64,000 bases of DNA. Origin: Burkholderiales bacterium (GTDB lineage Bacteria; Pseudomonadota; Gammaproteobacteria; Burkholderiales; SG8-39). Positions within the stretch are counted from its first letter, which is position 1. Each line of letters begins with the position of its first letter. The notes below the pieces were generated by a model. The model had not been told where the DNA came from. It worked only from the letters and a program-made list of their open reading frames with translations, and ran no database searches. Below are positions 1 to 64,000 of the stretch, one piece after another. Position numbers and translations under genes: made by a program. The stretch covers positions 61,943-125,942 of the forward strand of contig JBIOYV010000111.1 of assembly GCA_044870335.1 (NCBI GenBank), given 5' to 3'.

Positions 1-611
1 ACGACCGCCTGGTGCTGTTCCAGGAGTCGGCGCTGTTCCCGTGGATGACCACGTGGGACAACATCCTTTACGGGCCGCGCGCGCGCGGCGAGGTCAGCCG
101 GCAGACGCGCGAGCTGGCGGAATTCCTGCTCAACAAGGTCGGGCTCAAGGACTTCCGCAAGAAATACCCGACGCAGCTCTCCGGCGGCATGCAGCGGCGC
201 GCGGAGCTTGCGCGCGCCATGATCAACAATCCCGCGGTGATGATCCTGGACGAGCCTTTTCGCGGCCTCGACGCGATGACCAAGGCGCTGATGTGGGAGT
301 ACTACTCGGCGCTGTTCGAGGAGACGCGCCGCACCAACTTCTTCGTCACCACCGACATCGACGAGGCGATCTTTCTCGCGGATCGGCTGCTCATCATGTC
401 CCACATTCCGACGCAGGTGCGGGCGGTGATCGAAATCGACGTGCCGCGCCCGCGCACCCAGCTCGACCTGGTGGAGAACGACCGCGCCAACGAGATCAAG
501 ATGCAGGCGCTGTCGATCCTGCACGAGGAAGCAATGAAGTCGTTCGCGCGCGGCAGCAAGGCGGCCGCCGACTTTGTCGAGGCCTACTCGAAGCGCGTGA
601 GCAAGATCTGA
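1..611 (+). CDS. ABC transporter ATP-binding protein, NitT/TauT (nitrate/sulfonate/bicarbonate) type. 5' end lies outside the window.
   Basis: ORF 12..611 shows the ABC signature LSGGMQRR and the Walker B motif ILDEP. Walker A must lie upstream of the window. The frame is open from position 3. Confidence 0.85.
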   Translation, partial: DRLVLFQESALFPWMTTWDNILYGPRARGEVSRQTRELAEFLLNKVGLKDFRKKYPTQLSGGMQRRAELARAMINNPAVMILDEPFRGLDAMTKALMWEYYSALFEETRRTNFFVTTDIDEAIFLADRLLIMSHIPTQVRAVIEIDVPRPRTQLDLVENDRANEIKMQALSILHEEAMKSFARGSKAAADFVEAYSKRVSKI

Positions 612-616
612 GCGCC

Positions 617-814
617 ATGGACTGGCTGCTGACGCGCGAGGCGGTGATTGCGCTCGCCGTGCTTGGCGCCATCGCCTCCACCGCGGCCAGCGCGCTGCAC
701 GTGCGCGGGATGCTCAGCGCGCTGCGCGCCCGCCAGCTGAATCTGCTCGGCTACGTGCTGATGGGGATCAGCATGGCGCTTTTCATCGTGGCCGGGTATC
801 GAGCTGCGGCCTGA
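617..814 (+). CDS. small two-helix membrane protein (65 aa), hypothetical
   Basis: ATG at 617, 5 nt after the ABC gene stop. Very high GC3 in this frame. Two hydrophobic helices. It is the end part of ORF 41..814. Confidence 0.45.
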   Translation: MDWLLTREAVIALAVLGAIASTAASALHVRGMLSALRARQLNLLGYVLMGISMALFIVAGYRAAA

Positions 815-816
815 AG

Positions 817-1707
817 TCACAGCGGATCCGCGCGTGGGCGGCGGCGCTCGGCGTCGTAGAAAGGCAGGGAGGTAGCGCGCGCGAGACGGCCGTCCTCCAG
901 GCGCAGCTCGCTCCCCGGCTGCAGGGACTGCGGTGGCGCGAACCCGAGTGCGATTCTCTTCTCCAGCAACGGCGAGAAGCACTCGCTGGTGACACGCGCG
1001 ACGGGCAGGGCGGCCGGCGCGGGTGCGCCGACGATTTCCAGGCCCACCAGCCTTTGCCGCATCTCGAAATCTCTCCGCTCGTTGACGAGCCGCTCGAGGC
1101 CGAGCTCGCGCGGGTTGGCTCGGCCGTCGATCTCGCGGTCGAAGAGCACGTAGCCCGCCTCCATGCGCAGGCTGTCGGCGGCGGCCCAGCCGCATTCGCT
1201 CAGCCCGTCGATGCCGCCCGCTTCGAACAGCCGCTCGCGCAACGCCCCGGCCCCGGCGGCAGGCACCAGAAGCTCGTAGCCGAGCTCGCCGCTGTAGCCG
1301 ATCCGGCCCACCGTCATTCCGTCGAAAGCACCGAAGTGGAAATAACGCAGTGAAAGAACGGCATCCTTGCCGATCAGTCGCGCGAGGATGCGGCCGCTCG
1401 CAGGCCCCTGAAGCGCGAGGATCGCGAACGCACCCGACACATCGCGGCCGCCGTAGGCGGCGCGGCGCCCCACGAACAGCCAGAAGCGCTCTTGGCCGAG
1501 GCGCCAGACCGTCGCGTCGATGAGGACCGCGCCGTCGTCCTTGAGGAGCAGCGTGTATGCTATCTGTCCGAGTTTGAGTTTCTCCAGATCGCGGGTCTGC
1601 AGACCCTTTAGCCCCGAGCCTCCGGAAAATTCGTACAAACCCATGAAGGAAAAATCGAACAGGCCCGCGGCGCGGCGCGTGGCGAGGTGCTCGTCCGCGG
1701 CGCTCAC
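817..1707 (-). CDS. GcvT-like folate-binding aminomethyltransferase family protein (297 aa)
   Basis: The motif AGLFDFSFMG matches the GcvT N-terminal motif (GMFDVSHM). Internal GTG start at 1707 overlaps the TGA of the upstream TauE gene (GTGA). The longer 468-aa ORF has an Arg-rich spurious N-terminus. Confidence 0.75.
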   Translation of the reverse strand: MSAADEHLATRRAAGLFDFSFMGLYEFSGGSGLKGLQTRDLEKLKLGQIAYTLLLKDDGAVLIDATVWRLGQERFWLFVGRRAAYGGRDVSGAFAILALQGPASGRILARLIGKDAVLSLRYFHFGAFDGMTVGRIGYSGELGYELLVPAAGAGALRERLFEAGGIDGLSECGWAAADSLRMEAGYVLFDREIDGRANPRELGLERLVNERRDFEMRQRLVGLEIVGAPAPAALPVARVTSECFSPLLEKRIALGFAPPQSLQPGSELRLEDGRLARATSLPFYDAERRRPRADPL

Positions 1708-2591
1708 AGCGTGCGCAGCAGGAGAAGCCCGCCGGTCAGGACGCACAGAATACCGGCGAGCCGGCGCAGGACGAGCGGGCTCGCAAGGTGCGCCAGGCGC
1801 ACGCCGACGACGAGACCGAGGAGCTCGAATACCGTGATGACAGCCGCCGTGTTCCAGTCGATGAACCCGTGCCGCAGGTTCGAGACGGAGCCCGAAGTCG
1901 CGGCCACGATCTGCAGCACCTGGCTCGTGGCCACCGCCGCGAGCGGCACGTAGCGCAGGATCACCATCAGCGGCACGGAGAAGAGCGGCCCCCCGGCCCC
2001 GGAGAAGCCCGAGCCGAAGCCCGCCGCGGCGCCGATCGAGGCAAGCAGCCATTTTTCGGCGCGGCCCCGGCCGTCGCGGGACCGCAAGCCCGGTTTTACC
2101 GGGAAGAGCACGTAGAACCCCGCGGCGACGATCACCAGCGCGATGACGATGGCGAGCGGGCGGGGATCGACCAGAGCGGCGGCGGCGGCACCGCAGAAGC
2201 CGAAGAAGAGCGCGGCGGCGCATACGGGCAGCGTGATGTTCCAGTCGATGCTGCCACGTCGTTGATACAGAAAGCTGCCGACGATGCCGGTGAAAAGGAA
2301 GCTGAAGAGCGAGGTCGCCGCCGCCTCGTGGATGGTGAGCCCGCCAAAGAGCGCCAGGAACGAAACCATCAGCACGCCGCCGACGCCGACCGTGCCGATG
2401 AGCAGGCCGACGAACGCGGCCACCGCCGCAAGGAGCAGGATCGAGCTCAGCCGGCGGCGAAGGCGACGAGCTCGCTCGTAAGCAGCACGGCGAGCTTCTT
2501 CATCAGGGCATAGCCGAGGCCAGGGTCGCCTTCCATGAGTCGGTTGAGCGCCGCGCCGTCGATGGCGACGACTTCGCACGCGGTGAGGCAA
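1704..2591 (-). CDS. sulfite exporter TauE/SafE family membrane protein. Start codon uncertain.
   Basis: Multi-TM protein with GxGGG-like repeats typical of TauE/SafE. The first ~47 aa of the ORF are Arg-rich and overlap the upstream cNMP gene, so the real start probably lies near 2450. Confidence 0.7.
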   Translation of the reverse strand: MPHRVRSRRHRRRGAQPTHGRRPWPRLCPDEEARRAAYERARRLRRRLSSILLLAAVAAFVGLLIGTVGVGGVLMVSFLALFGGLTIHEAAATSLFSFLFTGIVGSFLYQRRGSIDWNITLPVCAAALFFGFCGAAAAALVDPRPLAIVIALVIVAAGFYVLFPVKPGLRSRDGRGRAEKWLLASIGAAAGFGSGFSGAGGPLFSVPLMVILRYVPLAAVATSQVLQIVAATSGSVSNLRHGFIDWNTAAVITVFELLGLVVGVRLAHLASPLVLRRLAGILCVLTGGLLLLRTL

Positions 2592-2899
2592 TAGGCGGTG
2601 GCGATGCGGCGCGCGTGGCCCTCGACCAGCGGCGCCCAGCCGAACACGTCGCCGCGGCGGATGATGTCCCCGGCCGAGGTTTCGCGCTTGCCCAGGCCGA
2701 GGGTGAACCGCACCATGCCGTCGGCGAGGACGTAGAAATCGTCGACCGCGTCGCCCACGGTGTAGATGCGCGTGTCCTGCGGGAAGAAGCGGCCGCGGCC
2801 AAGCGTCGCAACGCGTTCGAGTTGCGCCTTGTCGAGGCCGGAAAAGAAGCGCGCCCGGTCCAGGACACCCGCGGCGTCGAAGGACGTTTCTGCGCTCAA
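2447..2899 (-). CDS. cyclic-nucleotide-binding domain protein (150 aa)
   Basis: Single cNMP-binding fold (FFSGL...GDxFG...RxA). TTG start at 2899 overlaps the PanB-like stop (TTGA). It forms the C-terminal part of the artefactual 737-aa ORF 2447..4660. Confidence 0.7.
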   Translation of the reverse strand: MSAETSFDAAGVLDRARFFSGLDKAQLERVATLGRGRFFPQDTRIYTVGDAVDDFYVLADGMVRFTLGLGKRETSAGDIIRRGDVFGWAPLVEGHARRIATAYCLTACEVVAIDGAALNRLMEGDPGLGYALMKKLAVLLTSELVAFAAG

Positions 2900-3798
2900 C
2901 CGGTGTTCGCGGCGCGGCGCGGGCTCTTGCCCGCCATCTGCCTGAACTTGGCGAGCTCGTCTTCCTTCATGAAGACGGTGTGCTCGGTTCCCGGGTATTT
3001 GCGCTCGCGCACGTCGTCGCGGTAGTCGGACAGACCCTTCTCGATGATCGGCACCAGGTCGACGTAGATCTTGGAGTGGCGCGGCACGTGCGCCTCGTAC
3101 AGGTGGAACAGGTCCGAGCCGATGATGTGCACGCCGTGCGCGCGGTTGCCGGCGCCGAGCGAGATCACGGGTACGGGAAGGGTTTCGGCGAGGTATTCGC
3201 AGACCTCGGAGGTCGTGACCTCGCACATGATGGAGAAGCAGCCGGCGTCGACCATCGCCCAGGCGTCGTCGACCAGCTCCTTGGCGCGGTCGGCGGTCTT
3301 GCCCTGGGCGAAGAAGCCGCCGAGCTGCGGCATGCGCATCGGCGTGATGCCGATGTGGCCCTGCACCGGGATGCCGGCCTTGATGATCGCCTCGATGTAC
3401 TTCGCGTGATGCTGGTTGCCTTCGCACTTCATCACCTCGGCGCCGCCCTGCGACACGTACTTGGCGGCGTTGTCCACCGCCTGCTGCGCCGACAGGTGAA
3501 AGCTCATGTAGGGCATGTCGACCATGCGCAGGCCGTACTTGGAGCCGCGCTTCACCGCCTGCGCCATGAACATGACTTCCTCGAAAGACACCGAGGTGGT
3601 GGTCTCGTGGCCGAAGAGCACCATGCCGCCGGTGTCGGACACGCACAGGATGTCGATGCCGACGCGGTCGGCGATGATCGCGGTCTCGTAGTCGTACACG
3701 GCGAGCTGCACGATCGGCTCGCCTTTCTTCATCTTCTCCACCAGCATCGGGATGGTGACCTTCTTGCGCGCGGGCTGCGCGGGCTTGGCATCGGCCAT
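2896..3798 (-). CDS. panB: 3-methyl-2-oxobutanoate hydroxymethyltransferase (PanB/KPHMT) family protein with a C-terminal extension
   Basis: Strong PanB-like sequence (VYDYETA..., GHIGITPM, MCEV). RBS GGAGG sits 9 nt before the ATG at 3798. Confidence 0.8.
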   Translation of the reverse strand: MADAKPAQPARKKVTIPMLVEKMKKGEPIVQLAVYDYETAIIADRVGIDILCVSDTGGMVLFGHETTTSVSFEEVMFMAQAVKRGSKYGLRMVDMPYMSFHLSAQQAVDNAAKYVSQGGAEVMKCEGNQHHAKYIEAIIKAGIPVQGHIGITPMRMPQLGGFFAQGKTADRAKELVDDAWAMVDAGCFSIMCEVTTSEVCEYLAETLPVPVISLGAGNRAHGVHIIGSDLFHLYEAHVPRHSKIYVDLVPIIEKGLSDYRDDVRERKYPGTEHTVFMKEDELAKFRQMAGKSPRRAANTG

Positions 3799-3882
3799 GG
3801 ATGACATTCCTCCTCTGACGAATCGCTTGGATAGCAAGAACGAGGCGCGAATGCAAGCGGGGATGTTTCTCCAGGAAACGCC

Positions 3883-4428
3883 TCAGCTCAGGTTTCGGCG
3901 GCTGCGTTTCAATCCCCATTGCCGGCGCCGCATCCACAGCGCCTTGCGGCCGATGCCGAGCATGCGCGCGAGCTCGATCTCGCTGTGCGAGTCCTGGAAG
4001 CGCTCGACCACCTCGCGGATGTAGTCCTCGATCGCGAGCGGACGTCCGCCCGTCAGCGGCATGCGGCGCTGGGCGAGCGCGCGCGCCACCGCGCGCAGGA
4101 ACTCGTCGTTGTTGAACGGCTTCATCACATAGTCGACCGCGCCGCCGCGCAGCGCGGCGATCGCGCTCTCGATCGACGAGTAGCTGGTGATCATGATGAT
4201 CGGCAGCCGAGGCCTGCGGGCGCGGACCGCGGCGATGACCTCGAGGCCGGTGCCGTCGGGCAGCTTGAGATCCGTGATCACGAGGTCCGGCTCGGCGGCG
4301 TCGACGCGGGTCCTCGCTTCCTTCGCGCTGCCCGCGCGCTGCACGGCATAGCCCTCGCGCTCGAGGAGCAGGCCGACCACCTCGGACACGCCGGGATCGT
4401 CTTCGATGAGCAGGACGCGCTCGTTCAT
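3883..4428 (-). CDS. response regulator: REC domain plus C-terminal Fis-type HTH, with no sigma54 AAA domain
   Basis: D-box LLIEDD, DLKLPDG and a C-terminal HTH. ATGA overlap with the kinase gene upstream. Confidence 0.85.
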   Translation of the reverse strand: MNERVLLIEDDPGVSEVVGLLLEREGYAVQRAGSAKEARTRVDAAEPDLVITDLKLPDGTGLEVIAAVRARRPRLPIIMITSYSSIESAIAALRGGAVDYVMKPFNNDEFLRAVARALAQRRMPLTGGRPLAIEDYIREVVERFQDSHSEIELARMLGIGRKALWMRRRQWGLKRSRRNLS

Positions 4429-5114
4429 ATCGGAAGCGCGATCTCGAAGCGCGCCCCGCCCTGCGGATGGTTCGCGGCGCGGATGCTGCCGCCGAGCTCG
4501 TGCACGATCTCGTAGCTGATCGCGAGGCCGAGCCCGATGCCCTCGCCGGGCTGCTTGGTGGTGAAGAACGGCTCGAACACGCGCTCGAGGTGCTCCGGCA
4601 CGATTCCGGGGCCGGCATCGCGGATCGCGAGCACGACCTCGCGGCCGTCGCGGCGAGCATGCGCTTCGATGCTGCCGCTCCCCTGCATCGCCTGCGCCGC
4701 GTTCAGGAAGATGTTGAGCACCACCTGCTCGAGCTCGCCGGGGCGCGACAGCACCGTGACGCCCGGCGCGCCCTGGTATTTCACCTCTACGGTCTGGCCG
4801 CAGGGACTGTGGCGCAGCAGCGCTTCGGCCGCATGCACGGCATCGTCTACGGCGAGCGGCTCGGCGTCACCCTGCACGCGCGAATAGTGGCCGAGCTTCC
4901 TGGTGATCGCGACGACGCGCGCGACGTTCGCGGCGATCGAGGCGAGGCCCTTTTCCATCGTCTCGGGCGTGACGCCGCGCCTGGACTGCAGGATCTGCAG
5001 CATCGACGACACTGCGGCGAGCGGGTTCGACACTTCGTGGCACACGGCGGCGAGCATGAAGCCGAGCGAGGCGAGGCGCTGGGTCTGTGCAGGGATCGGG
5101 TTCTCGTCGTTCAT
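4425..5114 (-). CDS. cytoplasmic sensor histidine kinase (HisKA + HATPase_c, no TM segment; 230 aa)
   Basis: H-box CHEVSNPL and N/G-boxes (NAAQAM, GIGLGL). ATG at 5114 is preceded by GAGGGGGG and overlaps the MFS gene stop (ATGA). Confidence 0.85.
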   Translation of the reverse strand: MNDENPIPAQTQRLASLGFMLAAVCHEVSNPLAAVSSMLQILQSRRGVTPETMEKGLASIAANVARVVAITRKLGHYSRVQGDAEPLAVDDAVHAAEALLRHSPCGQTVEVKYQGAPGVTVLSRPGELEQVVLNIFLNAAQAMQGSGSIEAHARRDGREVVLAIRDAGPGIVPEHLERVFEPFFTTKQPGEGIGLGLAISYEIVHELGGSIRAANHPQGGARFEIALPI

Positions 5115-6310
5115 GTCGCCCCCCTCAGCGCGGGTCGCGCGATCGCGCGCTCGTCGATCGGGACGCAGAGCGCCGCCGCCGCGATCGAAAGCGCGATCGA
5201 CGTGAGCCAGATGAGCTCGTAGGAGCCGGTGAGATCGTAGGCCGCGCCGCCCGCCCAGGCGCCGACGAACGCGCCGAGCTGGTGGCCGAGGAACGAGATC
5301 GAGAACAGCGTCGAGAGGTACTTCACGCCGAAAATCTGTGCCACCAGCGAGTTGGTGAGCGGCACGGTGGCGAGCCAGGTGACGCCGAGCACCGCCGCGA
5401 AGAGGTAGGTGCCTGCGGCGGAAAACGGCGCGGCGAGGTACAGGGAAATGGCGATGGCTCGGATGACATAAAGCCACGTCAGGATCCATTTCTTACTGTA
5501 GCGGCCGCCCAATGCCCCTGCCACGGAGGAGCCGACGATATTGAAGAACCCGATCGTCGCGAGCGCGGTCATCCCCTGCGTCGGCGTGAGGCCGCGGTCG
5601 ACCGCGTAGGCCGGCAGGTGCGTCATCACGAAGATCGTCTGGAAGCCGCAGACGAAGAAGCTGCCGGTGAGGAGCCAGAAGCCGCGGTGATGTATCGCCT
5701 CGGCGAGGGCCTCGCCGATCGACTGCTCGCTCTCGTGCGCCGCGGGATTGCGCCCGCCCAGCGCGGCGCCGAGCGGGATGATCAGGAACGCAGCCGCGCC
5801 CAGCACGACCAGGGCGTTGACCCAGCCGAGGCCTGAAATGAGCGCCTGGCCGCCGGGCAGCATGGCGAACTGGCCGATCGAGCCGCAGGCGCCGGTGATG
5901 CCCACGGCGAAGCTGCGGCTCTCCGGCGGAAAGGCCCGCGCGACGACCGCGAGGACCACGCCGAAGCCGGTGCATGCGAGGCCCAGCCCGATGAGCAGGC
6001 CCGCCGTGGCGTTGAGCTCGAGCGGCGTGGCCGAGTGCGCCATCGCGATGAGCCCCAGCCCGTAGGCGAGGCCGCCGAGCGACAGGACGCGGCCGGCGCC
6101 GTAGCGGTCGGCGATCGCCCCGGCGAGCGGCATGCCGAGGCCCCACACCAGGTTCTGCAGCGCGATTGCGAAGGAGAACACCTCGCGTCCGCAGCCGAGG
6201 TCGATCGTCATCGGCCGCAGGAACAGGCCGAAGCTCTGGCGCGTGCCGAGCGCGAGCATCAGGATGAGGCCTCCGCAGACGAGGATCCCCGCAGGCGAGC
6301 GCCAACGCAT
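5111..6310 (-). CDS. MFS transporter (oxalate/formate-antiporter-like)
   Basis: 399 aa with 12 predicted TM helices. First gene of the coupled minus-strand operon. Confidence 0.85.
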   Translation of the reverse strand: MRWRSPAGILVCGGLILMLALGTRQSFGLFLRPMTIDLGCGREVFSFAIALQNLVWGLGMPLAGAIADRYGAGRVLSLGGLAYGLGLIAMAHSATPLELNATAGLLIGLGLACTGFGVVLAVVARAFPPESRSFAVGITGACGSIGQFAMLPGGQALISGLGWVNALVVLGAAAFLIIPLGAALGGRNPAAHESEQSIGEALAEAIHHRGFWLLTGSFFVCGFQTIFVMTHLPAYAVDRGLTPTQGMTALATIGFFNIVGSSVAGALGGRYSKKWILTWLYVIRAIAISLYLAAPFSAAGTYLFAAVLGVTWLATVPLTNSLVAQIFGVKYLSTLFSISFLGHQLGAFVGAWAGGAAYDLTGSYELIWLTSIALSIAAAALCVPIDERAIARPALRGAT

Positions 6311-6331
6311 GCGCTAGTATGTATCTCACGG

Positions 6332-6844
6332 ATGAAGCTTTGCATAGTGTCCGACAGCCACGATCGCGCCGACGCCCTCGCGGACGCGGTGCGCGCGGCC
6401 GCGGCGAAAGGCGCGCAGGCGGTGATCCACTGCGGCGATGTCATCGGCACGCAGACCTTGCGCGGCGCCATGGCGGTCGGCCTGCCGATGCACGTCATCC
6501 ACGGCAACAACCTCGGCGACCCCGTGTCGCTCTCGCGCTGGGCGCGCGACAGCGACGGCCGGCTCCAGTACCACGGCCCCGACGCGCGGCTCGACCTCGG
6601 CGGACGCCGGATCTTCGTCGTGCACTATCCGGAATACGGCTACGCCATGGCGTGCACCGGGGACTGGGATCTCGTCTGCTGCGGCCATTCGCACCAGGCA
6701 GGCATCGAGCAAATCCTCAATGTGAAGAGCGGCAAGACATGGTTGGTGAACCCCGGTACGGTGGCGGGGCTCGCCGCACCGGCGACCTGGGTGCTCGGCG
6801 ATCTTGCTGCAATGCACTTCGAGCGGCATTCGCTCGCTCTATAG
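6332..6844 (+). CDS. metallophosphoesterase (YfcE/MJ0936-like phosphodiesterase; 170 aa)
   Basis: MKLCIVSDSH...GD, GHSH and GNHD-like motifs. Internal ATG at 6332 within ORF 6035..6844. Confidence 0.8.
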   Translation: MKLCIVSDSHDRADALADAVRAAAAKGAQAVIHCGDVIGTQTLRGAMAVGLPMHVIHGNNLGDPVSLSRWARDSDGRLQYHGPDARLDLGGRRIFVVHYPEYGYAMACTGDWDLVCCGHSHQAGIEQILNVKSGKTWLVNPGTVAGLAAPATWVLGDLAAMHFERHSLAL

Positions 6845-6909
6845 CCGCATAGCTCGTTTTTAGCGGTTTGTCCTGTCCGCCCTCTTAGAATCGGCGCGAG
6901 GAGGATGCG

Positions 6910-7680
6910 ATGTTTGCAATCAATCCGTTCGCCGCGCTGTCGGCGACGATACCCCCTGCCGCCATGCAGGCCTACGTCGTGGCCATGGTCGCTCTGGTCG
7001 CCGCGGGTACGCTGTTCGACATCGTGCACAAGGGCAGCGCCCGGTATTTCTTCGACAACTGGCGCCGCTCGAAGGCGAGGGCGCGGAGCGAGCTCAGCGG
7101 CGGCGAGCTGGCGTCGATCGCAGTCCAGAGCGCCGTGGTGGATGTCCTCGCGTCCGGGGAATTCTGCAGCGCGCGCCGCCGCATCGCCCATCTGCTGACC
7201 ATGTACGGCTTCCTGATCCACGTGATCTCCACCGTCGTGATGGTGTTCAACTATTCGACGGCTTCCATCTGGCCGCACCTCTGGTGGATCGGGGGCGTCA
7301 TGGTCTGTATCGGCGGCTACTGGTTCTGGTTCTTCATCCGCGCCGACGTCGCCGCCGAAGGGAACTCGCCGCTCCGCATCATGCGCGCGGACTTGTTCAT
7401 CCTGTCGCTCCTGGCCAGCGTCACGCTCGGGCTCATCTGGGCGTGGGCGCAGGCGCGCGGCAGTACCGGGTCCCATGTTTGGTTTGCTCTTTACATCATC
7501 GCAACGACGCTGCTCTTCGGCTCGGTGCCGTGGTCGAAGTTCGCCCACATGTTCTTCAAGCCGGCGGCGGCGTTCGAAAAGAGGGTCTCGCACGCGAACG
7601 GCACGCGGAGCAATCTGCCTGGGCCCGCCGACAAGCCGGAGCAGTTCGGTAGCGCACGCACCGCGCCGCGCCACTACTGA
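6910..7680 (+). CDS. aprM: putative adenylylsulfate reductase membrane anchor AprM
   Basis: Polytopic membrane protein lying immediately upstream of aprBA. This arrangement is known from sulfur-oxidising proteobacteria. RBS GAGGAGG precedes the start. Confidence 0.6.
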   Translation: MFAINPFAALSATIPPAAMQAYVVAMVALVAAGTLFDIVHKGSARYFFDNWRRSKARARSELSGGELASIAVQSAVVDVLASGEFCSARRRIAHLLTMYGFLIHVISTVVMVFNYSTASIWPHLWWIGGVMVCIGGYWFWFFIRADVAAEGNSPLRIMRADLFILSLLASVTLGLIWAWAQARGSTGSHVWFALYIIATTLLFGSVPWSKFAHMFFKPAAAFEKRVSHANGTRSNLPGPADKPEQFGSARTAPRHY

Positions 7681-7691
7681 GGGGATTCGAA

Positions 7692-8156
7692 ATGCCTACT
7701 TTCGTCTACATGACCCGCTGCGACGGCTGCGGGCACTGCGTCGACATCTGCCCCTCCGACATCATGCACGTCGACAAGACCTATCGGCGCGCCTACAACA
7801 TCGAGCCGAACATGTGCTGGGAGTGCTACTCCTGCGTGAAGGCCTGTCCGCAGAACGCCATCGATGTCCGCGGCTACGCCGACTTCGCCCCCTTGGGGCA
7901 CAGTGTCCGGGTGCTTCGGGAAGAGGCAAAGGCGACCGTTTCATGGCGGCTCAAGTTCCGGGACGGCCGCGAGAAGAACTTCGTATCCCCGATCCGCACC
8001 ACGGCCTGGGGATCGATCAAAGGTCCGGCGGAATACGACGCGCCGCGCGCCGAGGATTTCGCGAGCCAGGAGCTCGCGCACGAGCCGACCTCGCTCAAGA
8101 TCGACGGCGGATTGCCGACGCTGCGCGCCGGCCGGCTCAAGCCCGGAGTCCTTTGA
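7692..8156 (+). CDS. aprB: adenylylsulfate reductase beta subunit
   Basis: N-terminus MPTFVYMTRCDGCGHCVDICP plus a second CxxCxxC ferredoxin motif. Classic AprB. Confidence 0.9.
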   Translation: MPTFVYMTRCDGCGHCVDICPSDIMHVDKTYRRAYNIEPNMCWECYSCVKACPQNAIDVRGYADFAPLGHSVRVLREEAKATVSWRLKFRDGREKNFVSPIRTTAWGSIKGPAEYDAPRAEDFASQELAHEPTSLKIDGGLPTLRAGRLKPGVL

Positions 8157-10000
8157 TGGGGCTTTTCGGCGGCAGGAAGACCGTTCTCGTCGACGCCGAC
8201 ATCCTCGTCGTCGGCGGCGGCATGGCGGGCTGCGGCGCGACTTACGAAAGCCGCTACTGGGGACGCGACCTGAAGATCGTGTGCGTCGAGAAGGCGAACA
8301 TCGAGAGGAGCGGCGCGGTCGCGCAGGGCCTCTACGCAATCAACTGCTACATGGGCATGCAGTGGAACGAGAACCAGCCCGAGGACCATGTGCGCTACGC
8401 GCGCAACGACCTCATGGGCCTGGTGCGCGAGGACCTGGGCTACGACATCGCGCGCCACGTCGACGGCACGGTGCACAAGTTCGAGGAATGGGGCCTGCCG
8501 ATCATGCGCGACCCCAAGACCGGCCGCTACCAGCGCGAAGGCAAGTGGCAGATCATGATCCACGGCGAGAGCTACAAGCCGATCGTCGCCGAGGCCGCGC
8601 GCAAGGCCGCGACCCAGGTCTACAACCGGATCATGGTGACGCACCTCCTGATGGACTCGGCGAAGCCGAACCGCGTCGCCGGCGCCGTCGGGTTCAACGT
8701 GCGCACAGGCGACTACCACGTGTTCCGAGCCAAGACGGTCATCGTCTGCGCCGGGGGCGCGTCGCACATCTTCAAGCCGCGCGCGGTGGGCGAAGGAATG
8801 GGGCGCACCTGGTATGCGCCGTGGAGCAGCGCGTCGGCCTACGGGCTGCCGATCCAGGTCGGAGCGAAGATGACGCAGATGGAGAACCGCATCGTCCTTA
8901 CCCGCTTCAAGGACGGCTACGGCCCGGTCGGCGCCTACTTCCTCCATCTCAAGACGTACACGCAGAACGGCTACGGCGAGGAGTACGAGAAGAGGTGGTA
9001 CGAGGACACCAAGGCCCTGGTGGGCGACTACGTCGACCGACACCCGGTGCCAACCTGCCTGCGCAACCACGCGCTCCTGAAGGAGGTCGCGGCCGGCCGC
9101 GGTCCGATCCGCATGGTGACCAAGGAGGCGTTCCAGGATCCGCACAAGGAGGTGGTCGGCTGGGAGAACTTCCTCGGCATGACGATCGGCCAGGCGGTGG
9201 TCTGGGCATCGCAGAACATCGATCCCAAGGAGATCAATCCCGAGCTCACCACGTCCGAGCCCTACGTCATGGGCTCGCACGCCACCTGCTCGGGTGCGTG
9301 GGCGAGCGGGCCGGAAGACTACGCTCCCGACGAGTATCAGTGGGGCTACAACCGCATGATGACGGTCGAGGGCCTTTTCGGGGCCGGCGACACCATCGGC
9401 GGCACCGCCCACAAATTTTCGTCAGGCTCGTTCACCGAAGGGCGCATCGCGGCCAAGGCGGCGGTGAAGTACGTGAAGGACATGAAGAACGCCCAGCCGC
9501 AGGTGAGCGAGCAGGAAGTTCGCGACCTGCGGAAAACCATCTACCAGCCGCTCGAGAACTTCCGCGTCGGCCGCAACGAGATCACCGCCGGCACCGTCTC
9601 GCCGAGCTACCTGCTTCCGATCCACGGGCTGCAGCGCCTCGAGAAGATCATGGACGAGTACGTCGGCGGCATCGGCACCAACTACATGACCAACGGCAAG
9701 CTGCTCGAGCGCGGCCTCGAATTGCTGGGCATGCTGAAGGACGACATGAACAGCATGGGCGCCGAGGACCTGCACCAGCTTCAGCGCGTGTGGGAGCTGC
9801 ACCACCGGCTGCTCGCCTCGGAGTCCGTCACCCGCCACACGCTCTTCCGCGAGGAGACGCGCTGGCCGGGGTACTACTATCGGGGCGACCACATGAAGCT
9901 GGATGACGAGAACTGGCACTGCTTCACCCTCTCTCGCTACGACCGCCATAGCGGCGAGTGGACGATGGGGAAGGCGCCGGTCTACCACATCGTCGACTAG
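8156..10000 (+). CDS. aprA: adenylylsulfate reductase alpha subunit
   Basis: FAD-binding motif ILVVGGGMAGCGA and AprA-like sequence throughout. TGATG overlap with aprB. Confidence 0.92.
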   Translation: MGLFGGRKTVLVDADILVVGGGMAGCGATYESRYWGRDLKIVCVEKANIERSGAVAQGLYAINCYMGMQWNENQPEDHVRYARNDLMGLVREDLGYDIARHVDGTVHKFEEWGLPIMRDPKTGRYQREGKWQIMIHGESYKPIVAEAARKAATQVYNRIMVTHLLMDSAKPNRVAGAVGFNVRTGDYHVFRAKTVIVCAGGASHIFKPRAVGEGMGRTWYAPWSSASAYGLPIQVGAKMTQMENRIVLTRFKDGYGPVGAYFLHLKTYTQNGYGEEYEKRWYEDTKALVGDYVDRHPVPTCLRNHALLKEVAAGRGPIRMVTKEAFQDPHKEVVGWENFLGMTIGQAVVWASQNIDPKEINPELTTSEPYVMGSHATCSGAWASGPEDYAPDEYQWGYNRMMTVEGLFGAGDTIGGTAHKFSSGSFTEGRIAAKAAVKYVKDMKNAQPQVSEQEVRDLRKTIYQPLENFRVGRNEITAGTVSPSYLLPIHGLQRLEKIMDEYVGGIGTNYMTNGKLLERGLELLGMLKDDMNSMGAEDLHQLQRVWELHHRLLASESVTRHTLFREETRWPGYYYRGDHMKLDDENWHCFTLSRYDRHSGEWTMGKAPVYHIVD

Positions 10001-10003
10001 AGC

Positions 10004-10046
10004 CGCGCACGGGGCTCGCGCGCCTGCCCGGGCGCGCGGCGGGTCG
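10004..10046. terminator. GC-rich inverted repeat between convergent aprA and the haloperoxidase-like gene. Possible bidirectional terminator.
   Basis: Arms gccgcgcacggggc / gcccgggcgcgcggc. No clear U-tract. Confidence 0.35.
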
Positions 10047-10048
10047 CT

Positions 10049-11374
10049 TTATGGCGCCGAAACGATGCGGCCAGCGTCCAAAGGCTGCGCCGCGTTCGCG
10101 AGGATGTAGTCGGCGATCTTGGCGCCTACGGCTCGGGTTGCCTCGCTCGCGCCCCGGAAATGCATGCCGCCGTAGGTGCGCGCGTCGACGCCTTCCTGCG
10201 CCATGTCCGAGATGCGCGTGTAGCGCCGCGGCTGGACGCCGCCCTCGGGCGGTGCCGGGAAGACGGTGTTGAAGGCGGGGTGAACCTCGAAGCTGTTCGC
10301 GTCGCCGAAGAAGTGCTGAAGCACGCGGGGGGCGGCGCCATGCGATCCCGGATGCGAGGCCGGATATTCCGGGTGATTCGGCGTCGGAATAAGCGGAACC
10401 CAGCTTGAGATCGGGGCGGTGTCCGGGTTGCGGGCGTGCTGCGCGTGCGCAATGGCTTTGATCGGCCGCCAGGTCACTTCCTTGGGATCCATGCCGAAGT
10501 CGCGCTTGGCGCGGAACACCGTCACCGACGTGTCGTGCAGCGCAATCGCGAGCAGCGCGAAGATGCGCGAGTTCTCGGCGCGGCCGGTGCCGTGTGCCTT
10601 GGCGAGCTGAATCGCCGCCTCGACGTAATCGTTGGTGACGTAGCCGTTGAAGAAGTAGGCGATGTACGCCTGGTCCGGGGTGCGGCGAGAGCCGGCCTTC
10701 ACGCCGAATGTCGCGATCTCGTTGAAGCTCTCGGCATAGGCCGCGCTGTCGAGCTTTGCCCAAGGCCGCGGGAAGGCCGGCTGGAACTGGGCGTTGCTAG
10801 TCAGCACGAACGGCGTCGTGAAGGGGAGGTTGCCCGGCGACATGCTGGTAGCGGTCGCGGATTCCCACTGGCCGATGGCTGCGCCGGCGCCGTTGAAAGC
10901 GGGGACCGGAGCGTTGAAGCCGTCGGTCGCACGCCACGCCAGCACCTGGGTCGCGACGCTCTCGCCCCAGGCGATGCCGCGCGCGACGCTCGCCGCGTCG
11001 TCGCGGGCGAACTCGGCGAGAGACCGCGCGCGCTGGTTGTCGAAGCGGCTGAGCTGCGCCGGATAGAACGACTTCAACGTGGCGTAGGCCGCCTGCACCA
11101 GCGCCGCGCGCGCATGAGTTCCGGCCGGCGCCTTCTGCGTCACGAAGACGGGCGTGTATCTGCCAAGGACGCCGTTTTGCGCGTCGAACATTGCGGTGTT
11201 TACCGTCGCAGCCATGCGCATGCTCTGCGGGTTGCCCAAGGTACTTGCGACGATCGCGTCGAGCATCACCTGATTCCACACCAGGGTCTCGTCGACCTCG
11301 ACATCGGCGCAGACGCCGGGCAAGGGAGCGAGCAATGCGATGAACAGGATCGAGCGAAGAAATGCGCTACTCAT
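10049..11374 (-). CDS. PAP2-superfamily vanadium-haloperoxidase-like / acid-phosphatase-like protein, secreted
   Basis: Signal peptide MSSAFLRSILFIALLAPLPGVCA. PAP2 motifs (KRDFG...PEYPSGH...HFRGA). RBS AAGGAGG lies 6 nt before the ATG at 11374. Confidence 0.7.
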   Translation of the reverse strand: MSSAFLRSILFIALLAPLPGVCADVEVDETLVWNQVMLDAIVASTLGNPQSMRMAATVNTAMFDAQNGVLGRYTPVFVTQKAPAGTHARAALVQAAYATLKSFYPAQLSRFDNQRARSLAEFARDDAASVARGIAWGESVATQVLAWRATDGFNAPVPAFNGAGAAIGQWESATATSMSPGNLPFTTPFVLTSNAQFQPAFPRPWAKLDSAAYAESFNEIATFGVKAGSRRTPDQAYIAYFFNGYVTNDYVEAAIQLAKAHGTGRAENSRIFALLAIALHDTSVTVFRAKRDFGMDPKEVTWRPIKAIAHAQHARNPDTAPISSWVPLIPTPNHPEYPASHPGSHGAAPRVLQHFFGDANSFEVHPAFNTVFPAPPEGGVQPRRYTRISDMAQEGVDARTYGGMHFRGASEATRAVGAKIADYILANAAQPLDAGRIVSAP

Positions 11375-11509
11375 GGAGACCTCCTTTAAGAAAGCGTGCG
11401 GCGATTCTTCGCGCCGCGGCACTGCCGGTAAATCCAACGGAGGTCTCGGCCGACCAGTACCAAAGTCTCGGAACCGTGATTCGTGCCGGCGACTCGGGTA
11501 CCCTGTGGC

Positions 11510-12493
11510 ATGCGGGGCCTATCTGTAGCAATCTCCGTCATGCTGCTGTCATGCCTGGCTAACCCGGCATGGAGCGCGGCGCAGCCGGGCAAGACCTACC
11601 GCATCGGTTACCTGTCGCTCGCCCCGATTACCGACAAGCCCTCGCCCGAGCGCGCGGCGTTTTTCCGCGCCATGCGGGAGCTGGGATATATCGAGGGCAA
11701 GAACCTGATCGTCGAATACCGCTCGGCCGAGGCAAACATCGAATCGCTGCCCGATGCGGCCAGCGATCTGGTGGAGCTGAACCCGCCTCTGATCTTCGCC
11801 GTGGGAACCCCGACTGCGCTCGCCGCGAAGCAGGCGACGCAGACGATCCCGATCGTGATGATCGCCGCGGATCCGGTGGAGAACGGCCTGGTCCCCAGCC
11901 TCGCCAGGCCGGGCGGGAATCTGACCGGGCTCTCCTTGTTCGACGCCAGGCTCGCTTCCAAGCGGCTCGAGCTTCTCAGGGAAGCGCTGCCGAAGGCCTC
12001 GCGCATCGCGGTGCTCTGGACGCGCTTCCACCCGGCCCACCTGCAGACGCTGCCGCTGCTGGAAGCCCGCGCGAAGGAGCTCGGCCTCAGGCTGCAGGGA
12101 TTCGAGGTGCCGCGGACCACCGAGCTGCAGCAGGCGTTCGACCGCATGAGCGCGGCGCGGCCGGACGCGATCCTGGTGCTGACCGACTACCGCACGCTCA
12201 CCTATCGTGCGCTGATCGCCGAGTTCGCGGCGAGGAACGGCCTGCCGACGATGTTCGGATCGCCCGAGTCGGTGGAGGCCGGCGGGTTGATGTCGTATGG
12301 AGTGAGGCTCGCCGAGCTGTTCACCCGTGCCGCCGGATTCGTCGATCGGGTGCTGAACGGCGCACGGCCGGGTGACTTGCCGATCGAGCAGCCGAGCCGC
12401 TTCGACCTCGTGGTCAATCGCAGGACCGCGAAGCTGCTGGCGCTGGAGTTGCCGGCGCCGTTACTGCTGCGCGCGACCGTGTTCGTCGAATGA
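11510..12493 (+). CDS. ABC-type substrate-binding protein (COG2984-like, periplasmic) with no transporter partner
   Basis: Signal peptide followed by YRIGYLSL...DLVEL... type-I SBP fold. Stop overlaps the kinase start (ATGA). Confidence 0.8.
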   Translation: MRGLSVAISVMLLSCLANPAWSAAQPGKTYRIGYLSLAPITDKPSPERAAFFRAMRELGYIEGKNLIVEYRSAEANIESLPDAASDLVELNPPLIFAVGTPTALAAKQATQTIPIVMIAADPVENGLVPSLARPGGNLTGLSLFDARLASKRLELLREALPKASRIAVLWTRFHPAHLQTLPLLEARAKELGLRLQGFEVPRTTELQQAFDRMSAARPDAILVLTDYRTLTYRALIAEFAARNGLPTMFGSPESVEAGGLMSYGVRLAELFTRAAGFVDRVLNGARPGDLPIEQPSRFDLVVNRRTAKLLALELPAPLLLRATVFVE

Positions 12494-14727
12494 AGCCCGG
12501 CCGGCGGCTGTTCGCCAAGTACGCTGTCCTGATCATGGCGCTGGTGAGCTTGGCGCTGCTCGCAAGCGCGGCGCTGGAGATCTACGTCTCCTCGCGCGAG
12601 CGCCATGCGACGCTTCTCGCCGCCCAGGACGACAAGGCCAGGTCCGCGGCGGCCAGTGTCTCGCGCTACATCGAGGATCTCGCGCGCCAGATCGAATGGG
12701 CGACGCTGGGCGCCCCGGGTGTCGGCGCCCCGCATCTCGCCGAGCGGCGCATCGACTACTTGAAGCTGCTGCGCCTCGCGCCGGCGATCACCACGGTGAG
12801 TCTCGTAGACGCCGGCGGGCGCGAGCGGCTGAAGGTGTCGCGGGTCGATGCGGACCGCACTGACAGCGGCGAAGACCTTTCGCAGCATCCCGGCTTCGCC
12901 GGCACGCGCGATGGGCGGCTCCACTTCGGCGCGATCCACTTCGCCGATCAGACCGAGCCGCACATGAGCATCGCGGTGCCCACCGCGGTCGGCGATGGTG
13001 CCGTCACGCTTGCCGAAGTGAACCTGAAGTTCGTCTGGACGGTGGTCACCGAGATCAAGGTCGGCGAGCGCGGCTACGCATACGTGGTCGATGCCCGCGG
13101 GCGGCTCGTGGCTCACCCCGACATCAGCCTGGTGCTGCAGATGACCGAGCTCGCCCGGCTGCCGCAGGTCCGGGCCGCGCTCTCCGGCCAGGACGGCATG
13201 GACGCTCGCGACCTGTCCGGGCAGGCTGTGCTTGCGGCGCATGCCGCGATTCCCCCGCTCGGCTGGTTTGTGTTCGTCGAGCAGCCGCGCGACGAGGCGT
13301 TGACGCCCATGTATGCCGCCATGCGGCGCACAGGCTTGCTGCTGCTCCTCGCCCTTGCGCTCGCGCTCGCCGCGAGCCTGATGCTCGTGCGTCGCATGGT
13401 TGCGCCAATCGGCGCGCTGCGCCTGGGCGCGCTAAGAATCGGCGAGGGAAACCTCGGCCACCGCATCCGCGTCGATACCGGCGACGAGCTGGAGGAGCTC
13501 GCCGGGCAGTTCAACCGCATGGCGGCGCAGCTCGAAGACCTTTACGCGGACCTGGAGCGCCGCGTCGCCGAGCGCACGCGCGAGCTCGACGACGCGAACC
13601 AGGCGAAATCGCGCTTCCTCGCCGCCGCGAGCCACGACCTGCGCCAGCCGATGCACGCGCTGAGGCTGTTTGTGGGGCAGTTGCGCTCGGCGAGGCACAG
13701 CACGGACCTGAACGCGCTCGTTGCGAGAATCGAGACCGCCGCGACGGCAATGGGCGAGCTCCTCGACGAACTGCTCGACCTCTCGAAGCTGGACGCGGGC
13801 GTGGTTAGCGCACGGCCGCAGGACCTTCGCATCGCGGACCTGCTGGAATCCATGGCCGCGCAGTTCGCTCCGCTCGCGCGGGAGAAAGGGCTGAAGCTGC
13901 GCATCGTGCCGTCGGGCGCCTGGGTGCATAGCGACCCGGTGCTCCTGCAACGCATCCTCCTCAACCTGCTCTCGAACGCGCTTTCCTACACGGAGCGTGG
14001 TGGAGCGCTTGTCGGCTGCCGACGGCGAGGGCAAAGCCTGCGCATCGCAGTGTGGGACACCGGTTGCGGCATTCCCGAAGACCGCCGGCAGGACGTCTTC
14101 CGCGAGTTCGTGCAACTGGATCACCCGCGGCGCGATCGCAGCAAAGGGCTCGGCCTGGGACTCGCCATCGTGTCGCGGCTTGCGCAGCTTTTGGGCAGCC
14201 GCATCGAGCTGCGCTCGACGGTCGGCCGCGGCTCGATGTTCGCGATCGACGTTCCGCTCGCCGACGCGGCGTCACAGGTCGAGCCGGCGGCGCAGCGCGA
14301 GCCGCAGCAGCACGCGGCGAGCCTGCGCGGTACCTTCGTCGTCATCGTGGAAGACGACGAGCCCGCGCTGGTGGGCACGCAGCGGCTGCTCGAGGACTGG
14401 GGCTGTCTCACGTTGACGGCCGGCAGCGCTGCAGAAGCGCTCGACAGGCTGACCGAGCACGATCGGCCGCCCGAGCTGATCGTATGCGACTACCAGTTGC
14501 GCGCCGGCGTAACAGGAATCGAGGCGATTCGCCACATCCGCATGGCGGCGCAGTGTGCGGTTCCCGCCGTGCTCGTTACCGGAGACACCACCCCGGAGGT
14601 GCTGCGTGCCGCAAACGAGCACGGTCTGCCGGTGCTGCACAAGCCGGTATCGCCGGCTAAGCTGCGCGCGCTGCTCGCGCATTTGCTGGTGTCCGCCCCC
14701 GCCAGCACTCAATTACCGCTCGGCTGA
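12490..14727 (+). CDS. hybrid sensor histidine kinase (periplasmic sensor domain, HAMP, HisKA, HATPase_c, C-terminal REC)
   Basis: Two TM segments around a ~250-aa periplasmic domain. H-box SHDLRQP, G-boxes and a receiver (IVEDDE...CDYQL). Confidence 0.88.
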   Translation: MKPGRRLFAKYAVLIMALVSLALLASAALEIYVSSRERHATLLAAQDDKARSAAASVSRYIEDLARQIEWATLGAPGVGAPHLAERRIDYLKLLRLAPAITTVSLVDAGGRERLKVSRVDADRTDSGEDLSQHPGFAGTRDGRLHFGAIHFADQTEPHMSIAVPTAVGDGAVTLAEVNLKFVWTVVTEIKVGERGYAYVVDARGRLVAHPDISLVLQMTELARLPQVRAALSGQDGMDARDLSGQAVLAAHAAIPPLGWFVFVEQPRDEALTPMYAAMRRTGLLLLLALALALAASLMLVRRMVAPIGALRLGALRIGEGNLGHRIRVDTGDELEELAGQFNRMAAQLEDLYADLERRVAERTRELDDANQAKSRFLAAASHDLRQPMHALRLFVGQLRSARHSTDLNALVARIETAATAMGELLDELLDLSKLDAGVVSARPQDLRIADLLESMAAQFAPLAREKGLKLRIVPSGAWVHSDPVLLQRILLNLLSNALSYTERGGALVGCRRRGQSLRIAVWDTGCGIPEDRRQDVFREFVQLDHPRRDRSKGLGLGLAIVSRLAQLLGSRIELRSTVGRGSMFAIDVPLADAASQVEPAAQREPQQHAASLRGTFVVIVEDDEPALVGTQRLLEDWGCLTLTAGSAAEALDRLTEHDRPPELIVCDYQLRAGVTGIEAIRHIRMAAQCAVPAVLVTGDTTPEVLRAANEHGLPVLHKPVSPAKLRALLAHLLVSAPASTQLPLG

Positions 14728-15386
14728 GCTTTCGCCGGCCCGACGGGGTCAAGCACCAGGCCAATGCGGGCTGCCGCGATTACCGCTTGCGTGCGGCTCG
14801 TCACGCTGAGCGTCTTGAGCACGTGGGTGACGTGATTCTTCACCGTCGACTCGGCGAGATCGAGCTCCCGGCAGATGAGCTTGTTGGACTTGCCCTGCAT
14901 CAACAGGGTCAGGACCTGCGACTGCCGCTCGGTAAGGCCGAGATCCGAAGGCCGCAGCTTCGCGCCGCCGGGCTGCAGCACGGGCTCGGCGCCGCCGAGG
15001 ATTGCGGGCGGAATATAGATCCCGCCCGAGAGCACGAGGCGCAGCGCGCTCGCCAGCACTTCGTTGGACGAGGACTTGGGAATGTATCCCATCGCCCCAT
15101 GGTCGAGCGCCTGGGTGACGCTCGCGCGGTCCTCCGCCGCTGAAATGACCACCACGGACACCGCCGGGTAACGCGTGCGCAGCTCGCCGAGCGCCGCCAG
15201 CCCGTGCATCCCCGGCAGGTTCAGGTCGAGAAGTACGAGCTCCAGTTCCGGCTGCGCTTCGATCAGCGCGAACGCCCGGCCACAGTCGCCGGCTTCGAAG
15301 ACGGTCACCTCGCGCCCGAGTTGCTCGAGAACGCAGCGCAGCGCGTCCCGAATCAGCGCGTGATCGTCCACTATGAGCACTTCCAT
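14709..15386 (-). CDS. LuxR/NarL-family response regulator
   Basis: REC domain (LIVDDH) plus a LuxR HTH (LTERQSQVL...). Convergent with the hybrid kinase and overlaps it by 19 nt. Confidence 0.88.
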   Translation of the reverse strand: MEVLIVDDHALIRDALRCVLEQLGREVTVFEAGDCGRAFALIEAQPELELVLLDLNLPGMHGLAALGELRTRYPAVSVVVISAAEDRASVTQALDHGAMGYIPKSSSNEVLASALRLVLSGGIYIPPAILGGAEPVLQPGGAKLRPSDLGLTERQSQVLTLLMQGKSNKLICRELDLAESTVKNHVTHVLKTLSVTSRTQAVIAAARIGLVLDPVGPAKAQPSGN

Positions 15387-15751
15387 GGCGTCTCAGAGGG
15401 CTCCGAATCGTGGCGGAAAAGAGTTAACCGCGCGCGGGCTCTGACCCCGAATCAGGTGCGCGTCGCCGACGCGCCGGGTAAATTTTATCCGATCGGAATA
15501 CTCCAGCACCTCGATAGCGAGACTGCGGCCGATTCCCGAGCGGTCGCGGAACGCAGCGACCGTTATCCCCCATTACGCGCGAGCTTCCGGGCCACCGTTC
15601 GAGGCTCTTCACCGACGAAGGCAGGAAGAAGCGATTATTGGCATAACGCCGCTTGTCTGCCGCCCTTCCAGCCGAACGCATGACCCATGTGACGGCAACC
15701 ACGGCTCACATCATCGACTGAATCAACGACCTGAAAACGGGTCGGTTAGAC

Positions 15752-15801
15752 TGTAGGTGGACAAGGGCGGGCGTGTTGTAGGTGGACAAGGGCGGGCGTG
15801 T
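15752..15801. repeat. perfect 25-bp tandem direct repeat (2 copies: tgtaggtggacaagggcgggcgtgt)
   Basis: Read directly in the sequence. It lies in a lower-GC intergenic region and overlaps the start of ORF 15798. Confidence 0.8.
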
Positions 15802-16475
15802 CATGGGCAACTTGCGCGGAATACGGGGAGGCTTGCGAGCGGTTGTCCTTGGCCAGAATCCGAGCACGGGCTCGGCCGAACAAGGGGCCGCTCGGCCTGA
15901 ACCCGGACGCGGGCGTTGACACGGCCAAGGAGCTCTCTTACGAGGTCCTCCTCGAGAACCAATCGCGCCACATCGGCGGGTGGGCGAAGAACATCCAGCC
16001 GATCGACAAGGACACGCTCGGCCGATATGGAACCTCGTTCGCTGTTCACGGCAATAACCGAATACGCGTCACCGAAAACGGCATCGACGTCACCGCCGTC
16101 ACTCGGATCTTCAGAGTGTGGCGGGTGTGGTCGGCGCCGTTGGACCGCAGCAGCCGCGACAGGACCGCGGAGTACCGCACCGGCGCGCGCTTCCTCACTG
16201 AGTTTCTCGTCGGCGTTCAGGACAAGCCGGGTTTCGGTGGCCTTCAGTTCATCGTGGTCATCGACGTTACCGGTGTCGACTGCAGGGTGCGCATGTACAA
16301 GGCGCTCTACCGAGCGGAAGCGAAATGGCTGGAGTTGTTCCCCCTGGGGTTCGGATTCAGCGGCGACGACGACAAGGTCACCGTCGGCTTGCCTCCGGGA
16401 AAGCCGGCAGGCAATGAGGAAGACTACGCTCTGGAGCACGACTATGGCTGGAGGAAGTTTCCTCCGGCAAAGTAG
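15798..16475 (+). CDS. hypothetical protein. Start uncertain.
   Basis: High GC3 in this frame but noticeably lower overall GC and rarer codons (tat, aat, ata, cga) than the neighbouring genes. No recognisable domain. The opposite-strand ORF 15801..16439 is judged a shadow ORF. Confidence 0.5.
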   Translation: MSWATCAEYGEACERLSLARIRARARPNKGPLGLNPDAGVDTAKELSYEVLLENQSRHIGGWAKNIQPIDKDTLGRYGTSFAVHGNNRIRVTENGIDVTAVTRIFRVWRVWSAPLDRSSRDRTAEYRTGARFLTEFLVGVQDKPGFGGLQFIVVIDVTGVDCRVRMYKALYRAEAKWLELFPLGFGFSGDDDKVTVGLPPGKPAGNEEDYALEHDYGWRKFPPAK

Positions 16476-16513
16476 CTCTGCGCTGCGTAGACTGAATCCA
16501 AAGGGGAGGGCAC

Positions 16514-17545
<1,032 letters not shown>

Positions 17546-17565
17546 AGAACTCCCAGGGAGGGCTC

Positions 17566-18174
17566 ATGAGAAGGCTGCTGAGACTGCTGACAGGCATCGC
17601 ATTGCTGACCGCGCTGTCAGGTTGCGCCAGCGGCGTTATGAGAGAAGTCGGTTCCCAGGAAATCAGTCCACCGGCGCCCGACAAGGTCAAGGTGGTGTTC
17701 ATGCGCACCTCTTTCGTCGCAGGCGCCATCGGCGCCGAGGTGTTCGAGGTTGTCGACGGCAAACTGAATTTCATCGGGGCGCTGCCCATGGGCAAGAAGG
17801 TGGTGTATGAGACGACGCCCGGGAAAAAGGTGTTCATGGCCTACGGCACCGCCGCCGACTTCATGCTGGGCGACCTGGCGGGCGGGCGTATCTACTATTC
17901 AATCGTCAGGCCCAACTGGGGAACCGGCGGCATGATTCCCACGCCGGTCCGGGCGGACGGCACCTCCGAGTTCCACACGAAAACGCCTGACTTCGCGGGC
18001 TGGGTGAGCGGAACGGCGATGACCGCGCCGGGGCCGGAAGCCAAGGACTGGTTCGACAAGGAACGACCCCGTTACCAGGAAATCTACAGCAGGTACTGGG
18101 AAACCTTCCAGCGCAAGTCGCCCGCCGAGAAGGCCGAGCGCACGCTCAATCCGGGTGACGGCCTGACGAAGTAG
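17566..18174 (+). CDS. lipoprotein (DUF2846-like), 202 aa
   Basis: Lipobox LTALSGC. ATG at 17566 preceded by a GGGAGGG RBS. Tail of ORF 15916..18174. Confidence 0.7.
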   Translation: MRRLLRLLTGIALLTALSGCASGVMREVGSQEISPPAPDKVKVVFMRTSFVAGAIGAEVFEVVDGKLNFIGALPMGKKVVYETTPGKKVFMAYGTAADFMLGDLAGGRIYYSIVRPNWGTGGMIPTPVRADGTSEFHTKTPDFAGWVSGTAMTAPGPEAKDWFDKERPRYQEIYSRYWETFQRKSPAEKAERTLNPGDGLTK

Positions 18175-18226
18175 TTTCGGCCAAGCTTTTATGCTTGAAT
18201 AGCCTTTCCATATAACGGGAAGGCTC

Positions 18227-19138
18227 ATGGCAGACCGGCGCCTGCAGGTATTCCACGCGGTGGCGAAGCATCTTTCGTTCACCAAGGCCGCCGAGACGCT
18301 GTTCATGACCCAGCCCGCGGTTACCTTCCAGGTGAAACAGCTCGAGGAGCATCTGAACACGCGGCTTTTCGACCGCGCGCAGGGACGCATCGCGCTCACG
18401 CCCGCAGGCCAGATCGCGCTCGAGTACGCCGAGCGCATCCTCGGGCTGTCCGAGGAGCTCGACCGGCGGCTGAAGGAGATGAGCGGCCACGCGAGCGGGC
18501 CGCTCCTCATCGGCGCGAGCATGACGATCGGCGAATACGTGCTGCCGCAGCTCATCGGCAAGTTCAAGGCGCGCTTCCCGGCCGTGGTGCCGACGCTTTT
18601 CGTCGGCAACTCCGAGGCAGTCCAGGACCGCGTCGCCGAGCGCACGCTCGATCTGGGCTTCATCGAGGGCGACTCGCACCTGTCCTCGCTCAACAGCGAA
18701 GTGTGCTGCGAGGACGAGCTGCAGGTGGTCTGCGCGCCGTCGCATCCGCTGGCGGGAGAGTCCGTGGCGCTGCCGGCCGCGCTCGCGCAATATCCCTACA
18801 TCAACCGCGAGCCGGGCTCGGGCACGCGCGCGGTCATCGACCACTACCTGCAGAAGGCGGGCGTATCGCCGGACTCGTTGAACATCGTGGTCGAGCTTGG
18901 CAGCCCCGAGGCGATCAAGGGCCTGGTCGCGACCGGCATGGGCTTCGCGATCATGTCGCGCGTCATCGTCGCGAAGGAGCTGCAGCTCGGCCAGATCGTG
19001 CAGATCCCGCTGCGGCCGCGGCTGCTGCGCAATTTCTCGGTGGTCCACGCCAAGGAGCGGTTCCACTCCCGGCTGGTGGCGGGCTTCCTCGCTTTCGCGA
19101 GGGATCAGCTCGCCGCGGCGCAGCGCCTCGCCGCGTAG
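18227..19138 (+). CDS. LysR-family transcriptional regulator
   Basis: N-terminal HTH (LQVFHAVAKHLSFTKAAETLFMTQPAVTFQVKQLE) plus a substrate-binding domain. Confidence 0.88.
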   Translation: MADRRLQVFHAVAKHLSFTKAAETLFMTQPAVTFQVKQLEEHLNTRLFDRAQGRIALTPAGQIALEYAERILGLSEELDRRLKEMSGHASGPLLIGASMTIGEYVLPQLIGKFKARFPAVVPTLFVGNSEAVQDRVAERTLDLGFIEGDSHLSSLNSEVCCEDELQVVCAPSHPLAGESVALPAALAQYPYINREPGSGTRAVIDHYLQKAGVSPDSLNIVVELGSPEAIKGLVATGMGFAIMSRVIVAKELQLGQIVQIPLRPRLLRNFSVVHAKERFHSRLVAGFLAFARDQLAAAQRLAA

Positions 19139-19139
19139 C

Positions 19140-19529
19140 TCAGAAAAATAGTCCCGACGCCGCGGCCAGCAAAATGACCACTTGGGCGATGGCAAGGCCG
19201 CCCTGCAACCGATCGCCTGCGGCGATCAGCGTGGGCACGATGCGCGCGTAGCAAGCGATGGTGATCGATGCAAACACGCTGATGCCGAGGAAGTTCAGGT
19301 AGTCGCCTTTGCCGAGGAGCCGAAGCCAGTCCCAGCCCGTGGGCGCGCCGGCCGTCGCGACATAGTGGTCGACCGGAAGCGTCCACAGGCGCGCGAGCTC
19401 CTCCCGCGGCACGTGCGGGTCGAGCACCCCGAACACGTAAGCGGCGAAACCCACCAACAGCGCCGCGAGGCCGATGCGGGTGCCGATATCCAGCCAGCGG
19501 GCGTAGATCGTCTGTTCGATCGGGACCAT
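19140..19529 (-). CDS. DUF1634-like small membrane protein
   Basis: 129 aa with 3 TM helices. Lies 3 nt downstream of the TauE gene, a conserved pairing. Confidence 0.6.
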   Translation of the reverse strand: MVPIEQTIYARWLDIGTRIGLAALLVGFAAYVFGVLDPHVPREELARLWTLPVDHYVATAGAPTGWDWLRLLGKGDYLNFLGISVFASITIACYARIVPTLIAAGDRLQGGLAIAQVVILLAAASGLFF

Positions 19530-19532
19530 CGC

Positions 19533-20372
19533 TCAGATCCCGAAGCCCTTCAGCAGGGCGCGGCCGCCCGCGATCACCAGCACGGCGAGGACGATGCGCC
19601 GCACGACCGACGCAGATGACACGCGCAGCAGCCGAGCTCCGAGCTTCGCGCCGAGCATCACGCCGATGAGTGAAGGCACCACGAGCATGGGGAAGACCGC
19701 GCCGCGGTGGATGTAGACCCATGCCGCCGAGGTGTCGACGACCGACAGGAGCATTCCGGAGGTGCCCACCGAGAGCTTGAGCGGCGCGCCCATCAGCAGG
19801 TTGAACGCGGGCACGTTGGCCCAGCCGGCGCCCAGGCCGAACATGCCCGCCAGCAGGCCTATTCCTCCAAAAACAAACAGGGAAGCCGGCGTACGGTGCA
19901 CTTGCCAGCTCACGTCGCGGCCGAGCGCCGGATCGTGGTAGACGCCGTGCAGGCGCAGCGCCACGCCGAGCGCGTCGGGCCGCGGCACCTCGGGGTGGGC
20001 CGAGCGGCCGCCGCGCCACATGAGAAGCGCGATGCCGAGGATGGTGCAGCCGAGCGCAACCTGCACCGCGCCGGTCGGCAGGGCGAGGCCAACCAGCGCG
20101 CCGGCAATCGACGTGACCGAGCCCACGAGCGCGAGCGGCATGGCGAGCCGCAGGCTGGCGAGCCCGTTGCCGAGCAGGCTGGGCGCGGCGGAGAGCGCGC
20201 TCGTCATGGCGATGAGGAGCCCCGTCGCACGCACGAAATCGAGGTGGAACGGAAAAAACGCGCCGACGAGCGGCACGAACAGCACGCCGCCGCCGACGCC
20301 CGCGAGCACCGCGACGATGCCCATGGCGAACGTGATCGCGAAAAGCGCGATCGGCCAGAGCCACCACTCCAT
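19533..20372 (-). CDS. sulfite exporter TauE/SafE family protein (280 aa)
   Basis: Start MEWWLWPIALFAITFAMGIVAVLAGVGGGVL. The ATG at 20372 lies 2 nt after the sat stop. Confidence 0.8.
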   Translation of the reverse strand: MEWWLWPIALFAITFAMGIVAVLAGVGGGVLFVPLVGAFFPFHLDFVRATGLLIAMTSALSAAPSLLGNGLASLRLAMPLALVGSVTSIAGALVGLALPTGAVQVALGCTILGIALLMWRGGRSAHPEVPRPDALGVALRLHGVYHDPALGRDVSWQVHRTPASLFVFGGIGLLAGMFGLGAGWANVPAFNLLMGAPLKLSVGTSGMLLSVVDTSAAWVYIHRGAVFPMLVVPSLIGVMLGAKLGARLLRVSSASVVRRIVLAVLVIAGGRALLKGFGI

Positions 20373-20374
20373 CG

Positions 20375-21529
20375 CTAGGCGTAGTGCGCGCGGAGGACTT
20401 CGAGGACTTCCGGCCGGGAAAACTCCAGCGGCACCTCCGCGCGTTCTGCGAGCCACTTGCGCAGCTGCGTGCCGGACACCTGCAGCTGGTCCTTCGCGTC
20501 GTGCGGGCACGTGCGCCCGGAGGCCATGCCGTGGCAGCGGTAGCACCAAAAGGTCACGTCCATCTTGAGCGGCCGCGTCTCGAGCGCGCCGGGCGGAAGC
20601 TGATCGAAGATGCGCTGCGCATCGAACGGTCCGTAGTACTTGCCGACCCCGGCGTGGTCGCGCCCGACGATGAGGTGGGAGCAACCGTAGTTCTGCCGGA
20701 AGAGCGCGTGCAGCAGGGCTTCGCGCGGCCCGGCGTAGCGCATGTCGAGCGGGTAGCCCGCCTGGACCACCGTGCCGGGACGGAAGTACTTCTCGATCAG
20801 CACCGCGATGGCGCGGGTCCGCACCTCCGCCGGGATGTCGCCCGCCTTCAAGGCGCCGAGCAGCGAGTGCACCAGCACGCCGTCGCACACCTCGATCGCC
20901 GTCTTGACCAGATGCTCGTGCGCCCGCTGCATCGGGTTGCGGGTCTGGAAGGCGGCGACCCGGGTCCACCCGAGGCGCTCGAACTCGGCGCGGGTCTCGG
21001 CCGGCGTCATGAAGAGCGCGCCGTGCTTCGCCTTGAAGCCGCCGTCGGACAGCACCTTCACCGGGCCGGCGAGGTTCAGTTTCGGCTGCTGCATCACCAT
21101 CGCGACGCCCGGGTGTGCGCCGTCGTTGGTGCGGAAAACCGAGCTGCACTCGCGCGCCTTGTCGATCGTGTACTTCTCGCTCACTTTCATGGTGGCGAGC
21201 GGCGCGCCGCTCTGCGCGTCGCTCAGCGCGATCTCGTCGCCGGCCTTGATCGAGTCGTCATCGGTCGAAAGCGTGATCGGGATCGGCCAGAAAAGCCCCG
21301 CGGCGGTGCGATAGCTGTCGCAGACGCCTTCCCAGTCCGCCCGCGTCATGAAGCCCCCGAGCGGCGTGAAGCCGCCGATGCCGAGCATGACGAGATCGCC
21401 CTTTTCGCGCGAGCTGATGCGCAGCGACGGCAAGGTCCTCGCGCGCGCAAGCTCGGCGGCGAGCGCCTCCCCGGTCAGCGCGAGCGGCTTGAGACCGCCT
21501 CCACCATGGGGCGTAACGAGACCAGCCAA
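20375..21529 (-). CDS. sat: sulfate adenylyltransferase (ATP sulfurylase)
   Basis: Motifs QTRNPMHRAHE, GRDHAG and HGG. TTG start at 21529 is preceded by GAGGAG. The longer ORF has an Arg-rich N-terminal extension. Confidence 0.88.
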
Positions 21530-21567
21530 AAGCTCCTCCTCGCCTATTCTCGTAAGGCGCCGCTGCG

Positions 21568-22477
21568 TCAGGCAACTGCGATCTTCTGATCCGCCGATAA
21601 GAAGCTTTGATTCTGCGCAGAAATTCCCATGATGCGCTTCATCCGCTGCAGCACCTCCGGCGACGGCACCTGCGGCGGCGTGTCGGATCCCGACAAGAAG
21701 AATAGCAGCGCGAAGTTGTCGGCCAGGATTTCTTCGGGGTGCATGGTGTACTCGGTGTTCCGGCCGATCTGCTCGTAAAGCCCTTCCAGCTGCTCCGGCC
21801 GGAGGCTTTGAGAGCCGGGCGCAACAACCCAACCCTCGCCGCTGCGCTGCACGGGCAGCCACGAGACGCTGAGAAGCGCTATGAAGCCAGCGCGCGGGTC
21901 GAATTCGCGCGCGGGCAGATGGACGAAGGGTAGGGCTTCCGTTAGCCGATCGCCGACTCGCACCTGGACAGCATGCCGGCTTTCGACCGCGTCCGGATTC
22001 GTGATGCGCAATCCGCGGAGTGGCTCGGTCATCTCCACCCGCGCGCAAGGTCGGAATCCGATCGCCGCGTAAAGCTCTTCGCGCAGCGCCGCATCGGCGC
22101 GGCTCAGCACGTGGAATAGCTCGTGCGCAAGGAGGTAAGCGAGATTTCCCGGCCCACGGCTCAGCTCGCCTTCGGGCAGGACGATGGCGTTTGCGCGTGT
22201 GTGAGGCGATCCCTCCAGGAGCTCATCGGAGGCTTTCACGATGAGGATCGGGGCGGGCCGGCGCCACTTCGTGCCCGACACGAACCGCTCGAGCCGCGGT
22301 TCGCAGCGTTGCCGAACGCTCGAGCTCGCCCGTGGCGCGCACATAGTCATCGCGCGCCCCGAGCACGGCACGGGCCTGCTCGCGGTCCGCGAACACGAAC
22401 GCGGCGCCGTTCTGCTGAGCATTCGCAGATAGCGGCAACCCTAGCGCCAGCAGGAAGCCGATGAGCCTCAGGCGGAC
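21568..22477 (-). pseudogene. secreted HEXXH zinc-metallopeptidase-like protein, apparently frameshifted
   Basis: Signal peptide and a plausible N-terminal region are in ORF 22223..22528. The HEXXH (LAHELFHV) domain continues in ORF 21568..22422 in a different frame. The junction is at about 22262-22276 near G/C runs. Confidence 0.4.
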
Positions 22478-24318
22478 ACCGCGTCGATCACGTCGTCGCC
22501 CAGGAATCCGCCGGACTGATGACGCCATAGCTTCTCGTAATGCCCGCCCAGGGCGAGCAGCTCCGCGTGCGTGCCTTGCTCGACGATGCGCCCGGCCTCG
22601 AGCACGATGAGACGGTCCATGCGCGCGATGGTGGATAGGCGGTGCGCGATCGCGATCACGGTCTTGCCCTCCATCAGGTCGAGGAGCTGCTCCTGGATCG
22701 CGAGCTCGACCTCGCTGTCGAGCGCGGAGGTGGCCTCGTCGAGCACCAGGATCGGGGCGTCCTTGAGGATGACGCGGGCGAGCGCGACGCGCTGGCGCTG
22801 ACCGCCCGAAAGCTTCACGCCGCGCTCGCCGACGTGCGCGGCGTAGCCGGTGCGCCCGTTCCAGTCGCGCAGGCCCAGGATGAAATCATGCGCCTGCGCC
22901 TTCTGCGCCGCGGCGAGGACCTGCGCGTCGGTGGCGCTGGGCCGCCCGTAACGGATGTTCGCCGCGATCGAGCGGTGCAGGAGCGAGGTGTCCTGGGTCA
23001 CCATGCCGATCGCCGCGCGCAGGCTTTCCTGCGAAACGCCGGCGATGTCCTGGTCGTCGATCAGGATCCTTCCGGATTCGAGCTCGTGGAAGCGCAGCAG
23101 CAGGTTGACGAGGGTGGACTTGCCCGCGCCGGATCGACCGACCAGCCCCACGCGCTGTCCGGGTTTGATGTTGAGATGAAGATGACTTACGACGGGGGCG
23201 ACGTCCTTGCGGCCGTAGCCGAAGGTGACGTTGTCGAACACGATTTCGCCGCGCGACACTTCGAGCGGCTGCGCGCTGGCGCGGTCGGTCCCGGAGTGCG
23301 GCACCGCGATCGACTGCATGCCCTCCTGCACCACGCCGACGTTCTCGAAGATGGCGGTCACTTCCCAGCTCACCCAGCCGGCCGCGTTCGCCGTCTGCCA
23401 TGCGAGCGGCAGCGCGGTGGCCACGATGCCGGCGCTTACGCTCCCGTGCGCCCACAGGTACACGCCGATCGCCGCGGTGCAGACGAGGAGCGCGGCGTTC
23501 AGCGCCGTGAGCCCGATCTGGAAGCGCGTGATGACGCCCATGTGCGCTTTCATCGCCTTCTGGTGCACGTCGACCGATTCGCGCACGTACGCGTCCTCGT
23601 CGGCGAGGCGCGCGAAGAGCTTCACCGTCTGGATGTTGGTATAGCTGTCGACCACCCGCGCCATGACGAGCGAGCGCCGCTCCGAGCTTTCGCGCGCCAG
23701 CTCGCGCAGCTTGGGTACGAAGTGGCGCAGGAACAGGACGTAGCCCGCGAACCAGAGCAGCGTCGGCACGCCGAGGCGCCAGTCGGCCAGCGTCATGAGC
23801 GCGAAGGCGGTCACGCCGTAGACGGCGATGTACCAGACCGCGCGGATGCTCGCCATCGTGCTCTCGCGCAGCGCGTTCGCGGTCTGCATCACGCGGTTGG
23901 CGATGCGCCCGGCGAAGTCGTTCTGGAAGAAAGGCCAGCTCTGGCGCACCACGTGCCAGTGGCTCTGCCAGCGGATCAGGCTCGTCGCCCCGGGGATGAG
24001 CGCGTTGTGCCGGATCGCGATGTCGACGAGAATGGCGAGCGGACGCACGAAGAGCACCAGCGCCACCATGCCCACGAGCATCGGCCACTGCGCGGCGACG
24101 GCCGCCTGCCGGTCGGCCGTTTCCATGAGCGAGACGAGGCGCCCGATGAAGAGCGGGATCACCGTGTCGAGGAGCGCCACCGCGAGGCTGGCGGCGAACA
24201 TGGCCGCGTACCAGCCCTTGGTCTGCCGCACGAAGTGCCAATAGAACGCGATGAGCCCCTGCGGCGGCTGCCCCTGGCCGGGACTCGCCGTCCCGCGGAT
24301 TCCGTGGAAGAGTTTCAA
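22468..24318 (-). CDS. ABC exporter with fused permease and ATPase (MsbA-like). Start uncertain.
   Basis: Six TM helices followed by Walker A GRSGAGKST, the signature LSGGQRQR and Walker B ILVLDEAT. The upstream extension to 24450 is probably spurious. Confidence 0.85.
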   Translation of the reverse strand: MKLFHGIRGTASPGQGQPPQGLIAFYWHFVRQTKGWYAAMFAASLAVALLDTVIPLFIGRLVSLMETADRQAAVAAQWPMLVGMVALVLFVRPLAILVDIAIRHNALIPGATSLIRWQSHWHVVRQSWPFFQNDFAGRIANRVMQTANALRESTMASIRAVWYIAVYGVTAFALMTLADWRLGVPTLLWFAGYVLFLRHFVPKLRELARESSERRSLVMARVVDSYTNIQTVKLFARLADEDAYVRESVDVHQKAMKAHMGVITRFQIGLTALNAALLVCTAAIGVYLWAHGSVSAGIVATALPLAWQTANAAGWVSWEVTAIFENVGVVQEGMQSIAVPHSGTDRASAQPLEVSRGEIVFDNVTFGYGRKDVAPVVSHLHLNIKPGQRVGLVGRSGAGKSTLVNLLLRFHELESGRILIDDQDIAGVSQESLRAAIGMVTQDTSLLHRSIAANIRYGRPSATDAQVLAAAQKAQAHDFILGLRDWNGRTGYAAHVGERGVKLSGGQRQRVALARVILKDAPILVLDEATSALDSEVELAIQEQLLDLMEGKTVIAIAHRLSTIARMDRLIVLEAGRIVEQGTHAELLALGGHYEKLWRHQSGGFLGDDVIDAVSA

Positions 24319-24489
24319 GACTTTCTTTCTTGCCCTGCGGCTCTCGTTTCGTTGTAACGATCCGGCCGCGCTTATCGTTGACGCTTGAAGATACCAGATC
24401 GCATCCGGCCGCAGCGCGGGAATCGTTGCAGGATGTGACCGTTTACCCAATATTGGACTGCAGTTTGGAGATTACCCACCGGAGGAGCG

Positions 24490-25371
24490 ATGAACGCTGT
24501 CACCCAATTCGAGCTCGACCAGCAGGTCTATGATCTCTACGACGAGTACTGCCATGGCCGGATCGACCGGCGCGAATTCCTCAGGCGCGCCGGCGCGCTG
24601 GGCGCGGGCGCGCTGGCGATGGCCTACGGCCTCATGCCCGACTACGCGCGCGCGCAGACGATTTCATTCACCGATTCGCGCATCAAGGCGCAGTACGTGA
24701 GCTACGCGTCGCCGGGCGGCAACGGCGAAAAGATGCGCGGCTACCTCGTGCAGCCGGCCGGACAGGGGCCGTGGCCGGCGGTGCTCGTGATCCACGAGAA
24801 CCGCGGCCTCAATCCCTACGTCGAGGACGTGGCGCGCCGCGCCGCGGTGGCGGGCTTCGTCGCGCTCGCGCCCGACGGCCTTACGCCGGCGGGCGGCTAT
24901 CCGGGCAACGACGACGAGGGCCGTGAGCTGCAGGCGAAGCTCGACCAGCCGAAGCTGCGCACGGACATGCTGAACGGCGCGAAGTTTCTCAAGGCCCACA
25001 GGCTCTCGAACGGCAAGCTCGGCGCGACCGGCTTCTGCTGGGGCGGCGGCACCACGAACTACCTCGCCGTGGCGATGGGCGCGGACCTGCAGGCCGCGGC
25101 GCCCTTCTACGGCGCGGCGGCGGAGACCGCCTCGGTCGGCAAGATCAAGGCGCCGATCCTCGCCCATCTGGCCGAGAACGATCCGAGGATCAACGAGATG
25201 TACCCCGCCTACGAGGATGCGCTCAAGAAGGCCGGCGCGCGCTACGAGATCCAGATGTACCCGGGGACGCAGCACGGCTTCCACAACAACTCCACCCCGC
25301 GCTACAACGAAGCGGCGGCGAAGCTGGCGTGGGACCGCACCCTCGCCCACTTCAAGAAGTACTTGGTGTAG
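24490..25371 (+). CDS. dienelactone hydrolase family protein with Tat signal
   Basis: Signal RREFLRRAGALGAGALA. DLH motifs (GFCWGG, HGF). Confidence 0.85.
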   Translation: MNAVTQFELDQQVYDLYDEYCHGRIDRREFLRRAGALGAGALAMAYGLMPDYARAQTISFTDSRIKAQYVSYASPGGNGEKMRGYLVQPAGQGPWPAVLVIHENRGLNPYVEDVARRAAVAGFVALAPDGLTPAGGYPGNDDEGRELQAKLDQPKLRTDMLNGAKFLKAHRLSNGKLGATGFCWGGGTTNYLAVAMGADLQAAAPFYGAAAETASVGKIKAPILAHLAENDPRINEMYPAYEDALKKAGARYEIQMYPGTQHGFHNNSTPRYNEAAAKLAWDRTLAHFKKYLV

Positions 25372-25375
25372 CGCT

Positions 25376-26428
25376 TCAGGCGATCAGCGAAGGCGAGGGC
25401 CGCAGCTCGCCGCGCTCGATGCGCGTCACGATGTCGGCGAGCCTGGCATGGCTCGGCGCCGGCACGCCGGCTTCGACGCCCTTGCGAGCGATGTAGCCGT
25501 TCATGGCGTCGATCTCGGTGCGCCGGCCCTTCAGGATGTCCTGCGCCATCGACGGGCGCTGGATGTCGGCGCGCGGGTTCGAGCCGGCCTTGGGAACGAT
25601 GAGCGCTTCCACTTCGGAAAGCGCCCGCGCATCGCCTTCGGCGGCTCGCGCCATGGTTTCGGGCTCGACGCCGCGGATCTTCTCGAGCTGGTAGCCGAGC
25701 GCCTGGCCGACCCGCACGGCTTCGCCGGCGAGGCGGATCTGGAAGCGCCGGATCGCATCGTTGCGCAGGCAGTCGCCCGAGGTGAGCCCCGTGGCTCCCG
25801 TTACGGGGTTGCCCATCGCGTTCTGCACCAGCTTCGACCAGCGCTCGCCCCACAGGTTGGTGGTCGCTTTCGAGCTATCGATCGCCCCAAACCATTCAAC
25901 GAGCATCTCGACCCTCGGCGTGACCCGCCCGTGCGGCTCGCCGATGCGGAAGACCGTGTGCTGGTTGCCGCCTTTTGCGACCGTCCTTCGGATGCGGCCC
26001 GCCTCGTACAGGTCCACCGAGATGAGCGATGCGACGACCCCTACCGTACGCCCCCAGCCGACCACCGCCGCGATCGTTTCTTCGTTCAGGCAGTTCTGGA
26101 GCGACACGGCGAAGCCCTGCTCCGAGAGGTAGGGCGAGATGAGCGCCGTCGCCCAGCGGGTGTCGTAGGACTTGACCGAAATCATCGCGACGTCGACCGG
26201 ATTTCGCGCCAGGGCCTGCACTTGCGTCAGGTGCAGGGTCTTGGCCTTCCTGACGACGAATTTCTCCTCCGGGGTGACGCCATCGAGCTCCAGGCCGCGC
26301 GCCCGGATGGTCTCGACATGCTCGGGCCACGCATCGATGAGCGTGACGTCGTGTCCGAGATGCGCCAGCGTGCCGCCGACATAGCCTCCCAGCGCACCCG
26401 CCCCGACGACTGCAATTCGTTTTGTCAT
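25376..26428 (-). CDS. 2-dehydropantoate 2-reductase (PanE/ApbA) family oxidoreductase
   Basis: N-terminal IAVVGAGALGG Rossmann motif. ApbA C-terminal domain. Confidence 0.85.
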   Translation of the reverse strand: MTKRIAVVGAGALGGYVGGTLAHLGHDVTLIDAWPEHVETIRARGLELDGVTPEEKFVVRKAKTLHLTQVQALARNPVDVAMISVKSYDTRWATALISPYLSEQGFAVSLQNCLNEETIAAVVGWGRTVGVVASLISVDLYEAGRIRRTVAKGGNQHTVFRIGEPHGRVTPRVEMLVEWFGAIDSSKATTNLWGERWSKLVQNAMGNPVTGATGLTSGDCLRNDAIRRFQIRLAGEAVRVGQALGYQLEKIRGVEPETMARAAEGDARALSEVEALIVPKAGSNPRADIQRPSMAQDILKGRRTEIDAMNGYIARKGVEAGVPAPSHARLADIVTRIERGELRPSPSLIA

Positions 26429-26438
26429 AGACTAGCGC

Positions 26439-27275
26439 ATGATAATCGAGCCGCTGGCCGGCGCGCTGGGAGCCGAGGTCCGCGGCGTCGCGTTGGCGAC
26501 CTTGCAAGACGATACCGCCTGGCAGGCGATCCAGCGTGCGTTCCTGCGCTACTCGGTGCTGGTGTTTCGCGACCAGGGGCTAGAGCCTGCCGACCTGATG
26601 CGAGTGGGCAGACGCTTCGGCGAACCCTGCTTCTATCCATTCGTCACCGGGCTGGACGGCTACCCGTACATCTTCGAGGTGGTGAAGGAAGAGCAAGAGA
26701 CCACGAATTTTGGCGGCAACTGGCATTCCGACACCACGTACCTCGCGCAGCCGCCGCTCGCTACGCTTCTCCAGGCGATCGAGACACCCGCGCACGGGGG
26801 CGACACGCTATTTGCCAGCACGCATGCGGCGTACGACGCGCTCTCCGAGGGCATGCGGAGCCTTCTGGGCAACCTGGTCGGCGTGAATAGTGCGAGCCTC
26901 AAGCGCGGCGGCGGCCGCCGCAAGATGCACAGCACCATCGGCGGCATGAAGGTCCACGACACGGAGAACGCCGACCAGTACGAAGCCGAGCATCCCGCGG
27001 TGCGCACGCATCCCGACACAGGACGCAAGGCGCTGTACGTGAGCCGAAGCCACACGATCCGCTTCAAGGACATGAGCGAGGACGAGAGCCGCCCGCTCAT
27101 CGACTTCCTGCAGGCGCACCAGACCCGGCCCGAGTTCACCTGCCGCGTGCGCTGGGCCCCGGGGACGCTGACCGTCTGGGACAACCGCTGCACGCAACAT
27201 AACGCCGTCAACGACTACCACGGCCAGCGCCGCCGCATGCGGCGCCTCACCGTGGGCGCGCAAACGCCCCGTTAA
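26439..27275 (+). CDS. tauD: TauD/TfdA-family Fe(II)/2-oxoglutarate dioxygenase (taurine-dioxygenase-like)
   Basis: Motifs HSDTTY...H...R typical of TauD. Start lies 10 bp from the divergent PanE-family start. Confidence 0.85.
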   Translation: MIIEPLAGALGAEVRGVALATLQDDTAWQAIQRAFLRYSVLVFRDQGLEPADLMRVGRRFGEPCFYPFVTGLDGYPYIFEVVKEEQETTNFGGNWHSDTTYLAQPPLATLLQAIETPAHGGDTLFASTHAAYDALSEGMRSLLGNLVGVNSASLKRGGGRRKMHSTIGGMKVHDTENADQYEAEHPAVRTHPDTGRKALYVSRSHTIRFKDMSEDESRPLIDFLQAHQTRPEFTCRVRWAPGTLTVWDNRCTQHNAVNDYHGQRRRMRRLTVGAQTPR

Positions 27276-27327
27276 CCCTTTTTGGCTTCGGCCTGCGTTC
27301 AATGGTGGAACTTAATGGGAGACCACC

Positions 27328-28926
27328 ATGCCGCGCCACCTCCGCACCGGAATCATCGCCTTCGCCGTTTTCGCCGCCTTTGCCGGCCCGCTGGCGGCCC
27401 AGGAGTCAGGAAGGATCAGCCGGGTCACGCTGTACCCGGGGAGCGCGACCGTCGAGCGTTCCGCCCGCGTCGCCGTGGGCACGAGCACGCTCAAGATGGC
27501 CGGCCTACCGGCCAACTTCGATGTGCGCACCCTGCGGGTGGAGGCCGACCCCGGTATCCAGGTCGGCGAGGTAGCGGTGCAGGACCTGGGTCGCGCCGAG
27601 GCGGTCAGCAGGCGGGAAGCTGACCTCGAGGCCAAGATTCAGGCGCTGAAGGATGAGAAGGCGGCGCTCGAGGTCGAAGTGAAGACGGCCGAGCTGGTGC
27701 GGGACTATCTCAAGGCCCTCAGCAAGCAGCCCGGCGTCGAAGGCGACAAGGCACACCCGATCGCCTTCGACCCGAAAACGATCCCGGCGGTCATCGAGGC
27801 TATCCGCCACGGCGGTGGCGACGCATACGGCCAGATCCAGCGCACCGAGATCAAGAAGCGAGCCCTCGACAAGCAGGTCGCCGCTCTCGAGCGCGATCTG
27901 GCCAGGGTGCGCACCGGCGCTCGCGACGCGCGCACGCTCACCGTCGGCTATTCGGCCTCGCGCGCCGGCGAGCTGCGTGCGGTCTATCAGGTAGGGGACG
28001 CGGGCTGGAAGCCCGTTTACCGAGCGGCACTCGATTCTTCGGCTTCGCGCGTCGAGCTCGAGCGCCAGGCCATGGTCATGCAGCGCACCGGCGAAGATTG
28101 GCGCGGCGTGACGCTGCGCCTCTCCACCGGCCAGCCGCGCCCGGCGCAAGTCCCGGATCCGTCCACTTGGCAGCTCGTGATCCGGCCTCCGGTCCTTGCG
28201 GATCATCTGTACCAGAATGGCGTATTCGCGCAGGCGCCCGCCGAGTCGCGCGTCCGCGCCGAGAAGTCGGTTGAGCGGCCGGCACCGGTCGTGACCACGT
28301 TCGAGACCCAGTACGCGACCGAATTCGCGGTGCCGGGACAGGTCGATCTCCCTGCCGACGGCCGCGAGGTGAACGTCTCGCTCGCGAAGCAATCGATCGC
28401 AGTCAAGCAGCGCATCCGGGTCATGCCGCGGCAAGACACCGCCGCGATGGTCACCGCCGAGGCCGAGCTTCCCGAAGGCGTGTGGATCCCCGGCAACGCG
28501 CAGCTCTACCGCGACGGCAGCTATATCGGCTCCACTTTCTGGAACGCGCAAGCGAAGGAAAAGCTCGTCCTTCCCTTCGGCCGCGACGACCGCGTGCAGG
28601 TCACGGTGAACCGGACCAAGAACCGCACCGGCGCGGCGGGCCTGCTGGGCGCGCGCTCCGAGCGCCAGATCGCCGACCTCTATACCGTCACGAGCCGCCA
28701 CAAGGTCCCGGTGGAGCTCCTCCTGCTGGAGCCGTCACCGGTGGCCGTGTCGGACCAGATCAACGTCGACGCCGCATTCGAACCCAAGCCAAAGGTCAAA
28801 GACTGGGAGGAGAAGCGCGGGGTAGTCGCCTGGGATCAGTCGCTCGCGCCCGGCGAGACGCTCAAGTTCGTCGCCGACTACACCATCCGCTATCCCAAGG
28901 AGTCCGTAGTAATCGGACTGCCCTAA
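27328..28926 (+). CDS. DUF4139-domain protein (mucoidy inhibitor MuiA family), secreted
   Basis: Signal peptide, central coiled-coil region, C-terminal DUF4139-like beta-rich domain. Confidence 0.75.
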   Translation: MPRHLRTGIIAFAVFAAFAGPLAAQESGRISRVTLYPGSATVERSARVAVGTSTLKMAGLPANFDVRTLRVEADPGIQVGEVAVQDLGRAEAVSRREADLEAKIQALKDEKAALEVEVKTAELVRDYLKALSKQPGVEGDKAHPIAFDPKTIPAVIEAIRHGGGDAYGQIQRTEIKKRALDKQVAALERDLARVRTGARDARTLTVGYSASRAGELRAVYQVGDAGWKPVYRAALDSSASRVELERQAMVMQRTGEDWRGVTLRLSTGQPRPAQVPDPSTWQLVIRPPVLADHLYQNGVFAQAPAESRVRAEKSVERPAPVVTTFETQYATEFAVPGQVDLPADGREVNVSLAKQSIAVKQRIRVMPRQDTAAMVTAEAELPEGVWIPGNAQLYRDGSYIGSTFWNAQAKEKLVLPFGRDDRVQVTVNRTKNRTGAAGLLGARSERQIADLYTVTSRHKVPVELLLLEPSPVAVSDQINVDAAFEPKPKVKDWEEKRGVVAWDQSLAPGETLKFVADYTIRYPKESVVIGLP

Positions 28927-29151
28927 AGATGCGCTCATTTTTTCGAGCGAGGAGGTCGCTGTGGCATTAGTTGGCGCGTGAAGGTCTAGCACTTCGCCGC
29001 AGCGTTCATTGACGATTCCTGAAAGAAAAATCACCCCGATCGCGTGAAGTAAGGCGCGCGGCTCGCTGTTATCCACAGCCAACGTGAACTCTCCCCTGCG
29101 TACCCCCGATCACTGCCAGTAGTGTAGTTGGCAAGAAAGGGGGGTAGATAT

Positions 29152-30240
29152 ATGAAACGCTTTGTTCGCAACACAGTCGCGGCAGCAGGGTTCGTCGCCG
29201 CAACGCTGTCCAGCAACGTCGCGCTCGCGGTGGAGGAGCTCGAAGGCACGGCGGGCAATGGTTCGATCGCCACCGCGCAGCCTCTGAGTGGTGACGTGTT
29301 CGTCGCCGGCAGCGTGATGGTGAACGGCGCCATCGGCTCCACGGCTTACTCGGTGCCGGCGGTGCCGGATGTCGACTTCTATTCCTTCGCGGCGACCGCG
29401 GGCGACATGCTGACCATCGATATCAACGGCGGCATCAAGGTAGACGGACCGTTGAACCCGATCCGCAGCGTGGATACGGTCATCGCCCTGTTCATGGCAG
29501 ACGGCACGATGCTCTACCTCAACGACGACGCCGACGATGTCGACCTCGGCTCCCTTGCGACGAACGACTCGCGCATCGTCAACGCGGTCCTGCCGGCGAC
29601 CGGCACCTACTTCGTCGGAGTGGCAGGCACCGGGATGCAGAGCATGCACCTGTTCTCGGATGGCGGAGTGCTGAGCGGCGCCTCGACCGCGGACCCGAAC
29701 ACCGGTAACGGCAGCTACACGCTGACCATCGCCGGGGTGACGACGCCGCCGGCCGATACGCCGCCGGCCGAGACGCCGCCGGCCGATACGCCGCCGGCCG
29801 AGCCGCCCGTGGTGACGACGCCGCCGCCGGTGGCGGGCGGAGCCCAGCAGATCAACATCGACATCCGGCCGCGCCAACAGGGCGTGACGAAGATCTGGGC
29901 GAATACCGACGGCAAGATCGTGGTCGCGCTGCTCTCCTCGAGCTCGTTCAACGCGCTCAAGGTCGATCGCACCACGATCACCTTCGGTGCGGAAGGCAAC
30001 GAAGCGAGCCTGATCCGCTGCCACAGCGAGGGCATCCACGTGAACCGCGATCGCCGCAAGGACCTGGTCTGCCTCTTCGACCTCAAGAAGGCCAGCTTCG
30101 ACGTCGGCGACGTCGAGGGCGTAGTCAAGGGCACGGTGGAAGGCAAGGTGTTCGAAGGCCACGCGCCGTTGAAGGTCTACCAGCGCGGCAAGAAGGAGAA
30201 GCATCGCCACGACTGGGACCGCCACGCCGGTCGGCGGTAA
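29152..30240 (+). CDS. secreted protein with a pre-peptidase-C-terminal-like domain and a Thr/Pro-rich tandem repeat linker
   Basis: ATG at 29152 after an AAGGGGGG RBS. Signal peptide present. DVDFYSF motif. Linker (TPPAD/TPPAE) x4. Confidence 0.7.
   Translation: MKRFVRNTVAAAGFVAATLSSNVALAVEELEGTAGNGSIATAQPLSGDVFVAGSVMVNGAIGSTAYSVPAVPDVDFYSFAATAGDMLTIDINGGIKVDGPLNPIRSVDTVIALFMADGTMLYLNDDADDVDLGSLATNDSRIVNAVLPATGTYFVGVAGTGMQSMHLFSDGGVLSGASTADPNTGNGSYTLTIAGVTTPPADTPPAETPPADTPPAEPPVVTTPPPVAGGAQQINIDIRPRQQGVTKIWANTDGKIVVALLSSSSFNALKVDRTTITFGAEGNEASLIRCHSEGIHVNRDRRKDLVCLFDLKKASFDVGDVEGVVKGTVEGKVFEGHAPLKVYQRGKKEKHRHDWDRHAGRR
29746..29805. repeat. 15-nt tandem repeat x4 (acgccgccggccgaK) encoding TPPAD/TPPAE
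   Basis: Read directly in the sequence inside CDS 29152..30240. Confidence 0.85.
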
Positions 30241-30286
30241 AGCAGGCGAGCGGCGACGCTAGTCGCCGCGCCTAGGCAGGAAATGT

Positions 30287-30336
30287 CGGGGGTCCTGGTC
30301 GCGAGACCATGGACCCCCGGTCATTTTTGGCAAACC
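30287..30336 (+). terminator. rho-independent terminator
   Basis: 9-bp stem cgggggtcc/ggacccccg with a 15-nt loop, followed by gtcatttttgg. Lies 47 nt after the stop of CDS 29152..30240. Confidence 0.6.
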
Positions 30337-30433
30337 GGAGGCTTGCGCCCGCACATCGACTGCATCACTGCGTGCGCGGCGCGCAAGGTCTATCCTGACC
30401 GGATCTTGCGCTCCGTACGCGGAGAGTGCGCGG

Positions 30434-32038
30434 ATGTTGGATTTTCTGAAGAAGGGCGACGACGGTCATCTCGACGCGTCGATGCGCACTCCGGCGTCGG
30501 CGGCGAAGCTGCTCGCCGGGATGCGCGAAGCCGATCCGGCCGCGGCGCTGGAAGAGCTCGCCGGCTGGCTCGAGAAAGGCCTGCCGAGCCACGACGCGAA
30601 ACTCCGCAGCCAGGTCCTGTCGCAGATCCACGAATCGGGCAGCGGGCATGTAGGCGCGCTTCTCGCTCGGTTTCTCGGCAAGCCGCCGGGAAGCGGCAGC
30701 AAGCCGGATCCATCGACCTGGGAAACGCTCAGCCGTTATCTCATGCTGCTGGCGCACGCGCTCTACACGTCGGCCAGGACGCCGCTGAAGGACCCCGACA
30801 GCAGCCAATCGCTCCGGCTCGTCGGCGCGGCAGACGCGGCGAGGTGCATTCATACCTGCCGAACGCTGGCAAAGGCCTGCCTCATGCGCTATCTCAGCGT
30901 TCCTGCGAAGCTCTGGCGCATGGCCTATGCCGTCCATGACAAGGCGCAGAAAGTCGGGTGCGCCGCGACGCCGGTCCACCTGCAGGGCGCGGGCCAGCCG
31001 GCGACGACCGTGACCCAGGAGCTGCTGCAGCTTTTGATGCTGCATTCGTGCGCGCCGGAAATGATGGCGCCGCGGCAGATCGAAGTGGCCGATCGCGTGA
31101 CCGAGCAGCTTGGCCAGGACTTCACGCTGCGCCCGCGCGGCGTTGCCGACATGCCGTTCTGCTTCGATCCGTCGAGCGACCTGCCGCCGCACCGGTCGAA
31201 CGGCCAGCCTTCCGGCGCGGACAGCCCCATGCGGTTCTTTGGCGCCGGCGCCGGCTTCAGCGCACTGGAGCGGCTCCACAAGGAGCTCGCGACGGCCAAG
31301 GTCGAGGACATCAAGGCGTTCGGCAAGGACATCGATCCTTACACCCAGATCTCGGCCACGCGGCATCTGCTGGCGTTCTGGGGTCCGACGTGCCCGTACA
31401 CGCCCCCGGCGCGCTCGCCGGCGTCGGGCGAGCTGAGCGTGATCCACGGCCATGCGCGGGTGTGGCAGGCCCTGTGGAGTACCCGGTCCACCAGCACCGA
31501 GCTGACCCTGGTGGAAGACGGCGCCTCCGGGCCGGAGGCGCCGGACACCTGGGCGCTGCACGACACTGGCGGCAACGAGCTGGGCGCCGAAATTCCGAAC
31601 GCTTCGAGGGAGCGGGCACGCTGCGGCAACGTGGTCGGCGTCTCGATGAACGGCAGCGACGACTATTGGGTGGGCGTGATCCGCTCGGTGCACGCCAGGC
31701 GCGACGGCTGCCTGCACGCCACGATCGCGATCCTGAGCCGCGCTCCCCACGCCGTGGAGCTGCGCACGCTCTATGCGCACGGCGAGGAGAGCGGCTATTC
31801 GGCGGAAGCCGCGCGCGAATTTGCCTTCAATCGGGCCTGCGCGATCGTTCTTGCGGACGGTTCGGCGGAGTCGCAGACGCCGAACCTGCTGCTGCCCGCG
31901 GAAGGCTGGAAGGAAGGCCGCGTCTACGAAGTGGCCGTGAACGGATCGACGCGCCAACTGCGCGGCGCCCAGCTCCTGCGCCGCGGCGACGACTACGTGC
32001 GCGTCACCTTCGAGTGGCTGGCCGGCGCAACGCCTTGA
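30434..32038 (+). CDS. hypothetical protein, possibly with a PilZ-like C-terminal domain
   Basis: 534 aa with no confident family match. The C-terminal region (RRDG...NGSDDYWVGV...VRVTFEWL) weakly resembles c-di-GMP-binding PilZ folds. Confidence 0.55.
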   Translation: MLDFLKKGDDGHLDASMRTPASAAKLLAGMREADPAAALEELAGWLEKGLPSHDAKLRSQVLSQIHESGSGHVGALLARFLGKPPGSGSKPDPSTWETLSRYLMLLAHALYTSARTPLKDPDSSQSLRLVGAADAARCIHTCRTLAKACLMRYLSVPAKLWRMAYAVHDKAQKVGCAATPVHLQGAGQPATTVTQELLQLLMLHSCAPEMMAPRQIEVADRVTEQLGQDFTLRPRGVADMPFCFDPSSDLPPHRSNGQPSGADSPMRFFGAGAGFSALERLHKELATAKVEDIKAFGKDIDPYTQISATRHLLAFWGPTCPYTPPARSPASGELSVIHGHARVWQALWSTRSTSTELTLVEDGASGPEAPDTWALHDTGGNELGAEIPNASRERARCGNVVGVSMNGSDDYWVGVIRSVHARRDGCLHATIAILSRAPHAVELRTLYAHGEESGYSAEAAREFAFNRACAIVLADGSAESQTPNLLLPAEGWKEGRVYEVAVNGSTRQLRGAQLLRRGDDYVRVTFEWLAGATP

Positions 32039-32744
32039 AGAGCGCCGGTTCCCAGTAGCGCACGGCGAGCATCACGCTGAGCGGGTAGCGCTGCTCGAGC
32101 GGCAGGCGCGAGTCGGCACGGTGCTGGTCGTCGTATTCGCGCGCCACCTGCTCGAGGCGCCGCAGCAGCGCCATGCGGGCTTCGCCCGAGACCCGGACCG
32201 TGACCATGCGCATGAACTCGCCTGGACCCTCGAACGCGTGATTGAAGAAGTCCGGCGCCTGCGAGCGCGCGTAGCGCATGATCGGCCCGTCCGGGTTCCA
32301 GGCGAAGGTGCGCGCGAGGCGCAGCCGGATGCGGTTGTTCTCGTGCACCTCGACGATGCCGATGCGCTCGAGCTTCAGCAGCAGCTTGACGCACTGCGCC
32401 TCGTCCAGATCGTAGAGGTGGACGATCTCGTCCACGCGCATCTGCTGGATCGCGCAGATGGCGACCAGGAGCAGCGCCGGTTCGGCCATCAGCTCCTGCT
32501 CCTGCTGCGGCGTGAGCCGGCTGATGAGCTTGTCGTCGCGCGGGGCGCCGCGCGCCAACTCGGCGAGGTCCACCTGGAGCAGGTCGCAGATCGAGTCGAG
32601 CCGCTCGAGCGTGCAACTCTTGGTCGCGAAGATGCGCTTGACGGTGGCCTCCGAGATCTTGAGCGCGCGTGCGACCTCGGCGTAAGTCATGCCGCGCGCC
32701 TTGAGGTGCATCCGGAGGCCATCGAATACGAACGCAGAGGACAC
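32004..32744 (-). CDS. XRE-family (Cro/C1 HTH) transcriptional regulator with a C-terminal domain of unknown function
   Basis: HTH LKARGMTYAEVARALKISEATVKRIF. GTG start at 32744 lies 6 nt after GAAAGG. Convergent with the upstream gene and overlaps it by 35 nt. Confidence 0.75.
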   Translation of the reverse strand: MSSAFVFDGLRMHLKARGMTYAEVARALKISEATVKRIFATKSCTLERLDSICDLLQVDLAELARGAPRDDKLISRLTPQQEQELMAEPALLLVAICAIQQMRVDEIVHLYDLDEAQCVKLLLKLERIGIVEVHENNRIRLRLARTFAWNPDGPIMRYARSQAPDFFNHAFEGPGEFMRMVTVRVSGEARMALLRRLEQVAREYDDQHRADSRLPLEQRYPLSVMLAVRYWEPALFKALRRPATRR

Positions 32745-32855
32745 GGCGGGCCTTTCGGGCGAGAAAGTTTCACCGGATGATACTTTAGAGTCGATATTCT
32801 TGAACCGCGTCGCATCATATTGAACGCGACTAGGGGGTCGGCATACTGCCCGCCC

Positions 32856-35387
32856 ATGAGCCGTGCACTCCCCTACCTCTGGTACCCGCTCATCTTTGCG
32901 GCGGCGATCGCCGGCTTCGCCGCCATGCTTTCGGCCGGGTTACCGCTTGCCGCCGCGACCTATGCGCCGGTCGCCGCCGCGGCGCTGGCGGTCGTGGTGC
33001 TCGAGCTCGCCTTTCCCGAGCGCCTCGATTGGCGTCCGCGGCGCGCGGACGTCGCCGCCGATGCGGCCTTCATGGCGTTCGTGCAGATCCTGCTGCCGCG
33101 GGTGCTGGCCGCGTCTGTGGTTCTCGGGCTCGCCGCCTGGGCGCACGAGCGTGCGCCCAGCCCTTGGTGGCCGCACGACTGGCCGCTCGGCGGGCAGATG
33201 GTGCTCATGGTTTTGGCGGTGGACTTCCTGCGCTATTGGCTGCACCGGGCCTGCCATGCCTATCTGCCGCTCTGGCGCCTGCACCAGGTCCACCACTCGC
33301 CGGACATCCTCTATGCGCTCAACGTCGGGCGCTTCCATCCGCTCGAGAAGGCGCTGCATTTCGCCTGCGACAGCGCGCCGTTCCTGCTGCTCGGCGTGGC
33401 GCCCGAGGTGGTCGCGGGCTATTTCCTCCTCTACGCAGTGAACGGTTTCTTCCAGCACAGCAATGTGCGCCTGCGCTACGGCTGGCTCAACTACGTGGTC
33501 GGCAGCGCGCAGACGCATCGCTGGCACCATGCCCGCGATCCGCGCCTGGCGCACTGCAACTTCGGCAGCAGTACTCTCCTCTGGGATCTCGCCTTCGGCA
33601 CCTGGCAGCTGCCGCAAGACGCGCCGGTAGACGACATCGGCATCATGGACCGCGCCTATCCCAGGGGCTTCTGGGCGCAGATGGGAGCACCGTTCCGCGC
33701 CGCAGCGCCGCGGTACGGCATCGCCCGGCGCATCGCGGATCTCGTCATCCCCGCGTACCTGCGGCTGGCGAGCATCGTGCATTCCTGGCGGCTCGGCCGC
33801 GCGGCGCGCAACCCGATGCGCGTCCAGAGGGCGCTGCTCGAGCGGATCCTGCGCGATAACCGCGCCACTTCGTTCGGACGCCAGCACGGCTTTGCGCGTG
33901 TTCGCGACTATGCCGGCTACGTGGGCGCGGTGCCGGTGATGGATTTCGAGGCGCTGCGTCCGTATATCGAGGCCGAGATCGAGCGCGGGGAGCAAGCCCT
34001 GACCGCCGAGGCGCCGCGGCAATACCTGCGCACCAGCGGCTCGACCGGAAAGCCGAAGGACATTCCACTCACTGCGACGCACCTGCGCGCGCTGCGCGCC
34101 ATCCAGCGCACCTCCGTCGCGTTCCAGCACCGCGTCTGCCCGGAAGCGTTCCGCGGCAGCATCCTCGCCATCGTGAGCCCGGCGGAGGAGGGCAGGCTCG
34201 CGAACGGCAAGCCCTACGGCGCCGCCTCCGGCATCGTCGCCGCCGGCACACCCGCGCTGGTACGCGAGAAGTTCGTGCTGCCCGCGGACGCGCTGGCGGT
34301 TGCCGACGCGCGCGTGAAGTACCTGCTCATCCTGCGCCTGTCGCTGGCGCGGCGCGATATCACCTATTTCGGCTCGGCGAACTCGACCACGCCGCTCGCA
34401 CTGATGAAGCTCTATCGCGAGTACCACGCTGAGCTGATCGCGGACGTGCGCAACGGCGGGTTCTTCTGCGCCGGCAAGCTTGCGGCCGGCACGCGTGCGG
34501 CGCTGCGCCGACGCCTCGAGCCGGACCCGGCGCGCGCCGACGAGCTGGCGGCGCTGCACGCCGGGGGTGCCGTGCCGCGAATGGCCGAGCTGTGGCCCGA
34601 GCTGCGCATGGTCGTGACCTGGACCTGCGGCAGCGCGGGCGTGAGCGTCGCCGCGCTGCGGCGCGAGCTCGCGCAGCGCACGCGCGTCTTCGAGCTCGGG
34701 TACGTGGCGAGCGAGTTCCGCGGCACGCTGACGCTCGGCAGCCAGGCCGGCACCGGCCTGCCGACCTTCGATACGCATTTCTTCGAGTTCGTCGAGCGTG
34801 CGAAATGGGACCGCGGCGAGCCCGAGTACGTAACGCTCGGCGAGCTGCGCAAGGGCGTCGACTACTACGTGATCGTCACGACGGCGGCGGGCCTGTACCG
34901 CTATTTCATCAACGATCTCGTCCAGGTCACCGGCTTCCTGCACGCGACGCCGCTTTTCAGATTCATGCAGAAGGGAAAGGGCGTGACCAATATCACCGGC
35001 GAGAAGCTCTACGAGTCGCAGCTGCTTCAGGCGGTCCGCGCCGCGATGGGGAAGCTCGGCCTCGATGCGCGCTTCGTGATGATGCTCGCCGACGAGGCGG
35101 CCTGCGCCTATCGCCTCTACGTCGAGCCCGACCGCGTCCCGGCGGTCGCGGCGGCGCGCCTCGCTGGCGAGGTCGATGCGCGGCTGCGCAAGCTCAACGT
35201 CGAATACGAAGGCAAGCGCGACAGCGAGCGGCTCGCTGCGCCCAGCGCCGCGTGGTTGCGTCCCGATACCGGTGAGGCATACAAGCGCCATTGCGTGGCC
35301 CGCGGACAGCGCGAGGGGCAGTTCAAGTGCCCCGTGCTTGCCTATCGCCGGTCCTTCGGCTTCGACCTGGAAGCCTACGTGCAATGA
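32856..35387 (+). CDS. fusion protein: N-terminal fatty-acid hydroxylase / sterol desaturase family membrane domain plus C-terminal GH3 (acyl-acid amido synthetase) family domain
   Basis: His-box motifs HRACH, HQVHHSP and HRWHH in the N-terminal TM domain. GH3-like motifs in the C-terminal ~560 aa (SGSTGKPK, YASSE-like, GLYRY). A single continuous frame of 843 aa. Confidence 0.8.
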   Translation: MSRALPYLWYPLIFAAAIAGFAAMLSAGLPLAAATYAPVAAAALAVVVLELAFPERLDWRPRRADVAADAAFMAFVQILLPRVLAASVVLGLAAWAHERAPSPWWPHDWPLGGQMVLMVLAVDFLRYWLHRACHAYLPLWRLHQVHHSPDILYALNVGRFHPLEKALHFACDSAPFLLLGVAPEVVAGYFLLYAVNGFFQHSNVRLRYGWLNYVVGSAQTHRWHHARDPRLAHCNFGSSTLLWDLAFGTWQLPQDAPVDDIGIMDRAYPRGFWAQMGAPFRAAAPRYGIARRIADLVIPAYLRLASIVHSWRLGRAARNPMRVQRALLERILRDNRATSFGRQHGFARVRDYAGYVGAVPVMDFEALRPYIEAEIERGEQALTAEAPRQYLRTSGSTGKPKDIPLTATHLRALRAIQRTSVAFQHRVCPEAFRGSILAIVSPAEEGRLANGKPYGAASGIVAAGTPALVREKFVLPADALAVADARVKYLLILRLSLARRDITYFGSANSTTPLALMKLYREYHAELIADVRNGGFFCAGKLAAGTRAALRRRLEPDPARADELAALHAGGAVPRMAELWPELRMVVTWTCGSAGVSVAALRRELAQRTRVFELGYVASEFRGTLTLGSQAGTGLPTFDTHFFEFVERAKWDRGEPEYVTLGELRKGVDYYVIVTTAAGLYRYFINDLVQVTGFLHATPLFRFMQKGKGVTNITGEKLYESQLLQAVRAAMGKLGLDARFVMMLADEAACAYRLYVEPDRVPAVAAARLAGEVDARLRKLNVEYEGKRDSERLAAPSAAWLRPDTGEAYKRHCVARGQREGQFKCPVLAYRRSFGFDLEAYVQ

Positions 35388-36484
35388 AGCTCGAATCGCT
35401 CCAGGCAAGCGCGCTCGCCATTTCCTTCCGGCACTCGTTCAGGCATGCGTCGGCCGAGCGTTCTGCCACGCAGGCGATCTGGGTCGCGGCACGCGCGTGC
35501 GGCGCCGCAGGCTACGGCGAGGGTTGTCCGCGCGAGTACGTCACCGCCGAGAGCGTGCGGAGCGCGCAAGTCTTCGTGGCTGCGCATCTGCACGAATGGA
35601 GCGGCGAGCTGCTCGACGCGCCGTGGTTGCGTGGCTGGACGGCGAAGCGCGAACGCGAGATCGACGCTCATCCCGCGGCGTGGACGGCGGTGGAGCTCGC
35701 TATGCTGGACCTGCTGGGGAAGACCGGGTCCAGGCCGGTGGAGGCGCTGCTCGGACTGCCCGCCCTGGCGGGTCGCTTCCAATATACGGCGGTGCTCGGC
35801 GACGCGCCGCCTGCCGCCTTCGAGGCGCAGCTTGCGCGCTACCGCGGCGCCGGTTTCCGTGATTTCAAGATCAAGCTCTCCGGCGAGCCGGCACGCGACG
35901 CGGCGAAGGTGAGCGTGCTGCGAGCCGCGGGCATCGCGCCCGAGCGCGTGCGCGCCGACGCCAACAATCTGTGGCCGGACGCGGGCGCCGCGATCGCAGC
36001 TCTCGAGGCGCTCGATTATCCCTTCGCCGCGCTCGAAGAGCCGCTGCGCGCCGGCGACCACGAAGGCATGGCGCGCGTCGGCCGGGCGCTCGGGAGCGCC
36101 ATCATCCTCGACGAAAGCGTGGCGCGCGCGAGCCAGCTCGAAACGTTGCCGGCGCATGGCAGCTGGATCGTCAATTTGCGGATCTCGAAAATGGGCGGTG
36201 TCCTGCGATCGCTGGAGTTCCTGAACGAGGCGCGCCGACTCGGTGTGCCAGTCGTCATCGGTGCGCACGTCGGCGAGACCAGCGTGCTGACACGCGCCGC
36301 GCTTACCGTGGCGAGCGTTGCGGGCGACGTTCTGATCGCGCAGGAAGGCGCGTTCGGCACCCACCTCCTCGAGCGCGACGTGGCCGAGGCGCCGCTCATG
36401 TTCGGCGCCGGTGGCGCGCTGGAAGTCGCGCCGGCGATGGCGGCAGCGCCGGGCTGGGGCCTCGCGATCCGTGAGCCCACGTAG
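35384..36484 (+). CDS. enolase-superfamily enzyme (mandelate racemase/muconate lactonising / dipeptide epimerase-like)
   Basis: Barrel-domain motifs (KIKLSG..., DANN, LEEP, DES, KMGG). ATGA overlap with the fusion gene. Confidence 0.85.
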   Translation: MKLESLQASALAISFRHSFRHASAERSATQAIWVAARACGAAGYGEGCPREYVTAESVRSAQVFVAAHLHEWSGELLDAPWLRGWTAKREREIDAHPAAWTAVELAMLDLLGKTGSRPVEALLGLPALAGRFQYTAVLGDAPPAAFEAQLARYRGAGFRDFKIKLSGEPARDAAKVSVLRAAGIAPERVRADANNLWPDAGAAIAALEALDYPFAALEEPLRAGDHEGMARVGRALGSAIILDESVARASQLETLPAHGSWIVNLRISKMGGVLRSLEFLNEARRLGVPVVIGAHVGETSVLTRAALTVASVAGDVLIAQEGAFGTHLLERDVAEAPLMFGAGGALEVAPAMAAAPGWGLAIREPT

Positions 36485-38195
36485 CCTCTTCGCCTGGCTG
36501 CTCGCCGCCGTGCTTGCGGTCGCCAGCGCAGGGTGCACCACCGTAGTCGGCCAGTTTTTCCTGCCGAAAGAGGGCGTGCGGGAAGCGGGCTACGCGGTCG
36601 AGCGGCAAAAGGGCGTCGCCTTCGATACTTCCGACGGCATCGCGCTGGTGGCCGATCTTTATCGACCCAGAACGCAGGAGAAGAGGCCGACGATCCTGGT
36701 GCGAATTCCATTTTCCAGCACCTTCAAGAACCGCCTCGCGGTCGATACCGTCGGCGAGTTCTGGGCGAGTCGCGGCTACAACGTGGTGATCCAGGGAACT
36801 CGCGGGCGCTACAAATCGGGCGGTGAGTTCTATCCGCTGCTCTACGAAGAGGCTGACGGGCGCGAAACGCTGCAATGGCTCGCGCGCCAGCCCTGGTTCG
36901 ACGGCCGCCTGGGGATGTGGGGCGGCTCGGCGTTCGGTCATACCCAGTGGGTGCTGGCGGGTGACGAGGCCCCCGGACCGGGCGTGCTCATGATCCAGAT
37001 CGCCAGCACCAGCTTTCGCGAGATGTTCCATCCGGGAGGCGCGTTCTCGCTCGAGTCCGCGCTGTTCTGGGCGGCGCGCAGCCACGGACGCGAAGACCGC
37101 GATCCCTCGTTCGACGCGCTCGAGCGCGGGTTCGCCGGGTTTCCATTGATCGAGGCCGACGACCGCGCCGTCGGCGACGTCGCCTTCTTCAACGACTGGG
37201 CGCGTCACGTCGACGCGGACGATTACTGGCGTCGCATCGACGGGACCGATCGTGCCGGCACGCTCAGGGCGCCAGTGCTCCTCATGGCGGGCTGGTATGA
37301 CCCGTTCCTGCCGACGCAGCTGCGCGACTTCGAAACCGTGCGGCGCGAAGCGGCGCCCGGCGTCGCGGCGGGCAGCCGGCTCATCGTCGGACCCTGGACG
37401 CACGCCGACCCGGTGCGGTTTCCCGACGGCTCGACCGCGGGCGACTACCGGCCAGCGAGCCTCGCGCCGAGCCTGCCGTGGTTCGACCATCATCTGCTCG
37501 GCAAGCCGCTCGCCCCATCGCTTGCCGCGCCGGTGCGCATCTACGTCATGGGCGAAAACCAATGGCGCGACGAGCGGGAATGGCCGCTCGCCCGCGCACG
37601 TTACGTACCCTATTACCTGGGAAGGGGTGGCCGCCTAGCGCAAAGCCCGCCGGGCGATGAGCCACCGGACTCCTACGTATGCGATCCGCGGCAGCCGGTA
37701 CCCTCGCGCGGCGGCGCCATGCTCGGTCCGCGCGCCGGCATAGCATTGCAAAACGACATCGAGGCACGCACCGACGTGCTCCTCTACACCACCGCGGCCC
37801 TCGAGCAGGACACCGAAGTCACTGGGCCGATCCGGGCGCTGCTCTACGTGTCCACCACGGCGCCAAATACGGATTTCACCGTCAAGCTGGTGGACGTCCA
37901 CCCGGACGGCAAGGCGTACAACATCTCCGACGGCATCCTGCGGCGCGCGTATCCCGAGCAGGCGCGCGAAACCCCGCAGGAAATCGTCGTCGAGCTCTGG
38001 CCGACCAGCATGCTCTTCCGGCGCGGCCATCGCGTGCGCGTCGAGGTCTCGAGCAGCAACTATCCGCGCTACGACCGCAATCCGAACACCGGCCGCGACA
38101 TCGCCACCGAAACCGAGCCGCGGCCGGCGACGCAGACCGTGTTCCACAGCGCCGTGGCGCCGTCGCGCATCATCCTGCCGCTGGTCCCGCGCTAG
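36471..38195 (+). CDS. CocE/NonD-family (S15 X-Pro dipeptidyl-peptidase-like) hydrolase, lipoprotein
   Basis: Lipobox LAVASAGC. GxSxG-like motif GGSAFG. C-terminal beta-sandwich. GTG start at 36471 assumed; an ATG at 36411 is an alternative. Confidence 0.75.
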   Translation: MSPRSLFAWLLAAVLAVASAGCTTVVGQFFLPKEGVREAGYAVERQKGVAFDTSDGIALVADLYRPRTQEKRPTILVRIPFSSTFKNRLAVDTVGEFWASRGYNVVIQGTRGRYKSGGEFYPLLYEEADGRETLQWLARQPWFDGRLGMWGGSAFGHTQWVLAGDEAPGPGVLMIQIASTSFREMFHPGGAFSLESALFWAARSHGREDRDPSFDALERGFAGFPLIEADDRAVGDVAFFNDWARHVDADDYWRRIDGTDRAGTLRAPVLLMAGWYDPFLPTQLRDFETVRREAAPGVAAGSRLIVGPWTHADPVRFPDGSTAGDYRPASLAPSLPWFDHHLLGKPLAPSLAAPVRIYVMGENQWRDEREWPLARARYVPYYLGRGGRLAQSPPGDEPPDSYVCDPRQPVPSRGGAMLGPRAGIALQNDIEARTDVLLYTTAALEQDTEVTGPIRALLYVSTTAPNTDFTVKLVDVHPDGKAYNISDGILRRAYPEQARETPQEIVVELWPTSMLFRRGHRVRVEVSSSNYPRYDRNPNTGRDIATETEPRPATQTVFHSAVAPSRIILPLVPR

Positions 38196-38207
38196 CCACT
38201 CCAAGCT

Positions 38208-39311
38208 CTACCGCAGCGCGCTGTAGACCTCGGCGAGCGAGCGCTTCCCGCCTTGTCCGGCGGCAAGTGCGAGCGACGCCCGGGCCAGCTTCTCCGCATC
38301 GCCCGCCGCGATCTCGGCCGCCAGGGCCTGCGCTTCCGCGCTGGTCAGCGAGCGCACATGGATTCGGGCGAAGCAGCGTCCCGGGCGGATCAGCGCGTCG
38401 TCCAGGTCGCCGACGTTCGGCAGGTTGGTCGAGAAGATGATCTTGCGTCCCTGCGCGCGCACCACGCCGTCGGCGATGGCGAGAAAGCGGTGCAGATGCT
38501 GGTTGCCGTCGGCGCGCGGCTTGAGCAGGTGGTCCGCGTCCTCGACGATGAACGCTTCATCCTCGCCGGTGATGAATTTGACGAAGATCTGGTCGCTGGA
38601 GAGTGCCCTCATGTCGCCGGTGTACATGGCGCGTGCTTCCTCGCCCTTGCGCCGCGACATCTCGCCGAGGATGGCGCGGATCAGCCGCGTCTTGCCGGTG
38701 CCCGGCGGCCCCTGCAGCACGAGCACGGTTTCCGGCGCGGCCAGGTAGCGCGCGATAAAGGGTTTCACGCCTTCCCTGATCTCGGGATAGGCGCGGTCGC
38801 GCAGGTCGTCGTCGGCCATCTCCTCGATCGACGCGCTCTCCAGGTCGTTACCCGAGAGAAAGTGCCAGTCGATCGAGAACATCGGCTCGGTGATGCGGGT
38901 CGAGCCGGCCTTGTCGAGCAGCCGCTGCTTTGCGGCCTCGGCGCGCGCCAGGTCGGCCGCCCAGATGTAGAAGGAGCAGGAGCAGTAATCGGCCTTGCGG
39001 CTGCCGTACGCGGCGACGAACAGCCCATCGCCGTCGAGGAGCATCGCCTCGGCGTGGATGCGCTCTGCGCGCCAAGCCGGGTCGAGCGCGATCGCGTCGA
39101 GCAGCACCTCGAGCTCGACGCGCGCTGCGAAGCGCAGCACACGGTAAGCGGGGTAGCGCGAGACGCCGTCCTCGAGGGCACGGGCCATGCGGTTCTCCAG
39201 CACCAGGGCGCCCAGGTAGTTGACGTGCCGCGTCAGCCCGCTGAACTGCTTGTATTGGTCGTTTTTCATGTCTCTCACAAAAAAACGGCCGACCCAAGGG
39301 CCAGCCGTCAA
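38208..39311 (-). CDS. AAA+ family ATPase with a ~190-aa N-terminal domain of unknown function
   Basis: Walker A GPPGTGKT, Walker B FIVEDAD, sensor/arginine finger region. TTG start overlaps the SPFH gene stop (TTGA). Confidence 0.8.
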   Translation of the reverse strand: MTAGPWVGRFFVRDMKNDQYKQFSGLTRHVNYLGALVLENRMARALEDGVSRYPAYRVLRFAARVELEVLLDAIALDPAWRAERIHAEAMLLDGDGLFVAAYGSRKADYCSCSFYIWAADLARAEAAKQRLLDKAGSTRITEPMFSIDWHFLSGNDLESASIEEMADDDLRDRAYPEIREGVKPFIARYLAAPETVLVLQGPPGTGKTRLIRAILGEMSRRKGEEARAMYTGDMRALSSDQIFVKFITGEDEAFIVEDADHLLKPRADGNQHLHRFLAIADGVVRAQGRKIIFSTNLPNVGDLDDALIRPGRCFARIHVRSLTSAEAQALAAEIAAGDAEKLARASLALAAGQGGKRSLAEVYSALR

Positions 39312-40453
39312 CGGATCTTCACCAGATCCTTCAGCACCGCGTCGAGGCCACCGAACACCGAGATCTTGTCGATCTTCTCGGTAACCTTCTCCAGAGTCTC
39401 CAGCTCCTTCAGCCGCAGCGCGGTCGGGTTGTCTTCCATCACCCGGGCGGTGTTCAGCAGCGAACGGGTAGCCGAGGTTTCCTCACGGCGGCGGATCACG
39501 TTCGCCAGCGCGGCCTTCTCGGCCTCCACCACCTTCGCCAGGATCACCTTCATCTCACCCGGCAGGATGATGTCCTTCACGCCGACCGAGTCGACTTCCA
39601 GGCCGAAGCCCTCCACGCGGCGCTTGATGTGCTCCGCCACCACCTGGTCGATCAGCCCCTTGTTCTCGAGCAGCTCGTCCAGGGTACGGGTACCCACCGC
39701 GGCACGCAGGCCGAACTGGAGCTCCTTGTACAGGTAGTCCGCCGGCTTCGCCTGCTTGCCGAACGCCACCAGCACGTCGGTCACACGGTAGCCCGCGTTC
39801 AGGTTCACGCGCAGCGGGACCTTGTCCTTGGTCAGGATTTCCTGACCCGCCACTTCCAGAACCTGCAGGCGCAGATCCACGAACTCGACGCGCATGTCGC
39901 GGCCGAAGCGGTAGAAGGCGCGCAGGCCGGCATCCAACACGTATGCCAGCTTGCCGTCGACGTATACGACGCCCACGTTGAACTGCGGCACCTGCACGCC
40001 GTACACGTCTTCAGCGCCGGGCACCTTCGCCTTGAAGCCGTTCGCAGTCAGAGTGATCAGCTGCGGTACCAGCTTCGGGTCGACGGTGAAGTCGGTCGCG
40101 ATGTCGACGCGCTCGAACTCCTGTTCGAGGTAGCCCTTGAAGTACAGGCGGCGGGTGTTCGGCGCCAGCATCTCGGCGAGCACGCCGTTCTCGACGCGCA
40201 GGCCGACCTCGGCCGTGCCGAGCTCGACCACGTGGAACTCGCGCGCCACGGCTTCCGGCTCCGCCTTCACCAGGAACTCGGCCAGGCGGTGCTCGAAGCG
40301 CGGCTGTGCCAGACCGAACTTCTCGACGGTCAGGCGGTGCAGCGGGTCGAAGCGAACGTGCTCGCCCGGACGCAGGATCTCGACGAAGTCGCCGCGCTCG
40401 AACAGCAGCGCGCGCTCATCCTTCTTCACATGAAACTTCCGAAACAGCATCAT
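39308..40453 (-). CDS. SPFH/band-7 (slipin-type) protein
   Basis: SPFH domain followed by a C-terminal coiled coil. RBS AAGGAG lies 7 nt before ATGATG at 40453. Confidence 0.85.
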   Translation of the reverse strand: MMLFRKFHVKKDERALLFERGDFVEILRPGEHVRFDPLHRLTVEKFGLAQPRFEHRLAEFLVKAEPEAVAREFHVVELGTAEVGLRVENGVLAEMLAPNTRRLYFKGYLEQEFERVDIATDFTVDPKLVPQLITLTANGFKAKVPGAEDVYGVQVPQFNVGVVYVDGKLAYVLDAGLRAFYRFGRDMRVEFVDLRLQVLEVAGQEILTKDKVPLRVNLNAGYRVTDVLVAFGKQAKPADYLYKELQFGLRAAVGTRTLDELLENKGLIDQVVAEHIKRRVEGFGLEVDSVGVKDIILPGEMKVILAKVVEAEKAALANVIRRREETSATRSLLNTARVMEDNPTALRLKELETLEKVTEKIDKISVFGGLDAVLKDLVKIR

Positions 40454-40714
40454 TTGTTTTCTCCTTTGTTTCTCCCTTAAAGAAACCACTTCTTAAAAAA
40501 ATCGGGAATCCGGCCTCCCGGGCGCCCGACGGGCTCCGCCGCGCACGCGGGGGAAAGCAGCGGTGCACCTCACAGAGATCCTTCCTGTGAATGCAGCGTT
40601 GCCTCGCCCGCAGGCGCCGCACGGCGCACTCGGCCTGGAACCCGGTGCGTGAGCGCGATGCTCTGCGCACACGCTGAAGCCGGCCCCGTACTGCGTTACT
40701 GCAGCCAACGTTAC

Positions 40715-40788
40715 AAGTTGGAGCGGGATTCGAACCCGCGACAGATCGGTTTTCAGCCGATTGCTCTACCCGTCTGAGCTATCCAGAT
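40715..40788 (-). tRNA. tRNA-Phe(GAA)-like. Two acceptor-stem mismatches, no encoded CCA. Possibly a pseudogene.
   Basis: D-arm GCTCAGACGGGTAGAGC, anticodon arm ATCGG-CTGAAAA-CCGAT and T-arm GCGGGTTCGAATCCCGC read by hand. Its first nucleotide is shared with the CCA end of the adjacent tRNA-Met. Confidence 0.5.
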
Positions 40789-40862
40789 GGTGGCGAGAGT
40801 GAGAGTCGAACTCACGACCTCCGCCTTATGAGAGCGTTGCTCTACCGCTGAGCTATCTCGCC
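40788..40862 (-). tRNA. tRNA-Met(CAT)
   Basis: Acceptor GGCGAGA/TCTCGCC, anticodon loop CTCATAA, T-loop TTCGACT, A73 then CCA. Confidence 0.7.
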
Positions 40863-41311
40863 CAACATTCGTCGCTCCCACGCCGCGGTACACGCCACGC
40901 CGATGTTCCAGGCAGGCGCGCCAGGGAGGACTCACGAGCCTCGCCCGCTGCGAACGCGTTCACGAAGAATTCTTGCTACGGATGTGGCAAAGCTTTGGGG
41001 GGACCTGCCGGAGTCGCACCGGCACTTGCGGATTCACATTCCGCTGTGCTGCTGTTACACCAAGATCTCCATCGAATCGGTGATGGCGCGCCTGACAGGA
41101 CTCGAACCTGAACCGACGGATTACCCGGGCATTACTCCGGGCCGCGCTGCGCTTGGAAACGCGCTTCCCTTCAGAACCGTCATCGGACCCTGTCGGTGCA
41201 TCCGCAACCATGCCCGCTCACGCGTTTGCAAATCCGCCTCCGCTCTTAACGGCACCCTTCGTCACTCGTTTTGGGTGTGCACTTTCCCTGTTGTGCGACA
41301 GGCGCTTGCTC

Positions 41312-41387
41312 TGGCTGTCCAGGCAGGCTTCGAACCTGCAGCCCGCGCCTTAACAGGGCGCCGCTCTACCGGTTGAGCTACTGGACA
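41312..41387 (-). tRNA. tRNA-Asn(GTT)
   Basis: Full cloverleaf: TGTCCAG-TA-GCTC-AACCGGTA-GAGC-G-GCGCC-CTGTTAA-GGCGC-GGGCT-GCAGG-TTCGAAG-CCTGC-CTGGACA-G-CCA (76 nt). Confidence 0.85.
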
Positions 41388-41394
41388 AAAGGAC

Positions 41395-41470
41395 TGGTAC
41401 CGGCCCGTGGTCTCGAACCACGCACCTCCCGCTTATCGAGCGGGTGCTCTTCCGGATGAGCTAGACCAGT
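41395..41470 (-). tRNA. tRNA-Ile(GAT)-like (unusual C33)
   Basis: Acceptor ACTGGTC/GGCCGGT with two G-U pairs. Anticodon loop TCGATAA. T-arm CGTGG-TTCGAGA-CCACG. CCA encoded. Confidence 0.6.
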
Positions 41471-41473
41471 GTC

Positions 41474-41548
41474 TGGCGGGGGCGCCTGGATTCGAACCAG
41501 GGACATCCGGCGTCAGAGGCCGGCGTTCTGCCGCTGAACTACGCCCCG
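41474..41548 (-). tRNA. tRNA-Gln(CTG)
   Basis: Anticodon arm CCGGC-CTCTGAC-GCCGG. T-arm CCTGG-TTCGAAT-CCAGG. C1-C72 mismatch. CCA encoded. Confidence 0.7.
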
Positions 41549-41550
41549 GC

Positions 41551-41626
41551 TGGCGCTTCCCCTCCGTTTCGAGCGGAGCTCTCCGGATCTTCAAACCGGC
41601 GCTGTCACCAGACCAGCTAGAGAAGC
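41551..41626 (-). tRNA. tRNA-Phe(GAA)-like with a non-canonical T-loop (CTCGAAA)
   Basis: Acceptor GCTTCTC/GGGAAGC. Anticodon loop TTGAAGA with a 31-39 mismatch. T-arm CTCCG-CTCGAAA-CGGAG (C54). Confidence 0.55.
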
Positions 41627-41632
41627 GTGAAT

Positions 41633-41708
41633 TGGTACTCGGTGATGGGGTCGAGCCATCGTCCTCCCGCTTGTGAGGTGGGCGCTCTTCGCACTGAGCT
41701 AACCGAGC
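41633..41708 (-). tRNA. tRNA-Val(CAC)-like with a non-canonical T-loop (CTCGACC)
   Basis: Acceptor GCTCGGT/ACCGAGT. Anticodon loop CTCACAA. T-arm GATGG-CTCGACC-CCATC. Confidence 0.6.
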
Positions 41709-41711
41709 ATT

Positions 41712-41787
41712 TGGTCGGCGCGGCAGGAGTTGAACCTGCAACCTTCTGATTAAGAGTCAGCTACTCTCGCCATTGAGTTACGCGCCG
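41712..41787 (-). tRNA. tRNA-Lys(CTT)
   Basis: Acceptor CGGCGCG/CGCGCCG. Anticodon loop CTCTTAA. T-arm GCAGG-TTCAACT-CCTGC. Confidence 0.7.
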
Positions 41788-41799
41788 TGTAGATAGTTT

Positions 41800-41875
41800 T
41801 GGCGGCACCGGCGGGACTTGAACCCGCGACCTCCTGCTCGACAAGCAGGCACTCTGTCTTCTGAGTTACGGCGCC
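41800..41875 (-). tRNA. tRNA-Asp(GTC)
   Basis: Acceptor GGCGCCG/CGGTGCC. Anticodon arm CCTGC-TTGTCGA-GCAGG. T-arm GCGGG-TTCAAGT-CCCGC. Confidence 0.8.
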
Positions 41876-41881
41876 ATTGAG

Positions 41882-41959
41882 TGGTACCTCCGGAAGGATT
41901 CGAACCCTCGGCCTCGCGGTTCGTAGCCGCGCGCTCTGGTTCCGCTGAGCTACGGAGGT
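41882..41959 (-). tRNA. tRNA-Arg(ACG)
   Basis: Acceptor ACCTCCG/CGGAGGT. Anticodon arm CGCGG-CTACGAA-CCGCG. T-arm GAGGG-TTCGAAT-CCTTC. Confidence 0.8.
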
Positions 41960-41964
41960 GTTGA

Positions 41965-42051
41965 TGGTTGAGCGGGAAGGATTTGAACCTTCACGGAACT
42001 GGCCGACCTCGGGGTTACGGCGCGGTGCCCTGCCTCATGGGCGTCCGCTCG
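41965..42051 (-). tRNA. type-II (long variable arm) tRNA-like gene, 87 nt. Anticodon arm not resolvable. Possibly a Tyr/Leu/Ser-type pseudogene.
   Basis: T-arm GAAGG-TTCAAAT-CCTTC resembles the E. coli tRNA-Tyr T-arm. Acceptor CGAGCGG/CCGCTCA with a C1-A72 mismatch. CCA encoded. No complementary anticodon stem found. Confidence 0.45.
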
Positions 42052-42057
42052 GTTGTA

Positions 42058-42134
42058 TGGTCTCGCCGGCAGGATTCGAACCTGCGGTCTCCTCGTCCCG
42101 AACGAGGCGCGCTGGCCGGCTGCGCTACAGCGAG
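42058..42134 (-). tRNA. tRNA-Pro(CGG)
   Basis: Anticodon arm CCTCG-TTCGGGA-CGAGG is identical to the E. coli tRNA-Pro(CGG) loop. T-arm GCAGG-TTCGAAT-CCTGC. Acceptor CTCGCTG/CGGCGAG. Confidence 0.85.
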
Positions 42135-42147
42135 GGAAGAAAATTGC

Positions 42148-42222
42148 TGGCATTCCCGGCCGGATTCGAACCGGCATCCACGGCTTGAAGGGCCGCGGTC
42201 CTGACCGTTAGACGACGGGAAC
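42148..42222 (-). tRNA. tRNA-Glu(TTC)
   Basis: GTTCCCG-TC-GTCTAACGGTCAGGAC...CCTTCAA...GCCGG-TTCGAAT-CCGGC-CGGGAAT-G-CCA. Closely parallels E. coli tRNA-Glu. Confidence 0.85.
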
Positions 42223-42361
42223 GTCGTAAATCGCGGGCGCAAGCCCGCCACCCCGCCGCGCGGCCCATGGGCCAACCGAGGGCACGTTGCGCGCGGCGGG
42301 GTCGTTTGCCACATCCAAGTTGTAAAAGAGCGGCGCGAGCTTTCGCTCACGCGAAAAAATC

Positions 42362-42438
42362 TGGTGCCCCACCCGGGATTCGAACCCGGAGCAGCGTGTT
42401 TCTGAGACACGCGCGTATGCCGATTCCGCCAGCGGGGC
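42362..42438 (-). tRNA. tRNA-Leu(CAG)-like lacking the long variable arm (77 nt). Atypical, possibly a pseudogene or non-canonical tRNA.
   Basis: Leu-type D-arm TG-GCG-GAATCGGCATA-CGC. Anticodon arm CGTGT-CTCAGAA-ACACG. Only a 5-nt variable region. T-arm CCGGG-TTCGAAT-CCCGG. Acceptor GCCCCGC/GTGGGGC. Confidence 0.6.
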
Positions 42439-42496
42439 GTTCGGGTCGCGGCACTCGGAAAATGCCGCGACCGGAATGCCGGTCCGCGAAGGCAAC

Positions 42497-42540
42497 AAAA
42501 AGCCCGGGGACCTTGCGGCGCACCCGGGCTCGGACGGACG
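42497..42540 (-). terminator. rho-independent terminator (minus-strand sense), copy 2 of a repeated ~45-bp element
   Basis: In minus-strand sense: hairpin gcccgggtgcgccgcaaggtccccgggc followed by tttttgt. Shares the consensus aCAAAAAGCCCGG...CCGGGCTyGGAyGG with the element at 42713. Confidence 0.6.
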
Positions 42541-42712
42541 ACCAGCGATTACTTGATCGCTAGAAGGCCTCCTCCGCTCGGTGCGCGCGCGTATCCGCCT
42601 CGCATGGCGCGATGGGCTTTCGCTGTTGCTCGAGTCGCAAATGCCGGTTCATCGAAATTCGATCCATATCCGTTCTCCTAACGCCGTGCTTGCAGCGGCG
42701 TTGACGCCCCAG

Positions 42713-42756
42713 AAACAAAAAGCCCGGAGCGCTCGCGCGGTCCGGGCTTCGGATGG
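42713..42756 (-). terminator. rho-independent terminator (minus-strand sense), copy 1 of the repeated element
   Basis: In minus-strand sense: hairpin gcccggaccgcgcgagcgctccgggc followed by tttttgtttc. Confidence 0.6.
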
Positions 42757-42817
42757 GCGCAAAGCGCTTACGCGATCTTCGTCTCCAGATCGGCGTCTCT
42801 ATCAAGTCGCTTCGGTT

Positions 42818-42848
42818 GCGTCGTGTGCATGTGCAAGGGCGCGCATTG
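42818..42848 (-). promoter_or_regulatory. strong sigma70-like promoter (TTGACT-N16-TACAAT) pointing toward lower coordinates. Embedded in a palindrome tcttgac-N9-gtcaaga.
   Basis: Minus-strand sense reads ctcTTGACTttggatctgtcaagacTACAATgcg. The same region carries TTGACA hexamers in plus-strand sense upstream of the 43009 gene. Confidence 0.55.
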
Positions 42849-43008
42849 TAGTCTTGACAGATCCAAAGTCAAGAGAATTTCTTGACACCGCCGCAGCCGC
42901 GACGAGTTCTAAGCCGAGGGTGCGCAAAAGGCAGTACGACCTGCGCCTGGAAATAAGTAGGTCCGAGGGATCGCTTTCGAAGGCGCAGAATTTAGACAGA
43001 GTGTTCCC

Positions 43009-44295
43009 ATGCAACCCGACGTCCAAATTCTCATCATCGGCGGCGGCCTCTCGGGCCTCAGCGCGGCGCTGCACCTCGTGCGCGCCGGCGTCGAGGACGT
43101 CTTCGTGCTCGAGGCCGAGCACATTGGCCTGGGCGGAAACACCTACCTGTCCGGCACGCCGGGTCCGGTGTTCCCCGATTACACCAAGATGGTGCTTACG
43201 CCGGACGACCGTGGCTATACCTATCTGTCGCGGCGCTTCAACCGCCAGGTGGCCCTCAACCTGATGCGCGTCAAGCGCCGCGGCGTGGAGCTGCAGCTCG
43301 AGCTCGCGCGGGGCTTCGACCCGCGCCTCGTGCGCCAGTACGGCACGCTCATCGTCGGCGAGCCCGACGACGACAGGAGGTTGCGCGAGGAGCACCGCGT
43401 GATGCGCGACCTCGGCATCGACGCCGACATCGAGCGCTACGACGCCGGCCTGATTGCCGCGCTCTACGGGACCGCCACGGGAAAGTACGTCCGGGGCCTG
43501 TTCGTCACCGGTGACGCGATCGTCGACTCGACGCGCTACATCCAGGCGATCGCGCGCTCGCTCGGCGAGACGCGTTACCGGGAGCAATCGCGCGTGGTCG
43601 CGTTGCGCGAGGAGGGCGACGTGGTGCGCGCCGAGCTCGAGGGCGGCGAGTCGGTGAGCGCCGCGCACGTGGTCATCGCGACCAACGGGTTCATCATCGA
43701 TCACGATGCGAATCTGAACAGCAGAATGCGCTCCTACTGGACCTTTCTCGTCGCCTTCGACGATCCGGGCGAGAACACGCCGAACGCCTATTACTTCGAC
43801 CCGCGTGCGCATTACTGGGCGCGCCAGGACGGCAAGCTCATCGTCGGCGGCGAGGACACGCCGGTGATCGACGATAACTTCCATGCGCCTCCGAACGCCG
43901 AGCGCTCCGCCGGGCGGCTCGTGGGCTGGTGCGCCGAGACGTTCCCGCGCCTCGCCGGGCGCACGGCGCTCGCGCTGCACTACAGCGTGTTCGGCGAAAC
44001 GCGCGACAACCTGCCGATTCTCGGCCGCTTTTCGCCGCAGAGCCGTGTCTGGTACGTCGTGGGCGACAACGGCGACGGCCAGAGCACGTTGAGCTGCATC
44101 GCCTATCTGCTTCCGCGCGCCATGGGCTTTGCGCAGCCGAGCGCCGAGGAAGAAGCGCTCATCGCCTTCCTCTCGCCCGGACGGGAGAGCCTCAAGGAGC
44201 CGCCCGCCAAGCCGGCGCCCGCCGCGCCGACCGCGGCCGGCGCATTGATCGAGACCAAGATCGACACCGAGATCGAGACCGAGATCGCGACCTAG
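43009..44295 (+). CDS. FAD-dependent oxidoreductase (DAO/glycine-oxidase-like family)
   Basis: N-terminal dinucleotide-binding motif ILIIGGGLSGLSAA. C-terminus carries IETKIDTEIETEI repeats. Confidence 0.8.
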   Translation: MQPDVQILIIGGGLSGLSAALHLVRAGVEDVFVLEAEHIGLGGNTYLSGTPGPVFPDYTKMVLTPDDRGYTYLSRRFNRQVALNLMRVKRRGVELQLELARGFDPRLVRQYGTLIVGEPDDDRRLREEHRVMRDLGIDADIERYDAGLIAALYGTATGKYVRGLFVTGDAIVDSTRYIQAIARSLGETRYREQSRVVALREEGDVVRAELEGGESVSAAHVVIATNGFIIDHDANLNSRMRSYWTFLVAFDDPGENTPNAYYFDPRAHYWARQDGKLIVGGEDTPVIDDNFHAPPNAERSAGRLVGWCAETFPRLAGRTALALHYSVFGETRDNLPILGRFSPQSRVWYVVGDNGDGQSTLSCIAYLLPRAMGFAQPSAEEEALIAFLSPGRESLKEPPAKPAPAAPTAAGALIETKIDTEIETEIAT

Positions 44296-44408
44296 CGGAG
44301 CGCCTCAGCGATACCGCCGAAGCCGAAGACCGCGGCGATGATTGCGACGATAAAAAACCCGATTGCCCAGCTCAGCATAAAGACCTCGACTAGGAGGCGC
44401 CGGCCTCT

Positions 44409-45902
44409 TCAGGATCCCGGCTGCGCCCAATTGCGCGCCCGGCTCACCGCTTCGCGCCAGCGGCTCATCAGAGCCTGCCTCTTCGAGGGCTCCATCGCGG
44501 GCTCGAAGCGGCGCGCGGCTTTCCATTGCTGCGCGAGCTCTGCGCGCGACTTCCAGAGAGCGACGGTGAGGCCGGCGAGATAGGCCGCGCCGAGCGCGGT
44601 GGTCTCGAGGACGCGCGGTCGGACAACGGGAACACCGAGGAGGTCGGCCTGGAATTGCATCAGCAGGTCGTTGGCGGAAGCCCCGCCGTCGACGCGCAGC
44701 TCGGCGAGCTTCTCGCCCGAGTCCTTCTGCATCGCCTCGAGCACTTCTGCGCTCTGGAAGGCGATCGATTCGAGCGCGGCGCGCGCTATGTGGGCTCTTG
44801 TCGTTCCTCTCGTCAATCCAAGGATGGTGCCGCGCGCGTTCGGATCCCAGTAGGGCGCGCCCAGTCCGGCGAAGGCGGGGACCACGAAGACGTCGCCGGA
44901 ATCGAGGACCTCGGAGGCAAGCCGTTCCACTTCGCTTGAACTGCTGAAAAAACCAAGCTGGTCGCGCAGCCACTGCACGACCGCGCCGGCGATGAACACG
45001 CTGCCTTCGAGCGCGTATTCCTTCGCGCCCGTCTGCGCGCAGGCGGTAGCGACGAGGCCGTTTGCCGACTGCACCACCTTGTCGCCGGTGTGGAGCAGCA
45101 TGAAACAGCCCGTGCCGTAGGTGTTCTTCGCCATGCCGGGCGCGTGGCAGGCCTGGCCGAAGAGCGCCGCCTGCTGGTCGCCGGCGACGCCGGCGATGAG
45201 GAGCGGCTCGCCGAGGACGCCCGCGGGCACCATGCCGAAGGCATGCGCCGAGGGATGGACCTCCGGCAGGATCGCCCGCGGCACGCGCAGCAGCCGCAGC
45301 AGCTCGTCGTCCCACTCGTTGGTATGAATGTTGAAAAGCAGCGTGCGCGAGGCGTTGGAGACGTCGGTGACGTGGGTGCGGTTGCCGGTGAGCTGCCAGA
45401 CGAGCCAGGTGTCGACCGTGCCGAACGCGAGCTCGCCGCGCGTCGCGCGCTCGCGCGCGCCGGGAATCTCGTCGAGCAGCCACGCGAGCTTGGTGCCGCT
45501 GAAGTAGGGATCGATCACGAGCCCGGTGCGCTCGCGGATCAGGCTCTCCGCGCCGACCTCGCGCAGATCCTTGCAGAGCCCGGCGGTGCGCCGGTCCTGC
45601 CACACGATGGCGTTGTGGACCGGCTCGCCGGTCTGCCGGTCCCAGACGATGGTGGTTTCGCGCTGGTTCGTGATGCCGATCGCCATCACGTCCTTGGCGG
45701 AGACGTTGGACTTGCGCAGCGCTTCGCGCGCCACGTCGCGCTGCGTGGCGAAGATCTCGCGCGGGTCGTGTTCCACCCAGCCCGCCTGCGGAAAGATCTG
45801 GCGGAACTCGCGCTGCCCGAGCGCCACCGGGCCGCCGGCCTCGTCGAAGAGGATCGCCCGCGAGCTCGTGGTGCCCTGATCGAGGGCCAGAACGTACTTC
45901 AC
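44409..45902 (-). CDS. glpK: glycerol kinase
   Basis: [20 protein letters not shown]... is highly GlpK-like along the full 497 aa. Confidence 0.92.
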
Positions 45903-45910
45903 CGAAAAAA

Positions 45911-45932
45911 TTCTAGCAGGGGCCTGCTAGAA
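45911..45932. promoter_or_regulatory. perfect palindrome TTCTAGCAGG-GG-CCTGCTAGAA between divergent glpK and the DUF2889 gene. Putative operator.
   Basis: Read directly. 10-bp arms, centred in a 40-bp divergent intergenic region. Confidence 0.5.
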
Positions 45933-45942
45933 TCCGCGGCCT

Positions 45943-46491
45943 ATGTCCCTGCCGGTCACCGAGGTCGAGCGCGAGCTCCTCCATACGCGCCGCGTCCGCT
46001 ACGAGGGCTACAGGCGCGCCGACGGGCTCTGGGACATCGAGGCGCACCTCACCGACATCAAGAACCACGACTACCACCTCAAGACGGGCGTGCGACGCGC
46101 CGGCCAGCCGGTCCACAGCATGTGGCTGCGCCTCACCATCGACCGCAGGCTCAACGTGGTCGACGCGGCCGCGTCTTCCGAAGCGGTGCCGTATCCGGGC
46201 GGTTGCGAGACCATCGCGCAGGCCTACCGGCAGCTCGTCGGCCTGAATCTGGTGCGGGGTTTCAGGCAGAAGGCGAACGAGCTGCTCGGCGGCGTGCGCG
46301 GCTGCACCCATCTCACCGAGATGCTCGCCGGCATGCCCACCGCCGCGATCCAGTCGTTCGCCGGCGAAATGAAGGAAGAGCAGGACGACGGCTCCAAGCC
46401 CTTCCAGCTCGACCAGTGCCACGCACTGGAGACGAGCGGGGAAACGGTGCGCATCTGGTATCCAAAATGGTATAGAGGAAAAGCTGCGTGA
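45943..46491 (+). CDS. DUF2889-like protein
   Basis: 182-aa ORF with good GC3. GTGA overlap with sucC. Confidence 0.65.
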
Positions 46492-47651
46492 AGATCCACG
46501 AGTACCAGGGGAAGGAAATCTTCCGGAAGTACGGCGTGCCGACGCCGCGCGGCTTCCCTGCGTTCAACGTCGACGAAGCGGTCGATGCGGCGAAGAGGCT
46601 GGGCGGCGGCGTGTGGGTGGTGAAGGCGCAGATCCACGCCGGCGGCCGCGGCAAGGGCGGCGGCGTGAAGGTCGCGAAATCCATCGACGAAGTAGCAAAG
46701 CTCGCTTCCTCGATTCTCGGCATGCAGCTCAAGACCCACCAGACCGGGCCGCAGGGGCAGAAGGTGCGCAGGCTGCTGGTGGAAGAGGGCGCCGATATCA
46801 GGAAGGAGCTCTACGTCGGCATGGTGGTCGACCGCGGCTCGCAGAAGGTCGTGCTGATGGCTTCCTCCGAGGGCGGCATGGACATCGAGGAGGTGGCCGC
46901 AAGCACGCCCGAGAAGATCCGCAAGATCGCGATCGACCCGGCGCAGGGGCTCGCCGACGCCGACGCCGACGAGATCGCGCTCGGCATCGGCATCCCGCAA
47001 TCGGCCCTGGCCCAGGGACGCGCGCTGTTCAAGGCGCTCTACAAGTGCTTCTGGGAGACCGACGCCTCGCTGCTCGAAGTGAATCCCCTGATCGTGACCG
47101 GGCAGAACCAGGTCGTCGCGCTCGATTCGAAGATCAACTTCGACGACAACGCGCTCTTCCGCCATCCGGACATCGCCGCGCTGCGCGACCTCGACGAGGA
47201 GGACCCGGCCGAGGTCGCGGCCTCGAAGCACGACCTCAACTACATCCAGCTCGAAGGCGACATCGGCTGCCTGGTGAACGGCGCGGGCCTCGCCATGGCC
47301 ACAATGGACATCATCAAGTTCTACGGCGGCAGCCCGGCCAACTTCCTCGACGTCGGCGGCGGCGCCACCACCGAGAAGGTGACCGAGGCGTTCAAGATCA
47401 TGCTGAAGACGCCGGCGCTCAAGGCGATCCTGGTCAACATCTTCGGCGGCATCATGCGCTGCGACGTGATCGCGCAGGCGCTGGTCGACGCGTCGAAGGC
47501 GGTGAGCCTGCGCGTGCCGCTGGTAGTGCGGCTCGAAGGCACCAACGTGGACCTCGGCAAGCAGATCCTGGCCGATTCGAAGCTGCCGATCATTTCGGCG
47601 AAGAACATGGCCGATGCGGCGGAGAAAGTCGTGAAGGCGGCCAAGGGATGA
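46488..47651 (+). CDS. sucC: succinate--CoA ligase (ADP-forming) beta subunit
   Basis: [18 protein letters not shown]... ATP-grasp domain and ligase-CoA domain. GTG start after RBS AGAGGAAAAG. Confidence 0.93.
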
Positions 47652-47655
47652 AGCA

Positions 47656-48534
47656 ATGAGCATCCTGATCGACAAGAACACCCGGGTGATGACGCAGGGC
47701 ATCACCGGCAAGACCGGCCAGTTCCATACGCGCATGGGCGTGCAGTACGCCAACGGCAAGAACTGCTACGTCGCGGGCGTCAACCCCAAGAAGGCGGGCG
47801 AGGACTTCGAAGGCATCCCGATTTTTGGTTCCGTAAAAGACGCGAAAAAGGCAACCGGGGCGACGGTGTCGGTGATCTACGTGCCGCCGCCCTTCGCCGC
47901 CGCGGCGATCGACGAGGCGGTCGACGCCGGGCTCGATCTCGTGATCTGCATCACCGAGGGCATTCCGGTGCGCGACATGATCCGCACCAAGGACCTCATG
48001 GCGGGGAAGCGAACGCTGCTCGTGGGCCCGAACTGCCCGGGCGTGATCACGCCCGACGAGCTCAAGATCGGCATCATGCCCGGCCATATCCACAAGAAGG
48101 GCCCGGTCGGCGTGGTGTCGCGCTCCGGCACGCTTACCTACGAGGCGGTCGGTCAGCTGCGCGAGCTCGGCCTCGGCCAGTCGAGCTGCGTCGGCATCGG
48201 CGGCGATCCCGTCAACGGGTTGAAGCACATCGACGTTCTCAGGATGTTCAACGACGACCCGCAGACCGAGGCGGTCGTCATGGTGGGCGAGATCGGCGGC
48301 AGCGACGAGGAGATCGCGGCGCGCTGGGTCAAGGACCACATGAAAAAGCCGGTGGTAGGCTTCATCGCCGGCGTCACTGCGCCGCCGGGGAAAAGAATGG
48401 GGCACGCCGGCGCGATCATTTCCGGCGGCAAGGGCACGGCGCAGGAGAAACTGGCGGTGATGGAGGAGTGCGGCATCAAGACCACGCGCAATCCCGCGGA
48501 GATGGGAAAAACACTGAAGTCCGTTCTGAGATAA
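47656..48534 (+). CDS. sucD: succinate--CoA ligase alpha subunit
   Basis: [25 protein letters not shown]... CoA-binding domain and the active-site His loop GHAGAII. Confidence 0.93.
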
Positions 48535-48700
48535 GAAGACAATTCAGACCTTAGCAAGACCTTATTCCCTGGTAGCCACGCTGCCGTACGCGGCGACGAT
48601 CTTTCTGTCGTCGTTCCTGCTGTTCCTGGTCCAGCCGATCATCGCCAAGCAGATCCTGCCGTGGTTCGGCGGCTCGGCCGGGGTCTGGACTACCTGCCTC

Positions 48701-50578
48701 GTGTTCTTCCAGAGCGTGCTGCTGGCCGGGTACGCCTACGCCGATGTCACCACGCGCCTGGGCGCGCGCCGGCAGGCTTTGCTGCACGTGGCGCTCCTCA
48801 TCTTGTCGCTCGCCTGCCTGCCGATCATCGCCTCGAGCGGCTGGAAGCCGCGCGGCGAGGAGGAGCCGATCTCGCGCATCCTGCTGCTGCTCGTCGCGAC
48901 CATCGGCCTGCCGTACTTCCTGCTTTCCACGACCACGCCGCTCCTGCAGTCCTGGTACTGGCGCCGCTGGCAGCAAAATGTGCCGTATCGCCTGTTCGCG
49001 CTTTCCAATTTCGCCTCGCTCCTCGCGCTGCTCGGCTTTCCGGTGCTGTTCGAGCCCGTGTTCGATCTCAACCAGCTCGGCTGGGGCTGGTCGATCCTCT
49101 TTGCAGCGTTTGCGCTTCTCTGCGCCGGCACGGCGTGGATGTCGATCGACGGTTTTGACGCCGTAGAAAAAGATGCGGCACCGAAGGCCGCAAACGCGGT
49201 TCCGGCAAGGGATCAACTGCTGTGGCTCGCGCTCTCGGCGATGGGCTCGGTGATGCTGCTCGCCGTCACCAACCATGTCACCCAGAACGTCTCGAGCGTG
49301 CCGTTCCTGTGGGTGCTGCCGCTCGCGCTGTACCTCATCACCTTCATCCTGGTGTTCGACCATCCGCGCTGGTACCTGCGCACGGCGCTGCTCGTCGCGC
49401 TGGTCGCGCTGCTTCCGGCGATGGCGTACTACATCCCGTCGCTCGACCTGCGCGTGGCCGCGCCGCTGTACATGGTCGGCATGTTCGTCGCGTGCATGGT
49501 GTGCCACGGCGAGCTCGCGCGCCTCAAGCCTGATCCCGCGCACCTCACGCGCTTCTATCTCATGATGTCGCTCGGCGGCGCGCTCGGCGCGGTGCTGGTC
49601 GCGGTGATCGCTCCGCTCGTGCTGCGGGGCTATTTCGAGCTCGGCGTCGCCCTCGTGCTGCTCGGCGCGCTCTTCGCCGTGCGCGTGCGCGGGGTCGCGA
49701 AGTGGGGTGTCCTCGCGGTGCTCGGCGCGACGGTCGTCCTCGTGGTGAAGGGAGGCCACGACTACACGAGCGGCATCCGGGTGATGGAACGCGATTTCTA
49801 CGGCGTGGTGCGCACCGCCGACCACTTGAGCCCGGTGCCGTACCGCTCCATGTACCACGGCGCGATCATGCACGGCGGGCAGCTTCTCGGCGATTCGTTC
49901 CGCAACACCCCCGCCGATTACTTCAGCCCCGACTCGGGCTACGGCCGGGTGTTCACGTCACTGCGCGAGATGAACCCCGGGAAGCCGCTGAACGTCGGCG
50001 TGATCGGCCTGGGCGCCGGGGTCATCGCCGCCTGGATGAAGCCCGGCGACGCGCTCACGTTCTACGAGATCAGCCCGCGCGTGGTCGACATCGCGCGGCG
50101 CGAGTTCACCTACCTCGCCGACACCCCCGCGAAGACCGAGCTGGTCATGGGCGACGGGCGCCTGTCGCTCGAGCGCGGGCCGGCGCGCGGCTACGACGTG
50201 CTCGGCATCGACGCGTTCTCGGGCGACTCGATCCCGATGCACCTGGTCACCCGCGAGGCCATGGCGCTCTACGTGAAGCACCTCAAGCCCGACGGCGTGA
50301 TCGTGTTCCAGGCCACCAACCGCTACATCGACCTGCTGCCGGTGGTGAAGCGCCTCGCCGCCGAGTTCGGCTTCGAGGCGGTCAACGTCTCCGACAGCCC
50401 GGACGCCGACGACGGGCCCGAGTACTGGTATTCCTCGACCGACCAGGTGATCGTCACCCGCAACCGCAAGCTCCTGGAATGGGGGCGCATCGCCGAGGCC
50501 GCCGAGCAGATCGAGGAGCGGAGGGATCTTCCCGTTTTCACCGATGCGCATCACAATCTGCTGCGGATCCTGAAATGA
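48701..50578 (+). CDS. fused polytopic-membrane / spermidine-synthase-like (polyamine aminopropyltransferase family) protein. True start is probably upstream (about 48542-48569) at a non-ATG/GTG/TTG codon.
   Basis: C-terminal spermidine-synthase-like domain (VIGLGAG...DAFS). N-terminal ~8 TM helices. The frame is open back to 48530 and encodes additional TM sequence (LVATLPYAATIFLSSFLLFLVQPIIAK...) with no canonical start codon. Confidence 0.8.
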   Translation: MFFQSVLLAGYAYADVTTRLGARRQALLHVALLILSLACLPIIASSGWKPRGEEEPISRILLLLVATIGLPYFLLSTTTPLLQSWYWRRWQQNVPYRLFALSNFASLLALLGFPVLFEPVFDLNQLGWGWSILFAAFALLCAGTAWMSIDGFDAVEKDAAPKAANAVPARDQLLWLALSAMGSVMLLAVTNHVTQNVSSVPFLWVLPLALYLITFILVFDHPRWYLRTALLVALVALLPAMAYYIPSLDLRVAAPLYMVGMFVACMVCHGELARLKPDPAHLTRFYLMMSLGGALGAVLVAVIAPLVLRGYFELGVALVLLGALFAVRVRGVAKWGVLAVLGATVVLVVKGGHDYTSGIRVMERDFYGVVRTADHLSPVPYRSMYHGAIMHGGQLLGDSFRNTPADYFSPDSGYGRVFTSLREMNPGKPLNVGVIGLGAGVIAAWMKPGDALTFYEISPRVVDIARREFTYLADTPAKTELVMGDGRLSLERGPARGYDVLGIDAFSGDSIPMHLVTREAMALYVKHLKPDGVIVFQATNRYIDLLPVVKRLAAEFGFEAVNVSDSPDADDGPEYWYSSTDQVIVTRNRKLLEWGRIAEAAEQIEERRDLPVFTDAHHNLLRILK

Positions 50579-51399
50579 GCGAAACCGCGAGCCTCACCCT
50601 GAAGCAGGTCGATGTCTTCACCGGCAGGCCCTTCTACGGCAACCCGGTCGCGGTGGTGCTGGGCGCCGAGGGGCTCGAGACCGAGGACATGCAGCGCATC
50701 GCCTGCTGGGTCAACCTTTCCGAGACCACGTTCCTGCTGCCTTCTTCCCAGGCGGACTACCGCCTGCGCATCTTCACGCCGCAGCACGAGCTGCCCTTCG
50801 CCGGCCATCCCACCATCGGCAGCGCCTACGCCGCGCTCGAGTCCGGCTTCGTGGAGAAGAAGAAGCTCCTGCGGCAGGAATGCACCGCCGGCATCCTCGA
50901 CCTCTCCTTCGAGGACGAGCGCATCTTCGTGCGCGGCCCGGAGCCGCGCATCACCGACGTGCGCCGCACGCTGCCGTTCGCCAAGAAGCTCCTGCGCATC
51001 GAGGTCGGCCCGATCTGGATCGTGGGCGAAGTGGCCGACGCGCAGGAGCTTGCCGCGCTCAAGCCCGACATGGGGGCGCTCGCCGCCTTCACCATCGACC
51101 ACGAGGCGACCGGCATCACCGTGTTCGCGGCCTCGGGCGAGAAGCAGACCGCGATGCACGTGCGCTCGTTTGCGCCCGCGCACGGCATTCCCGAGGATCC
51201 GGTCTGCGGCAGCGGCAACCTCGCGGTCGCGCACTATCTCAAGCAGACCAACTCTCTCAAGCGCTTCGGCGAGCGCTACATCGCCCGCCAGGGCATGCAG
51301 ATGAAGCGCGACGGCCGCGTGCACGTGCGCGTGGACGAAGACGGCGTGCGCATCGGCGGCCGCGCCGTTACCTGCATCGAGGGGACGCTCCGGATCTAG
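50575..51399 (+). CDS. PhzF-family (phenazine biosynthesis-like) isomerase
   Basis: MSETASLTLKQVDVFTGRPFYGNPVAVVL... is PhzF/DAP-epimerase-like. ATGA overlap with the upstream gene. Confidence 0.85.
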   Translation: MSETASLTLKQVDVFTGRPFYGNPVAVVLGAEGLETEDMQRIACWVNLSETTFLLPSSQADYRLRIFTPQHELPFAGHPTIGSAYAALESGFVEKKKLLRQECTAGILDLSFEDERIFVRGPEPRITDVRRTLPFAKKLLRIEVGPIWIVGEVADAQELAALKPDMGALAAFTIDHEATGITVFAASGEKQTAMHVRSFAPAHGIPEDPVCGSGNLAVAHYLKQTNSLKRFGERYIARQGMQMKRDGRVHVRVDEDGVRIGGRAVTCIEGTLRI

Positions 51400-54215
51400 G
51401 CGTCGAGGTCGCGCTCGCCGCAGTGCTGCAGGATCTCGGCGCGCGCGCGGTCGCGCAGCCGCAGCACCGCGTTCCAGTCGTCGCCGTCCGGAGCGATCGG
51501 CGCCGCGAAGGTCGCGGCGATCGGGGCGCGCCGCGGATACCAGGTCTCGTCGCGCAGGACCGAGCGCACGCCCCGCAGCGACACCGGCACCACCGGGATG
51601 CGGGCCTGCGCCGCGACCTGGAACGCCCCGGCGCGAAACGGCATCAGGCCGCTGTGGCGCATCAGCGTGCCCTCGGGGAAGACGATGAGCGAGGCGCCGT
51701 CCCTGGCGGCCCGCACCAGCGCGTCGGCGTGCTCGGCGCTGCGCTGCACGTCGAAGCGCTCGACGAACACCGCGCCCAGTCCCCTCAGCAGCACGCGGCT
51801 GAAGAAGTTGTCGGCGAGCTCGCGCTTCGCCACGAACGCGTAGCGACGCCAGGGCAGCACGGCAACCAGCACCGCGCCGTCCAGGTAGCTGGTGTGGTTG
51901 GATGCGATGACGTACGGCCCCGAGGAGGGCAGGTTCTCGAGGCCCTGCACCGCCACCGGAATGCGGCAGACGCGGAAGAAGAAGCGCAGGCAGCGCTGCG
52001 CGACGTTCCAGGTGACGCGGCCGGGGGCGACCAGCGCGGCGAGGAAGACGAGCAGCAAGGAGACGCCAATTATGAGCCACGCCGCCAGGGCGAAGAGCAC
52101 GCCCTGCGCGGCGCGCACGCCGCGCCGCAGCTGCGGGCCGACGCCGGCGAGGACGAGGCGGATGAACTGCAGCCACACCGAGCGCGACGCCGCGGAGCTC
52201 GGCCCGCGCTCGTAATACTCGCGCGCCGCGACACGGCGGATCTTGCCGCTGGAAGTCTTGGGCACGGTGTGCGGCGGCGCGAGCACGATGTCGTCGACCG
52301 GCCCGCCGATGAGCGACACCGCGAGCTCGTTGATGCGGTGGCGCAGGTCCTCGTCGAGCGCGGTGTCGCGGCTGCGCGTCTCGGCGAGCACGACCACGCG
52401 CTCGGTGCCGCTCGCCCGGTCGACGCTGCCGAATACCGCCACGCAGCCGCGCCGGATGCGCGGCAGATCGCCGATCGCCTCCTCGAGCTCGTAGGGCGTG
52501 ATGTTGCGTCCGGCCTTGATGATGACGTCCTTCTCGCGCCCGGTGATGAACACCATGCCGTGCGACATGTAGGCGCGGTCGCCGGTGTTGACCCATTCTC
52601 CGGAGAACAGGCGCTTGGTCGCCTCGGGGTTGCGGTAGTAGCCGCTCGTCGCCGACGGCCCGCGGAACTGGAGCTGGCCTTCGTTGCAATCGGGAAGCTC
52701 CAGCCCCGCGGCGTCGACCACGCGCAGGTCGTGCCCGGGAAGCACATAGCCGCAGCCGACCACCTTGAGCGGCGCGGGATCGTCCGCCCGCGCCGGCAGC
52801 GCGCGGGCGTCGCGCGAGAACACGCTCCGGTCCAGCGAATCGACGCGCCACGCCTGGCCCGGCGGCGTGAACGCGAGCCCGACCGAGCACTCGGCGAGGC
52901 CGTAGACCGGGGAAAGCACGTTGCGGCGCAGCTTCCAGCTTGCGAACCGGTCCTGGAACGCGATCATGGTCTCGGGGCTCACCGGCTCGGCGCCGTTGAA
53001 CGCGAAGCGCCACGACGAGAGGTCGACGCCGTCGAGCTCCTCGTTTTGGATGCGGCGCAGGCACAGCTCGTAGGAGAAATTCGGCCCGCCGGAAATCGTG
53101 CCGCGATGGCGATGGATCGCGCGCAGCCACTGGCTCGGCCGGGAAAGGAAGGCGAGCGGCGACATCAATACCACGGGAAAGCCGCAATACATGGTGGCGA
53201 AGCAGCCGCCGATCAGCCCCATGTCGTGGTACAGCGGCAGCCAGCTCACGAACACGTCCTCGGTGGTGGCGCGCGCCCCCTTGATCATCGCGCGCACGTT
53301 GGCGAGCAGGTTGGCGTGCGTCAGCACCACGCCCTTCGGGCTCCCGGTGCTGCCGGAGGTGTACTGAAGGAACGCGATGTGGCCGGCGCGGCCGCGCACC
53401 GGCGCGAAATCGGCCGCCTCGCCGGAGAAATCCTCGGGGACCATCACCGCGCGCAGCGACTCGACCTGCGCGCGCAGCAGCCAGGCGAGCGGCTTCGCCT
53501 CGGGGATCGTCACCATCACCGCGGCGCCGGCGCTTTTGAGCACGCTCACGTGGCGCGTCATGTGGTCCTCGATGGTGGCGAGGCGCGCCGGCGGGTAGAG
53601 CGGCACCGGGATCGCCCCGGCAAGCAGCGTCCCGTAGAAGCAGAAGAGGTATTCCCTGGACGTGGGCAGCATGATCGCCACCGTCTGCCCCGGGCCCACG
53701 CCCTGCGCGGCGAGGCGGGCGGCGTAGAGCGTCGCGCCGTGCCAGAGGTCGCGATAGGTGACGCGGTGCTCCTTCTCGCCCTCGTAGAGGAACACGGTGA
53801 GCCGATCGGGCTGGCGCTCGACGTGGTACTCGAGCGCCTCGACCAGCGTCTGCGCCTCGGCGGGTGCGCGCACGCCCTCGGCCTGCACCAGGCTCGCGAC
53901 GCTGCGCTCGGCACCGTGCGGCGCCGCGCCCGCGGCGGCGAGGAGAAAGCGCAACAGGTCGCGCGGCGTCTCGCTCGAGGCGAGCGCCTGCTCTGGCAGG
54001 CTGGTACGGAATTCGCGCTCCAGCCGCAGTACCAGCTCGACGCGCGCGAGGCTGTCGAGGCCGAGGTCGCGCTCGAGCGAGGAGTCGAGCGCGACGTACG
54101 CCTCCACGTTCGGGCGCGCCTCGCGCGCCACCGCGGCGACTACGCCGAGCACTCGGTTGGCATCGATCGCGGCAGGAAGCGGCGGTGCGGAGCCCACAGC
54201 GCGCCGAGTGTACAC
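51396..54215 (-). CDS. tri-domain acyl carrier domain - fatty acyl-AMP ligase - lysophospholipid acyltransferase (Aas-like)
   Basis: PP-binding motif LGLDSLARVEL. AMP-binding motifs (YTSGSTGSPKGV, GYGLAE-like, GDRAY). C-terminal PlsC motif (NHTSYLDG ... FPEGT) with a TM segment between domains. The start may be an internal GTG at about 54152. Confidence 0.85.
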   Translation of the reverse strand: MYTRRAVGSAPPLPAAIDANRVLGVVAAVAREARPNVEAYVALDSSLERDLGLDSLARVELVLRLEREFRTSLPEQALASSETPRDLLRFLLAAAGAAPHGAERSVASLVQAEGVRAPAEAQTLVEALEYHVERQPDRLTVFLYEGEKEHRVTYRDLWHGATLYAARLAAQGVGPGQTVAIMLPTSREYLFCFYGTLLAGAIPVPLYPPARLATIEDHMTRHVSVLKSAGAAVMVTIPEAKPLAWLLRAQVESLRAVMVPEDFSGEAADFAPVRGRAGHIAFLQYTSGSTGSPKGVVLTHANLLANVRAMIKGARATTEDVFVSWLPLYHDMGLIGGCFATMYCGFPVVLMSPLAFLSRPSQWLRAIHRHRGTISGGPNFSYELCLRRIQNEELDGVDLSSWRFAFNGAEPVSPETMIAFQDRFASWKLRRNVLSPVYGLAECSVGLAFTPPGQAWRVDSLDRSVFSRDARALPARADDPAPLKVVGCGYVLPGHDLRVVDAAGLELPDCNEGQLQFRGPSATSGYYRNPEATKRLFSGEWVNTGDRAYMSHGMVFITGREKDVIIKAGRNITPYELEEAIGDLPRIRRGCVAVFGSVDRASGTERVVVLAETRSRDTALDEDLRHRINELAVSLIGGPVDDIVLAPPHTVPKTSSGKIRRVAAREYYERGPSSAASRSVWLQFIRLVLAGVGPQLRRGVRAAQGVLFALAAWLIIGVSLLLVFLAALVAPGRVTWNVAQRCLRFFFRVCRIPVAVQGLENLPSSGPYVIASNHTSYLDGAVLVAVLPWRRYAFVAKRELADNFFSRVLLRGLGAVFVERFDVQRSAEHADALVRAARDGASLIVFPEGTLMRHSGLMPFRAGAFQVAAQARIPVVPVSLRGVRSVLRDETWYPRRAPIAATFAAPIAPDGDDWNAVLRLRDRARAEILQHCGERDLDA

Positions 54216-54224
54216 TCGTCGCGC

Positions 54225-55205
54225 TTGACGTTATTGAACGACAAACTGCTTCCCATAGCCCGGGAGGTCGAGTTTCGCAGGGGCGAGCAGCTCCTGCGGC
54301 AGGGCGAGGTGGCGCGCGGGGCGTTCGTGATCCGATCGGGGGAGGTGCACGCGCGGGTCGCGCTTCCGGGCGGCGGCATGTTGACCGTGGCCGAGCTCGG
54401 CCCGGGTGCCATGTTCGGCGAAACGGCGCTGATGGAGCGCGCCGTGTGCATGGCGAGCGTCGTGGCCAAGAGCGACGTGGCGGGCTGGTTTGTCGACCGC
54501 GACGACTTCCGGGCGGTCGCCGCCGGCCGCGACAGCGCCGCCCTCGAGATCCAGAAGGCGGTGACGCAGGTTCTGTCGGAAAAGCTGCGCGCGGCCAACG
54601 CCCGGCTGCGCGAGCATCGCGCCGCGGAGGACCGGCCGGCCGTGCGGCCGCAGGCGCACGAGCGCACCGCGCCCGCCTTCGACTGGCGGCCGTTTCTCCA
54701 GATGCTCGCGTTCTTCGACGGCTTCGACCGCCGGGAGATCGAGGAGCTCGCGCAGGGCTGCGCGGTGTTCGAGCTCGCGCGCGGAGGTGCGCTCTTCAAC
54801 GCCGGAGAATCGGCACAGGCGGCTTTTCTGGTCATCCGCGGCGCGGTCGAGATCGTCGCGCCCCAGGGCGCTTCGGAAAGGCGCGTCACCATCGCCGGGC
54901 CGGGTGAAATCGTCGGCTACCTCGCGGTGCTCGAGCGCCGGCCGCACTGGGTCTCGGCGAGGATCCGCGAGTCCGCCTGCCTCATGGAGCTCGGCGCGGC
55001 GCAGCTCCTGCGCCACTACGAGGGCACGGCCGGAACCTCGGTCAGCCTGCGCCGCGCGATCCACCGCGGCCTGCTGCAGGCGCTCGCGCGCACCAATACG
55101 CAGCTCATCCGCCTCATCAGCCATGCGCGGCTCAACGCCGAGCGCGGCCAGGCCGAGGCCCTGGAGAAGGCGCTCCACGGCCAGATCGTCTTCGGGGACA
55201 GCTAG
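54225..55205 (+). CDS. protein with two tandem cyclic-nucleotide-binding domains. Start uncertain (TTG at 54225 or 54234).
   Basis: Two cNMP folds (GAMFGETAL; FNAGESA...VIRGAV). It is the terminal part of the artefactual 1441-aa ORF 50880..55205. Confidence 0.65.
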   Translation: MTLLNDKLLPIAREVEFRRGEQLLRQGEVARGAFVIRSGEVHARVALPGGGMLTVAELGPGAMFGETALMERAVCMASVVAKSDVAGWFVDRDDFRAVAAGRDSAALEIQKAVTQVLSEKLRAANARLREHRAAEDRPAVRPQAHERTAPAFDWRPFLQMLAFFDGFDRREIEELAQGCAVFELARGGALFNAGESAQAAFLVIRGAVEIVAPQGASERRVTIAGPGEIVGYLAVLERRPHWVSARIRESACLMELGAAQLLRHYEGTAGTSVSLRRAIHRGLLQALARTNTQLIRLISHARLNAERGQAEALEKALHGQIVFGDS

Positions 55206-55208
55206 GAA

Positions 55209-55279
55209 AAATCGGGGTCAGAGCCCTATTTCCGGCACGCGTAGCTTAGGAAATAGGGCTCTGACCCCGATTTTTCTGC
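55209..55279. terminator. bidirectional rho-independent terminator: perfect 28-bp inverted repeat
   Basis: gaaaaatcggggtcagagccctatttcc / ggaaatagggctctgaccccgatttttc with a 14-nt spacer. A-tract on one side and T-tract on the other. Lies between convergent genes. Confidence 0.8.
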
Positions 55280-55287
55280 AGCGACAG

Positions 55288-56226
55288 CTAGTCGAGAAGC
55301 CTTACGGAGAGGTAGGGACGGCCGTTCCTGATCTCCGCGAACAGGGCTCCGTACTCCGGCAGCTCCACCCAGGACGAAGTGTCGCGCGTGAGCGGCTCGG
55401 AGGCGACGAGGATGGATTGGGCGCGCTCGGCGCCGCCGGTCATCTTCCACTCGTTGCCGTGCAGCGCGTAGTTCCGGCCGAGCGTGTACCAGAGCGACAG
55501 GAAGCTGAGGTTCGCTTCGTGCACGCGCTCCACGCCGTCGCGCTTCACGGCCTGCGTATCGTAGCGGCCGAAGTCGAAGCAGTAGCGCAGCGCGACGAGC
55601 TGCCGGCCGTTGGCGATGAACAGGTTCACGGAGGAGGACACGCTCACCCCGGCTTCGGCGCGCGCCAGCCGCAGCACCGCCAGGGTGCGCCCGAGCGCCT
55701 CGAACGCCTCGTCCTCCGCGGCGGCGGCGCCCGGATCGGAGAGCTGCGACATGAAGAGCGCGTAGATCCATTCGCTGTCGGTGGTGCCGCGGATGCCGGC
55801 GAGGAACCGCGGCTGGATGTGCGGCGTGAGCCGCGGCTTGAGCGCTTCCATTCCCGCGAGATCGCCGTTGTGCGCGAGCGCCCAGGGCACGCCGTCGAAC
55901 TGGAACGGGTGCACGTTCTGCAGCGAGATCTCGACCGCCGCGGAATAGGCGACGCCCCGCACGTGCGCGAGCACGCAGGCGGCGCGCACCTTTTCGGCGA
56001 GGTTCTTGAGGTTGCGGTCGAACACCGGGAGCGACGGCGAGCCGTAGAAAAACGCCTTCTCGGGCTGGTGCGAGCCCGGATCCCAGGCGCGCAGCCCGAA
56101 CCCGGCGAGGTTGAGCATATTCAGCATCTTGGGCATGTAGCTTTGCCGCACCAGCGCCGAGTCGGGCTGGTAGAGCAGGTTGTCGAGCAGCACGGGTTCG
56201 CCGAGGTAGAGCAGCGCGCGGCACAT
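55288..56226 (-). CDS. class II glutamine amidotransferase (YafJ-type, N-terminal Cys nucleophile)
   Basis: MCRALLY... N-terminal nucleophile fold. The overlapping ORF 55226..56254 is Arg-rich and rejected. Confidence 0.75.
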   Translation of the reverse strand: MCRALLYLGEPVLLDNLLYQPDSALVRQSYMPKMLNMLNLAGFGLRAWDPGSHQPEKAFFYGSPSLPVFDRNLKNLAEKVRAACVLAHVRGVAYSAAVEISLQNVHPFQFDGVPWALAHNGDLAGMEALKPRLTPHIQPRFLAGIRGTTDSEWIYALFMSQLSDPGAAAAEDEAFEALGRTLAVLRLARAEAGVSVSSSVNLFIANGRQLVALRYCFDFGRYDTQAVKRDGVERVHEANLSFLSLWYTLGRNYALHGNEWKMTGGAERAQSILVASEPLTRDTSSWVELPEYGALFAEIRNGRPYLSVRLLD

Positions 56227-56246
56227 GCATATACATTACCGCACTC

Positions 56247-56954
56247 ATGACCAAGACCCTGCTCGTTGCGGGCGCAGGCCCGGGACTTGGGAAGTCGGTG
56301 GCGAAGCGCTTTGCGCGCGAGGGTTACGCCGTGGCGCTCGCGGCGCGCAACGAGGAGCGTCTTTCCAGTCTTGCCCGGGAAATCGGCGCGTCTCCCTTTC
56401 CCGCGGATCTGGCCAACGAAGGCGACGTGGCGAGCCTCTTCAGCAGCGTCGAGACGAAGCTGGGGCCGATCGAGGCCGTCGCCTTCATCGCCGCGACGCG
56501 CGTGCAGGGACCGTTCGCCGAGCTCTCCGCGGCCGACTTCGAGAATGTCTGGCGCCACAGCTGTCTCAGCGGGTTTATGGTCGGGCGCGAAGCCGCCCGT
56601 GCCATGCTGCCGCGCGCCCGCGGCAGTGTCATTTTCACCGGCGCATCGGGCAGCACGCGCGGGCGCGCGCAGTTCGCCGCGTTCGCCGCCGCCAAGGGCG
56701 GCCTGAGGTTCATGGCGCAGAGCATGGCGCGCGAGCTCGGTCCGAAAGGGATCCATGTCGCCACGGTGCTGATCGACGGCGCGATCGCCAGCGAGCGCAT
56801 GTGGCGCGACCACCGCGACCGCATGGAGAAGCTGGGCGCCGACGGCGCGCTGCAGCCGGACGCGATCGCCGAGACCTATTGGCAGATCCACAGCCAGCCG
56901 CGCAGCGCGTGGACCCACGAGGCGGATCTGCGGCCCTGGAAGGAACCCTTCTAG
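56247..56954 (+). CDS. SDR-family oxidoreductase
   Basis: Cofactor motif LVAGAGPGLGKS and an SDR core. Confidence 0.85.
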   Translation: MTKTLLVAGAGPGLGKSVAKRFAREGYAVALAARNEERLSSLAREIGASPFPADLANEGDVASLFSSVETKLGPIEAVAFIAATRVQGPFAELSAADFENVWRHSCLSGFMVGREAARAMLPRARGSVIFTGASGSTRGRAQFAAFAAAKGGLRFMAQSMARELGPKGIHVATVLIDGAIASERMWRDHRDRMEKLGADGALQPDAIAETYWQIHSQPRSAWTHEADLRPWKEPF

Positions 56955-57920
56955 CTACTTCTTCTGCTCTTCGCTCCGGTCGGTCGCCGGCGGCGGGGTG
57001 CGCGAAAGCGCCGCGATCTCGGCGCGCAACGCCGGACTCATCTCGATCTTCACCGAGTCGAGCGAAGCCTGGAGCTGCTCGGGGTTTCGCGCGCCGATGA
57101 TCGGCGCGGTGACGGCCGCATGCGCCGCCACCCAGGCGACCGCGGTACTCACGGGGTGCAGCCCGCGGCTGCGGCAAAAGGCGACGAATTTCGCCGCGAC
57201 CTCGTGCATCCAGGGCTCGCCGTAGCGCGCCTCGTACATCTTGTTCGTGACCAGGCGGCCGCTCTGCTTCTCGAGGTATTTCCCCGAGAGCAGGCCCGCC
57301 GCGGCCGGGCTGTAAGGCACGACCGCGACCGCGTGCGCAGCCGCCATCGGCAGGATCTCGACCTCGGCCTGGCGCTTCACCAGGTTGTACATCGGCTGGA
57401 GCGCCTGCAGCCGCGCCCAGCCCTGCCGCTCCTGCAGGCCGAGCGCGAGCTGGGTCTGCCAGGCGGCGTGGTTGCTGAGCGCGGGGTAGAGCACCTTGCC
57501 GGCGCGCACCAGGTCCTCCAGCGCGCGCATCGATTCCTCGAGCGGCGCGAGCGGGTCCTGCTGGTGCAGGTACAGGATCTCGACGCGGTCGGTCTGCAGC
57601 CGCTTGAGGCTCATTTCGACCGCGCGCGTGATGTGGCGGCGCGAGTTGCCGCGCGCATTGAGGTCTTCGCCGGTGGGATTGAACGACTTGGTCGCGATCA
57701 CCAGCTCGTCGCGGTGGCCGCGAGCGAGCTCGCCGAGGATTTGCTCGGAGCGGCCCTTGTTGTACTGGTCCGCGGTATCGAAGAAATTGATGCCGGCTTC
57801 GCGACACGCGCGGTACATGCGACCCGACGCCGCCTCGTCTGCATCGCCGCCGAACGACATGCAGCCGTAGCAGAGCTCGGAGACCTGGACGCCGGTACGA
57901 CCCAAGAGCTTGTATTTCAT
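56955..57920 (-). CDS. aldo/keto reductase
   Basis: MKYKLLGRTGVQVSELCYGCMSFG... AKR fold. Start taken at MKYK. Confidence 0.85.
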   Translation of the reverse strand: MKYKLLGRTGVQVSELCYGCMSFGGDADEAASGRMYRACREAGINFFDTADQYNKGRSEQILGELARGHRDELVIATKSFNPTGEDLNARGNSRRHITRAVEMSLKRLQTDRVEILYLHQQDPLAPLEESMRALEDLVRAGKVLYPALSNHAAWQTQLALGLQERQGWARLQALQPMYNLVKRQAEVEILPMAAAHAVAVVPYSPAAAGLLSGKYLEKQSGRLVTNKMYEARYGEPWMHEVAAKFVAFCRSRGLHPVSTAVAWVAAHAAVTAPIIGARNPEQLQASLDSVKIEMSPALRAEIAALSRTPPPATDRSEEQKK

Positions 57921-57941
57921 GCCCGGCAGTCTGGGTAAACG

Positions 57942-57957
57942 CTTGACCGCAGTCAAG
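57942..57957. promoter_or_regulatory. palindrome CTTGAC-cgca-GTCAAG between divergent AKR and fdsB. Putative operator / -35 region.
   Basis: Read directly. Half-sites are the same TTGAC/GTCAA as in the 42832 palindrome. Confidence 0.4.
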
Positions 57958-57995
57958 AATCAAGCCTTTGCCGAGGGCCGATAATACGTCCCTAG

Positions 57996-59660
57996 ATGAA
58001 AGGCAACGGAAAGGTACGGCCGTATCCGAAGGGGCGGCCGGTCGAGGCAAGTGCGGTCGAGGAAGTGCGCGCGCTGCTCGGCGACGAGCCGCGCCGGCGC
58101 GACCTGCTGATCGAGCATCTGCACAAGATCAATGACCGCTACGGTCATTTGTCTGCGGCGCACCTTGCGGCCCTCGCGCAGGAGATGCAGCTCTCGCAGA
58201 CCGAGGTGTACGAGGTCGCGACCTTCTACCACCATTTCGAGGTCGTGAAGGAGGACGAGACCGCGCCGCCGGCGCTCACGGTGAGGGTTTGCGACTCGAT
58301 CGCCTGCGAGCTGGCCGGTTCCGAGGAATTGCTCGAGAAGCTTCCTGGGATCCTCGGAAAGGCCGTGCGCGTGGTGCACGCGCCGTGCGTGGGCCGGTGC
58401 GAAGTGGCTCCCGTGGCGGTTGTCGGTCAGAACCCGGTCGGCAATGCCACGATTCATGCGGTCAAGAGCGTGGTGGACAAGAAGCAGATCAGCTGCGCCG
58501 AAACCGACTACATCGACTTCGCCGCATACAAGAAGGACGGCGGCTACAGGCTGATTGCCGACTGCCTCGCGGGCAAGTACACCCGCGAGGGACTGACCAA
58601 GATCATGGAGGACTCGGGCCTGCGCGGGCTGGGCGGCGCAGGCTTCCCGGTCGGCCGCAAGTGGAAGACCGTCGCCGGCGAGCCCGAGCCGCGCCTGATG
58701 GCGGTCAACATCGACGAGGGCGAGCCGGGCACCTTCAAGGACCGCTGGTACCTCGAGCGCGATCCGCACCGCTTCCTGGAAGGCATGCTGGTCGCGGCCT
58801 GGGCAGTGGGCATCGGCGAGATCTATGTCTATCTGCGGGATGAGTACGCCGGCTGCAGGAAGATCCTGGAGGATGAACTCAAGAAACTGAAGGCAAGTCC
58901 GCCGTGCGCGCTGCCGCCGATCCACCTGAGACGCGGCGCAGGGGCCTACATCTGCGGCGAAGAGTCGGCGATGATCGAGTCGATCGAGGGCAAGCGCGGC
59001 ATGCCGCGCCTGCGCCCGCCGTACGTTGCGCAGGTCGGCCTTTTTGGCCGTCCCACGCTCGAGCACAACATGGAGTCGGTGTATTGGGTGCGGGAGATCG
59101 TGGAGAAGGGGCCGCAATGGTTCGCCGGCCACGGGCGGAACGGACGTAAAGGTTTGCGGTCTTTCTCCGTATCGGGTCGGGTCAGGAAGCCGGGCGTCCA
59201 TGTAGCGCCCGCGGGTATAACCGTTCTTGAATTGATCAATGAATATTGTGGTGGGATGCTCGACGGGCATGCGTTCTACGGGTACCTCCCGGGCGGCGCC
59301 TCGGGCGGCATCCTGCCCGCATCGAAGGGCGATCTCCCGCTCGACTTCGACACGCTGCAGCCGCACGGCAGCTTTATCGGTTCTGCGGCCGTTGTTGTGT
59401 TCAGTAATAAAGATAAGGCAGCAAAAGCGGCCGTCAACCTGATGAAGTTCTTCCACGACGAGTCCTGCGGCCAGTGCACGCCCTGCCGGGTCGGTACCGC
59501 CAAGGCGCTTCAGCTGATGGAAAAGGGCAAATGGGACCAGCCTTTGCTCAAGGAGCTTTCTCAGGCCATGATGGACGCTTCGATCTGCGGCCTGGGGCAG
59601 GCGGCGCCGAATCCCGCGCTGACCGTAATGCGGTATTTCCCGCAAGAGATCGAAGGCTAG
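57996..59660 (+). CDS. fdsB: NAD-dependent formate dehydrogenase beta subunit (fused NuoE-like and NuoF-like domains)
   Basis: 2Fe-2S thioredoxin-like N-terminal domain. FMN/NADH-binding GxGGAGF and a 4Fe-4S motif CGQCTPCR. Confidence 0.9.
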   Translation: MKGNGKVRPYPKGRPVEASAVEEVRALLGDEPRRRDLLIEHLHKINDRYGHLSAAHLAALAQEMQLSQTEVYEVATFYHHFEVVKEDETAPPALTVRVCDSIACELAGSEELLEKLPGILGKAVRVVHAPCVGRCEVAPVAVVGQNPVGNATIHAVKSVVDKKQISCAETDYIDFAAYKKDGGYRLIADCLAGKYTREGLTKIMEDSGLRGLGGAGFPVGRKWKTVAGEPEPRLMAVNIDEGEPGTFKDRWYLERDPHRFLEGMLVAAWAVGIGEIYVYLRDEYAGCRKILEDELKKLKASPPCALPPIHLRRGAGAYICGEESAMIESIEGKRGMPRLRPPYVAQVGLFGRPTLEHNMESVYWVREIVEKGPQWFAGHGRNGRKGLRSFSVSGRVRKPGVHVAPAGITVLELINEYCGGMLDGHAFYGYLPGGASGGILPASKGDLPLDFDTLQPHGSFIGSAAVVVFSNKDKAAKAAVNLMKFFHDESCGQCTPCRVGTAKALQLMEKGKWDQPLLKELSQAMMDASICGLGQAAPNPALTVMRYFPQEIEG

Positions 59661-59673
59661 AGAGGCGTTTGCG

Positions 59674-62478
59674 ATGGAACGCGTAACGACGCAGCAGCTC
59701 GCGATGATGCCGATCGAGTTCAAGCTCAACGGCAAGACGGTGATCGGGCGTCCGGACGAGACGATCATCGAATGTGCCAAGCGGAACGGCGTCGAGATCC
59801 CGCATCTCTGCTACAAGCCCGGCCTGCGTCCCGACGGCAACTGCCGCGCCTGCGTCGTCGAGATCAAGGGCGAGCGCGCGCTGGCGCCCTCGTGCTGCCG
59901 CTATCCCAAGGAGGGGATGGAGGTCACCACCGACAACCCGCGCGCCCAGCTCTCGCAGAAGATGGTCCTGGAGCTGCTTCTTTCGGACATGCCCGAGCGG
60001 CAATACTCGAAGGACAACGAGCTCGACCTGTGGGCAAGGAAGATGAACCTCGGCCTGCCCAGATTCGAAGGAAGGAAGCAACCGAAAGCCGACGTTTCGC
60101 ATCCCGCCATCGCGGTCAACCTCGATGCCTGTATCCAGTGCACGCGCTGCCTGCGCGCCTGCCGCGAAGAGCAGGTGAACGACGTGATCGGCTACGCCTT
60201 TCGCGGCGAGCACTCGAAGATCGTCTTCGACATGGACGACCCGATGGGCAAGTCGACGTGCGTGGCGTGCGGCGAGTGCGTGCAGGCCTGCCCCACCGGC
60301 GCGCTCATGCCGGCGCGCGAAGTCGGCCTGGAGACGATCGACAAGACGGTCGACTCGGTCTGCCCCTTCTGCGGCGTCGGCTGCCTGCTCACGTATCACG
60401 TCAAGAACAACGTCATCAAGTTCGTCACCGGCAAGGACGGCCCGGCGAACCACGGCCGCCTGTGCGTGAAGGGGCGCTACGGCTTCGACTACGCGCACCA
60501 CCCGCAGCGCCTCACCCAACCGCTCATCAGGAAGGCCGGCGTGAAGAAAGGCGCCAACTTCATGGTGGATCCGGCGAACTGGTCGGAGGTTTTCCGGGAA
60601 GCGACCTGGGAAGAAGCACTGGAACTTGCCGCTTCCGGCTTGAAAAAAATCAGGGATCAGGACCGCTACGCGCTGGCCGGGTTCGGTTCCGCGAAGGGCT
60701 CGAACGAGGAGGCCTACCTCTTCCAGAAGCTCGTGCGCGCCGGCTTCGGCACCAACAACGTCGACCACTGCACGCGCCTGTGCCACGCCTCGTCGGTGGC
60801 CGCGCTCCTCGAGGGCATCGGCTCGGGCGCGGTGTCGAACCAGGTGAACGACATCGCCAACTCCGGCCTCATCTTCCTCATCGGCGCGAATCCAACGTCG
60901 AACCACCCGGTGGCGGCGACCTGGATGAAGAACGCGGCGAAGAACGGCGCCAAGCTGGTCTACGCCGACCCGCGCAAGAGCGACCTCGCGCGGCACGCGT
61001 GGCGCTTCCTGCAGTTCAAGCCCGACACCGACGTCGCGCTGCTGAACGCCATGATCTACACGATCATTGAAGAGAATCTGGCAAATGAATCTTTCATAAA
61101 AGACAGGACGTCGGGCTACGAAGCCCTGAAAGAAAACGCGAAGAGCTTCTCGCCCGAGAAGATGGCGCCGATCTGCGGCATCCCCGCCGAGACCATCCGC
61201 GAGGTGGCGCGCGAGTACGCCACGTCCAAAGCGTCGATGATCCTCTGGGGCATGGGCATATCGCAGCACGTGCACGGTACCGACAACGCGCGCTGCTTGA
61301 TCGCGCTCACTCTGATGACCGGGCAGGTCGGCCGGCCCGGCACCGGGCTGCACCCGCTGCGCGGCCAGAACAACGTTCAGGGGGCGTCGGACTCGGGCCT
61401 GATTCCGATGATGTTCCCCGACTACCAGCGCGTGGCGACGCCGGAGGCGAACCAGCGCTTCGAGAAGACCTGGGGCGTCAAGCTCGACACCAAGCCCGGC
61501 CTCACGGTGGTCGAGGTCATGAACGCGGCCTACGACGGAAGCATCCGCGGCATGTACATCATGGGCGAGAACCCGGCGATGTCCGACCCGGACCTCGAGC
61601 ACGCGCGCGCCGCGATGGCGAAGCTCGAGCACCTGGTGGTGCAGGACATCTTCCTCACCGAGACCTGCTACATGGCCGACGTGGTGCTGCCGGCCACGGC
61701 GTGGCCGGAGAAGGACGGCACCGTCACCAACACCGACCGCATGGTGCAGCTCGGCCGCAAGGCGCTCGACGCGCCGGGGCAGGCGAAGCCCGACCTGTGG
61801 ATCATCGTCGAGCTCGCGAAGCGACTGGGGCTGGACTGGTCGTATCAGCACCCCAGACAGGTCTTTGATGAAATGCGGACCTGCATGGACTCGATCCGCG
61901 GCATCACCTGGGAGCGCCTCGAGCGCGACTCCACGGTGACCTATCCCTGCGAGAACGAGGGCGATCCCGGCCAGCCGGTCGTGTTCACCACCCACTTCCC
62001 GACGCCGACCGGGCGCGCCAGGTTCGTGCCGGCCGACCTGATCAGCGCCGACGAGCGGCCCGACGCCGAGTACCCGATGGTGCTGATCACCGGCCGCCAG
62101 CTCGAGCACTGGCACACCGGCGCGATGACGCGCCGCGCCGGCGTGCTCGACGCCATCGAGCCCGAGCCGACCGCATCGCTTCATCCTTCCGATCTCAGAA
62201 GCCTCGACGCGAAGCCGGGCGACGTGGTCACCGTCGAATCCAGGCGCGGCAGGATCGCCCTGTATGCGAGGGAAGATCCCGGCACGCCGCGCGGCAGCGT
62301 GTTCATCCCCTTCGCGTTCTACGAAGCGGCGGCGAACATCCTCACCAACCCGGTGCTCGACCCGTTCGGCAAGATCCCGGAGTTCAAGTACTGCGCGGTG
62401 AGGGTCACCCGCGGCGGCGAACTTCCGGCCGATCCCGGCTACGGCAAGGGCCGCAGCCTGCGGGAACTGCAGGCCTAG
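59674..62478 (+). CDS. fdsA: NAD-dependent formate dehydrogenase alpha subunit (molybdopterin, NuoG-like N-terminus)
   Basis: 2Fe-2S and 4Fe-4S clusters (CxxCxxC). Mo-bisPGD domain with active-site Cys (CVKGRYG). Confidence 0.92.
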   Translation: MERVTTQQLAMMPIEFKLNGKTVIGRPDETIIECAKRNGVEIPHLCYKPGLRPDGNCRACVVEIKGERALAPSCCRYPKEGMEVTTDNPRAQLSQKMVLELLLSDMPERQYSKDNELDLWARKMNLGLPRFEGRKQPKADVSHPAIAVNLDACIQCTRCLRACREEQVNDVIGYAFRGEHSKIVFDMDDPMGKSTCVACGECVQACPTGALMPAREVGLETIDKTVDSVCPFCGVGCLLTYHVKNNVIKFVTGKDGPANHGRLCVKGRYGFDYAHHPQRLTQPLIRKAGVKKGANFMVDPANWSEVFREATWEEALELAASGLKKIRDQDRYALAGFGSAKGSNEEAYLFQKLVRAGFGTNNVDHCTRLCHASSVAALLEGIGSGAVSNQVNDIANSGLIFLIGANPTSNHPVAATWMKNAAKNGAKLVYADPRKSDLARHAWRFLQFKPDTDVALLNAMIYTIIEENLANESFIKDRTSGYEALKENAKSFSPEKMAPICGIPAETIREVAREYATSKASMILWGMGISQHVHGTDNARCLIALTLMTGQVGRPGTGLHPLRGQNNVQGASDSGLIPMMFPDYQRVATPEANQRFEKTWGVKLDTKPGLTVVEVMNAAYDGSIRGMYIMGENPAMSDPDLEHARAAMAKLEHLVVQDIFLTETCYMADVVLPATAWPEKDGTVTNTDRMVQLGRKALDAPGQAKPDLWIIVELAKRLGLDWSYQHPRQVFDEMRTCMDSIRGITWERLERDSTVTYPCENEGDPGQPVVFTTHFPTPTGRARFVPADLISADERPDAEYPMVLITGRQLEHWHTGAMTRRAGVLDAIEPEPTASLHPSDLRSLDAKPGDVVTVESRRGRIALYAREDPGTPRGSVFIPFAFYEAAANILTNPVLDPFGKIPEFKYCAVRVTRGGELPADPGYGKGRSLRELQA

Positions 62479-62508
62479 AATGCCTTGAAGAAGGGGGGAA
62501 GCGCGCAA

Positions 62509-62940
62509 ATGAGAATCCTGCTGGCGGTGGACGGCTCCAAGCATTCGCTGAACGCGGTGCAGTTTCTGATCGACCACTACGGAGTATGGCTGCGGGAGAA
62601 GCCCGAGCTCGACCTCGTCACCGTGCACCTGCCGGTGCCCAAGCTGCCGGGCATGGGCGCCGCGGTCGGCAAGGCGCAGCTCGACAGGTACTACCAGGAG
62701 GAGAGCGAGCGCAGCCTCGCCGACGCGCGGAAAAAGCTGGACGCGGCCGGGGTGCGCTACGAAGCCCACACTCTGGTCGGGCCGGTGGCCGAGAGCCTGG
62801 TCAAGCACGCCAAGGACAAGCGCTGCGACCTCATCTGCATCGGCACGCGCGGGCACAGCGAGCTCGGCAAAGCGCTGGTAGGCTCGACTGCCACCAAGGT
62901 GATGCACATCTCGGACGTCCCGGTCCTGCTGGTCAAGTAG
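62509..62940 (+). CDS. universal stress protein UspA family
   Basis: MRILLAVDGSKHS...GTRGHS... ATG at 62509, 8 nt after GGGGGGAAG. Confidence 0.85.
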   Translation: MRILLAVDGSKHSLNAVQFLIDHYGVWLREKPELDLVTVHLPVPKLPGMGAAVGKAQLDRYYQEESERSLADARKKLDAAGVRYEAHTLVGPVAESLVKHAKDKRCDLICIGTRGHSELGKALVGSTATKVMHISDVPVLLVK

Positions 62941-63021
62941 CGCTTGATTTGCGTCAAGGCCGGTCCGGGCGCCGGTCTTGGAGAATTGCGTCCATCCCAC
63001 CAGAGGCTCGAGGAGCGTCGC

Positions 63022-64000
63022 ATGCCGTCGGACATCGAAATCGCGCAGGCAGCCAAGATGCAGCGCATCTCCGCGGTCGCGCGCGAGAAGCTCGGAATCG
63101 CCGAAGAGCACCTGGAGCCCTACGGCCACTACAAGGCGAAGGTCTCGCTGAAGTACCTCGACACGCTCAAAGGCAAGAAGAACGGCAAGCTGATCCTGGT
63201 CACCGCGATCAGCCCGACGCCGGCCGGCGAGGGCAAGACCACCACCACGGTCGGCCTGGGCGACGCGCTCAATCACATCGGCAAGAAGGCGGTGATCTGC
63301 CTGCGCGAGCCCTCGCTCGGGCCGGTGTTCGGCATGAAGGGCGGCGCGGCGGGCGGCGGCTACGCCCAGGTGGTGCCGATGGAGGACATCAACCTGCATT
63401 TCACCGGCGATTTCGGCGCGATCCAGCTCGCGAACAACCTGCTCGCCGCGCTGATCGACAACCACATCAACCACGGCAACGAGCTCGGCATCGACGTGCG
63501 GCGCATCCAGTGGAAGCGGGTGCTCGACATGAACGACCGCGCGCTGCGCGACATCACGATCGCGCTGGGCGGCACCGCGAACGGCTATCCGCGCCAGGAC
63601 GGCTTCGACATCGTGGTTGCGTCCGAGGTCATGGCGATTTTCTGCCTCGCCACCAGCCTCAAGGACCTGAAGGATCGACTCGGCAAGATTGTCGTTGGCT
63701 ACACGCGCGAGCAGAAACCGATCCTGGCACGCGAGTTGAATGCGCACGGTGCCATGACGGTGCTGTTGAAGGAAGCGCTCAAGCCGAATCTGGTGCAGAC
63801 GCTGGAGAACAATCCAGCGTTCATCCACGGCGGGCCGTTCGCCAACATCGCGCACGGCTGCAATTCGGTGATCGCCACGCGCGCCGCCTTGAAGCTCGCC
63901 GATTACGTCGTCACCGAGGCCGGGTTCGGCGCCGACCTGGGTGCCGAGAAGTTCGTCGATATCAAGTGCAGGAAAAGCGGACTGCGGCCCTCTGCGGTGG
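63022..64000 (+). CDS. fhs: formate--tetrahydrofolate ligase (3' partial, continues beyond the window)
   Basis: [16 protein letters not shown]...[17 protein letters not shown]... P-loop. Frame open to the window end. RBS GAGGAG lies 7 nt upstream. Confidence 0.9.

Follow-up and report, generated by a model that had tools for sequence, protein, structure and literature searches.

The 64,000-nt stretch of Burkholderiales DNA analysed here (the window) carries a dense same-strand array of tRNA genes, as the preliminary description had claimed. It lies in the leader of a slipin gene and is probably an accessory operon of the L-array kind, with reserve tRNAs linked to a module for RNA damage or translation stress. 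In the 64-kb window ARAGORN predicts 14 tRNA genes, every one of them in the minus-strand stretch from 40715 to 42438, and the Rfam model RF00005 recovers 13 of the 14 at 45.9–69.1 bits, above its gathering cut-off of 29 bits (Table 1). With a Tyr-like unit included the total is about 15, which gives 14–15 units in 1.72 kb.

Table 1 Features of the tRNA array, its leader and the adjoining genes (positions counted from the first nucleotide of the window)
Feature	Position	Strand	Basis or remark
Sigma-70-like promoter, TTGACT-16-TACAAT	42845..42872	minus	10/12 matches
Leader module 1: 20-codon ORF, terminator-like hairpin, U-tract	42713..42830	minus	read in sequence
Leader module 2: 35-codon ORF with Shine-Dalgarno, terminator-like hairpin, U-tract	42494..42667	minus	
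tRNA-Leu(CAG), class I	42362..42438	minus	ARAGORN; Rfam 56.3 bits
Terminator-like hairpin 3' of tRNA-Leu	42333..42352	minus	position conserved across loci
Array-closing stem, 5' arm TTGGATGTGGCAAA	42305..42318	minus	pairs with 40991-40980
Head-to-tail block, 11 units	41312..42222	minus	ARAGORN, Rfam, sister-array alignment
Glu(TTC)	42222-42148	minus	
Pro(CGG)	42134-42058	minus	
Tyr(GTA)-like	42051-41965	minus	Rfam 28.6 bits (cut-off 29)
Arg(ACG)	41959-41882	minus	
Asp(GTC)	41875-41800	minus	
Lys(CTT)	41787-41712	minus	
Val(CAC)	41708-41633	minus	
Phe(GAA)	41626-41551	minus	ARAGORN
Gln(CTG)	41548-41474	minus	
Ile(GAT)	41470-41395	minus	
Asn(GTT)	41387-41312	minus	
E3, 222-nt tRNA-like element	41084..41305	minus	lies in the 242-nt Asn-His gap
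tRNA-His(GTG), G-1 (41070), C73	40996..41069	minus	ARAGORN; Rfam 45.9 bits
Array-closing stem, 3' arm TTTGCCACATCC	40980..40991	minus	
E4, structured non-tRNA element with T-arm-like hairpin	40863..40995	minus	nhmmer matches in 51 loci
X1, first leader tRNA-like unit	40788..40862	minus	ARAGORN; Rfam 69.1 bits
X2, final leader tRNA-like unit ('second Phe')	40715..40788	minus	ARAGORN
E6, rod-like structured domain, ~240 nt	40454..40714	minus	57 loci
Slipin/SPFH (Band-7) protein, 381 aa	39308..40453	minus	
Intrinsic-terminator-like hairpin at slipin stop codon	39284..39309	minus	
AAA+ ATPase	38208..39269	minus	downstream of slipin in a subset of homologous loci

The block at 41312–42222 is head-to-tail with spacers of 2–13 nt, as first reported, but contains 11 units and not twelve. 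The unit described as an undecodable type-II tRNA aligns over its full length to the tRNA-Tyr(GTA) of sister arrays and is a slightly damaged copy, in which one substitution breaks an anticodon-stem pair. A tRNA-His, which has a T-loop TGCGACT (G55) and an A2.C71 mismatch, had been overlooked. Several anomalies noted earlier are real. The T-loops of Phe (CTCGAAA) and Val (CTCGACC) have C54, Ile has C33, and the acceptor stems of Gln (C1.C72), His and the last unit (X2) are mismatched; Leu(CAG) is class I, with a 5-nt variable loop in place of a long variable arm, and also has A73, CCA and a D-arm resembling that of a true tRNA-Leu. ARAGORN, proposed at the time as a check, confirms the array, but not all members are canonical: U33 is missing in Ile (C33), the T54-U55-C56 motif in Phe and Val (C54) and in His (G55), and class-II structure in Leu (5-nt loop). 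CCA is encoded by 13 of the 14 units. Damage particular to the window array comprises the Tyr stem break, an A.C in Val, a U.U in Phe and a damaged acceptor stem in X2; units for Gly, Ala, Thr and Met have been lost relative to sister arrays.

Each isotype is present once in the array, and the anticodons fit the codons favoured by the host, as had been proposed: for 13 of the 13 amino acids represented, the host's most-used codon is the one read. This fit, the encoded CCA and a chromosomal neighbourhood of metabolic genes speak for a housekeeping operon of core tRNAs that has lineage-specific oddities, one of two origins put forward in the preliminary description. However, Gly, Ala, Ser, Thr, Cys, Trp and every second isoacceptor are absent from the window array, and the closest syntenic relative (L001) has ~380 bp where the window has ~3.3 kb. 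The suggested check of orthologous loci gave the same result, given that none of the 11 loci sharing the neighbouring FAD-dependent oxidoreductase (DAO) gene has a tRNA on the array strand (of these, only L001, L002, L004 and L011 extend for all 10 kb on that side). As homologous loci, moreover, hold anything from 1 to 20 units (20 in L036), we reject the core operon as very unlikely. From the missing isotypes and the array-less relatives, the array would be supernumerary to the housekeeping tRNAs.

A same-strand tRNA-like unit, either within the same ordered array or as its terminal unit alone, lies at most 1 kb upstream of slipin in 51 of 52 soil-metagenome loci, defined as slipin homologs at 51–92% identity with at least 650 nt of upstream sequence, and all 456 predicted tRNAs share the slipin strand. 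The conserved order is Leu, Gly Glu Ala Pro (Tyr) Arg Asp Lys Val Met Thr Phe Gln Ile Asn His and then the doublet. Units are rapidly gained and lost, unrelated genes are inserted inside sister arrays, and the array shows presence/absence polymorphism between close relatives. The relatives come from soil Burkholderiales-like bacteria and are known from MAGs and metagenome contigs, whose completeness is uncertain. The earlier label 'mobile or accessory' with aberrant members stands for an accessory and systematically aberrant array, but not for a mobile-element origin. Phages and plasmids often carry tRNA arrays (PMC8421152; PMC12286853), and copies of element E3 that occupy different array positions in distant loci share 93% identity, as might be seen in a codon-usage booster or anti-defence tRNA island of a phage or mobile element, the second origin proposed. 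Yet megablast of the array against plasmids gives only one 56-bp tRNA-sized match and against phages nothing, viral contigs and phage records contain no match to the slipin, and no integrase, transposase or phage gene is found among the 20 window genes scanned against Pfam, which include all array flankers. G+C is likewise near that of the host (0.62–0.66 across the array, 0.64–0.71 elsewhere), the anticodons suit the codon usage of the host itself, and we regard such an island as highly improbable.

The oddities are common to the family: Leu(CAG) is class I, Ile has C33, and the T-loops of Phe and Val have a base other than T at position 54; several of its tRNA families are without T54, U55, C56 or U33, which ordinary tRNAs keep. 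Because they are identical in all loci, we interpret them as traits and not as decay, although non-T54, G55 and C33 could lower function instead of tuning it. Of 24 Leu homologs, 23 are class I and 23 have A73, with many compensatory changes in the anticodon stem; such changes affect 10 of the 23 pairs of the Phe cloverleaf and 12 of 21 in Ile. The array Phe is almost invariant in 22 of 23 aligned loci, whose slipins are 71–100% identical to that of the window (the 23rd unit, from L076, is a different tRNA). Identity elements are retained as well: G3:U70 in Ala (12/12), G-1/C73 in His (29 of 30 homologs), C1:G72/A73 in Pro (26/26), an unpaired 1:72 with G73 in Gln, and U1:A72 with G73 in Asn. 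By these synthetase-identity elements the array units appear to be aminoacylatable tRNAs. Once-functional, horizontally acquired tRNA genes drifting as pseudogenes would be a different matter, and the damage and unit losses particular to the window, the fast unit turnover with gene insertions in sister arrays, and the low Rfam scores of His, Ile and Val point that way, as does the array Phe (41551–41626), which has no Rfam tRNA score whatever. Still, a near-invariant Phe, compensatory stem changes, conserved CCA, anticodons and identity elements, and the same 'defects' in all loci make a decaying relic quite unlikely.

Unseen in the preliminary description, the array sits within the structured leader of a slipin gene of the RNA-repair type. 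To judge from sequence, X1 and X2 belong to this conserved leader and not to the array proper. X1 had been counted as a Met member of the array; the Met-like call holds, given that X1 in the window's clade resembles an elongator-type tRNA-Met(CAT) with CCA, but in other clades its 'anticodon' loop has 4–6 nt. X2, which lies 261 nt upstream of slipin, is no duplicated Phe gene but a conserved tRNA-like unit with a freely varying anticodon: 20 different triplets occur in 47 loci while positions 32, 33, 37 and 38 are conserved, and the unit of the Burkholderia cenocepacia homolog carries a GAAA tetraloop. A search from -260 nt to slipin +45 for a co-varying triplet that could pair with the X2 anticodon yielded no complementary column; the simpler explanation is that three loop bases free of constraint drift neutrally. 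[quoted passage not shown]

These clearly non-decoding tRNA mimics in the same transcript raise the alternative that the array RNAs act outside translation, as cofactors, decoys or sensors of the slipin/RNA-repair module (e.g. ligase guides or a bait for tRNA-cleaving toxins, similar to the tRNA-like Y RNA YrlA). The families without T54, U55, C56 or U33 and the complete failure of the array Phe in the Rfam tRNA model fit such a role, for which b7a-tRNA and YrlA are precedents. On the other hand, anticodons and identity elements are strictly kept in the array proper, unlike in X2, there is one unit per amino acid, fitted to host codon use, and the tRNAs of a comparable Anabaena array are aminoacylated (PMC8421152). 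We consider a role outside translation unlikely.

E3 combines an acceptor stem (GCGCCTG/CAGGCGC), a D arm, a 15-nt 'anticodon' loop, an insert of ~135 nt, a T arm and G73-CCA. The copy in L054, to which the 93% identity refers, shows one compensatory pair, and L012 has a shortened copy; the different positions of E3 in distant loci suggest mobility of this sub-element. Identification of E3 as a group I intron, tmRNA or other known RNA was rejected, given no Rfam match, and its folding energy does not surpass that of shuffled sequences (z = 0.11). For E4, RNAalifold predicts 22 pairs, 9 of them with double changes. E6 has 54 pairs, with 93.7% of cells paired compared with 37–47% when slid, and 33 pairs have double changes, values reached by none of 500 shuffles. 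At its 3' end, a terminator-like hairpin (40520–40503) with a U-tract precedes the slipin ribosome-binding site. Together with the array-closing stem, E3, E4 and E6 are candidate new structured RNA elements without an Rfam 15 match.

The sigma-70-like promoter motif, which is also present in L020 and, by reading the sequence, in L001, may be the start of the whole transcription unit. An ORF-plus-hairpin module equivalent to module 1 (ATG 42830, TAA 42768, hairpin 42748–42721) is present in most homologous loci, and its translation and attenuation seem plausible. Module 2 (ATG 42667, TAG 42560) ends in the hairpin AGCCCGGG...CCCGGGCT at 42530–42501, which is kept, loop sequence included, in more than 20 loci and in the array-less L047 and L001. 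Four terminator-like hairpins lie upstream of or inside the unit, which hints at a unit that would be silent by default and induced by translational stress. A 12-bp long-range stem encloses the array, and a duplex of 11–17 bp is found in 25 of 27 loci; in the array-less L047 the two arms are 23 nt apart and form a plain hairpin, with a compensatory T>C/A>G change.

The slipin has no transmembrane segment on reading the sequence, no family match in its N-terminal 150 aa, and an AlphaFold2 model with a mean pLDDT of 60.6 and a disordered N-terminus. PADLOC gives no defence-system match for slipin and only P-loop-level matches for the AAA protein, NCBIfam only weak HflK/FtsH-like matches, and exact-protein look-ups of window genes no record. 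The AAA+ ATPase is kept in L001, which is without array and slipin. The slipin family belongs to Rtc-type RNA-repair systems. In B. cenocepacia (L092) the order is rtcR (PF06956 plus a sigma-54 activator domain), a TGGCACG-N4-TCGCT sigma-54 promoter, the tRNA-like unit, slipin, rtcB and RlaP; in E. coli (L093) it is a sigma-54-like TGGCACG-N4-TCGCA, a leader with a T-arm, slipin and RlaP. RtcB also adjoins slipin in L075 and L076. Operons of the family with RtcR, sigma-54 and RtcB occur in Burkholderia cepacia-complex species, and a slipin-family island is present in 30% of complete E. coli genomes. Since the 64-kb window has no rtcB, rtcR or RlaP, and a sigma-54 promoter sought near the array was not found, the link to repair rests on homologs at 50–67% identity; sister loci have a small LuxR-type regulator instead of RtcB, RtcR and the sigma-54 promoter. 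The leaders of B. cenocepacia and E. coli give no match to sequence profiles of E4 and E6, hence homology to these leaders is supported for the X1/X2 parts only.

The nearest known systems share parts of this arrangement. The association of Band-7, b7a-tRNA and RtcB is a prediction (bioRxiv 10.1101/312249). As in that module, a non-coding tRNA-like unit directly precedes a soluble Band-7/slipin gene in the same orientation (in the window, 51 of 52 loci and B. cenocepacia), and homologs of the window slipin adjoin rtcR, rtcB or RlaP (in L075, L076 and L092, and via RlaP in L093). The window itself has no adjacent repair gene and is without RtcB, RtcR and a sigma-54 promoter, but its leader adds 13 apparently chargeable tRNAs, the closing stem, E4 and E6. 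Like L-arrays (PMC8421152), the array is long, co-oriented, closely spaced and non-periodic, has about one tRNA per amino acid and some pseudo-members, and is patchy and absent from close relatives. L-arrays lie next to rtcB or are regulated together with it. The translational-stress regulon of Anabaena comprises the trn L-array along with rtcB, a slipin and an AAA ATPase, all derepressed jointly (PMC10272220), and the L-array tRNAs are aminoacylated and aid survival (PMC8421152). In contrast to L-arrays, array and slipin here form a single physical unit behind one structured leader, the loop deviations are systematic, there is no HNH endonuclease, and the host is a soil betaproteobacterium. 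The tRNA array unit of Tran et al. (at least 20 tRNA genes at 2 or more per kb; PMC4758250) does not cover the window array, which is dense enough but has too few units (14–15). Y RNAs of the YrlA/YrlB type (rsr-yrlBA-rtcBA operons) are also tRNA mimics within RNA-repair operons, but X1 and X2 are full cloverleaves and not a Ro-binding stem plus tRNA-like domain; the YrlA model (RF02553) scores 28.1 bits against a gathering cut-off of 69, and there is no Ro60/TROVE (Rsr) among the 20 genes scanned against Pfam. GOLLD and ROOL are large structured ncRNAs beside tRNA arrays (PMC12286853), and in GOLLD tRNAs are sometimes nested in a linker (PMC12286853, and Morgado 2020 as cited there). However, the context here is chromosomal and not phage, the RNA is the leader of a protein gene, and neither RNA has an Rfam match in the window region (E<=10) or the array-less L047 (E<=5). 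Processing stems of rRNA operons are likewise long-range helices formed by the flanks of a stable-RNA gene block, although the stem here encloses tRNAs and has 11–17 bp, and RNase III cleavage is only conjecture.

For the reserve tRNA set that we favour, the elements on the minus strand are proposed to follow one another in this way: the sigma-70-like promoter, the two short-ORF-plus-terminator modules, the class-I tRNA-Leu(CAG) and the 5' arm of the stem; inside the stem 12 tRNAs, one per amino acid and for the host's commonest codons, plus E3; beyond its 3' arm E4, X1, X2, the 240-nt rod E6, slipin and a terminator, and then the AAA+ ATPase gene. The leader terminators would hold the unit mostly silent, and read-through would occur upon damage to translation or the tRNA pool, e.g. 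by ribotoxins or antibiotics. RNase P and RNase Z would then free aminoacylatable reserve tRNAs, whose altered T-loops and anticodon loops may make them different substrates from the housekeeping tRNAs, and the X1/X2 and E6 leader could stay with, or work beside, the slipin mRNA or protein. A stronger version, possible but doubtful, is an emergency translation module complete in itself. Its leader peptides and terminators would sense stalled ribosomes or damaged tRNA, read-through would free a complete complement of chargeable tRNAs with altered T-loops and anticodon loops (non-T54, G55, C33, C34) that evade the T-loop- and anticodon-cleaving toxins frequent in Burkholderiales, and the tRNA-shaped X1/X2-E6 RNA would form an RNA-repair RNP with the cage-forming slipin (and the AAA+ ATPase).

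The only experimental clue to the purpose of accessory tRNA arrays has been co-regulation with rtcB and slipin in one cyanobacterium. Here, array, tRNA-mimic leader and slipin together make up a single conserved genetic unit, found in many Burkholderiales-like contigs from soil, which provides a physical link between such arrays and the damaged-tRNA response. Given that the slipin family has cultured carriers, the b7a-tRNA prediction, which has never been validated, becomes tractable, as do the role of Band-7 proteins in RNA repair and whether loop-altered tRNAs may serve as toxin-resistant spares.

The tRNA array is real, conserved and accessory. ARAGORN predicts 14 tRNA genes in the 64-kb window; every one of them lies on the minus strand, within 40715-42438. 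The Rfam tRNA model passes 13 of these (45.9-69.1 bits) and at relaxed thresholds gives a 14th match at 41968-42051 (28.6 bits, cut-off 29), while the array Phe (41551-41626) receives no Rfam tRNA score even at relaxed thresholds. Cloverleaf drawings show CCA encoded by 13 of the 14 units and bear out the kinds of anomaly named in the preliminary description: a Leu(CAG) with a 5-nt variable loop in place of a long arm, C33 in Ile, T-loops CTCGAAA in Phe and CTCGACC in Val, and mismatches in Gln (C1.C72), His (A2.C71) and the final unit. The head-to-tail block holds 11 units rather than the 12 first counted, His(GTG) at 40996-41069 had been overlooked, and the type-II unit called undecodable is tRNA-Tyr(GTA) by end-to-end alignment with sister arrays, differing from their Tyr by a single substitution that breaks a stem pair. 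The proposed codon-usage match holds: for each of the 13 amino acids, the codon used most in 30 window genes is the one that the array anticodon reads.

Comparison across homologous arrays indicates that these oddities are shared traits, not decay. All but one of 24 Leu(CAG) copies are class I, C33 occurs in 17 of 29 Ile copies, and most Phe T-loops are CTCGAAA, ATCGTAA or ATCGAAA (20 of 29 units with anticodon GAA, terminal leader units among them). Most listed Val T-loops begin with A or C, not T, G55 and A32 are frequent in His, and the great majority of Ala copies lack C56. In alignments, compensatory changes preserve the Phe cloverleaf at 10 of its 23 pairs and the Ile cloverleaf at 12 of 21. 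Identity elements are retained for Ala (G3:U70, 12/12), His (G-1 and C73, 29/30), Pro (C1:G72 and A73, 26/26), Gln (unpaired 1:72, G73), Asn (U1:A72, G73) and Leu (A73, 23/24). The Leu(CAG) D-arm almost matches the one in true tRNA-Leu, and E. coli LeuRS is not known to require the long variable arm. Judged from these patterns, the array RNAs look to be under selection for charging. Anticodons have shifted at conserved positions of sister arrays (L036 4438-4513, L041 2565-2639, L014 288-366 and several Thr(AGT) loci): an ochre-suppressor-like TTA unit takes the Asn slot and Trp(CCA) the Glu slot, Arg has GCG in place of ACG, and Thr(AGT) has an unusual A34.

Features of the array, its leader and its surroundings (window positions)
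Feature	Position	Strand	Remarks
Sigma-70-like promoter	42872-42845	minus	sequence motif TTGACT-16-TACAAT
Two tandem ORF-hairpin modules	42494-42830	minus	between promoter and array
Closing-stem arms	42318-42305; 40991-40980
E3, tRNA-like RNA	41084-41305	minus	222 nt; other copies L054 1275-1501, L012 2486-2555
E4, leader element	40995-40863	minus	22 predicted pairs, 9 with double changes
X1, leader unit	40862-40788	minus	Met(CAT)-like in the window's clade; 4-6-nt loop elsewhere
X2, tRNA-like leader unit	40788-40715	minus	first described as a second Phe
E6, leader rod	40714-40454	minus	54 pairs, 33 with double changes
SPFH/Band-7 slipin gene	40453-39308	minus	381 aa; directly downstream of array
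AAA+ ATPase gene	38208-39269	minus	uncharacterised 190-aa N-terminus; after slipin in a subset of loci
6.2-kb block	32022-38207		HTH regulator, fatty-acid hydroxylase-GH3 fusion, enolase-superfamily protein, S15 peptidase

The surroundings are ordinary metabolic genes with a G+C content of 62-71% across the window. The closest relative, L001, collinear on both flanks, lacks the array and has about 380 bp in place of the roughly 3.3 kb of array and slipin gene. L001 keeps the leader hairpin and some of a 24-nt motif, together with a small (67-aa) LuxR/GerE-type gene and, after it, the AAA+ gene (7991-9051), which persists there in the absence of slipin and array. The 6.2-kb block is also missing from L001. 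A search with the neighbouring FAD-dependent oxidoreductase gene (DAO) yielded 11 loci, each from a Burkholderiales or betaproteobacterial MAG. They carry no same-strand tRNA, and the sole prediction lies on the opposite strand within the DAO gene of L010. The array is therefore accessory.

The slipin, in which no membrane segment was seen by eye, gave 80 loci in a metagenome scan (51-98% identity). In 52 of these loci the sequence reaches 650 nt or more upstream of the slipin, and 51 of them have a same-strand tRNA or tRNA-like unit within 1 kb, the exception being a truncated match; none of 456 predicted tRNAs is on the opposite strand. Arrays hold 1 to 20 units in a conserved order: Leu(CAG), then Gly Glu Ala Pro (Tyr) Arg Asp Lys Val Met Thr Phe Gln Ile Asn His, then two terminal units. 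Unit turnover is fast, since L020, in the same DAO-flanked chromosomal context, lacks Asp, Ile, Asn and E3. E3 combines a 15-nt 'anticodon' loop with a variable-region insert of about 135 nt and ends in G73-CCA. Copies in loci with slipins of only 72% identity match at 93%, occupy different array positions and show one compensatory pair; E3 has no counterpart among Rfam families. Sister arrays appear to be insertion hot spots for protein-coding genes (L014/L015/L018/L022, between Ile/Asn and His; L043 7535-9458; L039 200-729; L082 1635-2721), which encode an opposite-strand OmpA-like secreted protein, a lower-G+C 600-aa ORF, an ORF6N-like protein and a substrate-binding protein. In array-less L047 (10001-11569), a partial duplicate of the slipin N-terminus (residues 1-136, 60% identity) directly precedes the full gene.

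The closing-stem arm TTGGATGTGGCAAA (42318-42305) is complementary to TTTGCCACATCC (40991-40980). Equivalent arms form 11-17-bp duplexes in 25 of 27 loci, spanning 588-2567 nt and enclosing 7-17 tRNAs, with compensatory differences at the stem ends; in L047 they are separated by 23 nt and show a compensatory T>C / A>G change. The array therefore sits in the loop of a conserved hairpin, whose closing helix could, as a conjecture, undergo RNase III-type processing.

Across most loci, the 616-nt stretch between His and the start of the slipin gene can be aligned at the DNA level, and the final two "tRNAs", X1 and X2, are parts of the slipin leader. The supposed Phe duplicate is X2, whose triplet varies freely (20 kinds in 47 loci), with no column found to covary with it. 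X2 lacks CCA, conserves its D arm, T arm and anticodon-loop positions 32, 33, 37 and 38, and has a covarying acceptor stem (GGA/TCC vs TTCCA/TGGAA). In E6, 93.7% of cells are paired vs 37-47% when slid, none of 500 shuffles was as good as observed, and the 3' end forms a terminator-like hairpin with U-tract immediately 5' of the slipin ribosome-binding site. E4 and E6 match no Rfam family. Further upstream, each tandem module comprises a short ORF and a conserved terminator-like hairpin with U-tract, the stop lying 15-28 nt 5' of the hairpin in most homologous loci; Leu(CAG) and a further hairpin follow. The modules could plausibly act as translation-coupled (translation-sensing) attenuators; chance open frames are common in G+C-rich DNA.

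Full-length slipin homologs occur in cultured bacteria. Burkholderia cenocepacia has, in order, a divergent rtcR (PF06956 plus sigma-54 activator domain), TGGCACG-N4-TCGCT, a leader whose X2-like cloverleaf carries a GAAA tetraloop in the "anticodon" place, slipin, rtcB and RlaP. An E. coli accessory island between yjbD and lysC (L093/L094) has a sigma-54-type TGGCACG-N4-TCGCA, a leader with T-arm-like GGGTTCGATTCCCAC, slipin, an RlaP nucleotidyltransferase and a zeta-toxin gene; slipin and upstream leader occur in 1629 of 5426 complete E. coli genomes, and the 530-nt leader contains no annotated RNA. RtcB also adjoins the doublet of terminal units in L075 and L076. In the window there is no rtcB, rtcR or RlaP, and no sigma-54 promoter near the array. 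The arrangement in these homologs matches the predicted, so far unvalidated, "band-7-associated tRNA" beside RtcB (bioRxiv 10.1101/312249). In Anabaena, deletion of the TrcR repressor leaves the trn L-array derepressed along with rtcB, a slipin (42-fold) and an AAA ATPase (PMC10272220), and L-array tRNAs are charged and help survival in translational stress (PMC8421152). CDI toxins that cleave tRNA, one of them cutting the T-loop, have been described in Burkholderia (PMC9086364), which offers no more than a lead to why the array loops differ.

None of the literature consulted describes array, leader and slipin as a single unit, the closing stem, or the E4, E6 and E3 elements. The array lies within the tRNA-mimicking leader of a slipin gene of the RNA-repair type, its tRNAs look chargeable from their conserved features, and we infer that it would serve as an inducible reserve tRNA set.

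Follow-up and report, generated by a model that had tools for sequence, protein, structure and literature searches.

What is a bacterial gene with a leucine anticodon, a leucine-type D arm and the short variable loop of a class-I tRNA? The question is raised by a 77-nt gene in the window, by which we mean the whole 64-kb stretch of DNA that was analysed. A preliminary description, made from the sequence, had left a choice between a decaying pseudogene and a non-canonical tRNA with altered identity, of a kind seen in tRNA arrays. Our analysis argues that the gene is probably a functional, CUG-reading class-I tRNA-Leu, which arose from a class-II tRNA-Leu by loss of the variable-arm hairpin, leads a horizontally spread accessory tRNA array and is charged by LeuRS.

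Structure of the tRNA-Leu(CAG) Gene

ARAGORN called a 77-nt tRNA-Leu(cag) at 42438..42362 on the minus strand, exactly where it had first been noted. The Leu CAG anticodon, the Leu-type D arm, the 5-nt spacing and the length of 77 nt all held up when checked with ARAGORN, Rfam and the sequence itself.

42362..42438, minus strand: class-I tRNA-Leu(CAG) (ARAGORN; Rfam RF00005; 10-nt gap relative to E. coli tRNALeu(CAG); covariation in the family and in its own clade)

The RNA reads GCCCCGC-UG-GCG-GAAUCGGCAUA-CGC-G-CGUGU-CUCAGAA-ACACG from the acceptor to the anticodon stem and CUGCU-CCGGG-UUCGAAU-CCCGG-GUGGGGC-A-CCA from the variable loop to the 3′ end. It has a 7-bp acceptor stem with one G-U pair, a D arm with a 3-bp stem and a tRNA-Leu-type D loop, a variable loop of 5 nt (CUGCU) between the anticodon and T stems, a canonical T arm and T loop, A73, and a CCA end that is encoded in the gene. 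Stem pairing was complete (20/20 pairs intact). The Rfam tRNA model RF00005, whose gathering threshold is 29 bits, matched the gene at 56.3 bits (E = 1.8e-9 for the whole window), and the match spanned model positions 1–71 with insertions of single bases only. The minimum-free-energy fold of the isolated RNA was not a cloverleaf (z = −2.1). Such folds usually miss the cloverleaf in GC-rich tRNAs, and this one was left out of the evidence.

Compared with a class-II tRNA-Leu, the gene lacks the long variable arm (>10 nt with a stem) and retains A73 and the Leu-type D arm and core. It also lacks G37, the m1G37 site of CUN-reading isoacceptors, as the anticodon loop CUCAGAA carries A37 where CUN-reading E. 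coli tRNALeu has G37. It agrees in structure with the published definition of a type-I tRNA-Leu, namely a Leu anticodon, a variable loop of 4–5 nt and an otherwise complete cloverleaf (PMC6614811). Alignment with E. coli tRNALeu(CAG), the reference sequence of which was verified in all 5,426 E. coli genomes, was collinear, interrupted only by a single clean gap of 10 nt at the variable region, and positions 8–26 were collinear with E. coli tRNALeu. A blastn search with the 77-nt gene returned no match in the E. coli genomes because the two share no common 11-nt seed. A long arm that might emerge once flanking sequence is included, as the preliminary description had envisaged, is impossible, with the 3′ strand of the acceptor stem, A73 and CCA coming directly after the T stem.

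A Family of Class-I tRNA-Leu Genes

Relatives were collected with a strict pattern that specified a Leu-type D arm, a 7-nt loop with an NAR anticodon and the exact class-I distance to a TTCRANT T loop, and that left the positions of U48 and A73 free. Matches were found on 101 viral contigs and on 81 contigs among 185,579 species-representative genomes. Cultured isolates among the bacterial carriers include Kordia, Tenacibaculum, Psychroserpens, Aquimarina, Chryseobacterium sp. 8AT and Flavobacterium sp. CF136. The viral copies had A73 and essentially perfect stems in 102/102 cases. A cloverleaf filter was passed by 175/185 pattern matches, which reduced to 134 distinct sequences. The loci were mostly clusters, with a median of 7 tRNAs per ~8-kb locus. 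A literature search found no paper that treats the class-I tRNA-Leu genes of phages and arrays as a family.

Every one of the 134 distinct copies had a Leu anticodon, and the encoded CCA was conserved in the family. U48, the last base of the variable loop, was present in 134/134 and A73 in 133/134. G1-U72 occurred in most members, whereas the window copy has G1-C72. A37 was found in 18/19 of the CAG members, and these tRNAs therefore have no m1G37. Across 83 distinct members the class-I cloverleaf was paired in 99.3% of stem cells, a percentage slightly inflated by the filtering of the family alignment for intact stems, and 530 cells carried double changes. The covariation score of these 83 sequences was 0.872, compared with 0.201 for shuffles and ≤0.183 for slid controls.

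The window gene forms a clade with 9 genome loci that match it in acceptor stem, D arm and anticodon (CAG). The clade loci L103, L144, L148, L155, L126, L135, L174 and L175 are labelled as Burkholderiales or beta-proteobacterial MAGs, with the exception of L126 and L148, which are labelled Enterobacteriaceae and yet have 65–68% G+C; L121 is labelled Binatia. The anticodon stems within the clade differ by compensatory changes (CGUGU/ACACG, CAUGU/ACAUG, CAUGC/GCAUG and CCCGC/GCGGG). The 5-nt variable loops have unrelated sequences that all end in U, so that positions 44–47 vary freely. In 17 clade members 99.7% of cells were paired and 8 pairs showed compensatory changes, a value reached by 0/500 shuffles. 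The nearest relatives of the window gene include viral contigs, among them L017, whose CAG copy shares its entire acceptor stem with the window gene. The invariance of U48 and A73 beside free variation at 44–47 indicates purifying selection on structure and identity rather than drift.

Class-I tRNA-Leu is a widespread lineage of phages and tRNA arrays that has been noted before, and the gene is unusual rather than new. Among the genes of phages and tRNA arrays, the rule that a bacterial tRNA-Leu belongs to class II breaks down systematically, and short-armed tRNA-Leu genes should not be annotated as pseudogenes.

The tRNA Array

The tRNA-Leu(CAG) gene is the first of 14 tRNA genes called by ARAGORN from 42438 to 40715, all on the minus strand, in the order Leu(CAG), Glu, Pro, Arg, Asp, Lys, Val, Phe, Gln, Ile, Asn, His, Met, Phe. 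ARAGORN found no other tRNA in the window outside the array. The remaining members and two tRNA-like elements are as follows.

40715..42222, minus strand: rest of the array, 5′ part, Glu(UUC), Pro(CGG), Tyr-like, Arg(ACG), Asp(GUC), Lys(CUU), Val(CAC), odd Phe(GAA) (ARAGORN, Rfam)
40715..42222, minus strand: rest of the array, 3′ part, Gln(CUG), Ile(GAU), Asn(GUU), 222-nt element, His(GUG), Met(CAU), Phe-like (ARAGORN, Rfam)
41968-42051: Tyr(GUA)-like class-II element (28.6 bits, sub-threshold in Rfam; anticodon stem mismatched)
41084-41305: tRNA-shaped 222-nt element (its fold is not better than that of shuffled sequence, z = −0.21)

With 14 genes and 2 tRNA-like elements in 1.7 kb, the locus has the many co-oriented tRNAs at operon-like spacing by which tRNA arrays are recognized, and the suggestion that the gene is a non-canonical tRNA of the kind seen in arrays proved correct: the class-I gene leads one. 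The same gene order was found in L103, L144, L155, L174 and L135. Another contig, JBIOZM010000148.1 of GCA_044871145.1 (L183), encodes an identical DAO protein and carries the same array. The Phe-like gene of the array has an acceptor stem of only 4–5 bp. A blastn search with the 2-kb array against cultured phages and plasmids gave short single-tRNA matches and no close relative.

A Slipin–AAA Cassette with Patchy tRNA Content

Two protein genes follow the array on the same strand.

39308..40489, minus strand: SPFH/Band-7 (slipin family) gene, directly downstream of the array (Pfam PF01145, E = 1.4e-26)
38208..39311, minus strand: AAA ATPase gene, the last of the conserved cassette (Pfam AAA, E = 1.4e-9)
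40973..42493, minus strand: Leu-through-His segment, missing from the array-less L190 and L191, which also lack the Met gene (blastn of the L190 leader; L190 sequence)

Close homologues of the slipin are named "slipin family protein" by NCBI. Amino acid identity was 80–90% in L103, L144, L155, L121 and L148, 67% in L116 and 40% in L178, and all of these slipin genes adjoin arrays. The AAA ATPase was 73–76% identical in related loci and matched PHROG 14322, a phage family of unknown function (E = 8.6e-39). Together with the tRNA relatives on viral contigs, this match makes up the phage links of the locus. The viral contigs searched contained no relatives of either the slipin or the AAA ATPase. 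PADLOC assigned the slipin to no defence system and gave the AAA protein only weak matches at the P-loop level.

The cassette at ~38203-42884 (AAA ATPase, slipin, array, leader and promoter) showed 80–86% DNA identity to L103, L144, L155, L121 and L148, whereas the genes outside it were unrelated between the window and these loci. L190 and L191, on contigs of 2.2 Mb and 0.8 Mb, respectively, have an 88%-identical slipin, the AAA gene and the homologous promoter and leader with zero tRNA genes. The array is thus patchy in presence (absent from L190 and L191) and lies in differing genomic contexts. The flanks of the cassette in the window and in 4 related loci contained no integrase, transposase or homing endonuclease (HNH) gene, and the ends of the cassette and of the Leu–His insertion carried neither direct nor terminal inverted repeats. 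Leucine codon use differed between the two cassette genes and three genes beside them.

Cassette genes (slipin, AAA): CTG 64, CTC 21
Flanking genes (DAO, FGGY, PepX): CTG 49, CTC 75

These observations bear on whether the gene could instead be the housekeeping tRNALeu(CAG) of its host, passed down vertically in a lineage that had changed over to class-I Leu, instead of being accessory and horizontally acquired. The window does resemble ordinary chromosome: it has 65–70% G+C, encodes ordinary functions (a sensor kinase, an ABC transporter, oxidoreductases, glycerol kinase and an X-Pro dipeptidyl peptidase) and holds no phage structural gene or integrase. Soil metagenomes contain close homologues of the slipin by the thousand, which would place the locus in an abundant lineage, and the array anticodons fit high-GC codon use. 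Against this, relatives with an equally similar slipin–AAA operon and the same promoter and leader do without the tRNAs, the flanks of the carriers differ, and the nearest tRNA relatives include viral contigs such as L017. The array comprises at most ~15 isotypes and several aberrant members and therefore cannot be a complete tRNA set. We consider a housekeeping gene unlikely, and the tRNA-Leu(CAG) is most likely supernumerary, judging by its relatives.

The Leader and Its Hairpins

The array lies between a predicted promoter and the slipin gene, and several conserved elements surround the tRNA-Leu.

42845..42872, minus strand: predicted sigma-70-like promoter TTGACT-16-TACAAT, upstream of the leader and array (consensus scan, 10/12 matches)
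42494..42529, minus strand: terminator-like leader hairpin GCCCGGG...CCCGGGC, TTTTTGTT, 55 nt upstream of tRNA-Leu (sequence; conserved in L190)
42323..42352, minus strand: terminator-like hairpin and U tract, GCGTGAGC-GAAA-GCTCGCGC CGCTCTTTTA, directly 3′ of tRNA-Leu (consensus scan; putative function)
42305..42330, minus strand: 26-nt motif CTCTTTTACAACTTGGATGTGGCAAA, invariant in 7 loci
42251..42301, minus strand: long G+C hairpin CCCCGCCGCGCG ... CGCGCGGCGGGG in the Leu–Glu spacer (read from the sequence)
40980..40990, plus strand: inverted copy of the GGATGTGGCAA core of the 26-nt motif, just after tRNA-His (sequence)

The array-less L190 has a homologous promoter, TTGACT-N17-TAGAAT. The hairpin at 42323..42352 was maintained by compensatory changes in 7 related loci, and the arms of the hairpin at 42251..42301 were conserved or compensated in most related loci, with a variable loop. 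The inverted motif pair (GGATGTGGCAAAG) was found in every array-bearing relative checked and was absent from the array-less L190 and L191; it may act as a stem for RNA processing, as a pair of operators or as a site of recombination. Terminator-like hairpins both 55 nt upstream and directly 3′ of the tRNA-Leu complicate the transcription of the gene.

Such surroundings might point to a mainly non-translational role, with the RNA serving as a decoy or replacement substrate for tRNA nucleases, as a module for leader processing or termination, or as a regulatory RNA. The tRNA-Leu belongs to the leader of an operon of protein genes; between it and the rest of the array lie the conserved terminator-like hairpin, the 26-nt motif that does not vary and the long hairpin; and an anti-defence function has been proposed for tRNA arrays and phage tRNAs (PMC12803027; compare PMC10264068). 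What is conserved in the family, however, is what a translating tRNA requires, that is, the aminoacylation determinants, the Leu anticodon (134/134) and the encoded CCA. A replacement tRNA would also still need to be charged and to decode, which overlaps with the explanation that we prefer, a functional accessory tRNA-Leu. A role mainly outside translation seems improbable to us.

Leucine Identity and Charging

If the accessory tRNA-Leu takes part in translation, it must be charged. The preliminary description had assumed that LeuRS recognizes its tRNAs through the long variable arm. The arm is not among the determinants of E. coli LeuRS, which are A73, A15-U48, G18G19 and A20a, both the anticodon and the long arm being dispensable (Giege & Eriani 2023, PMC9976931), and a minimal tRNALeu without the long arm is still charged in E. 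coli (PMC9976931). The window gene retains A73, A15, U48, G18G19, the equivalent of A20a and the 3-bp D stem. It also has C2-G71, which in E. coli tRNALeu is an antideterminant against SerRS (PMC9976931), and lacks G3-U70.

With the anticodon masked, the body of the gene was compared by global alignment with 1,261 distinct tRNAs from the fetched loci. Class-I Leu tRNAs scored best (maximum 62), followed by class-II Leu (maximum 29.8), and every other isotype scored ≤25. The variable arms in the 182 loci that carry class-I Leu differed by isotype.

Ser: long arm 95/97, short 2/97
Tyr: long arm 65/67, short 2/67
Leu: long arm 46/275, short 229/275

Of the class-II isotypes, Leu tRNAs can dispense with the arm and Ser and Tyr tRNAs cannot, since LeuRS is the only one of the three synthetases that manages without it. 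The failure of the class-II rule thus matches the identity rules, the only isotype to lose the arm being the one whose synthetase ignores it, and the family offers natural compact Leu tRNAs for the study of shape recognition by LeuRS and for tRNA engineering.

Charging of such tRNAs has a precedent with a limit. The type-I tRNALeu(CAA) of S. coelicolor, with a 5-nt loop, is charged by the single LeuRS of its host, and the length of the loop matters while its sequence does not (PMC6614811). It is not a substrate for the LeuRS of E. coli or for that of one other Streptomyces (PMC6614811), and charging therefore depends on the host enzyme. The 64-kb window contains no LeuRS gene.

The altered identity proposed in the preliminary description would mean a CUG-reading tRNA charged with another amino acid, as deliberate mistranslation, or left uncharged. 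The rejection of type-I tRNALeu by some LeuRS enzymes (PMC6614811), the A37 in place of the usual G37 and the G1-U72 pair of most members (G1-C72 in the window copy) lend it some colour. Against it, the tested Leu determinants are all retained and conserved, C2-G71 would act against SerRS, Ser identity requires a long arm and G73, neither of which is present, and the G3-U70 pair of tRNA-Ala is missing; most other synthetases read the anticodon, which does not fit; and the masked body lies nearest to Leu tRNAs. A changed amino acid identity finds no support here and appears very unlikely, and the host LeuRS most likely charges the tRNA-Leu(CAG) with leucine through the determinants that its sequence retains.

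Decay is hardly credible: the idea of a former class-II tRNA-Leu drifting after a deletion could appeal to the absence of a feature of nearly all bacterial tRNA-Leu and to degenerate-looking neighbours in the array (the Tyr-like element of 28.6 bits with its mismatched anticodon stem and the Phe-like gene with its 4–5-bp acceptor stem), but it is effectively refuted by the covariation seen in sequences of the family (83 members, 530 compensatory cells) and of the clade (99.7% paired, 8 compensated pairs), as well as by the 20/20 intact stem pairs, the canonical T loop and encoded CCA, and the conservation of U48 and A73 (134/134 and 133/134) while 44–47 vary freely.

Proposed Role

In our reading, the array occupies the leader of an operon for a slipin (SPFH) and an AAA ATPase in an uncultured high-GC soil bacterium of a Burkholderiales-like MAG lineage. 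Transcription of the tRNA-Leu would start at the promoter upstream or reach the gene by reading through the leader, and processing would follow. Host LeuRS would leucylate it through A73, the Leu-type D loop (G18G19, A20a) and the A15-U48 tertiary pair, and the charged tRNA would decode CUG. In the host, CUG is among the two most used Leu codons, and in the cassette it is the leading one. The likely role of the array is to hold tRNAs in reserve or to supplement their supply when translation is stressed or tRNAs come under attack, a role that has been suggested for other horizontally transferred arrays. The analysis establishes the gene and its structure, its conservation and covariation, its family, the array and the polymorphism in array presence; expression from the promoter, leucylation and the physiological role are inferred.

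A more far-reaching reading, which is possible but doubtful, is that class-I tRNA-Leu is a coherent and largely undescribed hallmark of mobile tRNA sets and that the array and the slipin–AAA operon form a regulated "emergency translation" module. Its carriers would number hundreds of phage contigs, plus a few hundredths of a percent of the species of bacteria, and its features would be A73, A15-U48, a frequent G1-U72 and a frequent A37 replacing m1G37. If this were true, the altered shape and anticodon loop could allow these tRNAs to keep working when host tRNA-Leu is attacked or under-modified. The module would rest on an array built into the operon leader, bracketed by a conserved inverted 12–13-nt motif and followed by a conserved terminator, and would be analogous to the TrcR-controlled trn/slipin/AAA response of Anabaena. 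Apart from this reading, the physical coupling of the array to the slipin–AAA operon may offer a link between tRNA arrays and the responses of cells to membrane or proteostasis stress.

Comparison with Known Systems

That bacterial tRNA-Leu always carries a long arm, as the preliminary description stated, is contradicted by three sets of published genes, namely the type-I tRNALeu(CAA) of S. coelicolor (PMC6614811), a tRNALeu(UAG) from a Mycobacterium tRNA cluster (PMC6582537) and the 77-nt tRNA-Leu genes of phages. The S. coelicolor gene (Fan et al., Nucleic Acids Res 2019, PMC6614811) likewise combines a Leu anticodon with a 5-nt loop; its product occurs in the cell beside type-II tRNALeu, and the one LeuRS of the host leucylates it. 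The importance there of loop length and not loop sequence fits the free variation at 44–47 in the window family. It differs in its anticodon (CAA, as opposed to CAG) and in its loop, ACAGC, which ends in C48 where the window family has an invariant U48, and it is not described as a member of an array. No Streptomyces genome matched the family pattern among the 185,579 species genomes searched, and the S. coelicolor gene may represent an independent loss of the arm.

The tRNALeu(UAG) of Mycobacterium mucogenicum/phocaicum also has a short loop and lies in an accessory tRNA cluster, and the chromosome encodes a normal isoacceptor with the long arm at another site (Behra et al., BMC Evol Biol 2019, PMC6582537). 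It differs in its actinobacterial host, its UAG anticodon and the link of its cluster to an HNH endonuclease. It was mentioned in passing, with no analysis of identity or distribution (PMC6582537). The phage genes share the 77-nt length, the cloverleaf and the D arm of the window gene and lie in phage tRNA clusters; GenBank phage records label the short-loop genes simply tRNA-Leu. Mesorhizobium phage Cp1R7A-A1, for example, has copies of 77, 76 and 72 nt beside one of 83 nt, and two of 77 nt occur in vB_ValS_X1, a T5-like Vibrio phage. These are located in phage genomes, whereas the window array is flanked by no phage genes except the PHROG-matching AAA ATPase. When plasmids were searched with a typical class-I Leu sequence, all matches were tRNA-Leu genes of class II, on Bacillus/Priestia plasmids.

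Animal mitochondrial tRNALeu is also class-I and lacks the long arm, with an identity that depends mainly on A73 and A14 (PMC9976931). It differs in being organellar, in having a dedicated LeuRS and in its divergent and often weak cloverleaves, and the GC-rich canonical cloverleaf of the window gene has no evolutionary link to it.

The array itself resembles the long tRNA arrays (L-arrays or tRNA array units) known from the Anabaena trn operon (PMC8421152, PMC10272220) and from M. avium plasmids (PMC12803027), in which tRNAs are likewise co-oriented and tightly spaced, patchy among close relatives and structurally unlike housekeeping tRNAs. Long arrays spread by horizontal gene transfer, and the Anabaena array is induced under translational stress (PMC8421152). 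The window array is shorter (14–16 genes compared with 26–43), and it showed no sign of a homing endonuclease or of plasmid surroundings. In Anabaena, a slipin (alr0740) and an AAA ATPase (all0263) come under the same repressor as the array, TrcR (PMC10272220), and by analogy this parallels the array–slipin–AAA linkage of the window. The difference is that the window array is embedded between the promoter and the slipin–AAA pair, whereas the Anabaena array is merely co-regulated with such genes. The gene described here is a further member of a known, little-described kind, and of more interest than the gene itself are the Leu-specific loss of the arm at the level of a family, across mobile tRNA sets, and the linkage of the array to the slipin–AAA operon.

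Organization and Presence/Absence of the Array

Two protein-coding genes are in physical linkage with the tRNA array, and an inverted motif pair lies within the array:

38208-42884, minus strand: ~4.6-kb cassette holding the tRNA array together with genes for a slipin (SPFH) protein and an AAA ATPase (PHROG 14322)
42305-42330, minus strand: invariant 26-nt motif CTCTTTTACAACTTGGATGTGGCAAA, after the tRNA-Leu terminator
40980-40990, plus strand: inverted copy of the motif core, GGATGTGGCAA, just 3′ of tRNA-His

Two long contigs from related genomes, L190 (6950-8000) and L191, were compared with positions 40500-42884 of the window. Both carried a slipin-AAA ATPase pair that was 88% identical to that of the window, along with a homologous promoter and leader, but tRNA genes were absent from the matching locus. 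The parts missing relative to the window were precisely the Leu-to-His block plus the Met gene; a 78-aa GerE/LuxR-type gene was carried instead. The array therefore represents a presence/absence polymorphism within the leader of the operon. The inverted GGATGTGGCAA pair brackets the Glu-His core of the array; it was present in all array-bearing relatives checked and absent in the array-less ones.

Atypical Elements of the Array

Four members of the array departed from ordinary tRNA genes in sequence or shape:

41968-42051, minus strand: Tyr(GUA)-like class-II tRNA-like element (28.6 bits, slightly below the Rfam threshold of 29)
41551-41626, minus strand: aberrant tRNA-Phe(GAA), called by ARAGORN
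41084-41305, minus strand: 222-nt tRNA-shaped element
40715-40788, minus strand: last "tRNA-Phe(GAA)" of the array

The Tyr(GUA)-like element, which has C33 and two mismatches in its anticodon stem, occupies the 98-nt gap between Pro and Arg, a gap that is missing from the related array L103. The aberrant tRNA-Phe(GAA) had no Rfam match, even at E ≤ 10, and combines a T loop of CUCGAAA in place of UUCGAAU with G73 and a U-U pair at 31-39. Across six related arrays its body was nearly invariant and the GAA anticodon was retained.

The 222-nt element was called by neither ARAGORN nor Rfam and is missing from L103 and from a second related array, L174. Its acceptor stem has 7 bp (GCGCCUG/CAGGCGC). 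A D arm is present, as are a stem capped by a 15-nt loop, an insert of ~125 nt at the variable-region position, a T arm and G73-CCA. The folding of the element was no better than that of shuffled sequence. The last "tRNA-Phe(GAA)" has just 4-5 acceptor pairs, lacks CCA and, at its start, shares 1 nt with the CCA end of tRNA-Met. A homologue with an 8-nt loop, CACUAGGA, persists in the array-less L190 (7318-7392), where ARAGORN made no tRNA call.

Features of Class-I tRNAs

Among 83 distinct class-I tRNA-Leu sequences in the family alignment, the first acceptor pair was a G1-U72 wobble in 52. Approximately half of the members with an NAG anticodon carried A37 rather than G37, which makes m1G37 impossible in those members. 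Short tRNA-Tyr genes were rare in the loci examined (2 of 67 Tyr genes). A 77-nt class-I tRNA-Tyr(GUA) was observed in the viral contig L017 (6359-6435), in a tRNA cluster that also has two class-I Leu genes.

Codon Usage and Conservation of the Cassette

Cassette identity was 80-86% among MAGs, and the flanks were unrelated between MAGs. Leucine codons in the cassette genes (38208-40489) comprised 64 CTG and 21 CTC, whereas the flanking chromosomal genes (36411-38195 and 43009-45902) contained 49 CTG and 75 CTC, a sharp contrast in line with the cassette being of foreign origin. Slipin also adjoins distant arrays, at slipin identities of 67% and 40%. In Anabaena, the trn tRNA array is co-induced with a slipin and an AAA ATPase (PMC10272220).

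What the first reader, a model, noticed from the sequence alone, without database searches (positions are those of the whole stretch)
42440..43008. Strong outward promoter, two tandem copies of a terminator-containing repeat, and a possible ~100-nt sRNA upstream of the tRNA array
In minus-strand sense there is a near-consensus promoter TTGACT-N16-TACAAT at about 42818-42848. About 60 nt downstream a hairpin plus U-tract terminator follows (42713-42756). A second, sequence-related terminator lies at 42497-42540, before the tRNA-Leu-like gene. The promoter is embedded in the palindrome tcttgac-N9-gtcaaga and faces TTGACA hexamers that could serve the divergent 43009 gene. The layout predicts a short terminated transcript (about 42715-42812), a candidate sRNA, and terminators that insulate the tRNA array.
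Basis: seen in the sequence. Interest (0 to 1): 0.55.

Follow-up and report, generated by a model that had tools for sequence, protein, structure and literature searches.

The report
Terminator-gated leader of a tRNA-array operon
This stretch is the conserved control region in front of a cluster of extra tRNA genes: one strong promoter, then two short reading frames that each end just before a transcription stop signal, so the tRNA genes can only be expressed when RNA polymerase reads through both stops.

Summary
The features are real, but the promoter is misplaced by about 25 nt. On the minus strand it is TTGACT-N16-TACAAT at 42872..42845, followed by a GC-rich discriminator.

The block recurs in about 16 sequence variants from soil Burkholderiales metagenomes, in at least 8 genomic contexts. 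It always heads one module: promoter, short ORF-A, T1, hairpin, SD plus short ORF-B, stop-codon hairpin, T2, tRNA-Leu, boxA-like element, tRNA array, sometimes a GerE regulator, an SPFH/slipin gene, an AAA ATPase.

It is the only sigma-70-like promoter for this module. In most variants T2 ends 5-10 nt before the first tRNA. The terminators therefore gate the array rather than insulate it.

The ORF-B peptide is not conserved, but its SD, start and stop position are. Folding simulations suggest that a ribosome on the distal part of ORF-B favours T2, and that a lagging or absent ribosome favours an alternative fold. Column-wise covariation does not confirm that antiterminator.

Best reading: a tandem attenuator leader, probably ribosome-dependent. 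The roughly 125-nt T1-terminated RNA is its expected by-product and could also act as an sRNA. There is no Rfam, phage or plasmid match.

The parts
42845..42872 (-). Sigma-70-type promoter: -35 TTGACT (42872..42867), 16-nt spacer, -10 TACAAT (42850..42845)
   Evidence: It matches 10 of 12 consensus positions. The -35 TTGAC[T/A] and the -10 NANAAT are kept at a 16-17 nt spacing in 16 variants, while the spacer sequence varies freely.
42837..42844 (-). GC-rich discriminator GCGCGCCC. The transcription start is inferred at about 42836 +/- 3.
   Evidence: The motif [G/C]CGCGCC(C) is invariant in all 16 variants. Its resemblance to the discriminators of stable-RNA (rrn/tRNA) promoters is from memory. 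The start site is inferred, not mapped.
42852..42886 (.). Three 7-nt half-sites on the + strand: tcttgac (42852-58), gtcaaga (42868-74), tcttgac (42880-86). They overlap the promoter and could be an operator.
   Evidence: Read directly from the sequence. They are kept only in the nearest relatives next to the DAO gene and are not part of the conserved module.
42768..42830 (-). ORF-A, 20 codons (MHTTQPKRLDRDADLETKIA). AUG is at 42830 and the stop UAA at 42770..42768. In this window it has no SD and a 5' UTR of only about 6-8 nt.
   Evidence: An in-frame short ORF ending 18-24 nt before T1 exists in every variant that has unit 1, at 15-45 codons. Some variants have a good SD; for example L032 has AGGAG 5 nt upstream. 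Translation in this window is uncertain.
42711..42750 (-). T1 intrinsic terminator: stem GAAGCCCGGA/UCCGGGCUU, inner CGC-GCGA-GCG with a GNRA tetraloop, tail UUUUUGUUU
   Evidence: Fold predictions. One stem pair covaries: G-C in 6 variants, A-U in 2, G-U in 1. The tetraloop varies between GCGA and GCAA. P(T1) is about 0.97 and no competing fold was detected.
42703..42797 (-). Helix P1 (GACGCC 42797..42792 with GGCGUC 42708..42703), which encloses the T1 domain. It can form only in read-through RNA.
   Evidence: RNAalifold predicts it, and the pair at columns 69/154 takes three forms (G-C 3, C-G 2, U-A 1). In L029 and L033 the interior is deleted but the stem remains as a hairpin.
42680..42702 (-). 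Hairpin H2 (AACGCCG...CGGCGUU), which abuts the ORF-B Shine-Dalgarno
   Evidence: It is conserved in all variants, with variable loops and one compensatory A-U to G-C change.
42560..42679 (-). SD AGGAG (42679..42675) and ORF-B, 35 codons (MDRISMNRHLRLEQQRKPIAPCEADTRAHRAEEAF). AUG is at 42667 and the stop UAG at 42562..42560.
   Evidence: The SD, the AUG and a stop codon inside hairpin H3 are kept across ORF lengths of 31, 33, 34, 35, 38 and 49 codons. The peptide is not conserved: dN/dS is 0.4-1.3 and no better than in shifted frames.
42576..42611 (-). Regions 1 (about 42611..42597) and 2 (about 42594..42576) inside ORF-B. They pair with each other. Region 2 can alternatively pair with the T2 5' arm and loop, making it a candidate antiterminator strand.
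   Evidence: The 1:2 helix has support: 91.6% of cells paired and covariation above 500 of 500 shuffles. The 2:3 pairing has only thermodynamic support and is not confirmed column-wise.
42532..42575 (-). Long hairpin H3. The lower stem pairs GGAGGAGGCC with GGUCGUCCGUCC and the apical stem pairs AGCGAU with AUCGCU. It contains the ORF-B stop codon.
   Evidence: The apical stem covaries (G-C, A-U and G-U; A-U and C-G). The purine-rich strand and the pyrimidine-rich strand stay complementary in the divergent L030 and L035.
42494..42531 (-). T2 intrinsic terminator: stem GAGCCCGGG/CCCGGGCUU, inner stem capped by the GNRA tetraloop GCAA, tail UUUUUGUU
   Evidence: Fold predictions. The tetraloop varies among GCAA, GUAA and GAAA, and the bulged base varies among C, U and A. 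In most variants it ends 5-10 nt before tRNA-Leu.
42436..42480 (-). Extra hairpin immediately 5' of tRNA-Leu
   Evidence: Inverted repeat I4 has 18-nt arms that are 89% complementary. It is present only in the window and the L021 group. L034 has an analogous hairpin.
42362..42438 (-). tRNA-Leu(CAG), the first gene of the array in every variant
   Evidence: ARAGORN and Rfam tRNA at 56.3 bits.
42305..42352 (-). rrn-leader-like antitermination element: hairpin (42352..42333), boxA-like GCTCTTTTACAA (42331..42320), GU-rich CTTGGATGTGGCA
   Evidence: It matches 10 of 11 positions of the gammaproteobacterial boxA consensus GYTCTTTAANA (PMC5725501). It is conserved in L014, L017, L020, L021, L030, L032 and L035, while the preceding hairpin changes sequence.
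40715..42222 (-). The remaining 13 tRNA genes of the array
   Evidence: ARAGORN and Rfam.
38208..40489 (-). Co-oriented SPFH/slipin gene (39308-40489) and AAA ATPase gene (38208-39311), the distal genes of the module
   Evidence: Pfam Band_7 and AAA. Both are linked to the leader and array in L017, L020, L021, L023, L030, L032 and L035.

Best explanation
The interval is the 5' leader of a conserved, horizontally mobile operon made of a tRNA array, sometimes a GerE regulator, an SPFH/slipin gene and an AAA ATPase gene.

Shown or strongly inferred:
- One stable-RNA-type sigma-70 promoter (42872..42845, with a GC-rich discriminator) starts all transcription of the module.
- Two tandemly duplicated units lie between it and the first tRNA. 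Each is a short ORF whose stop codon sits 20-35 nt upstream of a strong GNRA-capped intrinsic terminator (T1, T2).
- The tRNAs can be made only by read-through. After tRNA-Leu a boxA-like element probably makes RNA polymerase processive through the untranslated array.

Inferred mechanism, about 0.4-0.45 on its own:
- T2 is a ribosome-dependent attenuator. When a ribosome translating ORF-B keeps pace with polymerase and covers the last 12 or so codons (region 2), T2 folds and transcription stops.
- When ribosomes are absent, slow or stalled earlier in ORF-B, region 2 pairs with the 5' arm and loop of T2 and polymerase reads on.
- The extra tRNAs and the SPFH/AAA pair would then be switched on when translation falters.

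T1 appears to be a plain, efficient terminator. It lowers the flux and releases an RNA of about 125 nt.
For: Conservation and linkage:
- The whole layout recurs in about 16 variants.
- Upstream neighbours differ: a DAO oxidoreductase, a P450, a VWA/DUF7939 pair, a GGDEF protein, a cupin, a thioredoxin and a HEAT/GDSL pair.
- The array, SPFH and AAA genes follow the leader.

Promoter:
- The hexamers, their spacing and the discriminator are conserved while the spacer is free to vary.
- It is the only sense-strand promoter-like site in the module in three independent loci.

No room for another promoter:
- T2 ends 5-10 nt before tRNA-Leu in L014, L017, L018, L020, L030, L032 and L035.

Terminators:
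- Both are canonical. T1 stem pairs covary, and the loop variation respects the GNRA pattern.

ORF-B behaves like a regulatory uORF:
- The SD and AUG are conserved.
- The frame and a stop codon inside hairpin H3 are kept through at least 5 length classes.
- The peptide is unconstrained.

Structure:
- Helix 1:2 and hairpin H3 are supported by covariation.
- The native upstream sequence lowers the equilibrium probability of T2 relative to dinucleotide shuffles in 11 of 12 variants. The fractions of shuffles at or below native range from 0.00 to 0.31 in those 11, against 0.84 in L029.
- A simulated 28-nt ribosome footprint placed mid-ORF drops P(T2) to 0.02-0.06, against a median of about 0.99 for shuffled ORF bodies. 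This was seen in the window, L020 and L032.
- A footprint on the last 12 or so codons gives P(T2) of about 1 in all 8 variants tested.
- In L030 and L035 region 2 reads GCAACC and the T2 loop reads GGUUGC. The other variants read GCACC and GGUGC. This is a matched insertion on both strands.

Context from the literature:
- Long tRNA arrays are reported as poorly transcribed by default and, in Anabaena, induced by translational stress (PMC8421152).
Against: - No transcript data exist. The start site, the 3' ends and read-through are all unmeasured.
- The antiterminator (2:3) is not supported by column-wise covariation at a fixed register: 69% of cells paired and no double changes. RNAalifold did not recover it.
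- Its duplex energy is no better than that of shuffled or random genomic sequence. P is about 0.3 for the window and below 0.05 in only 3 of 8 variants.
- The equilibrium predictions depend on how much context is folded. P(T2) without a ribosome is 0.92 with 60 nt of context and 0.012 with the full leader.
- T1 shows no competing structure.
- ORF-A in this window lacks an SD.
- No run of regulatory codons was found, and there is no enrichment of codons read by the array's tRNAs: 0.60 against 0.46-0.69 in ordinary genes.
- An open frame of 35 codons is not rare at 67% GC.
- The variants are related, so the combined statistics overstate independence.
Confidence: 0.55

Rival explanations
1. The block holds independent small genes. 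The promoter-to-T1 transcript is a trans-acting sRNA of about 125 nt, and ORF-B is a small-protein gene with its own terminator. The tRNA array downstream is expressed only by constitutive leakage through the terminators, and translation has no regulatory role.
For: - T1 is predicted to form with P of about 0.97 and has no competitor, so a discrete abundant short RNA is expected.
- The 3' 85 nt of that RNA is nearly invariant among the variants that carry the probe 22-mer. It is still close in L032, which was found independently.
- The L001 group keeps both units although it has lost the tRNA array.
- The antiterminator lacks column-wise covariation.
Against: - The near-invariance is partly due to ascertainment, because the loci were found with a 22-mer from this region. 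In L030 and L034 only the T1 hairpin itself is kept.
- Unit 1 is deleted in L029, L033 and L035 while the rest of the module persists.
- The ORF-B peptide is unconstrained, which argues against a functional small protein.
- Helix P1 covaries and can exist only in read-through RNA.
- There is no Rfam family match.
- The unit is never found away from the module genes: even in the L001 group, GerE and AAA follow it.
Confidence: 0.25
2. Read-through depends on a factor rather than on the ribosome. A protein, or a tRNA or other RNA, recognises the unusually conserved apical parts and flanks of T1 and T2 and prevents hairpin formation, as BglG/SacY, TRAP/PyrR or T-box systems do. The short ORFs would be incidental.
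For: - The apical regions of both terminators are more conserved than a terminator needs: CCGCGCRAGCGC in T1 and UGNGCCGNAAGG in T2.
- The two units share a 66-nt similarity that includes the pre-stem motif C(A/G)UCCGA. This is compatible with a repeated binding site.
Against: - Much of the loop conservation is explained by the GNRA caps and inner stems.
- No RNA-binding antiterminator gene is linked. The module proteins are a GerE DNA-binding regulator, an SPFH protein and an AAA ATPase.
- There is no T-box or other Rfam match, even at E <= 10.
- It does not explain the conserved SD, AUG, frame and stop position of ORF-B.
Confidence: 0.12
3. The terminators are insulators that stop unrelated upstream transcription from entering the tRNA array, and the array has its own promoter.
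For: Two strong terminators do lie upstream of the array.
Against: - The terminators lie downstream of, and at a fixed distance from, a promoter that is co-inherited with them.
- No other sense-strand promoter-like site exists in the module in three loci.
- The gap from T2 to tRNA-Leu is 5-10 nt in most variants.
Confidence: 0.05

Closest known systems
Leader-peptide (ribosome-mediated) transcription attenuators: trp/his/leu-type operon leaders, and the uORF-terminator leaders of antibiotic-responsive genes found by Term-seq
   Same: - A promoter, then a short translated ORF, then an intrinsic terminator ahead of the structural genes.
- An ORF-internal helix (1:2).
- A candidate alternative pairing of region 2 with the terminator's 5' arm.
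- A peptide sequence that is unconstrained.
   Different: - The regulated genes are tRNAs and an SPFH/AAA pair, not biosynthetic or resistance genes.
- There are two attenuator-like units in tandem.
- No run of regulatory codons was found.
- The stop codon is buried in a long hairpin about 30 nt before the terminator.
- The antiterminator is unproven.
- The sign of the response and the stall signal are unknown.
[quoted passage not shown] PCC 7120 trn operon (PMC8421152, PMC10272220)
   Same: - A supernumerary cluster of 8-19 tRNA genes with short spacers.
- A patchy distribution and many genomic contexts.
- Transcription from a single sigma-70-type promoter.
- Expected to be silent by default.
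   Different: - In Anabaena, control is at initiation, by the RHH repressor TrcR binding direct repeats over the -10 and the start site.
- Here the conserved control elements are post-initiation: two terminators with uORFs.
- Here the array is also linked to a boxA-like element and to GerE, SPFH and AAA genes.
rrn-operon leader antitermination (boxB-boxA-boxC with the Nus factors), and boxA upstream of CRISPR arrays (PMC7665894, PMC5725501)
   Same: - A hairpin followed by GCTCTTTTACAA, which matches 10 of 11 positions of GYTCTTTAANA, and then a GU-rich segment.
- The element sits at the head of a long untranslated RNA array.
- The promoter has an rrn-P1-like 16-nt spacer and a GC-rich discriminator.
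   Different: - It lies after two intrinsic terminators and after the first tRNA, not directly after the promoter.
- There is one mismatch in the core (position 8, A to T).
- The host's own rrn boxA is unknown.
- Nus-factor binding has not been tested.
Hfq-type trans-acting sRNA genes
   Same: - Its own promoter and a strong intrinsic terminator with a U tail.
- A size of about 125 nt.
- A conserved 3' half.
   Different: - It carries a conserved in-frame short ORF.
- It is physically and evolutionarily tied to the downstream operon.
- It is dispensable in some lineages of the module.
- No target or family match is known.

Membership tests
Sigma-70 promoter (stable-RNA type) | -35 and -10 hexamers at a 16-18 nt spacing, conserved in position while the spacer varies | tested here: met
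   10 of 12 consensus positions match. In 16 variants the -35 is TTGAC[T/A], the spacer is 16-17 nt and the -10 is NANAAT.
Sigma-70 promoter (stable-RNA type) | GC-rich discriminator between the -10 and the start site | tested here: met
   [G/C]CGCGCC(C) is invariant. The link to stringent control comes from established knowledge and was not tested.
Sigma-70 promoter (stable-RNA type) | Mapped transcription start site | not testable with these tools
   No transcript data are available.
Intrinsic (Rho-independent) terminator | Stable GC-rich hairpin immediately followed by a U tract | tested here: met
   T1 and T2 are shown. Their tails are UUUUUGUUU and UUUUUGUU.
Intrinsic (Rho-independent) terminator | Stem maintained by compensatory change | tested here: met
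   For T1, the pair at columns 114/139 is G-C in 6 variants, A-U in 2 and G-U in 1. The T2 stem is invariant, so it is uninformative. Its loop varies within the GNRA pattern.
Intrinsic (Rho-independent) terminator | RNA 3' ends at the U tract | not testable with these tools
   This needs Term-seq or in vitro transcription.
Ribosome-mediated transcription attenuator | Short ORF with a ribosome-binding site in the leader, upstream of the terminator | tested here: met
   ORF-B has an AGGAG or AAGGAG SD 5-9 nt before the AUG in all variants. ORF-A has an SD in only some variants and none in this window.
Ribosome-mediated transcription attenuator | Mutually exclusive antiterminator and terminator structures, with the antiterminator strand within reach of the translating ribosome | tested here: inconclusive
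   For: the thermodynamic tests, and the matched change in L030 and L035. Against: no column-wise covariation and duplex energy no better than shuffles. No competitor was found for T1.
Ribosome-mediated transcription attenuator | Regulatory codons or a defined stall site in the leader ORF | tested here: not met
   There are no codon runs. Codons read by the array's tRNAs are not enriched. The peptide is not conserved.
Ribosome-mediated transcription attenuator | Read-through that responds to translation | not testable with these tools
   This needs reporter fusions or coupled in vitro assays.
Trans-acting sRNA | Autonomous transcription unit (its own promoter and terminator) that is conserved | tested here: met
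   The promoter-to-T1 unit is conserved.
Trans-acting sRNA | Membership of a described RNA family | tested here: not met
   At gathering threshold Rfam 15 finds only tRNAs. At E <= 10 it finds nothing credible on the sense strand.
Trans-acting sRNA | Targets or chaperone binding | not tested
   The host genome is not available for target prediction.
rrn-type boxA antitermination element | Match to the boxA consensus GYTCTTTAANA, preceded by a hairpin | tested here: inconclusive
   10 of 11 positions match (GCTCTTTTACA). The motif is conserved in 7 or more variants, with a hairpin of variable sequence upstream. The consensus is from PMC5725501. The host's own rrn boxA is unknown.
rrn-type boxA antitermination element | NusB/NusE binding and Rho resistance | not testable with these tools
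   This is an experimental question.
Long tRNA gene array (L-array) | Many tRNA genes at short spacing in one orientation, with a patchy distribution among relatives | tested here: met
   The window has 14 tRNAs in 1.7 kb and relatives have 8-19. The array is absent from L001-type relatives at the same locus.
T-box riboswitch | Specifier loop and T-box sequence, and a match to the covariance model | tested here: not met
   There is no Rfam hit at E <= 10.

The most novel reading that the evidence does not exclude
The leader may act as a translation speedometer. Tandem uORF-terminator attenuators would read how far ribosomes lag behind RNA polymerase. When translation slows, whether from tRNA depletion or cleavage, ribosome-targeting antibiotics or ribosome shortage, they would release a back-up tRNA set together with an SPFH/AAA (HflK/FtsH-like) pair. 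A boxA element would lock polymerase into a processive state once the checkpoints are passed. This would be a second way of making an L-array respond to translational stress, mechanistically unrelated to the Anabaena TrcR repressor. It would also be the first attenuator known to control tRNA genes.
Probability: 0.3. Interest if true: 0.8.

Novelty: new variant of a known kind. Interest (0 to 1): 0.62.

Why it matters
Long tRNA arrays are widespread, horizontally moving and mostly silent. How they are controlled is known for only one cyanobacterial case, where a repressor acts at the promoter.

This work defines a compact cis-element of about 380 nt that heads such an array in abundant, uncultured soil Burkholderiales. 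It contains a promoter, two uORF-terminator units and a boxA-like site. It is conserved enough to have been aligned across about 16 variants.

If the ribosome-dependent model holds, it couples tRNA supply directly to translational performance. It also gives a portable, testable sensor of translation stress.

The work further reveals an unreported genetic linkage between tRNA arrays and a set of three protein genes: a GerE regulator, an SPFH/slipin protein and an AAA ATPase. That linkage points to a shared stress function.

If the model is wrong, the locus still provides a conserved short RNA and a clear example of premature terminators inside a stable-RNA operon.

Tried and rejected
- Known RNA family: Rfam at gathering and at E <= 10 gave nothing on the sense strand. 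The weak + strand hit to Burkholderia Bp2_287 (21 bits against a gathering score of 70) rests only on the palindromic terminator stem.
- Phage or plasmid origin: blastn of the leader and array against plasmids and phages hit only the tRNA segments. The SPFH protein has no relative in IMG/VR.
- Known defence system: there is no PADLOC hit for SPFH and only weak P-loop matches for AAA.
- Functional small proteins: neither ORF has an NCBIfam hit. dN/dS is about 1 and no better than in shifted frames. Rejected.
- Regulatory codons matched to the array's tRNAs: the decodable fraction is 0.60, against 0.46-0.69 in ordinary genes. An apparent enrichment in the first 19 codons of the window's ORF-B does not hold in L016 or L020. 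Rejected.
- Antiterminator by duplex energy or longest helix: not better than shuffles or random genomic windows.
- Antiterminator by consensus folding and fixed-register counting: not recovered. It is kept only as a thermodynamic inference.
- Competitor structure for T1: none in most variants.
- A separate promoter for the array or the protein genes: none found in three loci.
- A + strand promoter built on the TTGACA hexamers for the 43009 gene: no -10 partner.
- A precise empty site in more distant genomes that carry the DAO gene: synteny is lost, so this is uninformative.
Full report
**What is in the sequence**

All features below read on the minus strand.
- The region contains TTGACT (42872..42867), a 16-nt spacer and TACAAT (42850..42845). 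This is the only minus-strand promoter-like site between 40000 and 44000.
- It is followed by GCGCGCCC (42844..42837).
- The two elements are related over 66 nt, not just over the stem. The local alignment score is 41, against 16.5 +/- 2.3 in 1000 shuffles with a maximum of 26.
- The motif CCGGGCTTTTTGTT occurs nowhere else in the 64 kb window.
- Fourteen tRNA genes follow on the same strand, at 42438..40715.
- After them come an SPFH/Band-7 gene and an AAA ATPase gene.

Each terminator is preceded by a short ORF.
- ORF-A runs 42830..42768. It has 20 codons and, in this window, almost no 5' UTR and no SD.
- ORF-B runs 42667..42560. It has 35 codons and an AGGAG 7 nt upstream of its start.
- A hairpin (H2, 42702..42680) abuts that SD.
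- The ORF-B stop codon lies inside a long hairpin (H3, 42575..42532), about 30 nt before T2.

**Comparative evidence**

- The closest MAG (L001; DAO protein 92% identical) keeps the whole block but lacks the tRNA array and the SPFH gene. Homology breaks exactly at the end of the T2 U tract.
- A metagenome scan used a 22-mer taken from between the ORF-A stop and T1. It returned 17 loci.
- Look-ups of SPFH homologues gave further, independently ascertained loci: L029 to L035.
- Together these give about 16 distinct leader variants.
- In all of them the -35 TTGAC[T/A], a 16-17 nt spacer of free sequence, a -10 of the form NANAAT and the discriminator [G/C]CGCGCC(C) are retained.
- T1 shows a compensatory G-C to A-U change with G-U intermediates.
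- Both terminators are capped by tetraloops that vary only within the GNRA pattern: GCGA/GCAA in T1 and GCAA/GUAA/GAAA in T2.
- H2 and H3 covary, as does a helix P1 that encloses the T1 domain.
- P1 can form only in RNA that has read through T1. It survives as a simple hairpin in L029 and L033, where the interior of unit 1 has been deleted.

**The unit belongs to a larger module**

- In different genomic neighbourhoods the leader is followed by the same series: tRNA-Leu(CAG), a hairpin plus GCTCTTTTACAA plus a GU-rich stretch, 8-19 tRNAs, often a small GerE/LuxR regulator, the SPFH gene and the AAA gene.
- Upstream neighbours include a DAO oxidoreductase, a P450, a VWA/DUF7939 pair, a GGDEF protein, a cupin, a thioredoxin and a HEAT/GDSL pair.
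- Individual lineages have lost parts. The window has lost GerE. L001 has lost the array and SPFH. L029 and L035 have lost unit 1. L016 has lost everything after T2.
- The GCTCTTTTACAA motif matches 10 of 11 positions of the gammaproteobacterial boxA consensus GYTCTTTAANA (PMC5725501). The hairpin before it changes sequence between variants, as a boxB-like element would.
- BoxA elements are already known to protect other long untranslated arrays (CRISPR arrays) from Rho (PMC7665894).

**Why these are not insulators**

- The promoter is the only sense-strand sigma-70-like site across the leader, array and protein genes in the window, L032 and L034.
- In most variants the T2 U tract ends 5-10 nt before the mature 5' end of tRNA-Leu. 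The tRNA precursor must therefore start upstream of T2.
- The terminators are thus premature terminators inside the array's own transcription unit.
- Two strong terminators in series predict a nearly silent array by default. That fits the report that L-arrays are poorly transcribed unless induced (PMC8421152).

**Are the short ORFs translated?**

- The peptides are not conserved. dN/dS is 0.4-1.3 and indistinguishable from shifted frames.
- There is no family hit, and a 35-codon open frame is unremarkable at 67% GC.
- For ORF-B, however, the SD and AUG are kept, with small indels that shift but preserve the SD.
- The ORF always ends at a stop codon inside H3. This holds although its length changes (31, 33, 34, 35, 38 and 49 codons) and although the stop changes from UAG to UAA where the hairpin sequence changes.
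- This is the signature of a uORF whose translation matters rather than its product.
- ORF-A is weaker. It is present in every unit 1, with a good SD in some variants (L032, L034, L016) but none in this window.

**Mechanism**

- RNAalifold on the region upstream of the T2 3' arm recovers an ORF-internal helix. Region 1 (about 42611..42597) pairs with region 2 (about 42594..42576). With H3, 91.6% of cells are paired and covariation exceeds all 500 shuffles.
- Region 2 can also pair with the T2 5' arm and loop.

Tests of that antiterminator gave mixed results.
- Against: its duplex energy and longest helix are no better than for shuffled or random genomic sequence.
- Against: a fixed-register count shows 69% pairing and no double changes.
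- For: the native upstream sequence lowers the equilibrium probability of the T2 stem, relative to dinucleotide shuffles, in 11 of 12 variants.
- For: a 28-nt "ribosome" mask placed mid-ORF lowers P(T2) to 0.02-0.06, against about 0.99 for shuffled ORF bodies, in three variants.
- For: a mask over the last 12 or so codons gives P(T2) of about 1 in all eight variants tested.
- For: L030 and L035 carry a matched insertion. Region 2 reads GCAACC and the T2 loop reads GGUUGC, where the others read GCACC and GGUGC.
- Caveat: the predictions are context-sensitive. The naked full leader gives P(T2) = 0.012, but a shorter construct gives 0.92.

My reading of these results:
- The robust part is that a ribosome on the distal part of ORF-B favours termination.
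- It remains open whether an untranslated leader reads through (a three-strand logic) or terminates (a four-strand, trp-like logic).
- T1 shows no competitor. It looks like a plain terminator that releases an RNA of about 125 nt.
- No regulatory codons were found.
- I therefore favour sensing of general translation rate rather than of one amino acid. I put about 0.4-0.45 on ribosome dependence and about 0.8 on the broader claim of an operon leader with premature terminators.

**Comparison with what is known**

- The parts are familiar: a sigma-70 promoter with a stable-RNA-like discriminator, intrinsic terminators, a leader uORF and a boxA-like site.
- The assembly and its cargo are not. I found no description of attenuators ahead of tRNA arrays, nor of a link between tRNA arrays and SPFH/AAA genes, in the searchable literature.
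- The one characterised L-array is controlled by a promoter-bound repressor (PMC8421152, PMC10272220).
- There is no Rfam, plasmid or phage match to the leader.

**Verdict**

- The sRNA-plus-insulator interpretation is only partly right.
- The best description is a tandem, terminator-gated leader of a mobile tRNA-array operon. It is probably a ribosome-dependent attenuator. This makes it a new variant of a known kind of control element.

Noticed in passing
window 42305-42352 (minus strand): After tRNA-Leu there is a hairpin, a boxA-like GCTCTTTTACAA (42331..42320) and a GU-rich CTTGGATGTGGCA. Together they resemble the boxB-boxA-boxC antitermination leader of rrn operons. The element is conserved in L014, L017, L020, L021, L030, L032 and L035, while the hairpin sequence varies.
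   Followed up: partly
window 42362-42438 (minus strand): The first array gene is called tRNA-Leu(CAG) but is only 77 nt long with a short variable region. Bacterial tRNA-Leu normally has a long variable arm, so its identity or role is unclear. It might be a processing handle. It is bracketed by T2 and the boxB-like hairpin.
   Followed up: no
window 41083-41170 and 41964-42050 (minus strand): Two further tRNA-like segments share the T-arm/acceptor repeat family (repeat finder family D1). Neither ARAGORN nor Rfam calls them, so they are probably degenerate tRNA genes. The second seems to have a long variable arm.
   Followed up: no
window 40503-40520 (minus strand); L032 4210-4229: A conserved terminator-like hairpin, CGGGAGGCCGGATTCCCG followed by a T run, lies between the last tRNA and the protein genes. 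It suggests another checkpoint before GerE, SPFH and AAA.
   Followed up: partly
window 38208-40489; L029, L031, L032, L033, L034: The tRNA array is genetically linked to an SPFH/slipin gene and an AAA ATPase (an HflK/FtsH-like pairing without a protease domain). In many relatives a 68-85 aa GerE/LuxR regulator is also present, but the window lacks it. The SPFH family has more than 7900 database relatives at E <= 1e-20, mostly from soil metagenomes. There is no PADLOC match.
   Followed up: partly
module boundaries: window about 38208 and about 42890; loci L017, L023, L029, L030, L032, L034, L035: The same module sits in at least 8 unrelated genomic neighbourhoods. Homology starts within about 15 nt upstream of the -35. 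No integrase, transposase or flanking repeat was seen, so how it moves is unexplained.
   Followed up: partly
L034 2938-3013; L030 4581-4657; L029 about 4335-4410: Related arrays contain unusual members. One tRNA has anticodon TTA and is called 'tRNA-Stop', which looks like an ochre suppressor. One has a 4-base anticodon call. One is a degenerate tRNA-like remnant.
   Followed up: no
window 42852-42886: Three alternating 7-nt half-sites (tcttgac / gtcaaga / tcttgac) overlap the promoter. They are kept only in the closest relatives next to the DAO gene. They could be a local operator or could have arisen by duplication of the -35 region. L001 has a 68-nt insertion that duplicates the TTGACTTT segment.
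   Followed up: partly
window 32038-38208: Relative to L001 and L021, the window carries about 6 kb of extra genes, including an S15 X-Pro dipeptidyl-peptidase. They lie between the AAA gene and the homologue of the 534-aa 'MLDWLK...' gene (window 30434-32038).
   Followed up: no
window 40715-42438: The array's 14 anticodons read 21 codons. These make up 46-69% of the codons in neighbouring protein genes, and they are the GC-ending preferred codons (CTG, GAG, CCG, CGC, GAC, AAG, GTG, TTC, CAG, ATC, AAC, CAC). The array is therefore matched to the host's codon usage rather than to rare codons.
   Followed up: partly
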